DNA of 64,000 bases from Cenococcum geophilum (lineage: Eukaryota), in contig CP158635.1 in NCBI GenBank assembly GCA_050273025.1, forward strand, positions 2,046,001 to 2,110,000, written 5' to 3'. Both the position numbers and the translations under genes were made by a program. Under the pieces are notes generated by a model, which saw nothing but the letters and a program-made list of their open reading frames with translations, had not been told where the DNA came from and did no database searches. This document shows positions 1 to 64,000 of the stretch, piece after piece (the first letter of the stretch is position 1; each line of letters opens with the position of its first letter).

Positions 1-460
1 TATAGCTTTATCCGCCTATTACGCACCTAATCCACCCATTACACACCTAATCCACCTACGAGCCTTTATTTATTTAGCACGTCCATCTGCCTAGCATTCT
101 TATTTAGTATTCTGCTTATAGGGGGTGATATATTTTTATTTAGGACGGAGGAAATTACGCATACGGTGAACTAAGAAAGACGTTAGTTATAGGTATTATA
201 CGTATTTAAGAGATCCTAAAAACTAGAACAACGTAAAATGCCAAACTAAGGCTATATGCCAATTCACCTGCATATATCGCGAATATGCAGTAGGAAGAGG
301 ATAACCTAGAAACATGGCTTTAAAGCTTAGACGGACGTAGATTAATGCTGCGGCATAGTTAAGGAATAAGGTGATAACCTGTCATAGATAGGCTAGTAAA
401 GCCATCCAAGTATTACAAAGCAGTATTAAACTATCTTCGGGTAAACTCTTTAAAGAGTAT

Positions 461-762
461 CCCATGCGCCGTTAAGGCGTACGCCAAAAGAGGCCTATGC
501 GCGAACACTAAAATATTAACACGCTCCTCCGAGGACTTAATTCGGCTGTGCTTTATACAATATACCCCTTTATAAAGAAGGACCTTGCTAGCCTAATTAG
601 CATACAATAGAATCAATTATATATAAATTTTAAGCTTTATTATAACGATTTAGAGCCTTAATTCGCTGATTAAATTTACGACTTTATTTCGCCAAGACTT
701 AATTCAATCTAGTGACTCTAGTTGGTTTGCTTGTGCGTACGCCTTTTTTAACGGCGTATAGG
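461..762. mobile_element. small non-autonomous TIR element with piggyBac-like CCC...GGG ends
   Basis: Left TAT-CCCATGCGCCGTTAAGGCGTACGC. Right end reverse-complements to TAT-CCTATACGCCGTTAAAAAAGGCGTACGC (differences are RIP-type transitions plus an A-run). Same TAT|CCC..GGG|ATA end layout as the piggyBac at 47667-49938. Confidence 0.55.
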
Positions 763-2899
763 ATAGCACCACTATTACCTAGTCCTGTTTTCGCCGCGTC
801 TCGCTTCTTATTGAATTCCCTAAAGAAATTAGATAAACGAAGCGCATTTAATTTCTTTATTTATCTAGTTTACTAAGGGGAACGAGAGTAATAATCGCAT
901 TGACTCGTATAAACCATTACCTGTATAGATTGTGACTATTATATAACCCCACTTTTATGTAAGTAAGCACGGATAAAATGTACGTCCCCTGCTTTATCCC
1001 TGCTGATCCCTTATTCGTAACTTGTTTAGTAAAAAGCCCAGCGCATAACAAATGCAACGCGTATATTACGGCACAGCTTTTATAGAGCAGAAAGCCGAAG
1101 AGCCCATAATGATAAGAAATCTAAAGCACAATCTTACCTCTACCAACCCGCAACCGAGCGCGAGCGTTAACTACGGCACAGCTTTATAGAGCAGGGGGCC
1201 CAGGAACTTGACTTTTCTCTTAGAATTTCTAGACCACTTTTACGATTTTTGCGGGTGAGCTGCATAAATTCTCTATTAAATGACGTTTATTCTTTAAAAA
1301 AAAAATTCTTTATTAAACACGCCAAAAACTCCAAACCGCCGTCCTCTGGTAATCTATTCCTAAGCTCTTGTTAAACTATTAATCACTTAAGGAGTAGCTA
1401 CCGAATATATAAGGCACGCTCCACACTTAACCAGCTATCGTCAGTTCTACCAACGTTTTAATTTACGGAATGGCTTTCCAAAAATCGCCTACGGAGGGTA
1501 ATATGCCTACGCATACCGCCGATGCTAGAGAAGTCAATACATACAGCTTCTTATACTGCTTTATTAGTGGAAATGGTATAGCATCTAGCCAAACCTCTAA
1601 CACTTAATATCCAGATTTATATACCTCCACTCTATTTATAGAGGGCCTAGAGGATATATTAGCGCTTAAAAAGGTATATATGCCTCTTAGAAGTATTCTA
1701 CTTATTTAACAGAATGGTAACTATAGGAGGAAAGGGTAGCCTTAGAGCAAAGGGTAAAGGTACTAGAGGGTAAGTAGGAGAAGCTTATAGAATTAGAAGT
1801 ACGCATATCCCTATAGGCCATTTTAAATTTGGCTAATAAAGTACACCTATAGAAACGGAATAGAGTTTTATGGCTAAGAGTTAATACAATAGAGTCTGTC
1901 TTTAAAAATGTAATTAAGTTGGTGTTTAAGAAACATATTAAAGAGGATTAGGTATAAAATATTCCTCTAGCGATATAAACAGCCTAACATAAAATAATAG
2001 GTTGCTATAAGTCTCGCTAGACATTATCAGAGGTTGCTAGGTGGAGAAATAGTAAACCCTAGCGAATAGTAGCAATTAAAGCAGCTATTATCTTATGGAA
2101 TCGTAGAACTTAGGCTTTAATTTGCTTTAGCGAGTGGATGTTAAATAAGTAATCCATTAATATAACTATTTCTTACTTCCTAATGTCCCCTTAGCTCTTA
2201 TCTATAAAGGGAGGGAAAGACAACGTCTTACTACTACCCCTACTACCTACCCAGCCCTCACGCCTCGCCCGCTACCGTCCCATGCCCGCTAACACTATAG
2301 TTGGTAACGGCCAACCCGCAGCTACCGGCCAGTCCTTACGGCCTATTGCGGACGCTATAAACCCGACGCTAACGCCACAGGGCCTCACCGGATGCCTTGC
2401 TATATCTTGCGCTGTAAAGCCCCTTAGCTTTAGAGTGATAAACATCCTCTATAATAACTACAAGGCCCGCTACTAGATCAATAGGCGTATACCTTTATTA
2501 TAGCCTAACCGGCCAAGCTTTAAAGCCTACTGCAAACAAGGCGATAAGGGTTTTTGGGGTTAAATAGATGTAATTCTAGCAGGAAAGTTTTCAACCCGAT
2601 TTATTTATTTTCAATAGGATAAAATTTTTATAAGAAAGATGCGGATGGCCTAAGGGCAGCTTATAGCGAAACAAATAGCAGTACATTCCTTTTCTATAAA
2701 GAAAAAAATAAAGGGACCGTATTAAATTAAGAATAACAAATTCAAATTAGATCTAGGCTCTAAGGCCCTTATAGAAAACTTTCCCTGGTTACTGTTTCCA
2801 TCTATCCTAATAGTACTTTGTCGCTCTAGTTATAGGGGTAGGTCTAAACTATTATAACCGGGCTACCGCCGCTTTTAGCTATAACCTTATATATAATGC

Positions 2900-3975
2900 A
2901 AAACCTATATAAGATTTCCGGTTAGTATGCTACCTTAGTGTTTATAAAGGAGAAAAATAGGGCCTAAGATATACGCTGCAATAGGAACAAATGCTTAGTA
3001 GAACGACATATCTCTAATAATAAGTAATATAGTGGCAAAAGGAACAATGGCACTAGAAAGTGTAGTAAAATATAGTAATTATAGAAAGATAACCAAGAAT
3101 AGATAGCGCATAATTCGGATTAAATAAACAATTCTAGTATTGTCTATTAGATTAATAATTGTATTATTAAACCTTGCTGTCTATTCCGCCGTTAATAAGA
3201 TACGCTACTTTAATCAGTACATTTAGGCTTAAGGATATAGTAAGAATACCTTTAGAAACGGAGATCGGCAGGCCGAATAACCTAACAGCGCGTAAAGCTA
3301 TAAATCCCGCCAAGTACTAAGTATAAACAGGTTAAACATAGGAGCCGTATAACATTCAAAAAACGCTTCCGTAACCTCTTTGTCGTTATAAAAGAGATTA
3401 AAAAAGCTGTATATATCTCGACCATTGGGCCTAGGGATGCTAAGTATTTATTAGGTAAGAGCCACCCTTATACCTAGATATATTAGCTACCGTTTATAGC
3501 CATAAGTTTATATTTAGGTTAATTTACTATAGTCCTGAAGCGCACTGTCCAAGGTAATTAAGAGTTTATTTCGTTCCTTATTATAAAAGGATATAACATC
3601 GCCTATGCGCTCCCTATTATAATCATTTAGTGCTTTTTTTGCCTCGCTAACCTTGCACTAGTAACACAAAAGGACTTGTATTAATTCTGGTGCGAACTGC
3701 CAAAAGATTATAAACTGCGGCTCTAAAGATATAGTTGCTGCTACCTTTAGAATGCCATTAACGTGGTTATTAACTAAACGTTAATCAATAGTAGGTATAG
3801 ATGGCTTAGCCTAAAACTACCCACTTCTATTAAACCGCATCTTTTAATAGCGGCTATCCCCGTTGTTATATAGATAAGAGAGTAGATAAAAAAAAATGCG
3901 TTTAAGAAGTAATGGCCTAGGTTTAGGGTTAATATTTATAATCGGAATAGTGTCGTCAAATTTAACAAACATTAT
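2900..3975 (-). pseudogene. RIP-degraded DUF6594-like membrane protein gene
   Basis: Minus-strand translation FIIFWQFAPELIQVLLCY*CKVSEAKKALNDY...ERNKLLITLDSALQDYSKL...RPNGRDIYSFFNLF followed by hydrophobic helices. Resembles the IFRRF..L..L..Q..L....L...LKEY...RPS.RD pattern of DUF6594. Boundaries approximate. Confidence 0.55.
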
Positions 3976-5576
3976 CTTAACATTCACAATCCTTAAATCA
4001 CTTTAAGTAATTAGTTAATAGAGAAGTATACAATATATATATGCAGCCCTAACGGTAACCGAGGGCCTTTATTAACAAATTCTATGCACTAGCAGTGGCC
4101 GTATATAGAATAGTCGCGACGCAAGATTGGGGATTTTAAGGGGCTCTGAAAATAACTAATCGGGCCTTGTTATTAAACGCGCGTGTTAATTATACAGCTA
4201 TAGGTTTTTGGGCGTATACAATGCTAAAGCATTAGCACGTCCTATTTGGTGTCTGGCCATACAATATATACGCTTTTAGCTTTAGCAAATCAGTTAACCA
4301 AGCGGGTTGACCGGAAATTCCCTTACTAATAACGCACCCATCCACAGCAGCCCTTTTGTTTTATAAGTTTAGTGCTAAGCCATCTAATCCTTACTTCTCT
4401 ATTGCAGCCCGCGTGCTATACCCCACCAATATAGTTAATATAGTCCTGCATCGCCACCCAATTTACTCTTTATTTAAATTAAGTCTACTAACGCGCTATA
4501 ATCGTATAAGGGGGTCTTATATACTCTTTCACTGAAGCTAGTTAACAGGCATTACATTACCGACGGAGACGTTTACCGACAATACCTAAAGTAAGGCTCA
4601 GCTTGCAGCCTAGTAAGTATAAATTGAAATATAGCGCCCTAATGCAAGAGGGTATCTAGGTAACGTCTTAGCTAATCCCTTAACATTAAGCGGAGTTAAC
4701 CGCGTAACCTAGTTATAAAGATAGGGCTTTATCCATTATAAGGCACCTAAGAGAATTTAGTTAAGAAAATAAATATAATATTTGCAGTCTATCTAATAGA
4801 TCTAGCAATGCCAGTTTTAAAGGGGAAGGGATAAATAATAGGTCACAGGTGGCGTTAAAGTGCCCAGTGAGATTTTAGAATAGTATATCGCCCACAGACT
4901 ACTAGGTTGCCATAAGTATTCGCCCTATTTCACTCTGTACTATACCCGTTCACTACTTCCTTCCTTTATATCTTAATCCAACCGCTACGTCTTACGTCTG
5001 CATTCATCCCTACTACATTTATTAGAGTTAAAACTCCGTCTGTTTAGATTCAGCAAGCCGATATTAGATAGTAGTAGGCGTATATAAAAGGGCAACGCGT
5101 TCTAGGGTTCTATTAGAGGCTCCAAAGTCTTATTTTAAAAGACAGAGCTCTTATTTTAAATTGTCTGGTCAATATATAGTATATAGTATAATATTATTTT
5201 AAATAATATTTATTAATATAAGGCACGAGGTAGACAGGGAGTCTAATTAACAGAATAATAGGATATATTAGTAGGTTGCAAGAAACCAAGAGACGAATCC
5301 TTAAGGAAAGGGGGCGTCTCGGTGCGAGGGCGTGGAAGAGATCTCCTAGGTCATGTACGCAGCACGTAGCTCGTATGCAAATAATATACGCCTCGCAGCT
5401 ATATACTATACTAGCACCTAACAGAAATAAAGAAAAATTTTATTAAATTAATTTATAACGACTATACTACCTGCTAGTTTCTCTACTTGCCTTCTTATTA
5501 AGTACTTCTATTATATTTCCCTTACTTTTCTTACTTACCTTTTATTCTTTGTTCGCTAGTTAGGGGGATAATAGTT

Positions 5577-8500
5577 CTAGGTAAAGTAGCTTATCAGTTG
5601 TATATCTTCTAAGACCTCTAGCCGATCTAAAGAGAATCCCTAATAGGCGATTTAGCATTATTTGGAATCATCTAATAGGGGATAATTACTTCTCTGTCCT
5701 TAAGCCATGTATCTTATCTCTTCTCCTTAAAGACCGCTAAAATTTCCTTTACGCTATTGTCCACTAGCCCTAAACCTGAGCGCGAGGTCTCTATAAGTGT
5801 AACTAATACTTCCCATTGCTATAATGCTAGGGCTGTCTAGTACGGGAATGCTAGTAGTAAAGCACTAAGGCCGAGTACTGCGCCATAAATTTGCCATTGT
5901 TGTTAATAGTTCTTTTTCAACATTACTATATATAATTGCCGCCGATAGTCAATACCAAACACTATAGGTAAGGCCCTAATCATACTAGTGAGCGTATTGG
6001 CGGCCTTAGCTCGGACTTCCGGCTGCTTATTAAAAATCATATTGTCGACATATTTAATAAGGTCCCACCGCTGATTGTCCAACATAAGGAACAGGTTGTA
6101 GTAGTTAAAAATATCTATAAACTGTAGAATGAGAGACCGGTAACGCTAAGATTCTACCTTAGCTCCCACGCAGATTAAAATAGAGACAAATGGTCTAACT
6201 TTATCTATGCGGAAAGGGACATTGGAAAGCTTGTTAAGGATTTCTTCTACTAGGAGTTTAGTCTCTTTGTTAATAGCGACTATAAAGAGGATAAGCTTAA
6301 TAAGCCTCTCGTACGGGAAATTAAGCAGCTAAGTATAACTGTAAGATAACAGACAGGTATCCCACTATATTAAAAGGGTACGCATAGCCCAGACGTAAGA
6401 ATCTTGGTCGTGCTTCTACCATATATTAAGTCGGCGAAGGACCTCAGCGTTTATTATAGATTCCTTATCCGTTAACTAATATGGTCGGATACTAACTAAA
6501 GAATATTTCATCTATGCGTTAATAAGATGGTCAACATCCTTATATAACTTGCTAATTGTTATTATACGGGCTAGCGCTATACCTGTTGCTAAACGGACAG
6601 CATTATACGGATAATTAAAATGCTCTATAAAGCCTTATAAAATCTCCTGCTTTTCTAGATATCGTGGACTAGTATAGTAAATAATTAAGCCTAGCAGACT
6701 GATCTAAAGGGAATCTCAAGATGCTGTATTAGATTCCATACTAATATGAAACGTAGGTTCAATAAGTGGCCAGAATTATCTTAGGTCGTTATCTTTTATT
6801 ATATGCCTTAAAAACTTCTCCTAATTCTTATTGGCTAACCGCTCTTATAAAACCGTTCTAGCCTTAGGTAAGATGGATTTCCAAAACGTCTTTAGTATAT
6901 ATAGGGCTAAAACCATAGAAAGAAGGAACAACGCAGTTATAGCTTCTACAGCGACCCCGTAGTAGTTTTTATCACTATACGCTTTAAAAATACTCTCTAC
7001 GAATTTTTAAATATTTGCAAAGTTAGACCTAGTCAAGAAAAGCCGACACATATAATAAATTAACATATAATGCGACTCTTGGAATTCATAATCTAGTTCT
7101 ATCTTTATAAACTCTAATTGCTTTAATAGCCATTCTTAATCCAATCGCTGCGCAATGCGGGAGAGTACCTTCTCCTCAAGGTCGTTATATGTGACTTCTA
7201 TAGTAATAAGCCGTGCTACCTACGGAGATTTACTCCGTACTATCGTTCGAGGGTCTTTATCCGTATAGTATTTTTCAATAGAAGTCTTAGACCCTAAATC
7301 CGACTTATAACCGGAGTTAGTCTAAGGGTTTTTATTAGGGTCTAAGACAACGTCTTAAAGATAATTATCGTATTTACATTCGGTAAAGATTCGTATATCC
7401 ACCAACTTAAAGATCTTATATATAACCTGTCGAGAAATGCGACGAAGGTCCAAATAAGAATCTATAAAGGCTTCTATAATTATATTAATAAACGCTTTAA
7501 AAGCAATTAAACCGTAGGCAACTTTGAGGTTTTCTATAATCTTTATAATTAGACACTGTTTTATCTTCTAGTGAGATTCCTTAGTTAATTAGATAAGATC
7601 CCTTAATAACTTCACTTTCTCGCTCGCTATAAAGTCACTTCTTGCCTAAATTTGGGCCTTGACTTTCTCTGGGATAATGGCCTCTCCGAAGTTATACTAG
7701 TGAATAACCACGCATTCCCAAGGTCTAACAATATCTATAATTTACCATTCCTTATCTCTTAAAAAATTCTGCATAGAATCGTTCTTAATTTGAGTAGCCT
7801 CGACGTAGGCTTTTATGGCACGTGGAATATATCCCCAATGCTAGGAAATTTTGGACCGTATACAGCTAGATAATAAATAGGTTATTACGCCTTCAATACT
7901 TATAGGATTTTCCCCCTCTACTACTCGTGTAAATGCGTCTAGAAGTAGTGGAATAACAAGTAATACGGTCCTTGGAAATTGGCCCACTACCTAATTAAGT
8001 ACATTCCCTATGCTTTGGCGAACTTCCTTATAAGCAGACAAGCTTAAATTAATAAGGTTAAAAAGCAGTAGCTTAGTCAGCTTTAGTTCCTTTAAGGGCC
8101 TAGAGTATATATTATAGTCCAACCTCTAAAAATAATACAACTGTGCCCGCTCAATAAGTAGCGGCCTTAGATATTCCTTTTAGAGCCCTTTAAACTTAAA
8201 TAGAGTAAGCCAAGCTTCGAAAATCTTTAACCTTTTAGACATTTCGTCATTATAGGAACCCATTTAGGTAAACCATAACTTAGATGCATTATACAACGCC
8301 TTAAAGCATTGCGGTTTATCCTACTACTCTATAAATAGGAACTAGTGGGTCTTGTAAATAATTCTACCTATCTTATAGCGCAGCTTATAAACTAACTAGT
8401 AATTCTCTCCTCCTTAATCTAAGGGGTAACCCGACATATACTGGAAGGTTAGCTCCTTATCCTCCGTTTTAGCTAAATTGGTACCGTCTTCATCACTATC

Positions 8501-11242
8501 TATATTAATTCCGCCCCTCTAGTATAAGGCGTCACAGCCCATAGTAGGATTGCTATGGTTAGCCCTAGGATTAAAAAGGGTTGAAATCCCTAACATTACT
8601 AATTAAAGAAGGTAAAGGCATTAAGATACTTTGTCGGACCACTCTTTCCTAGTACCGTCTCGTTTAATTAATAGCGTAGGTCTAGTTAAATTAGCCAAAG
8701 AATTAATTACTATATTACACTGCGAGCTAAACAGTTTGGCCGCAAAGTTGATTTCCTTATCACTTAGCTTATGCCATATAATATGCTTTAAGTCGGCAGT
8801 TTTACCCTATGCTTACATTATAAGTTTATTCTTAAGTTCGTCCTTCTTATAGATTAAGTGATTGATAATATATATAGCTGTTAAATTATATAAAAGACGG
8901 CTGGTGATATTAAAGGCAATTATCTTAGGCCTCCCTTTACATTCTAGCTGCACGTACTTAATAATAGCGAACAGCTCTTTTTTCCAAGCAAGGACAGAGT
9001 CTCTAACTTCGGTTAAGGAATAACTAAGCAGATGCATAGTCCACACTAATGTGCAATCCCCTAGTAGTATCTCTATATCTACCGTTATACCAGCTCCGTA
9101 AATGTCGATTTCTCTGCAAATACTAGTAATAAGAAGGGGGAGCAATCGCTTTAGAGACTTTCCGGGGTTAACCTTTACAAATATATTACATAAAAAACCC
9201 ACTGCGGATCTTATTTGCTAAAAGCTAGTACTCGCTATAAATCCGGCAATTCTATCTAGCGCCATATTAAATAAATCCAGCGATAATGCTGTAAGAAACA
9301 CAGTAGATGCTCTTCTAAGCATATATAGCACCTTATTTTCCAAGTAATCGCTATATAAATGGAAACTGTTAGGCCTCTCTAACTTCTCCAAAAGGGCGAA
9401 GACCTAGTTAAATAGTAATGCGACAAATCCTAAAACTTTTGCGGTAGATAACTTTAGAATTACTTTTTCCTAATAGTCGTCTAACTCTTTCTTATAGTTA
9501 ATATTAATGTCGCCGCTTTCTAACTAGACGATCTAATTAGTTATCTACCGCTCAGCTAGGTATAAGTCGTGTTCCACTAGGGTATTTATATCATCTTCCT
9601 ATACTAGCTTATTATAACCCGCTATCTTCTCCTTTATTAGGTTGTGGAACGGTACTATATAGGATATAACTTCTATACAGGACAATATGTATAATGTCTT
9701 CTCCAGATCATTGGCGTTAATACCCAGAAGAATAAGCCTAAGGAGTGTTATAATGTAACACCTATAGCCTTTCGCCTTTGCTATAATGTTAAACAGTACG
9801 CTTAACGCTTGGATTAAGGGTATTGTTCTATAGACTTTAACTAGGCCCTAGATGGCTAGATATATCCACTAAAGGGCTTTAGGCAGGATTAAGTCCTAGT
9901 TAAAAAAGGCCAGGAGTCAAAGAGTTAATATAGTAAGTTCCATAGTAGAAGGTATCTTAGCGAAAATTCCTATAAACACGGCCTCCCGTAAGCATAGTAC
10001 GAATCAACACTTAAGAGCATTATTAAGTCTCCTCTTATCTAATACCTCCATTTTACCACTTCGCTCTTAATTCTAGCGTAAGATAAATATATCAGCTAAA
10101 TGGAAGACTAGTTATAATAAGGTTAGAGTCTAGTCGCCAGAATTTAATAGATGGAAGTATATCTTAACGGCTTATAAGAGGTTTTCTAGCTTTAATAAAA
10201 CTAAGTCTAAATAGACTAAACAGGCGGGAGATAAGGACATTATAATTAATTAAGCGACATTCTAGGCAGTAGGAGGGCTTTCGGTATTAGATTTAAGTTA
10301 CGCCCTTACTCTCTAAGAATGTTCTCTAACTTATTGGTAAGTAGAGTTTGAGTTTTTATCAGGTATATTAAGAAGCCGTAAAATAGCAGTGAAAATAAGC
10401 GCAGATTGTTAATTGGTAAAGACACTATACTCTAAGAACGGGATATATCTTGCGAGTAAAGAGTCTTTAGTAAGCCTAGAAAATAGATTAATAAAATTCT
10501 TATTAGCAAACTATAAGCAAGCAACCTAGGACTAAGCATTAAAGAGAGTTAGTAGGTAGCATTATTGCTTTTTAGCAGTCTACTCTATAGGGACTATTAG
10601 GAATAACAGATTAAGTAACGCAATTACTATATATATATGCTCTGGGTTAACAATGCTAAAGTAAGGCAGAAACTCCTTAAATATGGCGGGAATCTGTTCC
10701 GGATTAAAGTAAAGATAAGCGGACTTATAAACTTAGATCAATAAGCCGGTAAGACGGTCTATGTTTTTAAAATAAACGGTTCTAGATTTATTAGGCAGGA
10801 ACTCGGCCTTAAGTTCTTTAACAGCGCGTCTCCAATTAAGTATTAGGACTTTCCTATACTAAAGGCGGTATTTCCAACTATAAGTAGTATATTAGCGAAT
10901 AAAATGTTAAACTAGGAGAAACAATTAAGAAAGCCATTACTTTGCTAGAGTTATAAACATATTTTGAAAATTTCTTATATATTCTATATTTAACCCTTAT
11001 ACTAACCCTAGCTTAAAACAGAGTCTTATAAGCTTTAAATAAGTATCGCGAGGAAGTTTAAATTTTAGGTATAGTAAGTTTGAAATACACGTTAGTAAAG
11101 AGTCTGCGCGACAATACTATTTTATAGCCACCGCGATATAGAGTTTCCCTACGCAACTCTCTAGAGCCCTTACTCCATCCACTTTATCCTCGGTTTAATA
11201 GGGAAGATTCTTAAAATAGTTAAAGCTGCGTTATCGATCCAT
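5577..11242 (-). pseudogene. BLM10: RIP-inactivated, divergent proteasome activator Blm10/PA200 (PSME4) paralogue, apparently full length
   Basis: Collinear Blm10 motifs. N-terminus: RSFNYFKNLPY*TED...KLYIAV...LKFKLPRD. Middle: GFLCNIFVKVNPGKSLKRLLPLLITSICREID...KKELFAIIKYVQLECKGRP...IIWHKLSDKEINFAAKLFSSQ...KEWSDKVS. C-terminus: QPEVRAKAANTLTSMIR...GAVLGLSALLLAFPY...KEILAVFKEKR*DTW, then an intron and LEVLEDIQLISYFT* (stop 5577-5579). Many in-frame stops and at least one frameshift. Confidence 0.9.
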
Positions 11243-12189
11243 TTGGGCAAAAAGTGTAATAGAGATTAATTTAATGCTGAACGTAAATACGTAAAAACGG
11301 TTTTTCTAATAGAGTATCGAGCTAAATAAAGGCGAAATTTTGGTTTAGAACGTCGCTACTAAAATATCGGCTTGATGTTGTGGATCCAATAGCGAGGTAT
11401 AGATTGCGGTGTGCATTAGCTAAGCTAGCTTAGGGTATATATATATGGTGGTGACGAAGGCGTGTCAATGCCTTACTAATGCTGGTGCTGTGGGTGACTA
11501 AGACCGGTAAATGCCTATCTTAGAGGCATTAAAGCCTAAATTGAAGGCGGGTGTGCCGTAGATATATATATAGAGGTTGCGAACTAGTATAATAGGAAGC
11601 CCCTATAGGGCAAACATCGCCTCGCCTCTAGCTATACTTTAGACACTTATAGAATATAGGGCCAGTATTAGTGTTATAGGTAGTAAAGATTAATAAAGGT
11701 TAAAAATGATGTTTAAGGCTTAAATTGGGATTTCTAGACGGTATAAGATGAGAAGACGCTACGAATATATCTTAGAGTAGGGCGTAAATTAGGAGGCGCT
11801 AAATATAAGGGAGTGAGCCGTATATACATCTGTGGAGGTTTTTAGGCGCTAGGAAGTTTAGGGAGAATTTATATATGCGACTGCGGAGGGCGAGATATTA
11901 GCATATCTATTCTAAATAGAGAGGCTAGTCGTAGAGCTGCTTGCCTATAAGTATTGCCTTTAGAATTAAATAAGAATTGGTAAGCGGAATTGGTATAGCT
12001 ACATATTTATTGTCTAGAGGCGCTACGCACGACGGAGGCCGGTTAAAGGTCGCGTGTAGTATACTATCTAGGGTCTTATTAGGATATGCGCTAGCGGGAA
12101 ATGCGTAAACGGGAAAGGGAAGGGGCGCCGCCTATATATCCGCGTGGAGATGTTAGGTATCTATTTATAAAGTAATATACGACTTATAT

Positions 12190-12990
12190 ATTGGTTATAG
12201 CAGTATATATAAAAGAGGCCGGTGAAAGGGTTTGCGGTATAACGTTTCTTATTAGAGTGACGGGAATGAGGTTTATAATAGGCATAAGTGACAGCCTTAA
12301 GACGTCTAAATATTACGTGCCTATGCTGAGGGGCACTGCCCAGACCGAAATCAGCCCCACTATAATCACTTTTTATTACCCGCTGTTTAACACATCTATA
12401 TCCCGTATTTGCGTCTTGCTTATTATAGGCACCACTATAACCACACTAAAGATACTTCGTAGTATAGAGAGCCAAGATACGGATAGCTTGCGCAAACAAC
12501 TAGCAATATAGGGCGAATATTATTCCTTACGCAACTTTCTAGAGCCTCTCTATATACTAGGCACCCCTCTAAAAACAGAGAAGATTATTTCTACGTACCT
12601 AGAGGTACTGTTAACATTTATAATATATGATTTATGTTAATAAATAAGAACCAGAAAGCTAAAGAACACGCCGCTACTATACTTAACACTACCTCCAACA
12701 AGCTCTTATTTAAAAATTCGTTCCTAGCAGTATATATAAAACTAGAAAAACCTGGCCCCGGCGTACGCGGATCAGTAAATACGGCTATAGTGATATTAGC
12801 ACTTAGCAATTTAGATCGGGATAACGGGTTTCCGCTATTTCAAGTCTTAAGGGAAAGAAATTTCCAGCCCTTTTAGCTTAAGAGCGGTAATATACTAGCT
12901 GCGCCGGAGGATATACTTTAGTACTTTAAAGGTAAGGAAGGCGGGCTCGCGTATATATCCACATAGCTTTGTTGAAATACTATCTTATAG
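12190..12990 (+). pseudogene. RIP-degraded gene, weak resemblance to PhyH/2OG-oxygenase-like beta fold
   Basis: Fragments TAIVILALSNLDRDNGFPLF...FQPF*LKSGNILAAP...GGL resemble the 'ialddlt.enG...velkaGd' pattern. No catalytic residues confirmed. Confidence 0.25.
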
Positions 12991-13266
12991 GTAACTATAG
13001 AAGGGTAAGGAGAACGTAAGGGTTATGTATAGTTAAAAGCCGGAATACTATTGAAATTTAAGGAAGATATCACGCCTAGGGTGCTAGAATTTGCTAAGGC
13101 TTGCGGGTTAAAGCTATTGTTATACCCTATAGAGAAAGCGGTAGAAGAGGAATTGATATAGCTATTTATTGCTAATCTACTATTCTCGTAAGAGGTAGGC
13201 AGGGCGCCATTTATCAATCCAGTATCCGGCAGCCCTCGGTGTTGGCCTTAATAGATAGGACTTAAA

Positions 13267-13590
13267 GGGTCTAAGGCGGGTGGGGGGTTTAGATAGTTAT
13301 ATAGCCCGCCCTTATAGAGTTTATTAAGAGTAGAAGGATCCTAGGCGGGTAGCGGGTTTAGGTAGTTATATAGCCCGCCCTTATAGAATTCGTTAAGAGC
13401 AGAAGGATCCAAGGCGGGTAGCGGGTTTAGGTGGTTGTATGGCCCACCCTTATAGAATTTATAGAGAGTAGGAGGATCCTAGGCGGGTAGTGGGTTTAGG
13501 TGGTTATATGGCCCGCCCTTATAGAATTTATGGAGAGTAGAAGGATCCTAGGCGGGTAGCGGGTTTAAGTAATTATATAGCCCACCCTAC
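13267..13590. repeat. 69-bp tandem repeat, about 4.7 copies (23 aa, approx. GGPYNHLNPLPAWDPSALxEFxE on the minus strand after undoing RIP)
   Basis: GG(A/G)TC(C/T) anchor at 13267, 13336, 13405, 13474, 13543. Confidence 0.95.
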
Positions 13591-14769
13591 CGGTATTTGG
13601 TAGGACGGACTGGAGAGTTTATATACAAATTATAGTAAGGGTTAATAGGGCTAATAATCGCGCCTAGTCTTGCGTCGTTCCCTCTATAGGAAGATTTCGG
13701 AAAGATTCCTTATATTAGATTAGGGCTCCGGCTAGTGACCGGGACTTATACGTCCACGGTTGGCCTACTTATACCATCTTCCCTTTCTTAGGTAAGACCC
13801 GGTTGTAGTACTAAGTTATAGTCCGCCAGGTGGTGGCTCTTATCGCTAGGTCTAGTTATCTCCACACCTAAAATTATATCTTAAGCAACCACCGGAGCGG
13901 TAGAGGGGATATTATAACGGGCTTTTTTGGACCTGTGGCTTTTATTCACAACTAAGCGCCGTCCCCGCTTAAGAGCATTTATTGCCTCTATTATTTAGTA
14001 GTAGATAGATTTGGCAATATCTTTAAAGGGGTCTAGTAAGCCGTCTTTAATTGTCATACTGAGCTCGTTAGCACTTAGCTTGTCCGCGCCTAAGTCGTCC
14101 ACCTTTTTAAACTGCGCATTCTCTACAATACCCAAAAGTTTAAGTTTATTAACTGCCGCCTCGCGGTTGTGACCACTTAGCGGCAGACAAAGCCATCTAG
14201 ATTATTAGTATTTTAACCTTTTTAGATATTCGGGTACTTATAAATTATTGTTTATTAATTCTGGGAGTAGAAATAAGGAACCCTAACTAAGAGATAGTGC
14301 TAGAGTATGCTACCTTCTACTATCTAAAACCCAACTATCTATTTTTTCCTTCACCTCCTTAAGCTCAATCCTAGTGCTATTGGAGACAAGTACGGCTAGT
14401 ACTTCCGTGTCTTTAACTATTTCACGCAGTCCATCGTAGAACACTATGAGGAATCTCCAGTGGATAGAGTCAATGAGAGCATTCTGCTTAATAAGCACAG
14501 TAGCATTATATAGCGCACCTAAGCTAGCACTAATAACTCCCTAAGGTTGTAAGTGGATGATAAAGTCTCTTTATAGTTAGGAGTGGGCGATAGTATTTCC
14601 TTATGGTTGTAACTGGGCTATAGGTATAGTAAAGAGGAAAGTCCAGTTACCGGTCCACCCTATATACTGCTTTCAAATTTTAGGGTTAATACAGAGCTGC
14701 TCTAGCGTTATTTTTAGCAAGTACTAAAATCTTATACCTTTTAAAATCTTAACAATTTGTAGTTCTCTT

Positions 14770-15020
14770 TAAGGGGGGTTTAATGTTAAGCTATCGTTTA
14801 ATAAGGGACCGTTGGCACCAGACAGGAGCTTAGTGACTTGTAATCCATTTTAAGAGGGATTTAATATTAAGCTATCGTTCGATAAAGGATTATTAGCATT
14901 AGATGGAAACTTAGTTATTTATAATCCATTTTAAGAGGGGTTTAATGTTAAGCTGTTGTTTAATAAGGGACCGTTAGCATTAGACGGAAGCTTAGCGGCT
15001 TGTAATTCTTTTTAAGAAGG
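14770..15020. repeat. 81-bp tandem repeat, 3 copies (27 codons)
   Basis: TAAG(A/G)(A/G)GG anchor at 14770, 14851, 14932, 15013. Confidence 0.92.
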
Positions 15021-18000
15021 ATTAGATGCTAAATAATTATTTAAGATAAGAGATCCTAAAGCCTGCTTTGTTTCTAAAGGCAATATCTAGACTAAGGAAG
15101 CAATAAGATCTTTAAACTTATAGAAGAGTTAGCGAATTTGTATAAAGGACACTTAACTAAAGTACCTCTTCGTCCTTTATAGCCTCATCAAATAATAAAT
15201 GCGTAAATTTTTGGAATTTAGGCCTACTAAGGTCAGCGCCTATTGTTAAAGGCCGTTAGTATAAACATAGAAAGGTTGCTAGGAAATGGATATGTCTAGG
15301 GGAAGCTTATACCTTGAGGTCGTTTAGAGGGCGCCACTAAGAGCGCTAATATAGCTATGGCTATATTAGCGTTCTTAGTGGCACGACCCGTAGCCACCAT
15401 CCAATTTAATAATATAGCCCCTTCTCCTAAACGGGAAGGAATATTTATGGCCTCCTTATATAGGCGCTTTTCACGCAAATAATTAAAAAAAATAACAGCA
15501 CTAACGTACTAATACCACCATAGAGAGGCTAGATTTTTAACGCCTTATTAAACTTCTAGAAATAGACTTATAGCGAAAGCCAATACAAGACTCCATAAAA
15601 CCCCTAAGCTGCAACGATTTTTTTGTTAAAGATCCCATGGGCAGGCCTAGCCTGAGTCTCGGTATCGTCTTTATAGCCTCCGCGAACGATCCCTAAAAAC
15701 AAATAGAGTTGCCATTTAAAGGCCATAAGCTGTAAGCTATAGGCATATTAACATTCCCATGTAAATTTAGCGGCAGCTTAGCGTGTGACAAATCCCAATC
15801 TTTCTTCGGCTTTACGGCATAGAGCGCTCCCCGAGAAGAAAGAAGTAATTGCTATGGCAATACCCCTTTATTAGGGAGCTGACGTTGGCTTTTAGGGGAG
15901 GGCAGTTATTAAGAAATCCTTAAATGTATCCAATATCAAATATCATAGCAGGGGGAGGACGGACGCTTAGTAGTATATAGAGCAATTGCGCCCGGCGATC
16001 AAAAACGCACGTTGATTACACAATTGCCCCGTTGCCTTAAGGCCTCACCGATTTTCTTTGCCTTATATTCCTTGCAGATGCACTCTGCTCTAATGTAATT
16101 AGGTAAACTATAGTCTTATTTGCCTTATTTCTACGCCACTTAGACTAATAGGACTTATTTATTAAGATGGACTCTACCTATTCCTTTAATACTACCGCAA
16201 TCATGCTTTCCTTCGCTATTACTACTACTGTAGCTTACGTGCTTATAACAGGTATCAGCATTTATATCCTTTTTTAGAAACACACACCCTTCCACAGCTT
16301 TACTAAGGTTTTTATGGTCATTGCTTATGGGGTACACATTACTTTTACAGTTTCGGCATTTACATTTTTAGAAATCGCCTAAAAGCAGCACGGGACTAGA
16401 TAGAAGTTCAAAAATGTTTCCCTAGTAGTAATAGATTACGCGCTAGAAATAGTAATATTTTTGTCTATAAGTGCGGTGCCTGACCTCCTTCTCTATAGCT
16501 AATATTATTCGTAAATCCTAAAAACTACCATATTACTTAATACTAGCGTAGCAGAAACGTCTGGCTAAGCTATCTCTTATAGGGTTCTAGCCGGATGGTT
16601 ATTTCTTACTATAGTAGAGGTGGCTTTGATATTATTTTCGGCATTTATATAAATAAAAGGTTTTAACTTTAGACTCCAAACGCTGAATTTATTAAAGTGG
16701 AACTCTTAGGATAAAAGCCGAAGTGCGCTGCTTAATATATAGCATTCTTATTATAAAGCAAATTTACCTAATCTACTTCCTAACCTGGGAATGCTAGAAG
16801 TATTTACTTCGCTTAATAAGTAGAGGCGCTAGAATCTAGGGCTAGATATAAGTCATCTCACTATTTCTTATAAGTATTACGATTATTATATCCCTAGTCC
16901 TCCCACTAAAACTTCCAAAGGATAGCTTGGCTATACACTAGGTACTTTTTTTCTAGCTACTCTTATTTAAATCACTAACAGTTATAGGGCAATTTTTGCT
17001 TCGTGTTTATCTTTAACCTTCGCTTCTTACCTTTTATAGTATAGGCCAGATATATTTTATCCTATTTTAGGCCAGGCCAACCAGCCAGCAACCCAAGCCT
17101 AGGAACGACTTATAAACAATCTACTATTTAGGTATATAGATATATTAACGGAAATGGAGACAAACAGATAAGGTTTTACGCTAATAACTCTACATCTTGC
17201 AGCCCATAAACATCTCCTTATCCATTATCGCTAAAACACTAGAACAAAATCTCGGCTTAAAAAGAGTATATAAATCTCCCTCGTTACCTCTTAAGAACTC
17301 AGAGGATATAAGCCACTCTATAGCCCCATTATACACTCCTAACCTATAAACCTAATAAAGGAAAATTGTAACTGGTCGTATTTAGGGCGTCACTATATAA
17401 CCGGGGATAGTGAGAGTGGATTTCGTCTCTATATTATTAATAGATCGTAGTATTACCGGCGCGGTATTGATAGAAATTTCGAGCATAATTCGTACACCCT
17501 ACTAGTAGATTAGATTTCCGTATGCAATTGTTATTAACTCTCCTAAAAAACAAAATCTGTAATACCTCCCTCCTTATTCTTACGCTCCCTAAAGAATATT
17601 TTAATACTAACCGCTATAAGAGGGTTCCGATGGAGATCTATATCTTAAATATATTATAATACTTATAATAAAGGCTGTAAACTAGGCGGAGCGGCAACCT
17701 AAAGAGAATAAAGATTATCAATCTCGTAAGAAGTAGTTTAGAGACTTTGCGAATAACGTTGCGATAAAGGTTACTCAATAATATCTAGTTAGGCTATATC
17801 TTAGTACGGTATTCAATGATATTGCTTACGTAAGTATTTAATTATCTGGTTATTATTTATGCATACTAAGTCAATATCTCATCTTTATATTCTTAAGGTT
17901 AAGATGGATGGATATATCCTTTAGAGGGACTAGTTAGAAAAACTAAGGACTTAGAAATAGAGGCAAGTTACAATGTTACTTACAGGCATATAACTTATTA

Positions 18001-18783
18001 GCGGGTAGATAATAGGAGATGGTTAACAATCTGCATCCTAACTAAAGGTTAGAAACTTAAGTCTACTTCTCTATAGTTATTATAGAATTTTCTTAGTTTT
18101 ATGTATATAAGTTTATTAGCGCGCTAAATTTGTAGGGATTAAGCAAATTCTTAAAGTATATAGTTCCTAAGCGCAATATAAATCCTTTACGTGGTCTTAA
18201 AATTAATCTAGTAGAGAATCTAAAGGCAGTCGTTATACAATATATACCCTATAGGAATTACCCTACTACAGACTTCGAGACAAGCGGCTGTAAACCGTAT
18301 ATATTTACAGCCAGCCACCTTGATTTAGGTAAACACGTCCGATTAGGTAGCTAACTATAACACAGACAATAAACGCTAACTTAAATATAACATTCCTTCT
18401 TCTGTATCTACCCCTTATCCAATACTATGGGTCATAGCCTAAGAAATAGTAGGTGTAAGCCCATTTCCTCCCCCTCCGTCAGTCTCTCTCCGTCGGGACC
18501 TCATCTAACAGATCTGCGGGAGATCCTTAATAATAGATAATATAAGCCTCTTTTATAACCCCCTATACCTAACAAGCCTTTAGCGTAACTACTTAATGCT
18601 AACAATGCCTTATAGAGAGCTAGTTGGGTTCTTCCTTATATTGACCTTAACTTTTACTCCCCTTTAAATTAAAATATATCTTATTATATAGCAAATCATT
18701 TATCCATATCTCCCGATTTCTAGACAAGTTGACACTTTTAGTACTAGCTACTTATAGGACTAATTCTAATGCGGAAAGTTCTA

Positions 18784-19210
18784 TGCAGATTTAAGGATTG
18801 CTAAAAGACGATTAAGTCAACTTCTAATAACCTCTATCGCTATAAAAGAAACGCCTACGGAATACACGGCGGCCACAATGCTTACCTCTGCCCAGATTTA
18901 CATTATAAGAAATCTTAAGAAGGCAACGGATTCACTAAGTAAAACAAATTAAGAGACCATATAAGAAGAAAACACTCTCAAAATCCGTATTTAACCCTAA
19001 ACCAAATACTAGGGGTTCAATGCGGATTTAAGGATTGCTAGGAGACTATATTAACTTCTAGTAACCTCTATTGCTATAAAAGAAACGCCCATAGAATGCA
19101 CGGCAGCTACAACCCTTACCTCTACCTATATTCAAATTGTAAGAAATCCCAAAAAGGCAACAGATTTACTAAGAGGTACAAATTAAAAAACTATATAAGA
19201 CGACACACTT
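18784..19210 (+). pseudogene. two duplicated pairs of C2H2 zinc fingers (237-bp spacing), RIP-degraded
   Basis: Copy 1: CRFKDC*KTIKSTSNNLYRYKRNAY...YLCPDLHYKKS*EGNGFTK*NKLRDHIRRKH. Copy 2: CGFKDC*ETILTSSNLYCYKRNAH...SNCKKSQKGNRFTKRYKLKNYIRRH. The His->Tyr and Cys->Tyr changes are those RIP produces. Confidence 0.75.
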
Positions 19211-21159
19211 AAAACCTAGATTTAGCCCCGAATAATATCGCGGCGCCCCTTTAGACGAACCTGGATTTAGTAGAGTTAAGTTCCAATTTTCAACTAGGTT
19301 TATTTATAGGTATATTTATAACCCTCCTTAGTTTGCTAATACGTGTGAATTTCTAATTATACGTAATTCAGGATACGGGCCCGATTTTCTATTTACCCCG
19401 CCCCCTACTCCCTCCCTTATAGCTTCGGCCGGTATTCCTTCTTCTATTAACTAAGCGCAATTATATATTGGAAGGCATTCACAATCCTCTATAACAATTA
19501 CTAAATATCTTATAAATCCCTAGTCTAAATAAGCTAATATAGGAACTAAGACTAAGGTAAGAAGTTAAATAAATCTAGCTAATAGGCCACTAAGACGTCA
19601 ACACCGCTACTATTAGATCCCCCCTAGAGCAGACCGTCTCTTTTACTGCCTATATTAGCCTAAATATAAGTACAGACCTACTCCGGATAAGAGAAAGTTT
19701 AAGTAAGTATAGAGCTACCCCTTATTAGTAGTTTATCTAATTTAGTGTTAAGAGAGTATATAGACCGGCATATAAGAGCCTTTAAATGCGGGCATCTAAA
19801 ATGTATATAGTCATTTAGGTGCGCTAGCAGTCGCATAGAATACAAAATTGTAATTCATCCTATATATAGCGGCCCATATATAGATTCCCACCCACCCCCG
19901 ATTAGCAAACGATTAGTAGAAGGGCTTACAGCTACGGAAATTTTAGGCGGACGTATTAGTGTTATATATCGGAATACGGCAGCCTATGCCACTTATATTG
20001 TACAAAACTATTTCTAAAATAAACTAAATAGTTCGGGTTTTAAAGGGTGGTGCACAACAGTACCGGTCCTAGAAATGGTAGAATTTGATACTAAGCAAAT
20101 CAAATTTAAGGATTTAAACCAGTTTTGTCCTGTAGCGCCTCTATAGGATCCAATAAGGCGGGATCCTAATTCTCAGTTAGCGACGAATAATTTGGTACGG
20201 CCCTATGAATATACCTTAAGTAATAATTCCATTATGGCCGGTATATCTACAACCATTATACACTTACTAAGGTGGCCAGTATTAATAATATATAAGTTAG
20301 TAGATCCGCATAACTATTCTACCCTTAATAAACCTGTACAGTTACCTACTTCTAAAGCCTTATATGATAAAAAGCAAGTACTATTAGGCCGCGATTCGCA
20401 GACTTTATCAACAATTAACAGCCTCAGTATACCAGGAATATTTCCGGGCCTTAAGCGGTCAATTCTAGAGCCAAAGGAGTCTAAAAAATTGCAGGATATA
20501 GTCCTTCAGTTAGCTACCCCTCTATTATTAGATATACCAAGCTGTCCAAATATACAGTTAGAGATCATTCAAGCTTATCTACTTTAATCACCTATATATT
20601 AAGATATAAAAAAGCAAGATATATAAGAATGCAGAGAGAAGCATAATAGCGACCAAGTATATATTAAACCTCCCAATACTATTACTAGCTTAGTACGTCT
20701 ATCCCCTTCCTAGTATATCTAGTGCTATCTACTAACACCTATATATAGACAACAGCGCCGCCTAGTAGTACGAACTTCGGCCTATAGGGTAATATAATTA
20801 CAGGTATTTATAATATGTGGCCTGTTATAGGAGTTCCCTAAATAATTAATAGGATGGCAAATTATCTGTCTTAAACTCTAAATAATCCTAAGGTCTGCCT
20901 ACGCGCACTAATAGCCCTAATGCCGCCTACCTTTTCTCAATCGTCTACCTCTATGCACTTAGCTAGAATAGAAAGTATAGATAACAGCCCTAAAGATTAC
21001 TTAATTAAAGATTCTAGCAATAACAATATAAATCTAGGGTGGGACTTTTTAGCTTCGGCACTTATGGAGATAATAGATAATAATAGCGCGTGGCAGCCTC
21101 TAATATACGGAACTTTTACTAATTTAGAGGAGACACTGCAACAATCTCTCAATTCAGGT

Positions 21160-21760
21160 TATCTATTAACACTAATGCTAAAGACAAACGACAAATATAT
21201 TAGAGAGACCCAAAGCGAGGTTTAGGAGTCCTATATAGCACATCCAGAGTTAGTAGAGCATCAACCACTTCAGAATAAGACCCTTTAAATAGCTAGCCCT
21301 TCATCCTTAGAAATATTCAGCAATTTACTTATTTGGTTGGGTATAATAACCAAACAGATAGAACTATAGCAAATCCTCCCAGCAACTCCTAATAGTTCTT
21401 TAGAAATGTATAAAGGCTATCTATTTATACCTCTTATATAGCAGGAAAGGACCTCTCCTATAGATAGCGATAACACTCCTACTTTGGACCTATCTACGCC
21501 AGCTCCACAAATAAATTGTAATATCTATTATAAGAGCTACGCTAGTAGGTCAAACATGCTTTGACATAGACGATCTTATAAGTTCGGCTTTATATTACGA
21601 TTCTTTTTTATTTCTAATATATCTAGATATATTAAATTCAAAACATAACTGCCAAAAATGCAATAAAAACTTTTCATAAGCGGACACTTTTACTAAGCAC
21701 CTGCAAACTTATATAAATAGAGCCCTCGAATTCCTAGAAGCGCCTAATAGAGATTTACGC
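21160..21760 (+). pseudogene. Ser/Thr/Pro-rich segment plus intron-split C2H2 zinc-finger pair (copy 1)
   Basis: INCNIYYKSYASRSNML*HRRSY, degenerate intron, then NCQKCNKNFS*ADTFTKHLQTY. Confidence 0.7.
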
Positions 21761-22614
21761 AGTTAAAAAGCCTGTTCTAATTACTAGGCTTCTAAAGTAA
21801 AATATAATAGGAGACACGCTTATTATATAAGAAAGAGATAGTCTGGTAGTACGGCGGCATCTAGGAGGATAATATAATAGCGGTGTTTACTGTTAGTCGT
21901 CTAAATAGTTAAGGATTTTAACTATAGAGTGTCAACCTAGATTAGATTCCCTTATTACTATTGTACTACTGTCTATCGACCCAGATCATATTTACATACA
22001 CTTTATCTTAGTTATCTCTTAACTTATAACTAAATGTCTTATTAAATATCTCTATCCCTTCCCCTCTACGAAGTTCAATGAGTTAGGATTCCAATTCTCA
22101 GCTAACGACGAGTAATTCAGCGTGGCCTTCCGTATATATCTCGAATACCCATCACATTATTGCCGGTATGTCTATAACTCTCCCTAGCTTAGTAATATAT
22201 AGCGGGCATTAATAAGACATAAGTTATTAGATCCGCGCGCGCACTTTATACCCCCTCCTAACAACCCATACATTAAAGGTCAGGCACTATTAGGCAATAG
22301 ACAGCACTGTTAGGCCTTCAAAACAACCACTAGCTACACTACAGATCTCTACGACCCCAATACGCAATAGACATACCCTAAAAGTGACATTAACATCATA
22401 AATACAGTTCTTATAAATAAACTTATAAATAAAGGTGGCTCTACCTATGCCTTTGACGTGGCCTACCTCTATCAAATATATCTAGTCTCATTTAATCTAC
22501 TATTATTACCACACCTACTATTTTTACTAAATGCTAATATAATTTATCTACAGAGCTTATACTACTTCAATCGCTGCTTAAACAAAGTAGGAATATATCC
22601 CAGCTTATTGCAAA

Positions 22615-23200
22615 ACTGTTAATATCAATGCCAAAGATAAATAACACATTGGAGAGATTTAAAGCGAGATTTAAATGTGCTATATAGCGCATCTAGAGTT
22701 AATAAAGCGTTAACCACTTTAGAATAAGATCCTTTAGGTGGCTAGCCCTTCGTCCTCAAAAATATTCAACAATTTACTTACTTAGTTGGGTACAAAGACT
22801 GGGTAGATAGAACCACTACAAACCCTCCTAACAACTCCTAATAGTTCTTTAGGAATGCACGGAGGTTATTTATTCGCACTGCCCATACAGCAGAAAAAGA
22901 CCTCTCCTACAAATAGCAACAGCACTCCCGCTTCGGAACTATCCACACTAGCCCTATAAGCAAATTGTGATATATGTTTAAGGAGCTACGCTAAAAGGCA
23001 AGACATGCTTCGATATAAACGGACTCGTAAGTTCGGCTTTATACTACGACCTTTTTTTTTCTAATACCTCTAGATATGCTAAATTCCAAATTTAAGGGCT
23101 TAAAATGCGCTAAAGACTTTTCACGAGCGGAAAATCTCAATAGGCACCTGCAAGTTCATAGGATAGAAGTCGCCAAATCCCTATAAGCACCTAATTAGAC
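22615..23200 (+). pseudogene. Ser/Thr/Pro-rich segment plus intron-split C2H2 zinc-finger pair (copy 2; diverged direct repeat of 21160-21760)
   Basis: ANCDICLRSYAKRQDMLRYKRT, intron GTAAGT...CTAAT...TAG, then KCAKDFSRAENLNRHLQVH. Shares nucleotide blocks such as CAACAATTTACTTA and CAACTCCTAATAGTTCTTTAG with copy 1. Confidence 0.75.
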
Positions 23201-24369
23201 AACTTCGACCGGCGGTCGAAGTTCCTTAAAATCTCTTTAACCACCTATATAGAAAATAAGCAATACACAGAGTTTTAGCTCCATAACCTCAATTCAACAC
23301 TACTACCCTATATCTCACCACCTTAATTATATCTCACTACCTGTTTCTATTACCTGTACCTACCTTATATATAATTATTTATTACTTAACATCCGATTCG
23401 GATCCCTATTAGGCTTACGTAAACTAAACCTTATATATATAGATAGCTTCTAAAGCCGGCTTTAATCGACAGAGTTCTTATTCTTAATCGCCCTATCCGA
23501 CACTTAATAATCTCTTATTAATTCCAAAAGCGCAAAGTTAGAACATGCGGATTTACAAAGTAAGCCTTCTTTATAACGAGCAGAGCTGATTTTATTTTGC
23601 TATAACGCTGTAACCTCCACCAATTTGACTTTAAATTGCGTAAATAAACCCTTATTTATATAAATTGGAGCTATTATAGCGAACGCGTATGCCTATACGC
23701 AAGGGCCTTTTTAGTTGCCCTAGAGAATCGCCATAGTTGCCCTAGAGAATCGCCTAGGTTGGCCAGGAGAATTAAATTAAAGATATACGCTTCCCCCTTA
23801 ACTACGCCCCCGTTATTGCCGCCAAAACAGGAATATAACGCTATCTCTGCAATTACTAACGAAATTTAGCAATATCGTACGGGCGGAAACCTTACGATAT
23901 TTAACAAAGATTACGACACTACGGAGGAAAGCCAATCGCGAAGTCTGCTAGAAGTAAAGTTCTTATAGCTTAAAGTACTATAGGAGAAAGTTCTATTCCT
24001 AAATCATTTAGGCCTAAGCTTACCACACGCTATATATTTGGGGGTAATCTCTACTTCTCTTTCTTTTTTAAAGATTCGCCGTCGATCTCCTTTTACTACT
24101 TTTATTAATGGCATTTCGTGGGGTCAATCTAAGCCCCTTCTATATTCCACTCTTATCTACCAAAGCCATAAGTGTTTTTCTGTCTTCCTTCTTAAGCGCC
24201 TCTCTAAGCTTTCAAAACCTTATAATATACTTAATAAACTTACTAAGATTCCTTTTATAATAAGATCAAAGTTTATAGAACATTAGGTTAATTATAGGCT
24301 CCTTAGTAGGCTTCTAGTATAAAACTACCACTTTATTTATAATGTGAACCAAGCAATACCTTAAATCCT

Positions 24370-26700
24370 TATTGCTCTTCGCGGCTCTAATACTCGTCAG
24401 CCTAGGCTTCCACTCCACCCAGTATTTAAGTGCACCGTTTTCGGTTACGCCTTCCAAAATTTAGTTTAGTCTTCTTAGGAATCTAGTAGGCTATTTATCT
24501 TCTCTTTCACAATCTAAGCTGTCATTAGAAATATCCGCAAAGTAAGCTTTATCATCACCTACTTAGCCGTTAGTATAATCAAAAGATCTATAATTATTTA
24601 GCTATCTTACTAAGAGGCATTAGAGAAACGTACTCAATACTAGCGACTGTATTCGCGGGGTCAGACAAGCCTATTATTGGGTAAGAAATTCCCACCTATC
24701 CGGGACCGGACGGCTACGAGTAGTCCTTAACTAGAGAAAGCATGGCTAGCGAGAGCTTAGGGCCAGAATAAAAGAATTAAGAATTATAAGTGCTATAGAG
24801 CAAAAAAATACTACGCGATAACGCCCTTTATACCCTCACGCCTAGAACTAACGCCAGAAGTATAGCTCTAATCTAAAAATATCAAACCATGCAAGCTGCT
24901 TCGCCGCAACACTAAGTCATATTAATAGTTATAGGATAATCTTTTTACCGCCCGTAACCTCTGGGTATTTAAGTGGCTAATACCTCTACCAGTATCTAGT
25001 GTCTAAGGCCCTTCTTATAATATCAAGTAAGTCCCCTATTTAATTCTAAGCGTAAAGCTTAGCTTAATTGGATCATCAGCTTTAAACAATAATCAACTAT
25101 TAGGGCTACCCCTAAACACTAGTATGTAGAACCCCTTATCCGGTTCCAAATAGAGTAAAAACTATATTCCTAAACTTCTTCTTAGTTACGTCAAAGCTGG
25201 CCGAATACGCCGCAGCTTTATCTCCTAACTCCTTACTTACGCTACATGCCTTAGAAACCGTAGCACAGCGCTTAGAAAGCGGCATTGCTTTTACCTACGT
25301 TATATAGATTTAGGCAGAGACCACTTATAATCCAATAAGCAATAATAGCTAAGCACTACTCACAAAGCCAGAGACCGATGCGTTAGTTCTTCCGCACTAA
25401 TATAATACATTTTAGTTAGATATTCATATTTAGTATAGCATAAAAGTATTGCATTATTATAAACGGATCAAAATCGTCTCCAGAAATGATTAAAGCTAAT
25501 AGTCTGCTTAGAAATAACTATAGCGAACATTACTAGCAAAAAATAGTATTTTAACATCACAACCGTATAAAAAGTACTGCGATCTTAAAATAGTATATTA
25601 TAGACCTTTTTAACTTCTAAAATCTATTCTACGCAGCAGCACTGTTGTTTAATCTTATAAAACAAGCCGTTCGAGCGCTACTATACAAACCTATAGCGAG
25701 CATATAGACATCTCTTTAAAGCAACAGAAATCTACCACACTAGTTAGCACCGCACTACCTACTATTATTGCCTCTACCTCCGCCTCCTATATATCTTATT
25801 TATAGGCAAGGCCTTTACCTAAAAGCTAGTATACTAAGGAAATCAAATACCGCTATATTGTATACAGCGCCACAATAGTCATAAAGGACTTCCGCTTTAT
25901 ACCAGTAAGGGTCTCCTTCTTCTATAAATTTTACCATCGCGTACACAATTTGGTCTTGTAGGTAGACTATAAGTCTATTAACCTTTATCTTGGTTAGTCT
26001 AAGTTCCTATAAGTAATGCCAATCTTAAAGGCGAATAACATATAGTAGAACTTGGCATTGAATGTAGTTCATTCTATAGTGATCGAGCAAACAGTCTCCA
26101 TAATAGGTATAGTCCTAACAATTCGCTCTCCATATTTCGTCTCCAAAGCTATATTTCTTCTTGCAAGAAGCACACAAATCTTCAAATTTTATCTAGTCTA
26201 ACGGATAGGCACCATAACTACTAAGTGCCACAGCACCCATCTACTTTCTCCCGTTATAGACAGCTTTGCTATTAAGACTGCAAATAGCTCTGTCCTTGCT
26301 TTCCTCATCTATATTATAAAATATTTTTATATAAGCTGTTTTTATAAGCGCGAATATCAATAGTGCTCGCTGTTGGTCATCAATATAATTAAGAATTTCA
26401 ATTATAGAGTTAATTTCCCCATAGTATTCTGTAAGGACCTTCCGAGCTTAGTCGTAGTCCATATAGGGAAGTGATCTTAAAAGTGCTTATTTGTCTATAC
26501 TCTTAAATAATTTCTCGCGATCGTCATATAGTATTTCTTTAAGGAAAGCTCGGCAGATATGCGAATTTATTAACTAGCTTATATATTGCTGATACATCAC
26601 AATACGCGTATTGTGGTCGCCATTAATAAAACAGTTTACTTCATTGATATCAATAGATATATTAGGCCGAAGAAGTATATCGTCATCCCAAAATAAAAAC
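24370..26700 (-). pseudogene. RIP-degraded gene(s) with a RING-like Cys/His motif and a chromodomain-like motif
   Basis: About 26175-26050: LCASCKKKYSFGDEIWRANC*DYTYYGDCLLDHYRMNYIQCQ (de-RIP C-x2-C...C-x2-H-x2-H-x2-C...C). About 24480-24390: LN*ILEGVTENGALKYWVEWKP. Exon structure not resolved. Confidence 0.45.
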
Positions 26701-27059
26701 ATATTTAAATAATAAGTGGTTACAATAAAGAACTAGCTTTAGCTTTTTTATAGTAAGATTTATAGCGCTTAATAAAGTAGGTTTGTAAGGGGTGATTTTA
26801 GTAAGGGGGTCACCTTCTTAAGGGAGACCCTTTTTAGTAGAAGCAATTACTAGATCTTACCTACCTCGCTAGTTTATCTAATTACTAAAAGTATATTTTG
26901 CACCTAAGCCGAAAGCAATCAGTTAGGTTGCCAGATAATAAATACTAAAAATATCTTTCTTTCTTCAACGCCGATGCCAGTCGAGGGATACTAAAACTAT
27001 TATAGCCAGCAAAAATATCCCGTTACCTTCTCTAAATCTTCTAACCTTTACTTTAGGGC

Positions 27060-28900
27060 TTTTAGTTAGTAGCCTCCTGCTTCTTCCAAAGCTACTACTC
27101 CCACTTCTCCTCTCCGTACTTCTCCTTAAATAGTTTCTTAGCCTATTTAAGCAGATCTTCTCTAAGATTATCCTCCGCTACTACTAATAACGCCTATCTA
27201 ACAGTGCATTGTATAGATCCATCCTCTGCAACGCGAAGAGCCTTAACATACTCAACTATATAATCGTTATCCTCTCCATAACGTAGATATCTCACCATTT
27301 TCTAAAGCCGCTTCTCCCATTACAGGTCCCACTCCTTTTCTCCAAACTCCGTCTTAAATAAGCCCTTAAACTAGCTATAATACTCTTCTCCTACTAGACT
27401 ATCCGTTGGTACCTCTAATAACGTCCATTTCACAGTGGATAGCATAAACCCGTTATCTATAAGGTAAACAGCTTTAACACGCTTAACCGTGTAACCCATG
27501 TTCTTTTTATTAGGTGGATATATATAAAGGAGCATTTCCTTCGCCATTCTAGCCTTCCCCGTTTTTCCCTTTAAGCGTTTGCGTCGCTTAGCGGATTAAC
27601 CATCTTAAGGGAGCGTAGAGGAATTAATAAGTAAGACAGGCCGTTTCTAAGTAAGAGTATTCTAAGGTAGAGCATCAACACTAGATAGTAGAGCCTTGGC
27701 TTAAAGTAGAGCGTATTAACTTTATTGCTCTAGTGATAATTAGTACACAGGGTCTAATCTACTTACGTTCTTGGCTAGGCTATACTTATAGGTAGCATTT
27801 TTTAAGGAAACGCATTAGGTGGGCTAGGGTTCTTTTAATATTATCTTAAGCATACCTTAATAAGCTCTTTAAGAATACGCTCTTTTTATACTTATATCAC
27901 TCTCCGCAGGATTGCTACTAATATAATATTTTATAGCTAAATCGCTTCGGGGAAGTATTTGCTCTAAATGCTGGTCACTATCTTGTCTAGAGTTAACCCC
28001 CTTACTACAAAGGTATTCGCTGTAAACGTTATTAGTATCTACCTTAGTCGGACTTAGTGCGCAAAAATCGCTGACCCCTACTGTAGATTCGTCCTGTAGT
28101 TCTTCTTTAGCAAGTTTATCGCGGGAGTTAGAACGTCTAATCCTAGTTATTTAGGCGCGGTCCAGTCCATTCTATAGCCTAATTCCTTACCACTAGAGAG
28201 TATTGACGTTCTAATTACTTATATAGTTGCTAGCGCTATTAGAGCCAGAGCCGCTCCTATACGTTTCGGAGCAATTAGGGGCCGACTCCTCGCCCTAGAC
28301 GCCTATATCATTTATAGTTCTTTAGGGGTTACCTTAGTTGGAATTCTTAGAGGGGGTTAGAGGGTATTTTAAGACTAAAATAGTTCTAACTGGCTTCTCT
28401 AGCTGCTTATCTGCCTTATTAGCACTTTCACTAATATTATAGTTTTGGTCGTTGAGGCTCTGGCTATTATTAATGCCATTAGTGCTTCCTAGTTTAGCAC
28501 CTAGATAACCGACCGTAATATTACTTAGGATACTAGAAATAGGAGTAAAGCTAGTTTAGTCGCCAACGGTAGTGGGCTTAGGGCTTTAGGCGTCGTGGTG
28601 GGATAGGCCGCTATATGGTTTTCCAGTATTTAGTGTAGCTAGTTTATCTATGGTATAGTATAAGCAATTTCCTTAAGCCGATTATAAAGAAATCTTAAAT
28701 GTAATATATTTACCTTTACTGTTAACCAATACTTTAGTCCTAGCTCCAGATCTATATCCGTTATAGAGAAGGCCACTTTCCTAACTCCTATTATTAAATA
28801 ACTGCCCGGCGGTCGCATATTAAGGATTAAGGCTAAAAATTCCCATTTCTTTTCTCTAATGTTTCCCAGAAATGAGGTCTTCTACTTTTAGAAGGTAGTC
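27060..28900 (-). pseudogene. RIP-degraded gene: low-complexity N-terminal region followed by two tandem chromodomain-like repeats
   Basis: Repeat 1: GYTVKRVKAVYLIDNGFMLSTVKWTLLEVPTDSL...FKGLFKTEFGEKEW. Repeat 2: DYIVEYVKALRVAEDGSIQCTVR*ALLVVAEDNL...AKKLFKEKYGEEKW. Both fit the Y-x-V-E/K...G...V-K/R-W...E-x-N-L chromo pattern. 5' end approximate. Confidence 0.55.
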
Positions 28901-31417
28901 ATTATTGTCACCACGGGGGCCGCCAGAAGTTTTCCTAGTAACATTGTTTTGGGCGATAGACGAGTTTCCTATATTATATTAGATACTGTTACTACAATCT
29001 AACTGCGTATGCACTTACCTTAGGCCCTAGTTAGGTCACCTCTAGCTATCTAGCACTCTATAACAGTTTTTTCCAGGGTGGGGGCTGTAAGATCAATAAT
29101 TGACGTAAAACTCTTATTTCTTTTAGTAAATTGCCTACCTTATCTACTAGCCATAATAGGAGGCAATTGCATATGGGGTAATCGGGGGTATAGCTTAGGC
29201 CTAGAAATCCGGGCAGTTAGTACTCTAGGTATATAAAAAGATTAAAAGTCTATTATAATTTAAGGATTGGGATAGAAAGATATAGAAGTGATAAAAAAAT
29301 CTTTTTAAGGAGTAAGATAATCTAGGAATTAGTGAGAGAGCATATTCTTATATATGTGCTCTTAGCATAGCCTGGTCCTTAGCTAGTTTAATCTATTATC
29401 CTCTCTATACTTACCGCCGAACCCAATAGCAACGGCGGTGGCTTAGTTCACGTAGCTTCGGGCCAAGGCATTACAGTATATAAATATTGCGCCTATCCCC
29501 TGGGAATTGGTGGTGCCTACAGTACTAGGATCGGCTTAGTAGGTTAACTTTCAGCCGGAGCTACTTAGGGAGTTATCTAAGGCTTTCGCGTCGCTTCCCC
29601 TACCAAATCCTTCAAATATTCTCGCATAGTATTGCTTCTTTTAGTTAGCAAATGCACAAACAAACACTGCTGTCTGCGCCTTACGGCACTAGGATCTACG
29701 TCGACAGTGCTATATCTACAACTTCTGTAAGTGGTGGCAACACTGATATCTATCAGCGGTACCAGATCAGCTTACTCTACCCCTTTCGGCCATATAACCT
29801 TTCCCTCCTTTACTAGTCACAATGGTGGATGCTTTAAGTGCCCCTAGCATAGTAGTATGACGTGGTCATCCCAGATTAACAGTATGTCACAGTATTGCCG
29901 TCAAATCCAGACCGTGTATTCCCGGTTATTTTCCACGGATTTTAATTTTAGGTTTTCCTAAAGAGGGCCAAAACTAATACCTAGGGGATAGAGGGCTAAT
30001 AGAATACCCTAGATCCTAGCCCATTAGCCTTAATTTATCCTATTTATCCGCTAAAATATACTACCTACTCTTTCTTATAAGATAGGGACTCTATAGTAGA
30101 GACAGAATCGACTAGTCTAGAGTAATTAGCGAGCAGTTATACAAAATATTTATAAAGCTCTACTAACCCGTTCCGGCGCTATAATAGCTTCGTGCAATAA
30201 GGCATTTCCTTTATTAGTTAGAAGATTGATTTAGTAGTCCTTTAGTTAGGTTTACCCTTTATCCAAGCCCCTTGCCGTCCTTTTGCTGCGCCCTTCTGCC
30301 CCACTTATACTCCTACTACTATAGCAGTTATTTTAGTAACTAGTTGCGGTTCAGGCTCCGCAGCTCCTTATTTTAATTATAGCCTCCTAAGTTATATTAT
30401 TAAAGCGGTAAAGATAAGACATATTTTTTAATTGACTATAGCAATAGCGTGGTAGAGTGCTAGCGCTAAAGTAATTTCTGGCGCGACATCTAAGTGTTTA
30501 AATGGGCGTCTTAACTCTAGGGCAGGCTATTAGTCAATAGAGCTGAGATAATAGAATACGGATAAAGTAGAACTATATAAAAGTTAGAACCAAAGACCTA
30601 GATAGCCTGCAAAAAGAATTATTAGTATAACTCTCTTTATCAACGTGCACGAATATCACTTATAGTGGTACGTATGCGGTATTAAAGTTAGTAGTTAATT
30701 ATTGTCTAGAAAAAAGGGGTTGCTCCAAGGTCAGACAGTTAGTCTCGCTTTATAGTCCCGTGACTACGTTACGTGATTAATATTCCAACAAGAATACTAG
30801 AGAGAAAAATAAATAAAAGGAGCGTAAAGAGAAAACGAGGCTTAGAGAGGGGACGCAATATCGGCCTCCCTAAATCTAGCGTATCTGTTTAAGGTAGTCC
30901 ATGCCAAGATTATAACGGTAGCATATAGGCCGCAAGAGTGGAAACGATAGTTAAATATTTAGGAGTCGTCAGCTAAGAGAGCGTGCATCTCGGTGTTGGT
31001 TGTGATTGGAAGTTTAGTATTAAGGGGCGGGCGCAGGCCATAAGGGTGGGGCCTTATAGCAGGGGTAAGGCTAGGGCAGAAGTAAAATCCAAGGGAGAAA
31101 GAGCTAGTAGAGAGGGCAGTAAAGGCGATGGAGCATTTTATAGACGTCAAAAGCGGCGGTCGGCTAAGCAAGAGAGCGATACCCGAAAACGGGTGTCGGG
31201 GCCCCACTAAACTTAAATAGGCAGCGCACCTAGACACAGATTACCCATTTACTCAAACGCTCACCACTTACCTAAACGCTCACTACCTACCTACATACCC
31301 TCCTTGTTCTCTTTCTTCCCCTATCTTACTTTTTTACTCTTTCCATCTAATTTTTTTCTAAAAATACTTTCATTACCCTCTTTATAATACTACAACAATG
31401 CCAAGCTTTTCTAAATA

Positions 31418-31528
31418 TAGTATATAAATGTATTGGAGCTCCGTGGATCCCGGAGTGAAATGATCTACTAGCTGGATGGAGTGGATTTGAGCCCGAATCT
31501 ACTCCAGCCTAGTCCAATACAATCACTG
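31418..31528. mobile_element. possible hAT-derived miniature relic at the RIP-block border
   Basis: TGTATTGGA ... TCCAATACA inverted pair. Right end reads CAGTGATTGTATTGG on the minus strand. Left end degenerate; no TSD verified. Confidence 0.3.
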
Positions 31529-31879
31529 CCTAGAATTGAACAATGTCTACAATCCCAGAGTGCAATGTATAGTATGCCTTTTCACGATCTGGTAAGGATA
31601 TATGGTCACGTTAGATCTATCACATGGGAAAAAAATCACGTTAAATAGTTTATCATGGTTTCTTAGCAAGAAAATCTATGACTAGAGTGAAGCAAGCTAA
31701 GCTTTCAGTGATTCACCTCCAAAACATTAGACTCTCACATTTAACTTTTTAGTCAACTTACCATTGTGTAACTATTTTTCTACTACTGCAAGATCATAAA
31801 CTAAACGTAGCACGCACTACGATTCAACCCACAATCCCACCTCCCCCTAAACTCAGAGCTTGGAATTTGCCCGTCTAAT

Positions 31880-32560
31880 ATGACACAACCAGCTACCACC
31901 CGGATCAGCCAAATCGTCGAGCTTGTACTGATGATCCTTCTCGAGCTGCCATTTCAGGACCTTGTCTCTGGCCAGGAGGTCTGTAAACAATGGCGTGTAA
32001 TCATTCTCGGTAATATTTCGACGCGGCAGAAGATATCTCTAACCCCTCTCACATACGCGCCAACTCTCAAGATTGCTGGTACCCATCGACTCAGGAAGAG
32101 ACCCGCAGGAAGTCATCGCATAGCTCTTCCCAAGGGCGATTGACAGTTTCACCCAATCCTGGAAAAACTTAAACTTCACTTCCTCGTTTATGCCACATAT
32201 AGAGTCCAAAAGTTACTTCTTGACCACGCTGATGGGTCATAGCAAGATACGCCGGTCTCACCCGCGGCGCGCCATTTTCCTATCAGAATCTTGAAGGCAT
32301 CGCGATGGGGAACTCCAGGCGTGTGCCCTGGAGCAGTTCTGGAAACATTAGGAACAGCGACTGCTCGCGAAGACCGAGTTGGAGACGCTAGAGAGGGAAA
32401 GCAGCGGTATCTGAAGGGAGATACGACAGTATTCCCTCTTCGTTGTATGATACACATGGAGACCCGATGACGCCCATGCAAATGTCTCGCGTAAGTACGA
32501 AATGGTATCGAGACTTGAAGTCTCACATTTCCGATCTGGAGCATGAAGTAGATGACATAA
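31880..32560 (+). pseudogene. F-box-like protein gene, truncated or frameshifted
   Basis: N-terminus ISQIVELVLMILLELPFQDLVSGQEVCKQWRVII matches the fungal F-box pattern (ELLELILLxLPxxDLLxxQxVCxxW). ORF stops after 87 aa. Confidence 0.55.
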
Positions 32561-32784
32561 AAGTCGTTTATTTTAAGTAAGACGACCTCCGTTTCCGGAT
32601 TTTAGTTAATAAGCGAAGATTTTTTCTCGGGAATTCTGGAGCAGAAGAGGGTTAGCACTCCGATAAATCATTGACTACTAACAATACAAAGTCCGCCTAA
32701 ATTAGAAAAGAGATGTTTACGAACATTAATCAAAGCTTCGTAATACCAATACTCAAGCCGCTTTTCTCCATGGCCAACCTAATC

Positions 32785-34638
32785 TTAACTGGCCTTTATT
32801 TCGGCGTTAGGGAAAGATTTGCCCTCTTCCAGTGATGCTTCGTACGCCTCTCTCCACCTGTAATAACCTGCCACCACACTGCTATCTAGCCCATCTAGCC
32901 CATTCTCATAGATGACCTTTTGCTCTTCTTCCCCCTGAGTCGCCTCGGTTTCTACCACTTTTCCCCCCCTGCGTTTGTGCCACAGCTCAACCCATCGCCC
33001 TCCAATAAGCCCTAGCCCTACCAGACCAGTAATAAAGGGAATAAGCTGCCCCACACTCCCCAGCCCAAGGAGCCCTTCAATATGATTCCACCGTATTGAA
33101 AGTTCCAGCTGCAGAATGACTAGAACATGCCCGGCTAAATCGAGAATAGCATAGTACCAACCCATCCAGGTCTTCTTAGGCACCTTAGTGAGCATGAGAG
33201 ACGATGCAAGGGCCGTTTCGAGGGCCGATGGGAGGGGACCATCACTATAGAAGAGCGCAGCATAGATTTGATACGGGCCGTTCCAGGAATCTAGTAGTCG
33301 TGAGTGGCGAAGGTGGATGTAGAGAATGAAGGCTTGCTTTGGGAATTTGAAAGTGATGAGCGCTTTGAGAATCTGGAATTGGCAGGTGAGGTAAGAGGGT
33401 ACGTCACCCTTACAGGGGCGTAACGCAGCGGGAGCAGGAGTTTTTTTTGGTTGAGATCGAAAAAGTGAAATATTCCTAATGTTATTGATAACCGTAACTT
33501 TTTGGCTTTTAAGACGTTGGTAAGAACCAGCGGAAATGCAGTTCTCGATATAAATTTCTCCCATATACACGCCTCTGAGAATCGAAGTTGTTTGGACGAC
33601 TCCAATCTGGCTCTCGCATTTCGATTGAGACGCAGGATGAGCGTCCTGAGATTTCCCTCCGTGATCATGATTGCCTGACTCCGGGTCCAGTGTGTCCACT
33701 GAGGTCCCTCTACGATCCATCGAAAGACCGTCGAGGCCAGTCTGCCGTTTGTGAGAGAGCGTGGTTTGTTCTGCTGGAGAGTATTCGCTGGAATCCTCAG
33801 CCAAGGAGGTTATTGAGCCGTTGTGTGATTGAGTTCCACCATTGAGGTCCGCGAAAGCTGTTGGATCATCTGAGCAGGCCTGAAGCCGTCCTTGTATTTC
33901 AGTTCGTTCAAATTCCATTATCGCAAACTCGAACATCTCCCTAGTATACTTCAACGCGAAGTAGCTCCATGCACGGGTACCTTCAATCGCGACACAGTAT
34001 GAGGTGACGCACAATACAAACAACGAAAGCACCTTCATCACAGTCCTCGCCCACCCATATATGTCAGTTTTAACCAAGTACCAAATATACGTGCCGCAGG
34101 GAGTCTTCAACATTTGATCAAGACCGCGCCACCAGAACCATACTTGGAGTGAAAGACTGCAGAGACCGATCGTCTCGCTAACGACCGCTCTTATAACCGT
34201 GTTGCGGAAATTAAGTTTAAAGCAACGCGATTTTGCACGGACGCCCATCATACAAGACCACGATAGTACTTGAAAGAGAATGAAGGCCTCTATAGCATAG
34301 CTGCTTGACGGACTGGCTACGAACATGAAGGATACAACCAGAAGAGCGACCGTGAAGATGGTGATACTATCTCGTAGGATTTGGGCTTGAGAGAAAAGGA
34401 AGTAATTGGCAACCCAGACGGCGAAGATTTGGGTGTAGATACCGATGCGGATGCCGATACCGTAGATGTCGTTGTTCCCAGCGAAGCCACATTGCGGTGA
34501 AGATCGGAGGTTGAGAGCTAGAGCAAAGTTGAAGTCTGATTTCGGTGTGGTCGGATGGCTACCAGAAAGAGCTGGAAAGATGGAAAATGTTATAAAAACT
34601 ACTATGGGTGAAGCTAGGGGAAAGACTCTAAGAGCCAT
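32785..34638 (-). CDS. 617-aa multi-pass membrane protein of unknown function
   Basis: Long single ORF with a hydrophobic N-terminus, a CGFAGNNDIYGIGIRIGIY motif, several TM helices, and C-terminal ELSIRWNHI...SVGQLIPF typical of an uncharacterised fungal family. Confidence 0.9.
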   Translation of the reverse strand: MALRVFPLASPIVVFITFSIFPALSGSHPTTPKSDFNFALALNLRSSPQCGFAGNNDIYGIGIRIGIYTQIFAVWVANYFLFSQAQILRDSITIFTVALLVVSFMFVASPSSSYAIEAFILFQVLSWSCMMGVRAKSRCFKLNFRNTVIRAVVSETIGLCSLSLQVWFWWRGLDQMLKTPCGTYIWYLVKTDIYGWARTVMKVLSLFVLCVTSYCVAIEGTRAWSYFALKYTREMFEFAIMEFERTEIQGRLQACSDDPTAFADLNGGTQSHNGSITSLAEDSSEYSPAEQTTLSHKRQTGLDGLSMDRRGTSVDTLDPESGNHDHGGKSQDAHPASQSKCESQIGVVQTTSILRGVYMGEIYIENCISAGSYQRLKSQKVTVINNIRNISLFRSQPKKTPAPAALRPCKGDVPSYLTCQFQILKALITFKFPKQAFILYIHLRHSRLLDSWNGPYQIYAALFYSDGPLPSALETALASSLMLTKVPKKTWMGWYYAILDLAGHVLVILQLELSIRWNHIEGLLGLGSVGQLIPFITGLVGLGLIGGRWVELWHKRRGGKVVETEATQGEEEQKVIYENGLDGLDSSVVAGYYRWREAYEASLEEGKSFPNAEIKAS

Positions 34639-36120
34639 GTTTTACAGAAAGCTACTACAGCAAGCTTGGAATAGCAAGAACAAGGAAATCGAGGAGGGAA
34701 ACATGAGTATAGAGTGAGTTGCGCCCTTTTAATTTAGGCTAAGCGATGGTTTCCTGTGCTCCAGGGACAAAACAGACCAGGGTTTCGCTAGACGCCAGTG
34801 CTTCATACATAGTATGCACCACGGAGCACAGCCTACAAAACCTATGGCATAACGTGATAAACATGGAATTAAAGCTTTAAATCTAATATAGCAGATGTTT
34901 CTTGCTAGATTCTGCACCTGGAGGCAGTGCGCAAAGTGGCTATGGTATTTAATGAAGTGGATTAAATGAAAAGGTGATGTTCGGTTTTAAAGGGAACGCT
35001 TTTGAATAAAACAAGCTGAGAGATTCGAAAATCACTGCCACAATTGCAAGCTGGGGCATTAGATTGAAGTTGCCACGCGCTAATTCAGTGTAGCCATAGC
35101 AGAATCACCAATTTTCATTTAAAATATCTATTTACTCCAACCCAATCGGACCAATAGTTATCAGTGTAGTGTTGTAGAGGTTGGATGTAGGGGATCTACA
35201 TCACTGTGCAGGGAATGCAACAGCAGTCGCATTCCTCGTCGTGGTAGCAATTGCACTTTGGTCCGGTGGGCTTGATGACGGAGGTGGTGATTGAGGTGAC
35301 GGAGCCCTTAGTTGATTCAGGCATGATTTGCGGTTCGGTCGAGGCTTTTCCTTGAAGGTTATATTGCGTAGCAGGTCTGTAAGTGAGAAAAGGTAATACG
35401 GCGGGGATGCTGTGGCAGTGTAAGTAAAGTTTCCGATCACTAACATAGTCGAAACCTACAGATAATAATGCAGTGCTGAAATATGTGGTGGAGCAATGGA
35501 GTTTGCGATGACTTTTTGCGCGGTCTATGAGGAAGAGAGGAATTTAGACGGAAATAATAGGCTGAGGTGGACATTCCAATCCAAGATCCTTGGCGGTGAT
35601 GCTGCGCCACAGCGCATGCTGACACTAAATTTAGCCCGAGAACTCGCGTGGGGCCCGGGATACTGGATATTGATGTCCAGGAGATTTCAAGATCCTTGCC
35701 AGCGCTTAGGGCGATAGCTCCGGAGTGATTGTTACACTATCGTAAAAGCACTCTTTCAGTGGCCTGCTGCTCCAACAACTATCACAGTTTTCAAGGGAAG
35801 CACCCGAATTTAGTCAAATTAAAGTAGCTCTTAGGACACGGATCGTTTCATGGACACGAAAATGAATATTAATGTTCATTAATGTATACTTAATATCTCT
35901 CTTAATATCAGATCAAAGATAGTAATATTCGTACTGGGGTATTTAAGCGTCAGGCATAAGAAATATGGTAGTAATGCGCCCAAAAGCCATAAACGCCGCA
36001 ACCCAATTCTCCACTGCCAAATGCTTCCCACCAAATTAAACATCTCTCCTAATATTTCTATTAATAGCCTGAAAATATGGTGCGACACCGACGTTAACTC
36101 ACCAAGTCATACCAGTTCTC

Positions 36121-37386
36121 TCAATAAAGTGTCTTCACAGCGTTGTTATCGCTAAACGGATTATCATCGTCGAGATCTTCTTCTGGTTCACTCTCACTTT
36201 GCTCCGCCTTCTGCTTTCCAGCACCGGAGAATTGGGGTGGCTGAGGCATGAAAATGCCGCCAGGTTTCGGAGGTTTAGGCGGGACCTTCTCATTGAGGCT
36301 GAGCCCTGCGAACGCCGCTTCGGCTCCACGTGTCCCTGTTGGGCTTTTCGGAGATATTGGTGGCGTATTCCCGTGGCCCTCATGCTCGCTATCGCTGTCG
36401 TCATCGATGCTTTTGTCCATAATCTCGAATGCCATTAGTGCTTTCACAAGTTCATCGTTTGCACTGAGAAGACTGCCAATCCATTGGTCTGACTCAACAA
36501 GCTGGATATATCGGAGAATCTGACGCCGAAGCAGCTTACAAGCCTCGAATCGTGACATAACCTCCGGGTTGTTGCTTACACGCTGCTCCTCCCGGTTGAT
36601 GAGCTGTAGCGCATTTAAAAGGTTGGTACTAGCTACTGAGGCAGTTGCAATAGTCTCCAATAGTCTCGGTTTCTCTTTCTCAAGATTGAAAGGCTTATGT
36701 TTGGCTTTCTTGTCCTTCTTGAAAATTGACGAGCTTTGAAGAGGTGCCGGACCTAGGGTGACGGGACGTGGTGTTGATGATGATACCGACATATACGATG
36801 GTGGCGAGGAGCCTCGACGATTGCTAGAGGTTGGTGATGCCGGAGACGAGGCGTTCTCGCGCTCGGCCTCTGCCTCCGTCTCTCGCAAAACCTTCGACTG
36901 ATGCGGCTGCGGTCGTTTGGTTTGGGGCAGTTGCTTGTACAATGCTGCAATCCTTTCCAGTCCTGCTGTACCCTTGTACGTAACAGCCCATTGTCGGAAT
37001 AAGATATTGCACTTCGCGCGAACCTCAGCGTCCACCATGTCATCTTTCGCAAGAAGGCGTAGACGTTCCAGAAGAGGCTCATCCGCGAACGTACGTTGGA
37101 ATCGGCTTCCAGCATTCTGGATTAGACCGTCTAGAATCGTAAGGGCACGGAGTTGGCGGTGCACACTTCCATATTTGCTAATCTACGGTTAGTCGCGTAT
37201 GATGCCAGAAATTTGCAATGACACACGTACAGTTTCTTACGAATAGCTCTAGCGGCCTCCGTTGGCCCGGATTCTTGTATTCGTATAACTTCTATGAGAT
37301 CTACAATTCCACCCAGGTCGTTCTCTTCATATTGTTCGCTGGTCAGACGATCAATCTGGACCGTGACAGCCGAGTACGGTTTTCTC
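36121..37386 (-). CDS. LSB5: Lsb5-like VHS/GAT-domain endocytic adaptor; first short exon not located
   Basis: RKPYSAVTVQIDRLTSEQYEEND...GPTEAARAIRKKL | intron 37230-37178 (GTACGT..CTAAC..TAG) | KYGSVHRQLRALTILDGLIQNAG. GAT region LLRRQILRYIQLVESDQWIGSLLSANDELVKAL; C-terminal DNPF motif. Confidence 0.85.
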
Positions 37387-38403
37387 TGTTGTTCCACACA
37401 TGCCCTTAGTATACCTCGCAAGTACTGAAGACAGCATATTGGACAGCATTTGCAAAGATTAGATGAGTCAGGCGGAGAACGAGATTTGTGAAGATGTTTC
37501 GACTTGGTTTTAAAGGGACTAGATTTTTCCGTATATGGAGGTGGGTCTTTAGGTTTTAGGAAGCGAGCACTGGCATAAGGCGGGGGAAGAGTTGTAGTAT
37601 CTGATCGGCATGGAGATTGTATGCAGCTGGCAAGAACTGATGTCATGGTAGACATAGAAAAAGAGTCTAATAAAGAGTGGGGATGGTAGTACTCGAAAAT
37701 GAAACGGGCATTAAGTTATTTAAAAGGGCGGCTTGTTACATTTATGGAAAGGCTATGTGCTTACAGGGCCACCAAACATTGCGGTCCGTTGGGGTTCACA
37801 CCGACCCCGTCAGCAGTTCCTGTTTTAGGGAAACTAGGGCTCAGTCAATACGACGACTGTTTCTCAGATTTACTTAAGGCTGGCTGCAGGAGCTGACATT
37901 AGTCAGAGGATCTGCCTGGATAGGATTCACTTGCATGAATCGTTTTTGGCAGAAACAAGAGCCACAAACGGGGGAACACAAAGCTTCGAAAGGCTACACA
38001 TACTGGAAGCGTGATTTTCGCAGCGGCGCTCGCGTGGTCTGTCAAAATACAAGAAATTTCTAAAATGGTGATAGGCCGTGTGAAGCCTCAGAACAAAATA
38101 CGCGGGGAGCCGAAGCTCTTAGTAGAGGCTGTCAGTGCCGGAAGATGGAGGGGCCGAGCTCAATGCTAGTCGATCTGCAAGCCAAGGATCTTGGGAAGCT
38201 AAAGATACACAAGGTCACGAAGTAGCAAGGCGCAGCAGAGAGCCAAAATGCAGAGAGTACGTAGCCAGCTGCTGGAGGAGACGGGAATGTTTGAAAGGGA
38301 TGAGGTGGGTCGCTGCAACTTAGTTAAGCTTGGTGGGGCTCTGAGGCGTGGTGGACTCAGGAAAAATGTTGTGCGACTTCCGACCCCAACTTGGCATCAC
38401 GCA

Positions 38404-38549
38404 ACGTGGTTAGCGGGGTTTTGACCGCTCCCTGGGTTATGACCGATTGGAAAATCAAAATTAGCCGAAATGCTGATTTGGAAGTAAATAACAATAAAAG
38501 TTCAAATCAGTCATAACTCAGGGAGCGGTCAAAACCCCGTTAACCACGT
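38404..38549. mobile_element. 146-bp MITE, Tc1/mariner (pogo/Fot1/Pot2-type) ends
   Basis: About 45-bp TIR ACGTGGTTA(G/A)CGGGGTTTTGACCGCTCCCTG(G/A)GTTATGAC(C/T)GATT. Flanks CA (left) and TA (right). Confidence 0.85.
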
Positions 38550-38706
38550 TACTGGTACTTGCTAGTACGTCAGGTGCACGCCGCCTTTCAGCCCACGGTT
38601 TACTCGCGTGCTTATTAACCGCTACAGGATCCATTGAGGGAAATGAGCGCGCGTTGCGGAGTGGGCGCTCATAACGGTGCTGCGGCTTACGGAATACCTG
38701 CGCGCC

Positions 38707-41098
38707 ATGTCCAAATATCACGGATGGGACATTGACGCAATGAAGGTTGGGCGAGCACTAGAGGAGCGTGATAATGCAGAGGAAACGTCATCGCAGAAGT
38801 GGAGGTAGCGTTCCAGACACTGCTCACACTTCCTTTTGCTGACTTCCTTTTGCTGACTGCCTGTTCACTAAACCAATTGGACCTAGGCTAACTCTTGATC
38901 GGTATAGGAAGCCCAACATCAGTCACGACACGGCTTCAAGCTTCACTCCCGTCAATCAGCCTAATTCCTCGGCCCCTCTATATCTACCTTTAGCAAGTAC
39001 CACCGGGTCGAAAGGGCATAATGGTGACACTCTAAAGCACAGCTGCCTCCCCAAGGAGAGTAATTCTTTGGTTGTCGAATATCTCGGATTCGGTGAAGAT
39101 ACTGGGGCGCCTTCCAAATTTGAGCGTGACGGTGGAAATGCTTCTGGGACTCGCAACCCAGTGGGAGGTGGCGGCGGTAATCAGTGGAACATGCCTAGTG
39201 CAACAACCGGGACTGCCGTGGTTAAATCCAAAGGCAAAGCCAAGAAGTGGAGCATTTCTGATGGACTACGTATCACGAAGACCACCGCGCAACTGCGGCC
39301 AACAATCTCGAAGAATAAACCAAGCTTTGAACATTCCGAGGATACTGAGGCCCCAATTAAGAGCTCGGGAACAGATACTTGGCCCAACGTGGTCGACATA
39401 TCTGAAGTTATCCAAAACAAGCTCAGCTCCTTCGGGAACAAAGCCTCAGAGCCAACACCTGACTTACAAGGCTCTTCACTACCGCATGGCATACCAAAAC
39501 ATGATGACATATCCCTCATATTACCAATGACATCCTTAAACGCAATCAGGGTACAGCAAGGTTTCAGCTCTATAATTTATCAAGGACCCTATCAAGCAAA
39601 TACTGGTCTCAGCTCTCTGCCACAATCGGACTCATCAATATATCTAACCAGCAAAACGCCGCGGATAAAAGGAACAATATCCCTTGCTCATAGCGACACC
39701 GCAAAGCCAGTAGGTGATGCGCGAAATATGCCTCTAAACCATGTTCTCAAAGGCAACACTCCAACTCTTGTTCAGGAATCATGGCGCTTGACACGCAAAG
39801 ACTGCGTCACAAGACACAACAACCCCCAAAGTAGCTCATCTCTACCCTTCACTATTGACTATGGGCATATTATAAATAGGCATAAATCAACAAGCTCCCT
39901 AGACATACTAACTCCCACGGAACTTCCTGGGACCGAAACCGCAGCCATGATTTTGCAGTCTTCACTCGGACTTGTGCCCAGCGCTCCGACAGACTCTTGG
40001 AGTCACTCTAAGGCGTTTAAGTCTGCCCATCGATCAGACCGAGACTACAATAATTTACCTCATTCGCAGGGTCAGATTGCACATGAGGAGCCTAGGCGTG
40101 CCCCGCCCTCAAATTCATTTGGTTCATCATATGCAGCCTCTTCTCGTAACAGTCAGGCAAGCGTTGAACTTGACGCGTTTGAGGATTTAGATGATGGGAT
40201 AAGTGACTCCGACCTTCTGATGTTTACAGTTGATGAAGAGGCCGGCAAAGGGGAGACCAGTTGTGAGATGTCTTCTACTTTTCATGAAGCTCTAACACAT
40301 CAAACCCAGGGAGGCCACATCAGCTTGAGGCTGCAGCAACGAGAACCAAGCGCAATGGAAAAGGATAGTAGAGATAATTGGACATTTCTTGAAGACGATG
40401 AAAACTTTTTCGATCTGGATTTCAGCGATGGCCCATCCAGTTCTATTGCTGAACCATCCTCATCAACTGATCAAGAGAGCCATGCCTTCTTCATTGAAAA
40501 CTCGGCAGTCACTGATATTAGTAGATACGAGCCGGGTAACACGGACGATCTCCGTCATCCGGAAGAGGGAATTGTACCAGAACCCACACTTTCGGGCGCT
40601 CTAGGGCTAAACGAAAATTTACATCATCTCTCGAACCACACACCTGTTGTCAGGCCTCCCTTTCCAGTCCAAGTGCGAGACCGATCCCCAATCATCGGCC
40701 TGTCCTCCAAAAGTTTACTCCGTACATGTTTCCGTGTTGGCGAAGCCCTGAATATAGGTCGCCATGCTGTTCGTAACGGTAAACCTACAATCATCGAACT
40801 GTATGCTCGAGTCGCCTCGTCATGGCGGGAACCAGATAGTGTTAAACAACATTTTGTCTTCTCCGATTTATTTCATGACCATCCTCCTTTCATGAATGGT
40901 GTATACGAGCTTTGGAAAGGAGTTGAACTGTGGGATTATGACAGCGGCAGATTCCTCAACCCAAGCGAGCAACAAAGGATATGCAGATGCATAGGAAAAA
41001 CGAAAAGAGATGGAAAGAAATGGAAGTTCGTGATGTTGAACATTTGGGAAGCAACCTGGGACGACGTTGATTACGCCAAGGGTATCATTTGCACGTAG
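38707..41098 (+). CDS. conserved hypothetical protein: long disordered region plus conserved C-terminal, putatively OB-fold-like, domain
   Basis: Exon 1 38707-38804; intron 38805-38907 (GTAGCG..CTAAC..TAG) joins in frame to the 676-aa ORF. C-terminal PVVRPPFP..VRDRSPIIGLS...LRTCFRVGEALN...ELYARV...NIWEATWDDV. Confidence 0.85.
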
Positions 41099-41291
41099 AA
41101 TAATTTAAGTCGCTGCTAAACCTTTCCAACCTCACTGACATCTTTAACACCTTAACTTCCACTTTATCTCATGAATCAGACGCTCCGCAAAGATTTATTC
41201 CGGTGACATGCTAACTCCTAGACCAATCAGAATGGCGCACTAATTTCAGCCCACTGCGCACCCCTGCCACCAGCAAAATCTTCTGCGGAGC

Positions 41292-42212
41292 GTCTGAGAG
41301 CTTATGGGAGTCGCTTTGGTGCGAAATGAATGTTTTAGATCGCGTATTTTAACTTTAACTGGCTCTACTAAGGCCCCACCAATAGTTATTAAAACTTTGT
41401 TTGATGTAATAGATTCTTTAGGTAATTATATCTTTATAAATATATACTATAGCCCTATACCTAGAGTATTAAGAGGTGAGATACATTGTTGCAAAAGTTA
41501 AGTTAGATTTTGAACGGAATCTTTATAGATTTTGGGCCCAAAACTGACTAACTACCTATATCTAACTTCCCGTAGAATAGAGCTACAATATTACCGCGAT
41601 ATAGAGGCGATAGAGAAGATAAAGGGCTTTTAGCTTATACTATTTTGGAGATAATTAGACATAGAGAAGTATGTAATTTTTGGTAGTAAGGCAAGATTGC
41701 GATAAAATAGGCTAAAATGACCGACTGCCTATGTCTAACTTCTTGTAAAATAGAGCTATAATATTACTATAACGTAGAGGTAATAGAGAAGAAAAAGAGC
41801 TTTTAGCTTATAGTATTTTAGAGATAATTAGACGTAGAGAAGTATATAAGGTATGGAGCTTCGAGCAGAGCTTCGAGTAGAGCTTCAAGCAGAGCTTCGA
41901 GCAGAGCTTCGAGCAGAGCCTTATGCAGAGCTTTGAGCAGAGCAGTGAGGTAAGATTGCAACCGACGAGTTTTGCGACTAACGATTTTTGTGACCGATGA
42001 AAATACAACTAACGAAAATACGACTAACTAATATAGCCACGACGTCATTATTTATTGCAATAGATAGAGAAATTAAAGAGCTCCTACCTTATAGTATTTT
42101 TATAATAACTAGACGTTATAAAAGGGTTAAGATATAGCGTTGTAATAGAAGAGTTATCGCCTAATAAGAAATATTGAGTTCCTATATAAAGAGGGCCCAT
42201 AAGCTCTCAGAC
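41292..42212. mobile_element. about 920-bp RIP-mutated non-autonomous TIR element between two genes
   Basis: Perfect 17-bp inverted repeat GTCTGAGAGCTTATGGG (41292-41308 / 42196-42212) bounds an AT-rich island with an internal duplication and a 12-bp tandem array. Confidence 0.7.
41856..41944. repeat. 12-bp tandem repeat (GAGCTTCGAGCA)n, about 7 copies
   Basis: Directly visible array AGAGCTTCGAGC with single-base variants. Confidence 0.9.
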
Positions 42213-42571
42213 CCTTGGGGAGAAATTCCTCTCGGTGCGATCTGATTGGTCCAGGAGTCCACAGGACTAGGGTAAGGTCCACAAGCGTAGCGCTAGCCCT
42301 TAGCTACGTCGTGGCGCAATTTCTCCCCGGGGGTCTGATTCATGAGATAACTTCCACTGAGGCTCCTATCTTTCCTAAACACGTGATTTGCGGCTCAAAG
42401 TAACCCCGCGTCTAACGTCCGTGCTCTGTTAATCGCCCTTCACCTCCAACGCGGCGTTGGAGGGCATCTTCAGCACTGCTCAATGCTGGTACCAACTCTT
42501 GATATGATTAAATGCCGGCCCTTGTTATCATTGAAGGGCAAGCTTTGCCCACTTGATCGCAATTCTTCACA

Positions 42572-44703
42572 ATGGATATGGCCAACCCTTTCACAAGATC
42601 ATCAGAACCGCCCATTCGTCCTCCCTCTATCGAGGCAATGATAGGAAGCCAACTGGCCAGCCAAAGATCGAGTAGAGCCGCCAGCGGAGGTGAAGGTGGG
42701 GGCGATGCTGATTCCGATTCCCTGTTCTCCGTGCGAACTCCAACAAAATCACCTTCAAAGGCTCGGTCGCTCTCGGATTCGACACCCCAACTATCCCCTT
42801 CACCCAAATTTCGCGAACCTCGACTCACTTCAAAAGATGATCAAACCATTATCTCAAGCCCTCGAACACCTCGGAGGCCGGACTTCCTTTCTAGAGGCTT
42901 ATCGTTGCAAATGCCGGCTCGGGACATCGGGATGCAGAGTCCAGCAAACCTAGTTAATCGCGTACCTCTCTCTCCTCAGCTCGATGCTCGTAATACCTAC
43001 GCTTCCCCAGCTTCTTTATTACCACGACGCTCGCGAGGCGCGGAGTTCTCACGCGCTTGTACCAACCTCCACCACTCAACCCTTGCGGAGCAATCATCGC
43101 CTGATTCCTCGCCGACGATCACACAAAAGGGAATGATGATACCTCCGAGGAAGGGCAGGTCCAACTCGCTGGTTCTTGACTCGCCACATCTGAACTCGAG
43201 TTCTATTTGGTCAGCATTGGGCAACGGAGATAGAACAGCTGCATCAAGCTCGCTCGGCAGCATCAATATGCTTGGTTCAGAGTCCTCGAGCAGCAGCTCG
43301 GATGATGGTGATCCAATAGATCCAGATGATAATGATGATCCTATGATCATGACCCCTCAAGTGCTAAAGTCCTCCATAAACATCAATTCAACGCCTTTTG
43401 GAGGACCGTCCGCACCTAGTCCTGGAGGAGCTTGGTCAACCATGTTCTCTCCAAGTGGGCCACCCACATTCATGAGCATCCAGCGAGCGAGATTGCGGAA
43501 GGGACGGAGCAGAAAGAGCTCAAGCAGCGCCAGTGGGCATAGTTCCATGGCCAGTCCAGGGCCTGGTTCGCCTCCTAACGGTAAAGGTACTGAAAGCGGC
43601 AATGGAGGGTATTTTGCAAGAGAAGCAGTGATCCGCAGCGCAGGTTCTCGAAGAGAGAGCTTATCAATGTTTACCAATGACTTGCATATATCTTCAGGGA
43701 ATGACAGTGGAGATGAAGCAGGCATCACGGCGCCATCAACACCAGGGGTAGTTCGGCGGCCTGTTACAAGGAGGGGTAATTTGCTGGCAAGTAATGCCAT
43801 TACGTACTCTTGCCGATGTGGAACTAACATAGAGGATAGCCAAAGTCGAGGCAGTTTGGTCGCATCAAAGCTGAACTACTAGAAGAGAGTGCACCCATCG
43901 ACAGTGAAGTGCGCAGAGAAGCGGAGATTATCCGGCAAGTTCGCGAAAGTGATGCCGACCTTGACCGCCTTCAATCCACAACTGCACATTCGTCCCCGAC
44001 GCTGCTACCGACTGTTCCTGGGCTAGATGGTCCGCTTGAAGGCGTTCTAGGGGAGGGTAGCGAAAGTGGAATGAGTCTGGATAGCTCGAGTACAGTAGCT
44101 GTGAAGGGACTTTTTGGAGCGTTCAACATACAGGCATCGAAGAATTCCGGCGGACGAGGATACTGGAGCAATCTTGAGAGTCACGCACATACTACACCGC
44201 CTCCATTCTTTGCTCGGGCAAGCTCCTCAGCCATTAGCGATGATATCAATATGGACTCGCCAACGATTTCATCTGCATCAACATCACTTCCTTCAACCAG
44301 TGTAGCTGCCGCTCAGGAACAAGGGAGGGATGTTCAATTCTCCCGGTCGTCGACACCTCAGCCACTGGTTCCCCCGACTGCAGCGGATGGCCTGAAGAAA
44401 TCGAATAAGAGGCGCAGGGATGATGACCTCGACGGTAATTCCATTAAGAGGCGCGCAGTATCACCAGGTGTGAGTGTGCAGAACAGCCCAATACTGTCGC
44501 AATCACCAGGTCAAAGAGACAGCGGTCTTTGGAACACGCAAAAGCCTAGCCGTGAGAGCTCCGTTTCTGGCCATGCTGCAGGTGAGCGGTCAAATAGCGG
44601 CGGGAGTCTCTCGAGCATAACCCCTGTTTTAGGGCCTAAGAGAATTGGCCTTCAGGGCATGACGGATACACACGACGGTCTTATGAAGATGAGTATTGAG
44701 TGA
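42572..44703 (+). CDS. conserved Ser/Pro-rich hypothetical protein, two exons joined by a GC-AG intron (43787-43839)
   Basis: ORF 42572 ...VTRRGNLL | GCAAGT...CTAAC...TAG | PKSRQFGRIKAELLEESAPIDSEVRREAEIIRQVRE joins in frame with ORF 43909-44703, ending GLMKMSIE. Confidence 0.88.
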
Positions 44704-45126
44704 AATTGGGTCGTATACCTCGGGATTTTTAAAAGCGGTTTTATTTCCAAATCGCGGCGTTTAGAATGGGGATGGTGGCGTTGGAGCATTAGTTGGAGGT
44801 GCAGATAGTGGCGTCAAGTTCAATTTTCGATGATATCCAAATGTATCTTCTTAACTGTAATCCTCTTAGGGACAAGCGGATAGACACTTCGTATCATGTG
44901 ATCAGAATAGTCCAATTTATGAGACAACTGTATATCTGTCTACTTCCTGTACATGGCTAGCTTCTGCAGCGAAACGACATGTTGCGGGCAACACCAAGCC
45001 CCTCGCCAAGACTTTGGGACAACCTCCGCATTGCGAATCTGACCCACCATTGAACATATCAACCGCCACGGCTAGATCTGCCAAAATATTTTGATCATTT
45101 GCCATACTTTCTCAAATACTCTCTCG

Positions 45127-46353
45127 ATGCCCTCGAACAATCCAGCCCTAGCATCCTTTGTTGAGAGTGCCCCGCCTGGAGAGGTAGACTTGCGCTCCCT
45201 GATGTTGGGCAACAAACTAACCAGTTGCTAGCTATTAGATGTCACTAAGGGTATGCATATTTGTCCGTTCAATCTTCAATGCAGACTCTAAGCTCCCATG
45301 ACATACAGCGATCAAGTCCATCCTTGCCGACGACCCATCAGCCCTCCAATCGTTAACGCCTGCTTTCGAGAAATATAACGAGGAGCAGTTCGCAACTGTC
45401 AAGTTACCTGGAGGTAGCGAGGAGGTATATACAAAAGAAACTGATATGGAAAAAATATAAAAGAAGCGCTCATATTAGGATACAGGTCGTTGTCAGCTCG
45501 CATAACTCACTCGGCGATGGACGATATTATGATGTAGCCACCCAGAGTTCTTTCGTGTTCGACCACGCTTCTCAGGTTCTACAACCCGCCTCTCAGAGTA
45601 TGAAAGCAGCTAATTATTCTTAGAAAGCATCAGCAGTGCAATCATATGTCCTAGAATCATCACAGCTTGACATAGTGTAAGTGACAATACCCCCTGTGAC
45701 CTTACGCTCAAGCACCTTACTGACTTGCCCCACTACTATAGCAAATCGCTCCTAAAGCCTCTGTCCTCGCATGTTGCTGAACATTATCCAAAATCCTCTC
45801 TCGGAGTGTACCCCATAGAAAACGATTCCCAGATTGCCATCCTGACGGTAGCCAATAAATATAGCCCGAACAATTTCTGGTACGAAGGCGTTAGGATTAT
45901 AATAAAACCATGACGTCCGCTATCTGCCGTGGCTGATTTAAATTTACAGGAATGGCCGCTGGCGTTCTCTCTATATCCTCTCCCCCGGCAGCGGTTCCCT
46001 AGTCGGCTCTCTCAAGGTTGACGTTCATTACTACGAAGATGGCAATGTGCGTCTTCTAACCGATAAGCCTATCTCAGTTTCCTTGTCCTCGTCTGCCAGC
46101 GCCTCTGAGGTCGCAAAACAGATTGCGATGGTTGAACGGAAATACCAAGAGGATCTGAACAAAGCGTTCGGGAGTCTGAGCGAAGGGACATTCAAGGCAT
46201 TGAGGAGGCAGCTACCGATTACGAGGCAAAAGATCGAGTGGGAGAAAATAAGTGGATATCGCGTAAGTACTACCTGATCGACTTCGATCGTAGGAGATAT
46301 AACTAAAGATGTGGCAGTTGGGACAGGACATTGGTGGCGGGAGGTCGAGATAA
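45127..46353 (+). CDS. CAP1: F-actin capping protein subunit alpha, multi-exon
   Basis: Spliced translation MPSNNPALASFVESAPPGE...AFEKYNEEQFATVKLPG...ANKYSPNNFW|NGRWRS...KVDVHYYEDGNVRL...FKALRRQLPITRQKIEWEKISGYR|LGQDIGGGRSR*. Short GT-AG introns. Confidence 0.97.
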
Positions 46354-46794
46354 AGAAGATCGGTGAGCTGTGGAGATACTAAGTCTCAATCTTTTGCATG
46401 TCTGGAGGACTTGAACTCCAGCGTGTGTTTTGCATGGAATACCTGGTGCCAGGGAGAGTTGCAGTGACACAGGCATTGGAAGTCCTGAGTAAGAAACATG
46501 CTACCATGCAATGCAGTTTAGTGGATCACCCTCTGAAGATCTTCGTCGCAAATTTCATCGCCTTTACTTTTCTGTGATATTGCAATGTTCACTATCTCGT
46601 CTGGGTGGGCTGAACCAATTTCACTGCACTAAATCGACCGAAGCAGCAGTGTCCACCCACTCATATTTCTCCTCACTCACGTCTCACCTTCACGCCTTTC
46701 CAAGGTCCATCACCTATACCTCTACCTCTTCTGATTATACTATATCAGGTCACCATAGTCCACTCTTCTGGACTCGCAGGCTAGGAAGCTCTTA

Positions 46795-47414
46795 ATGCCC
46801 TGCAAACACGTTAATACTCCTGAGGGTTGTCGGCGAGGGAACTGCCCCTTCTCCCACGATGAGAGCCTTTTACAGTCATGCTTCAAGCAGGCGTGCAAAC
46901 ACCCCAGATCACCTGAAGGCTGCCCTCTCGGAGAGCAGTACCCGTTCTCCCATGAACCGTCTAGTCCAACAGAACCACGAACTTTGAAGCAAGGCAACAG
47001 CAAAACAATCCACCGGGCCACTAAAAACACAATCTTCGCTCCAGGTCCTCGAAATAGAGGCCAGCCACTTGCAGTTGCGAGGAAGAAGTACATCAATATA
47101 GCTTCTGGTCGTCCCTCAATTGGACTCACAACCGCCCAGCAACCCACACCAGCTAGATATAACGAATCCCTATCTTCATGTGAACGCCATGAAGCCACTA
47201 TGTCTACTCAGCCTTCTACTCAAAATCGATACTCTACTGTGGTGAGCGATACCACAGCCTCAGATCAGCGTGCAAGTGGCGAGAATGCTCCAACTTCGAC
47301 ATCACAGACAAGACTATCTAATTTTTTGGCTACTCAATTTTCGGCCCCGCTGTCGAACTCGACAAAGAACCCATGCATATTTCCTCAATGTGGGCATATC
47401 ATTACGCTGCCCAA
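46795..47414 (+). pseudogene. 5' part of a CCCH zinc-finger / NFX1-helicase-family (ZNFX1-like) gene, interrupted by a TE stack
   Basis: MPCKHVNTPEGCRRGNCPFSH and CKHPRSPEGCPLGEQYPFSH (CCCH-like), then NPCIFPQCGHIITLPN, which continues in frame at 61467. Confidence 0.75.
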
Positions 47415-47666
47415 CGTGCGTCCAAGAGTCAGCGACGCCGTCAGCCTCGCTGCCAAGAGGCTGATAATGTAAGCAGCCAGCGAGCCAACTAAATCGTGAC
47501 AGTCAGTCAGCTATAAGACTGCAGCCAGCTGACAGCTCGCTGTCTTGGCGGTAATATTTGGTGGTAAGTTGAAGCTTTTGGTAGAAGTTGAGGATATTCG
47601 GATAATCCGGTTGGTTGATTATACGCCAAGCAATGAGAAACCCATTGGAATCTCTCGCTTAGCTAT

Positions 47667-49938
47667 CCCTTCGCCCGCTGGTGGACAACGCTCGGGCCAG
47701 TTTTCAGGCCCGTGCAGCAACACCGTGCTGAGCTGTACAGGAGGCATCACAGAGCATGTAAACGGTCGAATTAGCTAGTTCCCTAAGCCCAAATCAATGC
47801 AATAAAATGCCGCGAACATTAAATGACATCAACTATATGAAAATAAAGGATCCTCGCACTAAAACGTCTAGAAAGCCTCCACTAGAGCTAGGGCCTCTAC
47901 CGCCATTCAAGCCACTGCAAATAGACGACTATTACGACCTAGGCGAAGCCTTTGTCCCCTTTAGCATTAATAGGCATAATTCTATAGCCCTTTTCCGCCT
48001 GTTTTTTAACAATAAGATAATGGATTTAATAGCTATATAGATAAACGCTTATATAGAGGCGTATCTAGTACCAGAAAAAGATATACCTAGGGGCAAGCAA
48101 CGGCCATAGAGCCCTACGTGTAGGCAGGAGCTATACGCATATTTTGCAGTTGTTATTTATATAGAAATAATAATAGAGCCAGCCATAGAGGACTATTAGG
48201 GGCCTCTTAAAAAAGGAGCCGCTTATAAAGTAGGCGACTATATATTAAAGAATTAATAGAAGCAGCTTAAGCGCTATATTTAATGCAGTTCTATACCTAA
48301 TAATGGCTTCCATAATACGTTTAAGCGTATAGATAAGCTTGCTAAGTATCTATAGGTATACTACCGGTAGTACTAGAGGCCAGGCCCGCACCTAGCTGTT
48401 AATAAGACTATTTAGAGGTTTATGGGTAGAGCGTTAGAGATTGTTAATATTCTATTAAAACCTATACCAGAAGGCTTTAAGATATAGGTCTTAGCAAATT
48501 AGGGCTATGTTCTTAACTAGCTATAGCATGCTAAAGGCGATAAAAAGGGCCTAGTAAACCTAAATACATCCTTCCTAAATAAGGGCTTTATAAAAACTTA
48601 AGCCGTTATTCTTAACCTCCTTATATAGCGTCACCTAAGTACTAATAAACGCCTATATCCGCCGGATAAGCACGTAGTTTAGCTAGATAATCTCTTTAGT
48701 AGTATAAAGCTATTTAAACGGCTAAAATCTCTTGGAATTAGGGTAGCTGGAATAGTTAAAATAATACGTATATAATAAGAGAAGATAGGTAAAAAGGAAT
48801 ATAATATTAAGCTTTAAGACGGTATATTTAGACTAGATATAAGCTTATAGAAAAGGATAATAAGGGCCTAAAAGAAGGTGCTGGCGGAGCGCTTCTCTGC
48901 ATTACTTATAGACCTTAAATTAAGCCATAATAAGTAAATTCCGTAGGATATACTATACGGAGAGTTATCTAAGAGTTATAAGGTAATAGAGTTTGCCTAA
49001 AAGGACACTATATACGTTCTATTTCTATCTATAATCTATAATAGTACGTATATTATCCTTAACACCATATTATAGAGTTACTAACGTTATATATTACTAG
49101 GCCAGAATTATATTATAAAGCTTCAAAAATGACCCTCTATAATAACTATAGGCTATAGGTAAATAGTAAAGGTATTTAATAATAAGGCTAGGAAGGAATT
49201 AGATATACTAGACTTTATAAAGGAGTATAATCTCTTTATATATAGTGTTAACGTAGCCAACTAATTAAGGTCTTATTATAATACTAAGAGGACTTATATA
49301 AAGACGTAGAAGCCTCTATTCTCTTTCCTTTTAAATATAGTAGTTAGCAATTACTATTAGCTATCTACCTATAGGATAGTTAGAGAGTAAACTCTACGCT
49401 AATATTCCCATACTTAATTCCGCCGCAACCTCTATAATGCCATATTCTACTTATCTATTTAAACTACTACGCTACGGCCCTCTAAAATAATAAAGGGAGT
49501 AATAAATATAATATAGTAGCTAGTATGTAAGTATATATATAGGCAGATCTTTAAGAAACCTATTACCTGCGCTACCTACTTAGCAGTACGGTATACAACC
49601 TCTATATAACACTAGAGCGCTTAGATTCCACTTATTAATTTATCTAACAACACTATAAGGAAGAGGAGAGAGGATAGTTATAGCTAAAAGCGCCGCTTAA
49701 GGCCGCCTAGGACGAACTTTAGTTATATAGCTTATAAGATTCCACTTTATACTTCCTTATAGTGTTAGAAAGAATATCTAGCTAAGCTTAACTCTAAGGA
49801 CTAGGCCTTAGATAGCTATATATAGCAATTTAAACGGCCTTACGTTATGTATAAATTCCATTATGGAGAGCTAAGAGAGAGCCTCCTATTAGCTAGATCC
49901 TTATCGATAACGTTGAGCCCATCTTAGCGGGCGAAGGG
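47667..49938 (+). mobile_element. piggyBac-family DNA transposon with RIP-inactivated transposase (about 47807-49830)
   Basis: TIR CCCTTCGCCCGCT / AGCGGGCGAAGGG. Transposase motifs IALFRLFFNNKIMDLIA, HLAVNKTI*RFMGRALEIVNILLKPIPEGFKI*VLAN*GYV, V*LDNLFSS. Confidence 0.9.
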
Positions 49939-50307
49939 ATAATATCTCCATTGCGCGCTATAAACCCGTGCTAAAGCTTACCATTTTATTGCCTATATAA
50001 AATGCAACGTATATTGCATTTCACGCGTTAGCTAAGCAGTAGAGCTACTTCCTCTACTTCTTCCTCATTTAATTTATAATCTACGCGTTATTTAACTCCT
50101 TTAGCACCGCGTAGGGTTTGTGGATTAACTGCTTCCTCCCCTCTTCTAATTGACGATAATACTGAATTGGGCGGTTAAGATAATTCCGTATCGCGAGAGC
50201 CTCCTCTAGCAAATCGGAACTATGGCTGGGATAATCTCTACCTAATAATATACGGTAAGCTTACTAGCAAATATGGATACCGGGTTATTAATAAGCGGTT
50301 GCTATTA

Positions 50308-50672
50308 ACGTGTTCTACTAGTTATCCGGCAGCCCCAAAAACCACCAAAAATTAGAAAAAATGCACCTTAATATCTTAATAACGGCTTAATAATAAATTC
50401 CAAAATTTTATAATTAGCCTTTTAACCCTATTTTAACCCTTTTATTAGATTTAAAAATATTGCAATTTAGCTTAAAATTAGGGGCTAAAACCTAATATCT
50501 TAATAACAGCTAGGCTTATTATACTAGAACTTTATTAAAGGTCTTAATATAAGCACAAAAGGCTAATTATAAAAATTTGGAATTTATTATTACGCCATTG
50601 TTAAGATGTTAAGGTGCATTTTTTCTAATTTTTGGTGGTTTTGGGGGCTGTTGGATAACTAGTAGAACACGT
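50308..50672. mobile_element. MITE A, Tc1/mariner-type, long TIRs, TA TSD
   Basis: TA|ACGTGTTCTACTAGTTATCC...GGATAACTAGTAGAACACGT|TA; inverted repeat longer than 100 bp. Confidence 0.9.
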
Positions 50673-50678
50673 TAAGTA

Positions 50679-51113
50679 ACGTACTCTACTAGCGAGCTGC
50701 GAACACCAGCGAGCTGCGAACCCTAAAAACTACTAAAAATCGGAAAAAGTGCATCTTAATATCTTGACAATGGCTTAATAATAAATTCTGAAATTTTATA
50801 ATTAGCCTTTTATGCCTATATTAAGACTTTTAATAAAATTCTAGTATAATAAGCCTGCCCGTTACCTGGCCGTTATTAAAATATTAGGTTTTAGCCCCTA
50901 ATCTTAAGCTAAATTACAATATCTTTAGAGCTATTTAATAGATTACTTTTTAAATCTAATAAGAGGTTTAAAATAGGTATAAAAGGCTAATTATAAAATT
51001 TCAGAATTTATTATTAAGCCATTGTCGAGATATTAAGGTGCACTTTTTCCGATTTTTGGTAGTTTTTGGGGTTCGCAGCTCGCTGGTATTTGTAGCTCGC
51101 CAGTAGAGTATAT
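50679..51113. mobile_element. MITE B, related to MITE A, opposite internal orientation, TA TSD
   Basis: TA|ACGTACTCTACTAGCGAGCTGCGAAC...GCTCGCCAGTAGAGTATAT|TA (right end RIP-altered). Inner TIR and spacer are homologous to the reverse complement of MITE A. Confidence 0.88.
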
Positions 51114-51499
51114 TAAAGCTCCTATATTACTAAGGGTGTATTTAGTTGCAATTTAGAGCTTTTTCAATCTAATATTAGTCTATGCTTTAACCGGCGTCAA
51201 TTAGTAGATAATTAGTGGCGCTTAATCTGGTAGTTATACTTAATCTAAAATAAAGCTAACTGTTCGGTTAACTGTTCTAAAAAGGCCTTAGATAAGGCTT
51301 AAAATTAGTAATATCTTCTGCCTATATTAATTAATCCTCTACTAAAATATACCTACTATTAAACCTTTATTACTAGCTCCTTATTTTAGTATCTTCTTAC
51401 TATATTACTAATAACTATTACCCCTACTCCTGCTACTAATACGTATATACTACGTTCTTTGCGCCCTTTACCCCTTTATATATAGCCCGCAGCTTACTA

Positions 51500-52830
51500 A
51501 GTAGCTTTAAAAAAGTAGTATATTAACTAGACTTATAAAATAGAAGAAGCTATAGTTAAAGGCCTAATAGAGGCTGTTTAGAAAGGGCTCCGCGTAAATA
51601 GCTTATATAAAAAGGAAGGCTAGCAGATAGCTTTAAATGCCGTATAAGTAAAGACTTAATATCTAATTACTATATGGTAGCTTAAAAGTAAGTATAAAAG
51701 CTATAAAAAGGACTAGAAGGTATAGAAGGAGCTTTATAGCTAATTTAGCTAGGGGTAGGACAATAATAAAGTATAACTAACTACTAGTGCTTTCTTAAGC
51801 CTACCCTTAACTTACTTAACGACTTATTTACCTTAACTTATTTACTAACTTAAGCCACCAACTTAACTACTAACTCGGTTAATAACTTGGTTAATTACTC
51901 CTTTCTTATCTTATTATCTATACCTTCCTTATATATATATATAGACCCTTTAAACCTCTATTTATAATTAAGTTACTTATTTAATTTTCCTATACTATAA
52001 AGCTTATATAAAGGTATACTAGTTGCCTTTAAAGACGTTATAGATAGATATTTTAAAGCTAATTTTAATATTATAAAGTTTTAAGATACTCCGCCGCTTT
52101 TCTTAGAGGAGCTTAATAAGCTATTTTAAGGCGTAGTTATAACGGGTAACTACGCTCTTACTATTAATAAAGCTCTTAATTAAATAAAGAATAGGCCGCT
52201 AATTAATCCTACGCTAATAAAGGAGGAAAGTACTGCTACTATATAGGACGGTAGGAGTAAAGAGGAAGAGTTTTCTAATAAGGAAGATAATAAGGTAGCT
52301 AATAAAGATAAACCTTAATCTTCTATAGAATAGCGTTAGTTAGCTTTATTAGCCAGTAATATTTTCTTAGATAATCGCTCTACTATACCTTCTAGTTAAT
52401 AATTATTGTCCTTAATAAGCCTAAGCCTTTATTATACGCCTTTGTTAACGCCTACTTAAATATCTTTACTAGCTATAAGAAAACGCGCTACTAAATAAGC
52501 TACCTAGTTAAATAAACTAGATATAAAGTATTAGTAATTTAAAGATAGGTAAAGGATAAAGAACCTACTAGGAGAGACTATAGAATTAATATTAAAAGAG
52601 ATTAGAGCTACGCAAGAGCTTTTTAGTTAAAAGCCGCCTCTAAAAAAGGCCTTAGTAGAGTTCCTTAACGAGTTTAATAATATAAACCTTAATAATTAAG
52701 TACTTATTTTAGAAGCCTTTAAGACGGAATTAATAGTAAGAACCTTTTTAATTATATTAAGGGCGTTATAGAAGAGGTTAATAAATAGAACTCTAGTAAA
52801 AATAAAGAAAAAGGAAAACGTTAAAGGTTA
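51500..52830 (+). pseudogene. Harbinger Myb/SANT-like DNA-binding protein relic
   Basis: *TYKIEEAIVKGLIEAV*KGLRVNSLYKKEG*QIALNAV...LKSKYKSYKKD*KV*KEL...S*G*DNNK, i.e. the W..E.E..L...G...K...W...Q.KSK...KK.W......GWD pattern with RIP stops. Confidence 0.8.
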
Positions 52831-53020
52831 AAGTTTATATAAAATTAGTAACTACTTTTACTTTATATTTATAATTGCTTTACTATTAGTAAATTTATTT
52901 TTTAGTAAGGTTTTTATATATAAATTAATAAGTCCTTAAACCTATTATAAATATACTCTATAAAATTAAAGTAACCGCTTTTCTATATATAATTATTAGA
53001 AAGTTATTATATTAAGAAGC

Positions 53021-53232
53021 TGTAACGGCGCTATCGCACGTTACCTGCCAAATTCTGCCATATTCTGCCGACCTGCGATTAGCCCGCCCAAAGCTAGCGC
53101 CTTGGCGGCTTACCCTACATATTTATTTACATTGGTCCTAGCGACCCCTTTTTCCTTCTCTTTAGCTTAGTATCTTCGTAATATAGCATTCGTTTAAGCT
53201 TTGGTTTAGAGGCATTTGTTTAAGCCGTGATA
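53021..53232 (+). repeat. 5' LTR (212 bp)
   Basis: TGTAACGGCGCTATCGCACG...TAAGCCGTGATA. Confidence 0.97.
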
Positions 53233-56200
53233 TTATACTAAGCTCTCCCTACCTTACCTGGGAAGGCCTCAATAATATCCTACCCTAAAGAAACTTTGTC
53301 TGCAATAACGCATTAACGCGCTATACTTAGACACTAAAACCACTCTACATTACCTAGGAAGGCCTAGATAATATCCCACCTCATAAGCTAGATAGGACTG
53401 GACCTGTACCCCCAAAATTAAAACTAAAGCGTATAATACCGACGAACCTTAGGAAGCTAATAATGGCACCTAAAGCAAGCTTATCTAAGAGAGCTGCCTC
53501 TACCTAAGAGAAACCTGAGATCCAATTAGGATTAGAAATTAAAGATAATAATAACATCGTAAACGTACGCGAGCAGATTCGTGCCCTTGTAGCCAGCTAG
53601 GAAGCCGATTGTCTTAAAGCGAGAAATATACAAGAGACCCTATAAGAGATCCTAGAAAGCCTTACGGCCCTATAAAATAGCCTAGCTTCCCCTTCTTAAA
53701 GCCCTAGCTAACCTATTTACTCTACTAAATATAATACACTAGGGAGTATAGATACAATAACGAAGCAATTAAAGTCCGTTAAGCTCCCTAACCCCCTACT
53801 ACTATCTAACGGGATAGACCCTACCTTTAAGAATTAGAGGATTTAAGTATAAGGAAAGCTCCGTGTTAACTATAACTATTTTCTTTCTAAAGAAGCTAAA
53901 ATGCTTTACCTCTTTAGTCGAACCACTGGGGACGCCTAACGGCACCTTTAAGCTAAGTTTGAGGATAACTCCCCTGTCTAATTTATATCCATTAATAAGA
54001 TAATATAGTACCTAGCAGCTATTTATATTAACCCAAACAAAGTATAGGATGCCCGTTATAACTATAATTGCTTAATAATAAAACCGAACTAACCCTTTGC
54101 TAAATTCTAGACTTAATTCCTATACCTTATAGGAGAAGGCTAGGTCCCCCTTAAGAACTACCAATTAGACCTATATAATAAGCTAATAATCCGGCTATAA
54201 GAAAAGATTACTATAACCTTAGATGACCTACCAACCTATAAAAGACTTGCAGCTTATTGCTTATTATTAGACTTAGAACTAAAGCAGATTGACGCCCGCC
54301 CTAATTAGTAGAAGCAACTCTATAATAATTAGAACTCGCTAGCTATACCTATAAAAGCTAAAGCAGGAAGACAAGTTACGACTGCTCTTTTACTAAAGGC
54401 GGTTATAATTACGCACTAGCGAGCCTTACCCGACCAGTTACGTACCACACTATTAACTAGTATTCGCCGCAATACTTTAATTAACCCTACCTCGGCCACG
54501 TGCTTTAACTATAATAAGTAGGGTCACTTTACCTCGTCCTACCTGGAGCTAAAGGATATAGGCGATATTAAGGAGATAAAGGAAGGAGAAACGTTAGATA
54601 AGTTGGGAAAAGAGGAACCCTAGGGAAAGACTCCCCCCTAGGGTACCCTATTGATCTTAAAGAGATTAATCTTAGTTAGTTAATAGGTGGAAAGTATTTT
54701 ACGTTTCTATATATAGTATCTTAAAATGGATATAGAGTTAATATAACCGCCCTTATTAACACTAGAGCAAATAGCTTTGCCTTTATAAATACTGCCTATA
54801 TAAATAATATTGCCAAGTTTCTAAATACAGAAGCCATCTAACTAGAGAAGCCTGTTTAGGTAAAAGGCTATAACGGCTAAGCCGGTTGGCCCGTTACCCA
54901 CATCTTAAAGTTATATATTACTCTTAACGGACGACGCTAATACGGCATCCCCTTTTATATCCTAGACCTGGGGTCTTACAATATAATCCTTAGACGAAAA
55001 TAGATGTTCTATTTTAATATCTGGTTAAACGTATAATAAAGACGGTTTATCTAGCCGGAGGATAGACCAAGGTTACCCTCCTTTATTAGGGAGATCCGAA
55101 CTAACTATAAGACACTAACCGTAAGGGCTAACCCTACCTACTAGCAGGATGTCCGGGCCTGTGACCTAGCCTTTACCTAAGAAGACGCCCGCTATAAAGC
55201 TAGAAAGAACTCCGTACTAACAAAGATACTCTCCTAAAGCGCTACGTTTAAAGAGGACTCTACGTACAGAAGCGGGACAGATAGTAATATAGACAACGTC
55301 TAAATCGCACGGATTTAACTGGTATAGAAAAGAACGTATTAATAGGATATAAGGGATAACCTCTAAAAGATGTAACAGGAGCTAAAAGGGGTAATAATAA
55401 CGCTAGTACCCCGGAAGTCCCTAAAGTTATATACGCCCCTATTATTAGGCAACCCCCCTACTATAGACATTACCGCAATTAGCGCTATAGCGTTTTACTT
55501 TAATATATACCGGAAGGATAATAAGGTCTTTATAATAAGCCTATATAAGATTAACTAAATTATTAATAATAGAGAGGAAAGGCTAGCTAAGGAAACCGAT
55601 GAGGAACTAGTTAAACGCCTCCTTTTTACCATTTATATAAACTACAAGGATATATTCTTAAAGGCGGCCTTAGATAAGTTACCCCCCTACCAGACGTATG
55701 ATTATAAGATTTAATTAGAAGCCAATAACTTACTAGGCTATAGCCCCCTTTACTATTAATTAATGGATAAGTTAAAAGTAATAAAGTAGTACTTAATTAA
55801 TAACCTAAATAAAGGGTTTATCGAGCTAAGTCAAGCCCCTTTTACTTCCCCTATCCTATTCGTAAAAAAGCCTAATAGAGGCCTTTATTTTTGTATTAAC
55901 TATTAAAAGCTAAACACTATTACTTAGAAGGACCAGTATTCTATTCCTTTAATTAATGAGACCCTTATACGTCTAAGCTAGGTAAAGATCTTTACTAAAC
56001 TTAATATCCGCCAAGCTTTCCACCGAATTAGGATAGACCCTATATCTAAAGATTTAACAACGTTCTGTACCTATTATGGTTCCTATAAATATAAAGTTCT
56101 TCCTTTTAAACTAATAAACGGACTGGCTATGTACTAAAGGTATATAAATAACGTTCTTTTTAATTACCTTAACGAATTCTATATAGTATACCTAGACGAT

Positions 56201-58994
56201 ATTCTTATATACTTAGATGACGAACTTAAGCATTAAGTTCATATTAAGAAGGTCCTAAAGAGACTACGGAACGCGGGCTTATAAGTTAATATTAAGAAAT
56301 GTAAGTTTAGGGTAAAACGTATAAAATACCTTGGGTTTATCGTGACTATAGAAGGAATTAAGGTTGACCCTAAGAAGGTAGAGGCAATCCGTAACTAGAA
56401 GCCCCCTTACACAGTAAAAGGAATCTAGTCCTTCCTTAGCTTCTACAACTTCTACCGCCGGTTTATCTATAACTATAGAATTGCGGCAAAACCTCTTATA
56501 TAACTAACTAGGAAGGATATGCCTTTTATCTTTAATAATAGCTATATAGAAGCCTTTAAAGAGATAAAGGATCGGCTTATCTCTTCCCTAATCCTTTATT
56601 ACTATAACCCGGACCTTAAATCAATGCTAGAAACGGACGCCTCTAATGGGGTCGTAGCGGGAATCCTATTATAGTTACATCTAGACGGCGAATGGTACCC
56701 TATAGCTTTCTTCTTAAAGATAATAGACCTGGCTAAGTGTAACTATAAAGTACACGACAAAAAAATGCTAGCTATTATTTAATTACTCTTCTAATGGCGC
56801 GCAGAGCTTAAAGGTATAAATTCCTAGATTAAGATATATATAGATTATAAAGCCCTAGAGTACTTTATAACTATAAAGCAGCTTACTAAACAATAGGCCT
56901 AGTAGGCCAAAATACTCTCCTAATTCTTCTTTATGATTATATATTATTCTAGCAAGTAAAACTCTAAGGCTAATACCCTAACCTAAAAAGAACAAGATAT
57001 AGGACCCTAGGATAAGCTAAAGACCTAATATTGGACGCGCGCCCTCCTCTATCTAGAACAGCTTAACCTACGGATCCTTAAGGAGCTAGACTCCTAGCAA
57101 AACGAGCTAGCACTAATAGAGGAGTCCTTAGATAAGCTAATAGGGCTAATTAACCGCCTTCTAACTATAAACCGTATGGCTAATGCCCTAAGGGCCCTCC
57201 GCGAATAAGCCGTAAAAGGAAACCCCAATTTTAAGACGGAGGAAGGATTGCTCCTATACCAGGAGTGGCTTATAGTCCTTAATATTAATAATCTACGAAC
57301 CAAACTAATCCGCAAAGCTTATTACTAAGTCTCTATAGCACACCCTAGCAAGAATAAAACCCGTAAAATTATTAACTGCCGCTACTACTAGCTAAGAATG
57401 GTTGCGAATATTAATTAATATATATAGAACTATAAAGACTGCCGGAGAACTATAATCCCATGGGATAAGACCCCAGGACTACTTAAGCCACTCCCAATAC
57501 CAAAGCGCCCTTAGTAGTATATCTCTATAAACTTCTATAAACTACCTAGGGACCGTAACGGATATAATATAGTTATAGTTATAGTTAACCGCTTTAGTAA
57601 ACGCCCGTTCTTAATTCCCTGTTATAAGAACATTAATGCCAAAGAGGCAGCCTAGCTATATGTCTATTACGTCTACCGAATCTACGGACCACTAAATACT
57701 ATTATATCTAATTATGGGCCATAGTTTATATCGGCCTTCTAGAATAAGTTTACCCGGATCCTAGGCATTAAGCTAAAGCTTTCTATGGCTTATTACCCCC
57801 AGACAGACGGTTAGACAGAGATTATAAATTAGTACCTGGACTAGAGGCTTAGGCCCTTCGTTAACTATTTCTAGGACAACTGGTCTAAACTACTACCCTT
57901 AATGGACTACGCGCAAGCAACCTTACCCTATAACTCTATAGGGTTTGCCCCAATTTAGCTAGAAATGGGATACTTACCCCATATAAGCTTTGACTAGAAA
58001 AGGCCAGAAGAACCCTAGACTATATAAGAGAAGCTATCCTATGCTAAGGCCTAATAGTACACCAAATGATTAGAGGAGGCCTAAACGGTAGCCCGTAAAA
58101 ACCTAAAAAAAGCTTAGAGGTTAATGGAACAGCAGGCAAATAAACACCATTAAGAGCCCGATTTTACCCCTAGCGATATAGTCTAGGTTATAATAAGGAA
58201 TTAGAAGACCGAACGACCCAGCCATAAGCTAAACTACCAGATGGCAGGACTATATGAGGTTCTTAAGAAGATAGGCAACTTATATAAGATAAAGCTCCTA
58301 GATTTAATTAGGGTTTACCCTATCTTCTCGCCGGATAAGTTATGGAAAGCTACAAACAACCCATTGCCTAGATAAAAGAATAAGCCTCCCCTACCAGTTT
58401 AAGTAAACGGTGACAGCGAATAGGAGGTTAACAAAATACTAGCCTGTAAGATAGTATGGGGAACGCTAAAATACCGTGTTTAATAGAAGGGCTACAATCC
58501 TGACCCAACCTAGTACCCTATATGGAACTTTATAGGCTGCCCCTAGAAGCTTAAAGAATTCTATAACCAATACCCTAATGCGCCTAGGCCCCCAAAGTAC
58601 CTAGACGAATAGATGGAATGCTAGCATAATAAAGATAATAAGTTATTAGAAGAATATAGGGACAAAAACGCCCTAAAGCCCTAATACAGCTGTCTGCCAA
58701 ATTCTGCTATATTCTGCCGTTTTCTGCTAGTACCATAAAATATTAGATGTCTAGGAACTTCGACTACCGGTTGAAGTTGTTTAATTAGTCAGATCCGTGC
58801 TAAGACTTTTAGCGGCTACTCTTTCTGGCCTAGTGCTTCCACTTAGCCTACAATTGCCCTTTGTACTTAGTCTGGACGTACTCTTATCCCCTTTATCTCC
58901 TTATCTTATATTTTATAATCCCACATTTATAAGCCTAGTGCTACCCTATTTCTAACTAAGCCTGAGGGCAGGCTTTCTTTAAAGAGGGGGGTGA

Positions 58995-59206
58995 TGTAAC
59001 GGCGCTATCGCACGTTACCTGCCAAATTCTGCCATATTCTGCCGACCTGTGATTAGCCCGCCTAAAGCTAGCGCCTTGGCGGCTTACCCTACATATTTGT
59101 TTACATCGGTCCTGGCGACCCCTTTTTCCTTCTCTTTAGCTTAGTATCTTCGTAATACAGCATTCGTTCAAGCTTCGGTTTAGAGGCATTTATTTAAGCC
59201 GTGACA
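58995..59206 (+). repeat. 3' LTR (212 bp)
   Basis: TGTAACGGCGCTATCGCACG...TAAGCCGTGACA, preceded by AAAGAGGGGGG. Confidence 0.97.
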
Positions 59207-59259
59207 GAAGCTCTTTTAAGGCGTGCTCTATAGTAGTAAAATATATTAGTATATAATTT

Positions 59260-60560
59260 AGTATAGTAATTTGCCTATAAATTATATACCTAGATATTAT
59301 AAAGGCCTCCTAATTACCTAATAATAGTTTCTCTATATAAGCTCTATAATTTTATCCCGTCTTTAATTTATAGCAACCTTACTCTCTTCCTCTACTATCT
59401 ATACGTCCTCCTTATTAACCTCCTTATCCTCTACTATACTATAGTCCTTTAAATTATTAGGATTATATATATTTAAGAAGTTATATACTACTATTAATAT
59501 ATATACTAAAAGAACCTATATTACTAGAGGGAAGTTCTATCTTACTGCCTTAAAGTATTAAAATCGTCTCTTAAAGACTCTAAAGGTACGCTTAATAATA
59601 TTCCTAAGTCCTATATAACGTAGATTAAATAGCTCCTTTATATTCTACGGCCTTATATTTACCTAAGCTTATTTATAAAGATAATATTAAACGCCTTAGT
59701 ATAGTACTAACGTTATAAAGGTATTTAAATAACTAATATTAGTAAGATAATATTAACCTTATAGAGCTTTAAAGCCTTTCTTCTTTGCCGAATTAATAAC
59801 TCTATAGTTATAGGTAGTACCTTTCTATCTAGCCAGAATATATATAAAGTTTATATTAAAATTAACAGTAGCTAAAACGTTCTGTGTTAATATACCTTTC
59901 TTACTATACTAAGGAGCTTACTACTTATACCTACCTTTAATTGCAATTAGTAAATGCGGACTATTAAGTACTTTAATATAATTAGCGAAGAACGGATATT
60001 GCTTTAGGTCATCTATAATCTTATCTAGTGTAGTATTTTTAGGTAGATTAATAAGCTCCTTATATAATTTAATAAGCCTAAAAAGAACTAAATATACTAC
60101 TCTATATACTAAATTAGCTTTAGTAAAAGGATTTCTTTAAAGTATATATTACCTACTCCTTAATTATTAATAAGGTATACTACATTTCCTTATAAACTAA
60201 TTAGTATAACTAATTATTACTAAATATTAGTAGGAATATTAATAGCTTCTCTACTACTAATAGAAGTTTTATATCCTTTAAGCTACCGTTAATTTAGAGC
60301 TATTTAAGCAACTTCCTAAATACCTCTAGCCGTATCCTTATTAAATTATAGAGCCTCTATAGGTAACTATAGAGTAACTACATTATTTATAACGTCCCCC
60401 GCTATATATTAGTGTATTAAGTATAAACACTAGCTAGTTAGATTTAAGCGGTAACAGTAAGGATTAAGAAGAGGATATTGTATAGGGCCTACAGCTGCTA
60501 TAGTAATACCGTTATCGGTAAGGGTAGTAGTAGTAAAGGTATAGTAGGTAATTGGATAGG
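59260..60560 (-). pseudogene. Harbinger DDE transposase relic
   Basis: NFIYILAR*KGTTYNYRV...YYLTNISY...LVLY*GV*YYL...RP*NIKELFNLRYIGLRNIIKRTFRVFKRRF, which is RIP-altered F.YVLAGWEG.AHD..V...YYLADAGY...ELFNLRHA.LRN.IERTFGVFKRRF. Confidence 0.88.
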
Positions 60561-61457
60561 CGCACGAGCAGAGCTCTAGATTTAACTTAATAATTAATTT
60601 TAAAAAAAAAAGCTCTAGATTAATCTAACGCTAAAACCTTAGATTTAACTACTATATATAGTAAAGCGTACAAATTTAACGCGGTTGCCGATCTAAAGGA
60701 GCTCTAGATTAGAAAGTCGTTAGATTAACCGAATAGTTGCCTCTAGATTAACTTGGTTCTGGAGCCTCTAGATTTAATCTAGAGCTGTAACCGAACGCAC
60801 CCTAATATAGAAGCATAGAGCAGACCTTTTTTAAGACGGCCCTTTGGGCAAAAAGAGGCTCTAGCTATGTAAGCTCTACTATCTAGCTTAAAAACCATTA
60901 AAGCAGATTAATGTTAAAAGTGGTAGTTAATTAATTGACTGTATTAACTCTAATAGAGGTTTAACTATACCTTGGTTAACAAGCTTGAATATTAATCTTG
61001 CTGGCTATAAGCCAACTATAGAGGCAGAAAAGCTAGCTTGGTAAGATACATTTAATAGAGCTTCGTATTTAACTAAATCTAATGTAGAAATAGAGCCTCC
61101 TAAGTCCTCACTAATGCCTCGTTCTAACCTTGCCACTAATGTCACCACCAAACGTTCTACTTTTTTAAACCTCTGTAGGTGCGTATAACGAATTTAGCTA
61201 TATTTAAATACTATATTAGGTAAATTAGGGTTGAATTTAATTAGGCAACGTTAATATTTATATATAGAGAAGTGCTGCCAAAAATCCGCAATGAAACACC
61301 ATAAAGTCTATATCACTTTCCTAATTGGGGCAGCTAGCTGACAGCGTGACAGTCAGCCTACGTTACCTTGCAGTCAGCGGACAGCAAGCGGCCCAATTGA
61401 CGCAGTCAGTCAGCTATAAAGGCTGAAGCTCGCAACTAGCTGACTGTTGGACACACT

Positions 61458-61789
61458 GCTGCCCAATATAGATAATCACATGAAGATGTCCGCGAATTAC
61501 TTCACGACTACTGCTGGAACGGTGCTCGAAATTAAGAAACCATCAGAACCATTCTCTTTGGGGGGGAAAGTTCTCCCGAGTTGCCCTCAGTGTCGTGGAT
61601 CCTTGCGCGATATTTCTCGCTATGGTCAAATTGTTAGGCGCGCGCTGCTTAATAAGTCTACTAAGAAGTCCTTGTCCTAGGCGAACTCGGAATATGTGCC
61701 TCTAGCACAGAAACTTGCCATAGAGCAAGAATCACTTGCTAATTTAGAAACTCAACTTAATGTGGAAGCACTGCGAACCGGCCTTCATC
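61458..61789 (+). pseudogene. 3' continuation of the ZNFX1-like gene, truncated by hAT insertion
   Basis: LPNIDNHMKMSANY...SEPFSL...CPQCRGSLRDISRYGQIVRRALLNKSTKKSLS*ANSEYVPLAQKL matches the region after the NFX1 fingers in fungal NF-X1/helicase proteins (CP.CRGSLR.I.RYGRIVRRA.LDESTKKF..W). Confidence 0.8.
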
Positions 61790-64000
61790 CAGTGATGTCA
61801 CTGGTCTGGTTGAAGTTTTGGTTGGTTGGTTGGTTACGCTTCCAAAATCGCAACCGGTTAGAGCTTTTTTTGGCTTGCGATTGGTTGGTTATAGAAAATT
61901 CCGCTCAACCGGTTAACTACCTAAACCAATTAAGTTAGTATAGAGCCTTGGTGTTGAGGTTTTGGGTAAGGGTGCCACGTACAACGAGAGCTAGAGCCAC
62001 TTAACTATTAAAGTTTACCCCCTTACTAACTCGAGAGCCCGTTTATACGTCGCGTCCTTATCGCGTCGCCCTTATTGCTTTATTCTTATTGCCAATTGCC
62101 CTTATTTCTGTCTACCGTCAACTTAATGGAGGCCTTTGTTTTAACCGGTCGATCGTTATGTAGTGGAGGTAGTAGTTTTATAGGTAGTAGCCGTTCTGCG
62201 GGCAAGGCTCCTGCCGTCCCTAAAAAGCGCGCCTGTTAGTCTTCTTAAAGTTAAAAAAGGAAGCGTTAAAAGATAAAGCCGGATAAAGCTCTGGCGGAGC
62301 CTCTTACCTATTATAAAGTTGAGTCTAACTCCGCGCCAGAGCCTGCGGTAAGCTAGGCCTCTTAACAAAAGCGATTTGAAGTCCACGGCTAATAGTATAG
62401 GCGTTGCGACGAGGTTGCGAGGAAGCGTGGAGGCTGTATAAAGAAGTCGCATATATGGGAGGAAGAGAAGGGATATGCGATAGTTCACGAAGCCATAGGC
62501 GTTCGATATTACTACTACTGCTACTACTTAGATTAGAAGAAGGACCTAAAGTATAAGCCTCTCAGTAAGTCGCCCTGCTCTTATATAGATATCAGCTAAT
62601 TTTAGGGTAGCGCTCGATGGTAATTCAACAGTATTAGGCCATTGGAAACGGTCCTATCGCATTAATTACCACGGTAAAGCAATTCCCCCTAAAGGCGCAA
62701 TTATAAAATTCGTCAAGCAGCAGGATTATATTTGGAAGGCCTGGTTTAAAGCTTTTAAGCTTTTACTAATTCGATGGCTCGTATACTATTACGTCGCATT
62801 TTACCAGATCGAAAACGCCTACTTTGTTAAATTAATTCAGCATCTAAATAAAAGCCTTGCCAAATTGCTTCCTACGCGAAATATAGTACGCAAATGGGTA
62901 ATAGGAGAGTTCAAAAAATAGAAGAGATAACTGCAGGAGGACTTACACCAAGCTCGATTAAGTATCTATTTATTCTTTGACTTATAGACGTTACCAAATT
63001 ACTACGCCATTATTGCGATAGTTGCCCATTATATTAATCGCGACGGAGTACGCCAGGCAAAGCTTCTTGGATTGCGACAGCTAGAGGGAGAGCATAGCGG
63101 CGCCAATATAGCCCAGATGGTTCTTAATGTAATTAGTAAATATAGAATTAGCAGTTATCTTAGGTATTTCGTGCTTGATAACACGTTAAGTAATAATATA
63201 GCAGTCGACTTAATTCTTAAGACTCTCTACCCCCAAATGACAGCTAAGCAGCGGAAACGTTGTCGTATTTGGTGTCTTGGCTATATAGTTAACCTAGCTG
63301 CCCAGGCCTTTCTTCTGGGCAAGACTGCGGATACTACTTTAGAGGAGCTCGAGTTAGCGTATAATAGGCGGGATTTTAACGCTATTGCGGCAATTTAGAG
63401 AAAGTAAGGAGCGCTTGGTCGACTACATAATATAATAAGGTATATTAGGATGTTGCCGCAGCGTCGTAAGGAGTTCAAGAGAATTGTAATTGGTGGAGAG
63501 TGGGCAGAGTTTAATTAGCTTGAGGTAAGTCCTATTACTGCCTCTCTATAACGTAATAAGACAGGAGTTTAATTAGGTACGGCGCTAGATTATCTATTCC
63601 CCCGGGCTATCTACGGTCGCAATATTATTAATATTCTAACTTTTTACTCTATAGTTAATTTAAAGTAATTCAACCCGGTAGAACTCGTACTTTAGCTCTA
63701 TTATACGCGCTATTAACTGTAAACAACGTATCTAAAACTTCTGTAATAACCATATGCCAAAACGCGGCGAAGGCATAGAAAATAATACCCTCACAAATTA
63801 CCACTGGTTCCTACTTGAAAAGCTCTTATCCGTACTACAACCCTTCTACAAGGCAACTATATATGGCCAGGGCCATAAACACACGCTTTACCGCTGGTTT
63901 ACTACAATAGATTGGCTTCTTAGATATCTATTTAATGCGAAGGAAGATTTTAAAGAACTACAAGAGAAGCACGGCAACAGTGAGGAATATACCTACTTGG
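61790..64000 (+). mobile_element. hAT-family DNA transposon, RIP-mutated, runs off the window
   Basis: Starts CAGTGATGTCAC with subterminal GGTT/AACCGG repeats. Transposase motifs SIYLFFDL*TLPN...LGLRQLEGEHSGANIA...YFVLDNTLSNN...RIWCLGYIVNLAAQAFL. Confidence 0.88.

Follow-up and report, generated by a model that had tools for sequence, protein, structure and literature searches.

The C-terminal tail of Blm10 enters a pocket of the proteasome alpha-ring, and in Pezizomycotina giant elements of the Starship type let ordinary cellular genes become mobile and multi-copy. According to the available text of PMC4453063, PA200 and the PF11919 domain are reported once per genome, and this C-terminal domain is the signature of PA200 orthology. 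Transposon-aided amplification followed by RIP is described, in the accessible portion of PMC6710886, for histone H3 within a hAT element of Pseudocercospora fijiensis and for the DNA methyltransferase of Zymoseptoria tritici, a housekeeping gene amplified with a transposon and then RIP-mutated. The locus analysed here is probably a RIP-killed member of a dispersed family which carries a fast-evolved duplicate of the Blm10/PA200 type, with an open version elsewhere.

Within the window, the whole 64-kb stretch of DNA that was analysed, the minus strand from 11242 to 5577 holds a full-length Blm10/PA200 gene relic in a single reading frame, with a terminal intron and the tail SYFT*. The gene model is as follows, with L001 and L002 denoting further copies found in a metagenome.

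5690..11242, minus strand: exon 1, 1851 codons long, interrupted by 79 premature stops and free of frameshifts; its ATG at 11242 is common to copy L001
5640..5689, minus strand: terminal intron, 50 nt, GTAATT...ATTAG, phase 0; also present in L001 and L002
5577..5639, minus strand: exon 2, GFSLDRLEVLEDIQLISYFT and then TAG; the docking tail, whose final Ala became Thr through G>A at TpG

The minus-strand read-through (X at stops) matched three Pfam families in the order of canonical Blm10. HEAT_PSME4_mid (PF16507) was matched over the complete profile (1–524 of 524) at residues 352–890 (E 1e-105, 354.9 bits), and PSME4_C (PF11919) at read-through residues 1784–1852, the very C-terminus (E 1.5e-9, 38 bits versus a cut-off of 22.5), while BLM10_N (PF16547, 30.5 bits versus a cut-off of 27.2) was matched only at profile positions 37–74 of 81, with the protein starting inside the domain. 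A tblastn search with the native Blm10 P0003 gave a single HSP in one frame, which placed residues 51–1948 on 11236–5696, and no second Blm10 copy elsewhere in the 64-kb window. The relic also matched the yeast Blm10 structures (E 6e-18), and judged by sequence homology its fold family is settled. These matches and the intron model confirmed the collinear full-length Blm10 relic proposed by the first-pass annotation.

Excision of the 50 nt intron gives back a 20-residue tail, equal in length to that of native proteins, reading GFSLDRLEVLEDIQLISYFT* versus ...AFETEQLEDLEGVLWKSYFA in the natives. The final codon is ACC in the window copy, ACC in L001 and GTT in L002, which points to GCC (Ala) as the ancestral codon and to SYFA* as the ancestral tail, bearing out an earlier guess; with the PSME4_C match, this agrees with the suggestion that the docking tail was kept. 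No sequence similar to the ~50 N-terminal residues of the native proteins was present upstream of the ATG in the three frames examined, consistent with the earlier impression that the N-terminal extension is missing. The premature stops (44 TAG, 32 TAA and 3 TGA, thus TAA or TAG in 76/79) mean that the window copy makes no protein, and the open member of the family is a separate protein, P0002.

The relic lies ~20 kb inside an AT-rich block (the left block, 1–32 kb), where TpA/ApT is 1.3–1.5 and (CpA+TpG)/(ApC+GpT) is 0.65–0.73 in the relic region, compared with 0.7–0.9 and 1.2–1.35 in the gene island at 32–48 kb. This block contains several low-stop frames resembling former genes, without a classical transposon domain. 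The window copy differs from L001 by 835 transitions versus 150 transversions, and when a third metagenome fragment, the unmutated L003, was taken as reference, C>T changes were seen at 18/33 CpA, 9/28 CpG, 2/20 CpC and 0/31 CpT sites. Differences among the copies are nearly all transitions at CpA/TpG, the signature of RIP, with transversion differences of just 1.5–3.6% between family copies, so that dinucleotide composition and transition bias both place the relic in RIP-mutated DNA, as had been claimed. A de-RIP consensus built from 2–4 copies removed 33 of 85 stops and raised the identity to P0002 from 68% to 74%, a weak gain which reflects either too few copies or many sites mutated in all of them. 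In a single MAFFT DNA alignment of the window copy and L001, 10 of the 11 coding-region indels were multiples of three, which hints, with little weight, that the progenitor copies may have diverged while still coding; transversions between two copies were spread evenly over the codon positions (33/35/38), which gives no direct sign of purifying selection and does not back the hint from the indels.

The relic is not single-copy, given a pile-up of contigs from two organisms and three further loci. From the DNA of organism A (X1), 1162 contigs were placed on the region, 370 at ≥99% identity, 227 at 95–99%, 368 at 90–95% and 197 below 90%, and their pile-up is ~6–10 copies deep, with summed contig depth serving as a rough proxy for copy number. 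The summed depth was ~130–500 across all 30 bins, versus 21–33 for single listed contigs, and the variants comprised transitions at 500–688 places per class and transversions at 15–32. Organism B (X5) contributed 3975 contigs and has more copies than organism A. The three metagenome contigs (L001, L002 and L003) were found in a scan with an alignment of P0002 and the relic, whereas a scan with P0002 alone gave no relative; they hold further copies with dissimilar flanks, and in L001 the copy adjoins a copia RT relic, with flanks on both sides unrelated to those of the window. Once purines are merged into one class and pyrimidines into another, similarity among the copies is 91–100%.

Transcription of the family was detected in RNA of organism B (X21), from which 9883 reads were placed, nearly all with the first mate on the plus strand. 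Read depth was 20–177 over 5406–12222 and ~0 over 4203–5405, and RNA was also present over 3000–3850, where a minus-strand GT..AG intron at 3205–3249 fixes the strand of transcription, such that the whole gene is covered in sense. The reads differ from the relic by A>G (687 places) and T>C (468) far more often than by C>T (92) or G>A (74), and since they carry G or C where the relic has A or T, organism B expresses a copy largely or wholly spared by RIP. None of the RNA runs listed contained the relic's own sequence words, which is uninformative on expression of the relic.

Comparison of the copies showed that the shared unit extends beyond the gene on both sides.

11243..11694, minus strand: upstream part of the repeat unit (promoter / 5′ leader), common to L001
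2702..5576, minus strand: downstream part of the repeat unit, common to L002; L001 shares it only as far as 4191

The shared unit is thus at least 9 kb (2702–11694), with the L002 contig running out at the point matching 2702, short of the 3′ end of the unit, and the Blm10/PA200-type gene is the only recognisable gene in it. Upstream, homology ends at 11694 (TAATCTTTACTACC...) in L001 and at 11641 in L003, while the breakpoints in contigs of organisms A and B are at about 11589 and 11770–11772; such differing limits are unlike a clean transposon end. Sense RNA of organism B also covers 11694–12222 and 12624–15000, and the true unit may therefore exceed the part shared with L001. No protein family was recognised in the downstream part (2702..5576), no convincing protein was found in the three minus-strand frames of 2400–4300, and the six frames of 1–5600 gave no match to a transposase or other Pfam family. 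A gypsy relic at 53–59 kb was the only transposon-like Pfam match from 186 stop-free window ORFs (80 + 106), and nine low-stop frames gave no Pfam match. Neither an inverted partner of the 5′ end of the unit nor a long direct repeat flanking it was found, and the scanned parts of the window contained no TIR, LTR, transposase or Starship captain; there was no Pfam match to the captain recombinase (DUF3435), with 14.4–32 kb covered as ORFs of ≥48 aa and chosen frames. Of the proposal that the gene travelled in a multi-copy element, the multi-copy, dispersed family stands, and the element itself found no counterpart in these scans.

It is possible, though we hold it only tentatively, that the Blm10-type gene was one passenger among several in a far larger multi-gene segment, for instance a giant cargo element or an extensive segmental duplication, which was multiplied and RIP-mutated, leaving the ~9-kb unit as the remnant common to broken copies. 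The contigs of organism A pile up in all 30 bins of 3000–15000, the unmutated sense RNA over 3000–3850 and 12624–15000 shares the strand of the Blm10-type gene, and the 1–32 kb block has low-stop, gene-like frames and no classical transposon domain, all of which would fit such a segment. However, seven contigs from X1 and six from X5 match rightward of 11770 but diverge to its left, the L001 flanks are unrelated on both sides, the X5 depth drops from ~250 to 22–82 over 12223–13826, and the absence of a captain-type recombinase domain, within the coverage given above, also argues against it.

The sole close relative of the relic is P0002, an open protein of 1671 aa encoded on a 19.1-kb contig, which starts ~218 residues into the frame of the relic, making the annotated N-terminus of this open version provisional. 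The gene model of P0002 reads straight through the position of the terminal intron. The relic and P0002 are 67% identical across 88% of the query length (next match 37%), and ~90% when C>T/G>A changes are discounted: of 1647 aligned codons, 1121 match, C>T/G>A alone accounts for 368 mismatches, among them 63 of the 72 aligned stops, and 158 mismatches lie outside its reach. The coding sequence of the family was open before RIP. Against the native proteins, more than 700 of ~1100 mismatches of the relic are beyond the reach of C>T/G>A, and P0002 itself is at most 42–43% identical to any other Blm10 (closest 43% among the 35 proteins with E≤1e-100), in line with the view of the first-pass annotation that the gene is highly divergent and that many of its substitutions are not of the RIP type. 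The relic is something other than a decayed ordinary BLM10.

At columns invariant in seven native Pleosporales-type proteins, P0002 keeps 561 of 1022 and is altered in 461 (45%), while each native keeps 1205 of 1231–1294 invariant columns and natives change 2–7%. Old RIP damage was rejected as the source of this divergence, since 97 changes in the RIP direction are balanced by 83 in reverse. No full-length relative of P0002 with >42% identity was present among 1.84 billion representatives, and the long-branch homologues anticipated in other fungi did not appear, as two protein searches gave P0002 and otherwise nothing but short ORF fragments from other copies mutated by RIP. In the tree, the relic and P0002 form a pair with support of 100, and the stem leading to them measures 1.73 changes per site. 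The description of the paralogue as old agrees with this stem and not with the copies, which differ by so few transversions.

The P0002-type gene could instead be the only BLM10 of the host lineage, a runaway orthologue that was later amplified, with the RIP-mutated copies as by-products and no extra paralogue. The pair takes the basal position in the Pleosporales-type clade, which is equally the place expected for an orthologue from a sister lineage missing from the sampling. Named proteins represent the host lineage poorly, with the relatives of the neighbouring gene 84–91% identical and none of them named. We consider this unlikely, because change at 45% of native-invariant positions would be extraordinary for the sole conserved single-copy regulator, and because gene duplication usually leaves one of the copies on a long branch. 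PA200 genes are unique per genome in the survey of PMC4453063, in its available text, which also counts against this reading.

Horizontal acquisition from a distant or unsampled fungus, rather than duplication in the host lineage, is less probable still. The stem is very long, and a tree with the 31 natives of Dothideomycete type grouped to the exclusion of the pair was not rejected in an AU test (p 0.27); however, identity of P0002 declines steadily from Dothideomycetes (42–43%) through Lecanoromycetes (39–40%) and Eurotiomycetes (38–39%) to Sordariomycetes (35–37%), the best tree nests the pair within the Pleosporales-type clade, and no donor-like sequence was found in either protein library searched. 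A recent segmental duplicate of an ordinary BLM10, or a native gene struck by RIP leaking from adjacent repeats, is next to impossible and was rejected. RIP can indeed spread into neighbouring single-copy DNA, but the relic reaches only ~59% identity to natives when every C>T/G>A-compatible mismatch is scored as identity (far from the near-identity named beforehand as speaking against a separate paralogue), its unmutated relative P0002 is 43% identical to them, and the relic is multi-copy and lies deep within the AT-rich block.

The reading we prefer, a dispersed family with a fast-evolved duplicate, would begin with a duplicated Dothideomycete-type BLM10, after which the duplicate may have evolved very fast with its reading frame kept, probably losing the ~50-residue N-terminal extension and retaining the PSME4_C domain and the SYFA tail. 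Copies would then have been spread by a putative carrier or recombination process. RIP struck the copies independently, chiefly at CpA/TpG, giving the window copy its 79 stops and no frameshift. With PSME4_C and SYFA kept, an open member could still cap the 20S proteasome. The earlier term "mobile proteasome regulator" can apply at most to the family, since the copy at this locus is dead. We regard as doubtful a stronger version, in which an active mobile unit has its own neofunctionalised proteasome cap, with SYFA docking kept and nearly half of the conserved surface remodelled, which would act for the element or in an arms race (e.g. by redirecting or blocking the proteasome) under diversifying selection while RIP culls the copies.

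Compared with canonical Blm10/PA200 (PSME4), the relic has the three Pfam regions in the same order, the N-terminal one matched only in part, is collinear over ~1850 residues, and has a short terminal intron at the same position before the last 20 codons and a probable ancestral tail ...SYFA. It differs in that P0002 is 42–43% identical to its nearest natives, versus ~90% among close natives, with nearly half of the native-invariant positions changed, in that the relic has no recognisable N-terminal 50 residues, and in that the relic family is multi-copy with a pseudogene in the window. As to Starships, neither a captain nor element ends turned up in the scanned parts, though such an element could reach beyond the window, and the copy number of the family is above that usual for Starships. 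A literature search that left out most subscription journals gave no paper connecting Blm10 to RIP or to Starship cargo.

Among known phenomena, the nearest is the multiplication of a housekeeping gene with the help of a transposon and its later mutation by RIP, as set out in the available text of PMC6710886; the gene amplified and the extent of its divergence are new. As with histone H3 and the DNA methyltransferase, a core gene was multiplied, its copies lie in AT-rich blocks, nearly all were killed by RIP and an open version persists. In contrast to those cases, as described in that text, no carrier transposon was found in the scanned window parts, the unit is a 5.6-kb gene with its own intron and flanks rather than a short captured fragment, and the open Blm10-type version is itself highly derived and not an ordinary housekeeping gene. 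The view of PA200/Blm10 as one per genome, with PF11919 as marker of orthology (PMC4453063, available text), is set against a multiplied and radically remodelled form, which is mostly RIP-destroyed and is still transcribed in a version largely or wholly spared by RIP. Should the open copy be functional, it would be a natural experiment on which parts of the 1900-residue dome serve docking, and on what else a proteasome cap can become. For fungal genomics, a large intron-bearing core gene joins the short list of housekeeping genes that were amplified and then RIP-mutated.

The minus-strand read-through translation of the relic (11242-5577, with X at stops) matched the full HEAT_PSME4_mid profile (E 1e-105), as well as PSME4_C and part of BLM10_N in Pfam, and yeast Blm10 structures were matched too. 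With native fungal Blm10 as tblastn query, a single HSP in one frame was obtained from window 11236 to 5696, and no second Blm10 copy was found in the window. The window's copy has no frameshifts, and its gene model is as follows:

11242-5690, minus strand: exon 1, 1851 codons with 79 stops (44 TAG, 32 TAA and 3 TGA)
5689-5640, minus strand: terminal intron, 50 nt, GT..AG
5639-5577, minus strand: exon 2, reading GFSLDRLEVLEDIQLISYFT followed by a stop codon

The exon 2 tail equals the native one (...AFETEQLEDLEGVLWKSYFA) exactly in length and resembles it in pattern, and this comparison and the gene model confirmed the coordinates, intron and tail proposed in the first-pass annotation. The copies in the window and at metagenome locus L001 have ACC as final codon and the copy at locus L002 has GTT, which implies an ancestral GCC and hence the native-type tail SYFA that had been guessed from the window. 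The window's copy itself is a fossil, without function as a protein.

A metagenome scan detected three further copies. On its 156-kb contig, L001 is a complete, RIP-mutated copy with flanks unrelated to those of the window and a copia reverse-transcriptase relic upstream; apart from one frameshift near residue 145, this copy is in one frame. L002 contains the RIP-mutated 3′ third of the gene and 2.9 kb of common downstream sequence. The third locus (L003, positions 1-1243) is a 1.2-kb fragment of normal composition (GC 0.46) without RIP signature and with one in-frame stop, in which an upstream piece (window 11641-11532) is fused at the 7-nt microhomology ATTTAGG to an internal piece (7294-6921), with loss of the intervening 4.2 kb. 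The fragment adjoins 765 nt of unrelated DNA of normal composition and, unlike the longer copies, escaped RIP. Once purines and pyrimidines are merged, making RIP invisible, the copies are 91-100% alike, and between window and L001 there are 835 transitions and 150 transversions. Relative to L003 as unmutated reference, C>T changes in the window's copy affect 18/33 CpA, 9/28 CpG, 2/20 CpC and 0/31 CpT sites, which is the context preference of RIP.

Public contigs were aligned to window 3000-15000 at ≥80% likeness. Organism A (contig set X1) gave 1162 contigs, with 370 at ≥99%, 227 at 95-99%, 368 at 90-95% and 197 below 90%, and the summed depth was ~130-500 in all 30 bins versus 21-33 for single listed contigs, equivalent to roughly 6-10 copies, although such sums do not measure copy number directly. 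Differences were nearly all transitions (A>G at 663, C>T at 669, G>A at 688 and T>C at 500 places), with 15-32 places per class of transversion. Window 10770-10771 reads AA, while all covering X1 contigs read GG (128.7/128.7 depth), so that at these two places the window differs even from the run that matches it best. For organism B (X5), 3975 contigs aligned, with a single-contig depth of 5-9 and a summed depth similar to that of X1, which points to more copies than in organism A, and organism C (X20) gave just 24 short contigs. The pile-ups in X1 and X5, the three metagenome loci, the transition excess and the CpA preference together uphold the earlier description of the relic as multi-copy and RIP-mutated.

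The sequence common to window and L001 extends from 11694 down to 4191, and that common to window and L002 at least down to 2702, giving a repeat unit of at least 9 kb. The 5′ end common to window and L001 (TAATCTTTACTACC...) is sharp, with unlike flanks; homology to L003 stops at 11641, and in contigs of organisms A and B the breaks fall at ~11589 and 11770-11772. At L001, the first ~40 nt of the unit are present twice (8627 and 8812, 185 nt apart), so that the upstream region of this copy contains a short tandem duplication. The surrounding window is AT-rich at 1-32 kb and 48-64 kb (GC 0.32-0.42), both blocks having RIP-type dinucleotide indices, with an intervening gene island of normal composition (GC ~0.48):

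32-48 kb: gene island with ordinary genes for an F-box protein, an Lsb5-like VHS/GAT protein and F-actin capping protein alpha
53021-59204, plus strand: RIP-mutated Ty3/gypsy retrotransposon, recognised by LTRs and domain matches

The LTRs of the gypsy element are 210-bp direct repeats (53021-53230 and 58995-59204, 95.7% alike), and its ORF pieces match RVT_1 (55982-56134), RT_RNaseH_2 (56504-56671) and a Tf2-type integrase SH3 (58205-58372); an LTR-like match of 83 bp is also present in L001 at 21774-21851. Neither an inverted partner of the repeat unit's 5′ end nor direct repeats flanking the unit were found, and no transposase, reverse transcriptase or recombinase family was detected in six frames of window 1-5600, or among the left block's ORFs without stops and its frames with few stops. 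Since the RIP-mutated gypsy element was detected by the same methods, any known transposase within the unit should probably have come to light too. It may be non-autonomous, may be part of a larger structure running beyond the window, or may have spread by recombination. Of the suggestion that the relic travelled in a multi-copy element, the multiple copies stand, but the searches for a transposase family, inverted partner or flanking repeats yielded no carrier.

A search of 5.8 billion proteins returned a sole close match to the relic read-through, P0002, an open protein of 1671 aa from a single 19-kb assembly contig (67% identity over 88% of the query); native Blm10 proteins of Dothideomycetes came next, with no more than 33-37% identity. 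Of 1647 codon-aligned positions, 1121 agree; C>T or G>A alone would account for 368 of the mismatches, among them 63 of the 72 aligned stops, and 158 require other changes, so that without RIP the relic and P0002 would be ~90% identical. P0002 is only 43% identical to Lindgomyces Blm10; none of the 35 proteins that reached E≤1e-100 in another search, which was word-based, came closer than 43%, and no full-length relative exceeded 42% among 1.84 billion cluster representatives, where the only higher-identity matches were ORF fragments of 112 and 137 aa derived from further RIP-mutated copies. A decayed ordinary BLM10 is rejected, as P0002 is ~90% like the relic without RIP yet 43% like Lindgomyces Blm10, and as more than 700 relic-native mismatches are of kinds that RIP cannot make, in line with the many non-RIP substitutions noted earlier. 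P0002 retains 561 of 1022 alignment columns invariant in seven Pleosporales-type natives, while each native retains 1205 of the 1231-1294 columns invariant in the other six. Old RIP damage as source of this divergence is ruled out by the balance of changes at native-invariant columns (97 in the RIP direction, 83 in reverse); the divergence is thus that of a protein evolving in the ordinary way but very fast, its frame staying open.

In a 45-row maximum-likelihood tree (quick search without mixture model, long branch included), the relic and P0002 pair with support 100, their stem measuring 1.73 changes per site, within an 18-row Pleosporales-type clade (SH-aLRT 100), with the order of the pair, the native Blm10 P0003 and Delitschia not separated. 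Placement of the pair outside all 31 Dothideomycete-type natives was not rejected by the AU test (p 0.27), and a Pleosporales-type point of origin is likely.

Approximately 12% of a raw RNA run of organism B (X21) was read, and 9883 reads aligned to window 3000-15000, 8502 of them under 90% alike. The reads have G for the relic's A at 687 places and C for its T at 468, versus only 92 and 74 places for the reverse changes, indicating from the read letters that a Blm10-type copy with little or no RIP damage is transcribed in organism B; the reads concern that copy, not the relic. First mates were nearly all on the plus strand, and the spliced joint 3204/3250 (CT..AC on plus) reads GT..AG on minus, making the RNA minus-strand and sense for the Blm10-type gene. 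Depth was 20-177 from 5406 to 12222 and fell to ~0 over 4203-5405; at 3000-3800 and 12624-15000 it was high once more.

Peak RNA depth of the aligned stretch (up to 557) lies on the minus strand at 3000-3850, within the part of the repeat unit common to L002, with reads continuing below 3000 and a 45-nt GT..AG intron (3205-3249, minus strand); no protein family was recognisable there in any frame. A minus-strand low-stop frame at 12601-14399 (8-12 stops/300 codons), without Pfam match, includes a tandem repeat (13265-13588) of 69-nt units encoding GGLYNYLNPLPA.DPSTL..FYK, and on this strand 12624-15000 is covered by organism B RNA that has unmutated letters and shows joints at 13448/13514-13601 and 14196-14243; this looks like another former gene with an expressed intact relative. 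On the plus strand, 19800-24900 holds ~5 kb of low-stop frames with three frame changes. C2H2 zinc fingers are weakly matched in the vicinity at 19042-19209 and 23031-23183, and 21163-21748 is duplicated internally at 22616-23195 (75%). This could be a large gene mutated by RIP, or else an element protein of undescribed family. A plus-strand low-stop frame at 62403-63900 had no Pfam match at E≤0.01 and by eye presumably resembles a hAT-type transposase. A long imperfect palindrome (50305-51110, ~800 bp matching its own reverse complement at 75-79%) is located in the window's most AT-rich part.

The Blm10-type family has thus kept its reading frame open through very large divergence, with C-terminal domain and tail conserved, and its copies were amplified and then RIP-mutated. 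The lineage probably represents a BLM10 duplicate freed from the constraints of the canonical gene, and the open member would still be able to dock on the 20S alpha ring. A dead locus reveals an unusual gene family open to direct testing. In the literature searched, we found no report linking Blm10 with RIP, or a proteasome activator with Starship and cargo, and PA200-like proteins and the PF11919 domain are reported as unique per genome across eukaryotes (PMC4453063). The closest known phenomenon is transposon-aided amplification of housekeeping genes followed by RIP, as for histone H3 in a hAT element and for the DNA methyltransferase of Zymoseptoria (PMC6710886). Compared with those cases, no carrier was found for the Blm10-type family, the gene is 5.6 kb and retains its own intron and flanks, and the open version is not the ordinary gene but a radically derived, paralogue-like one.
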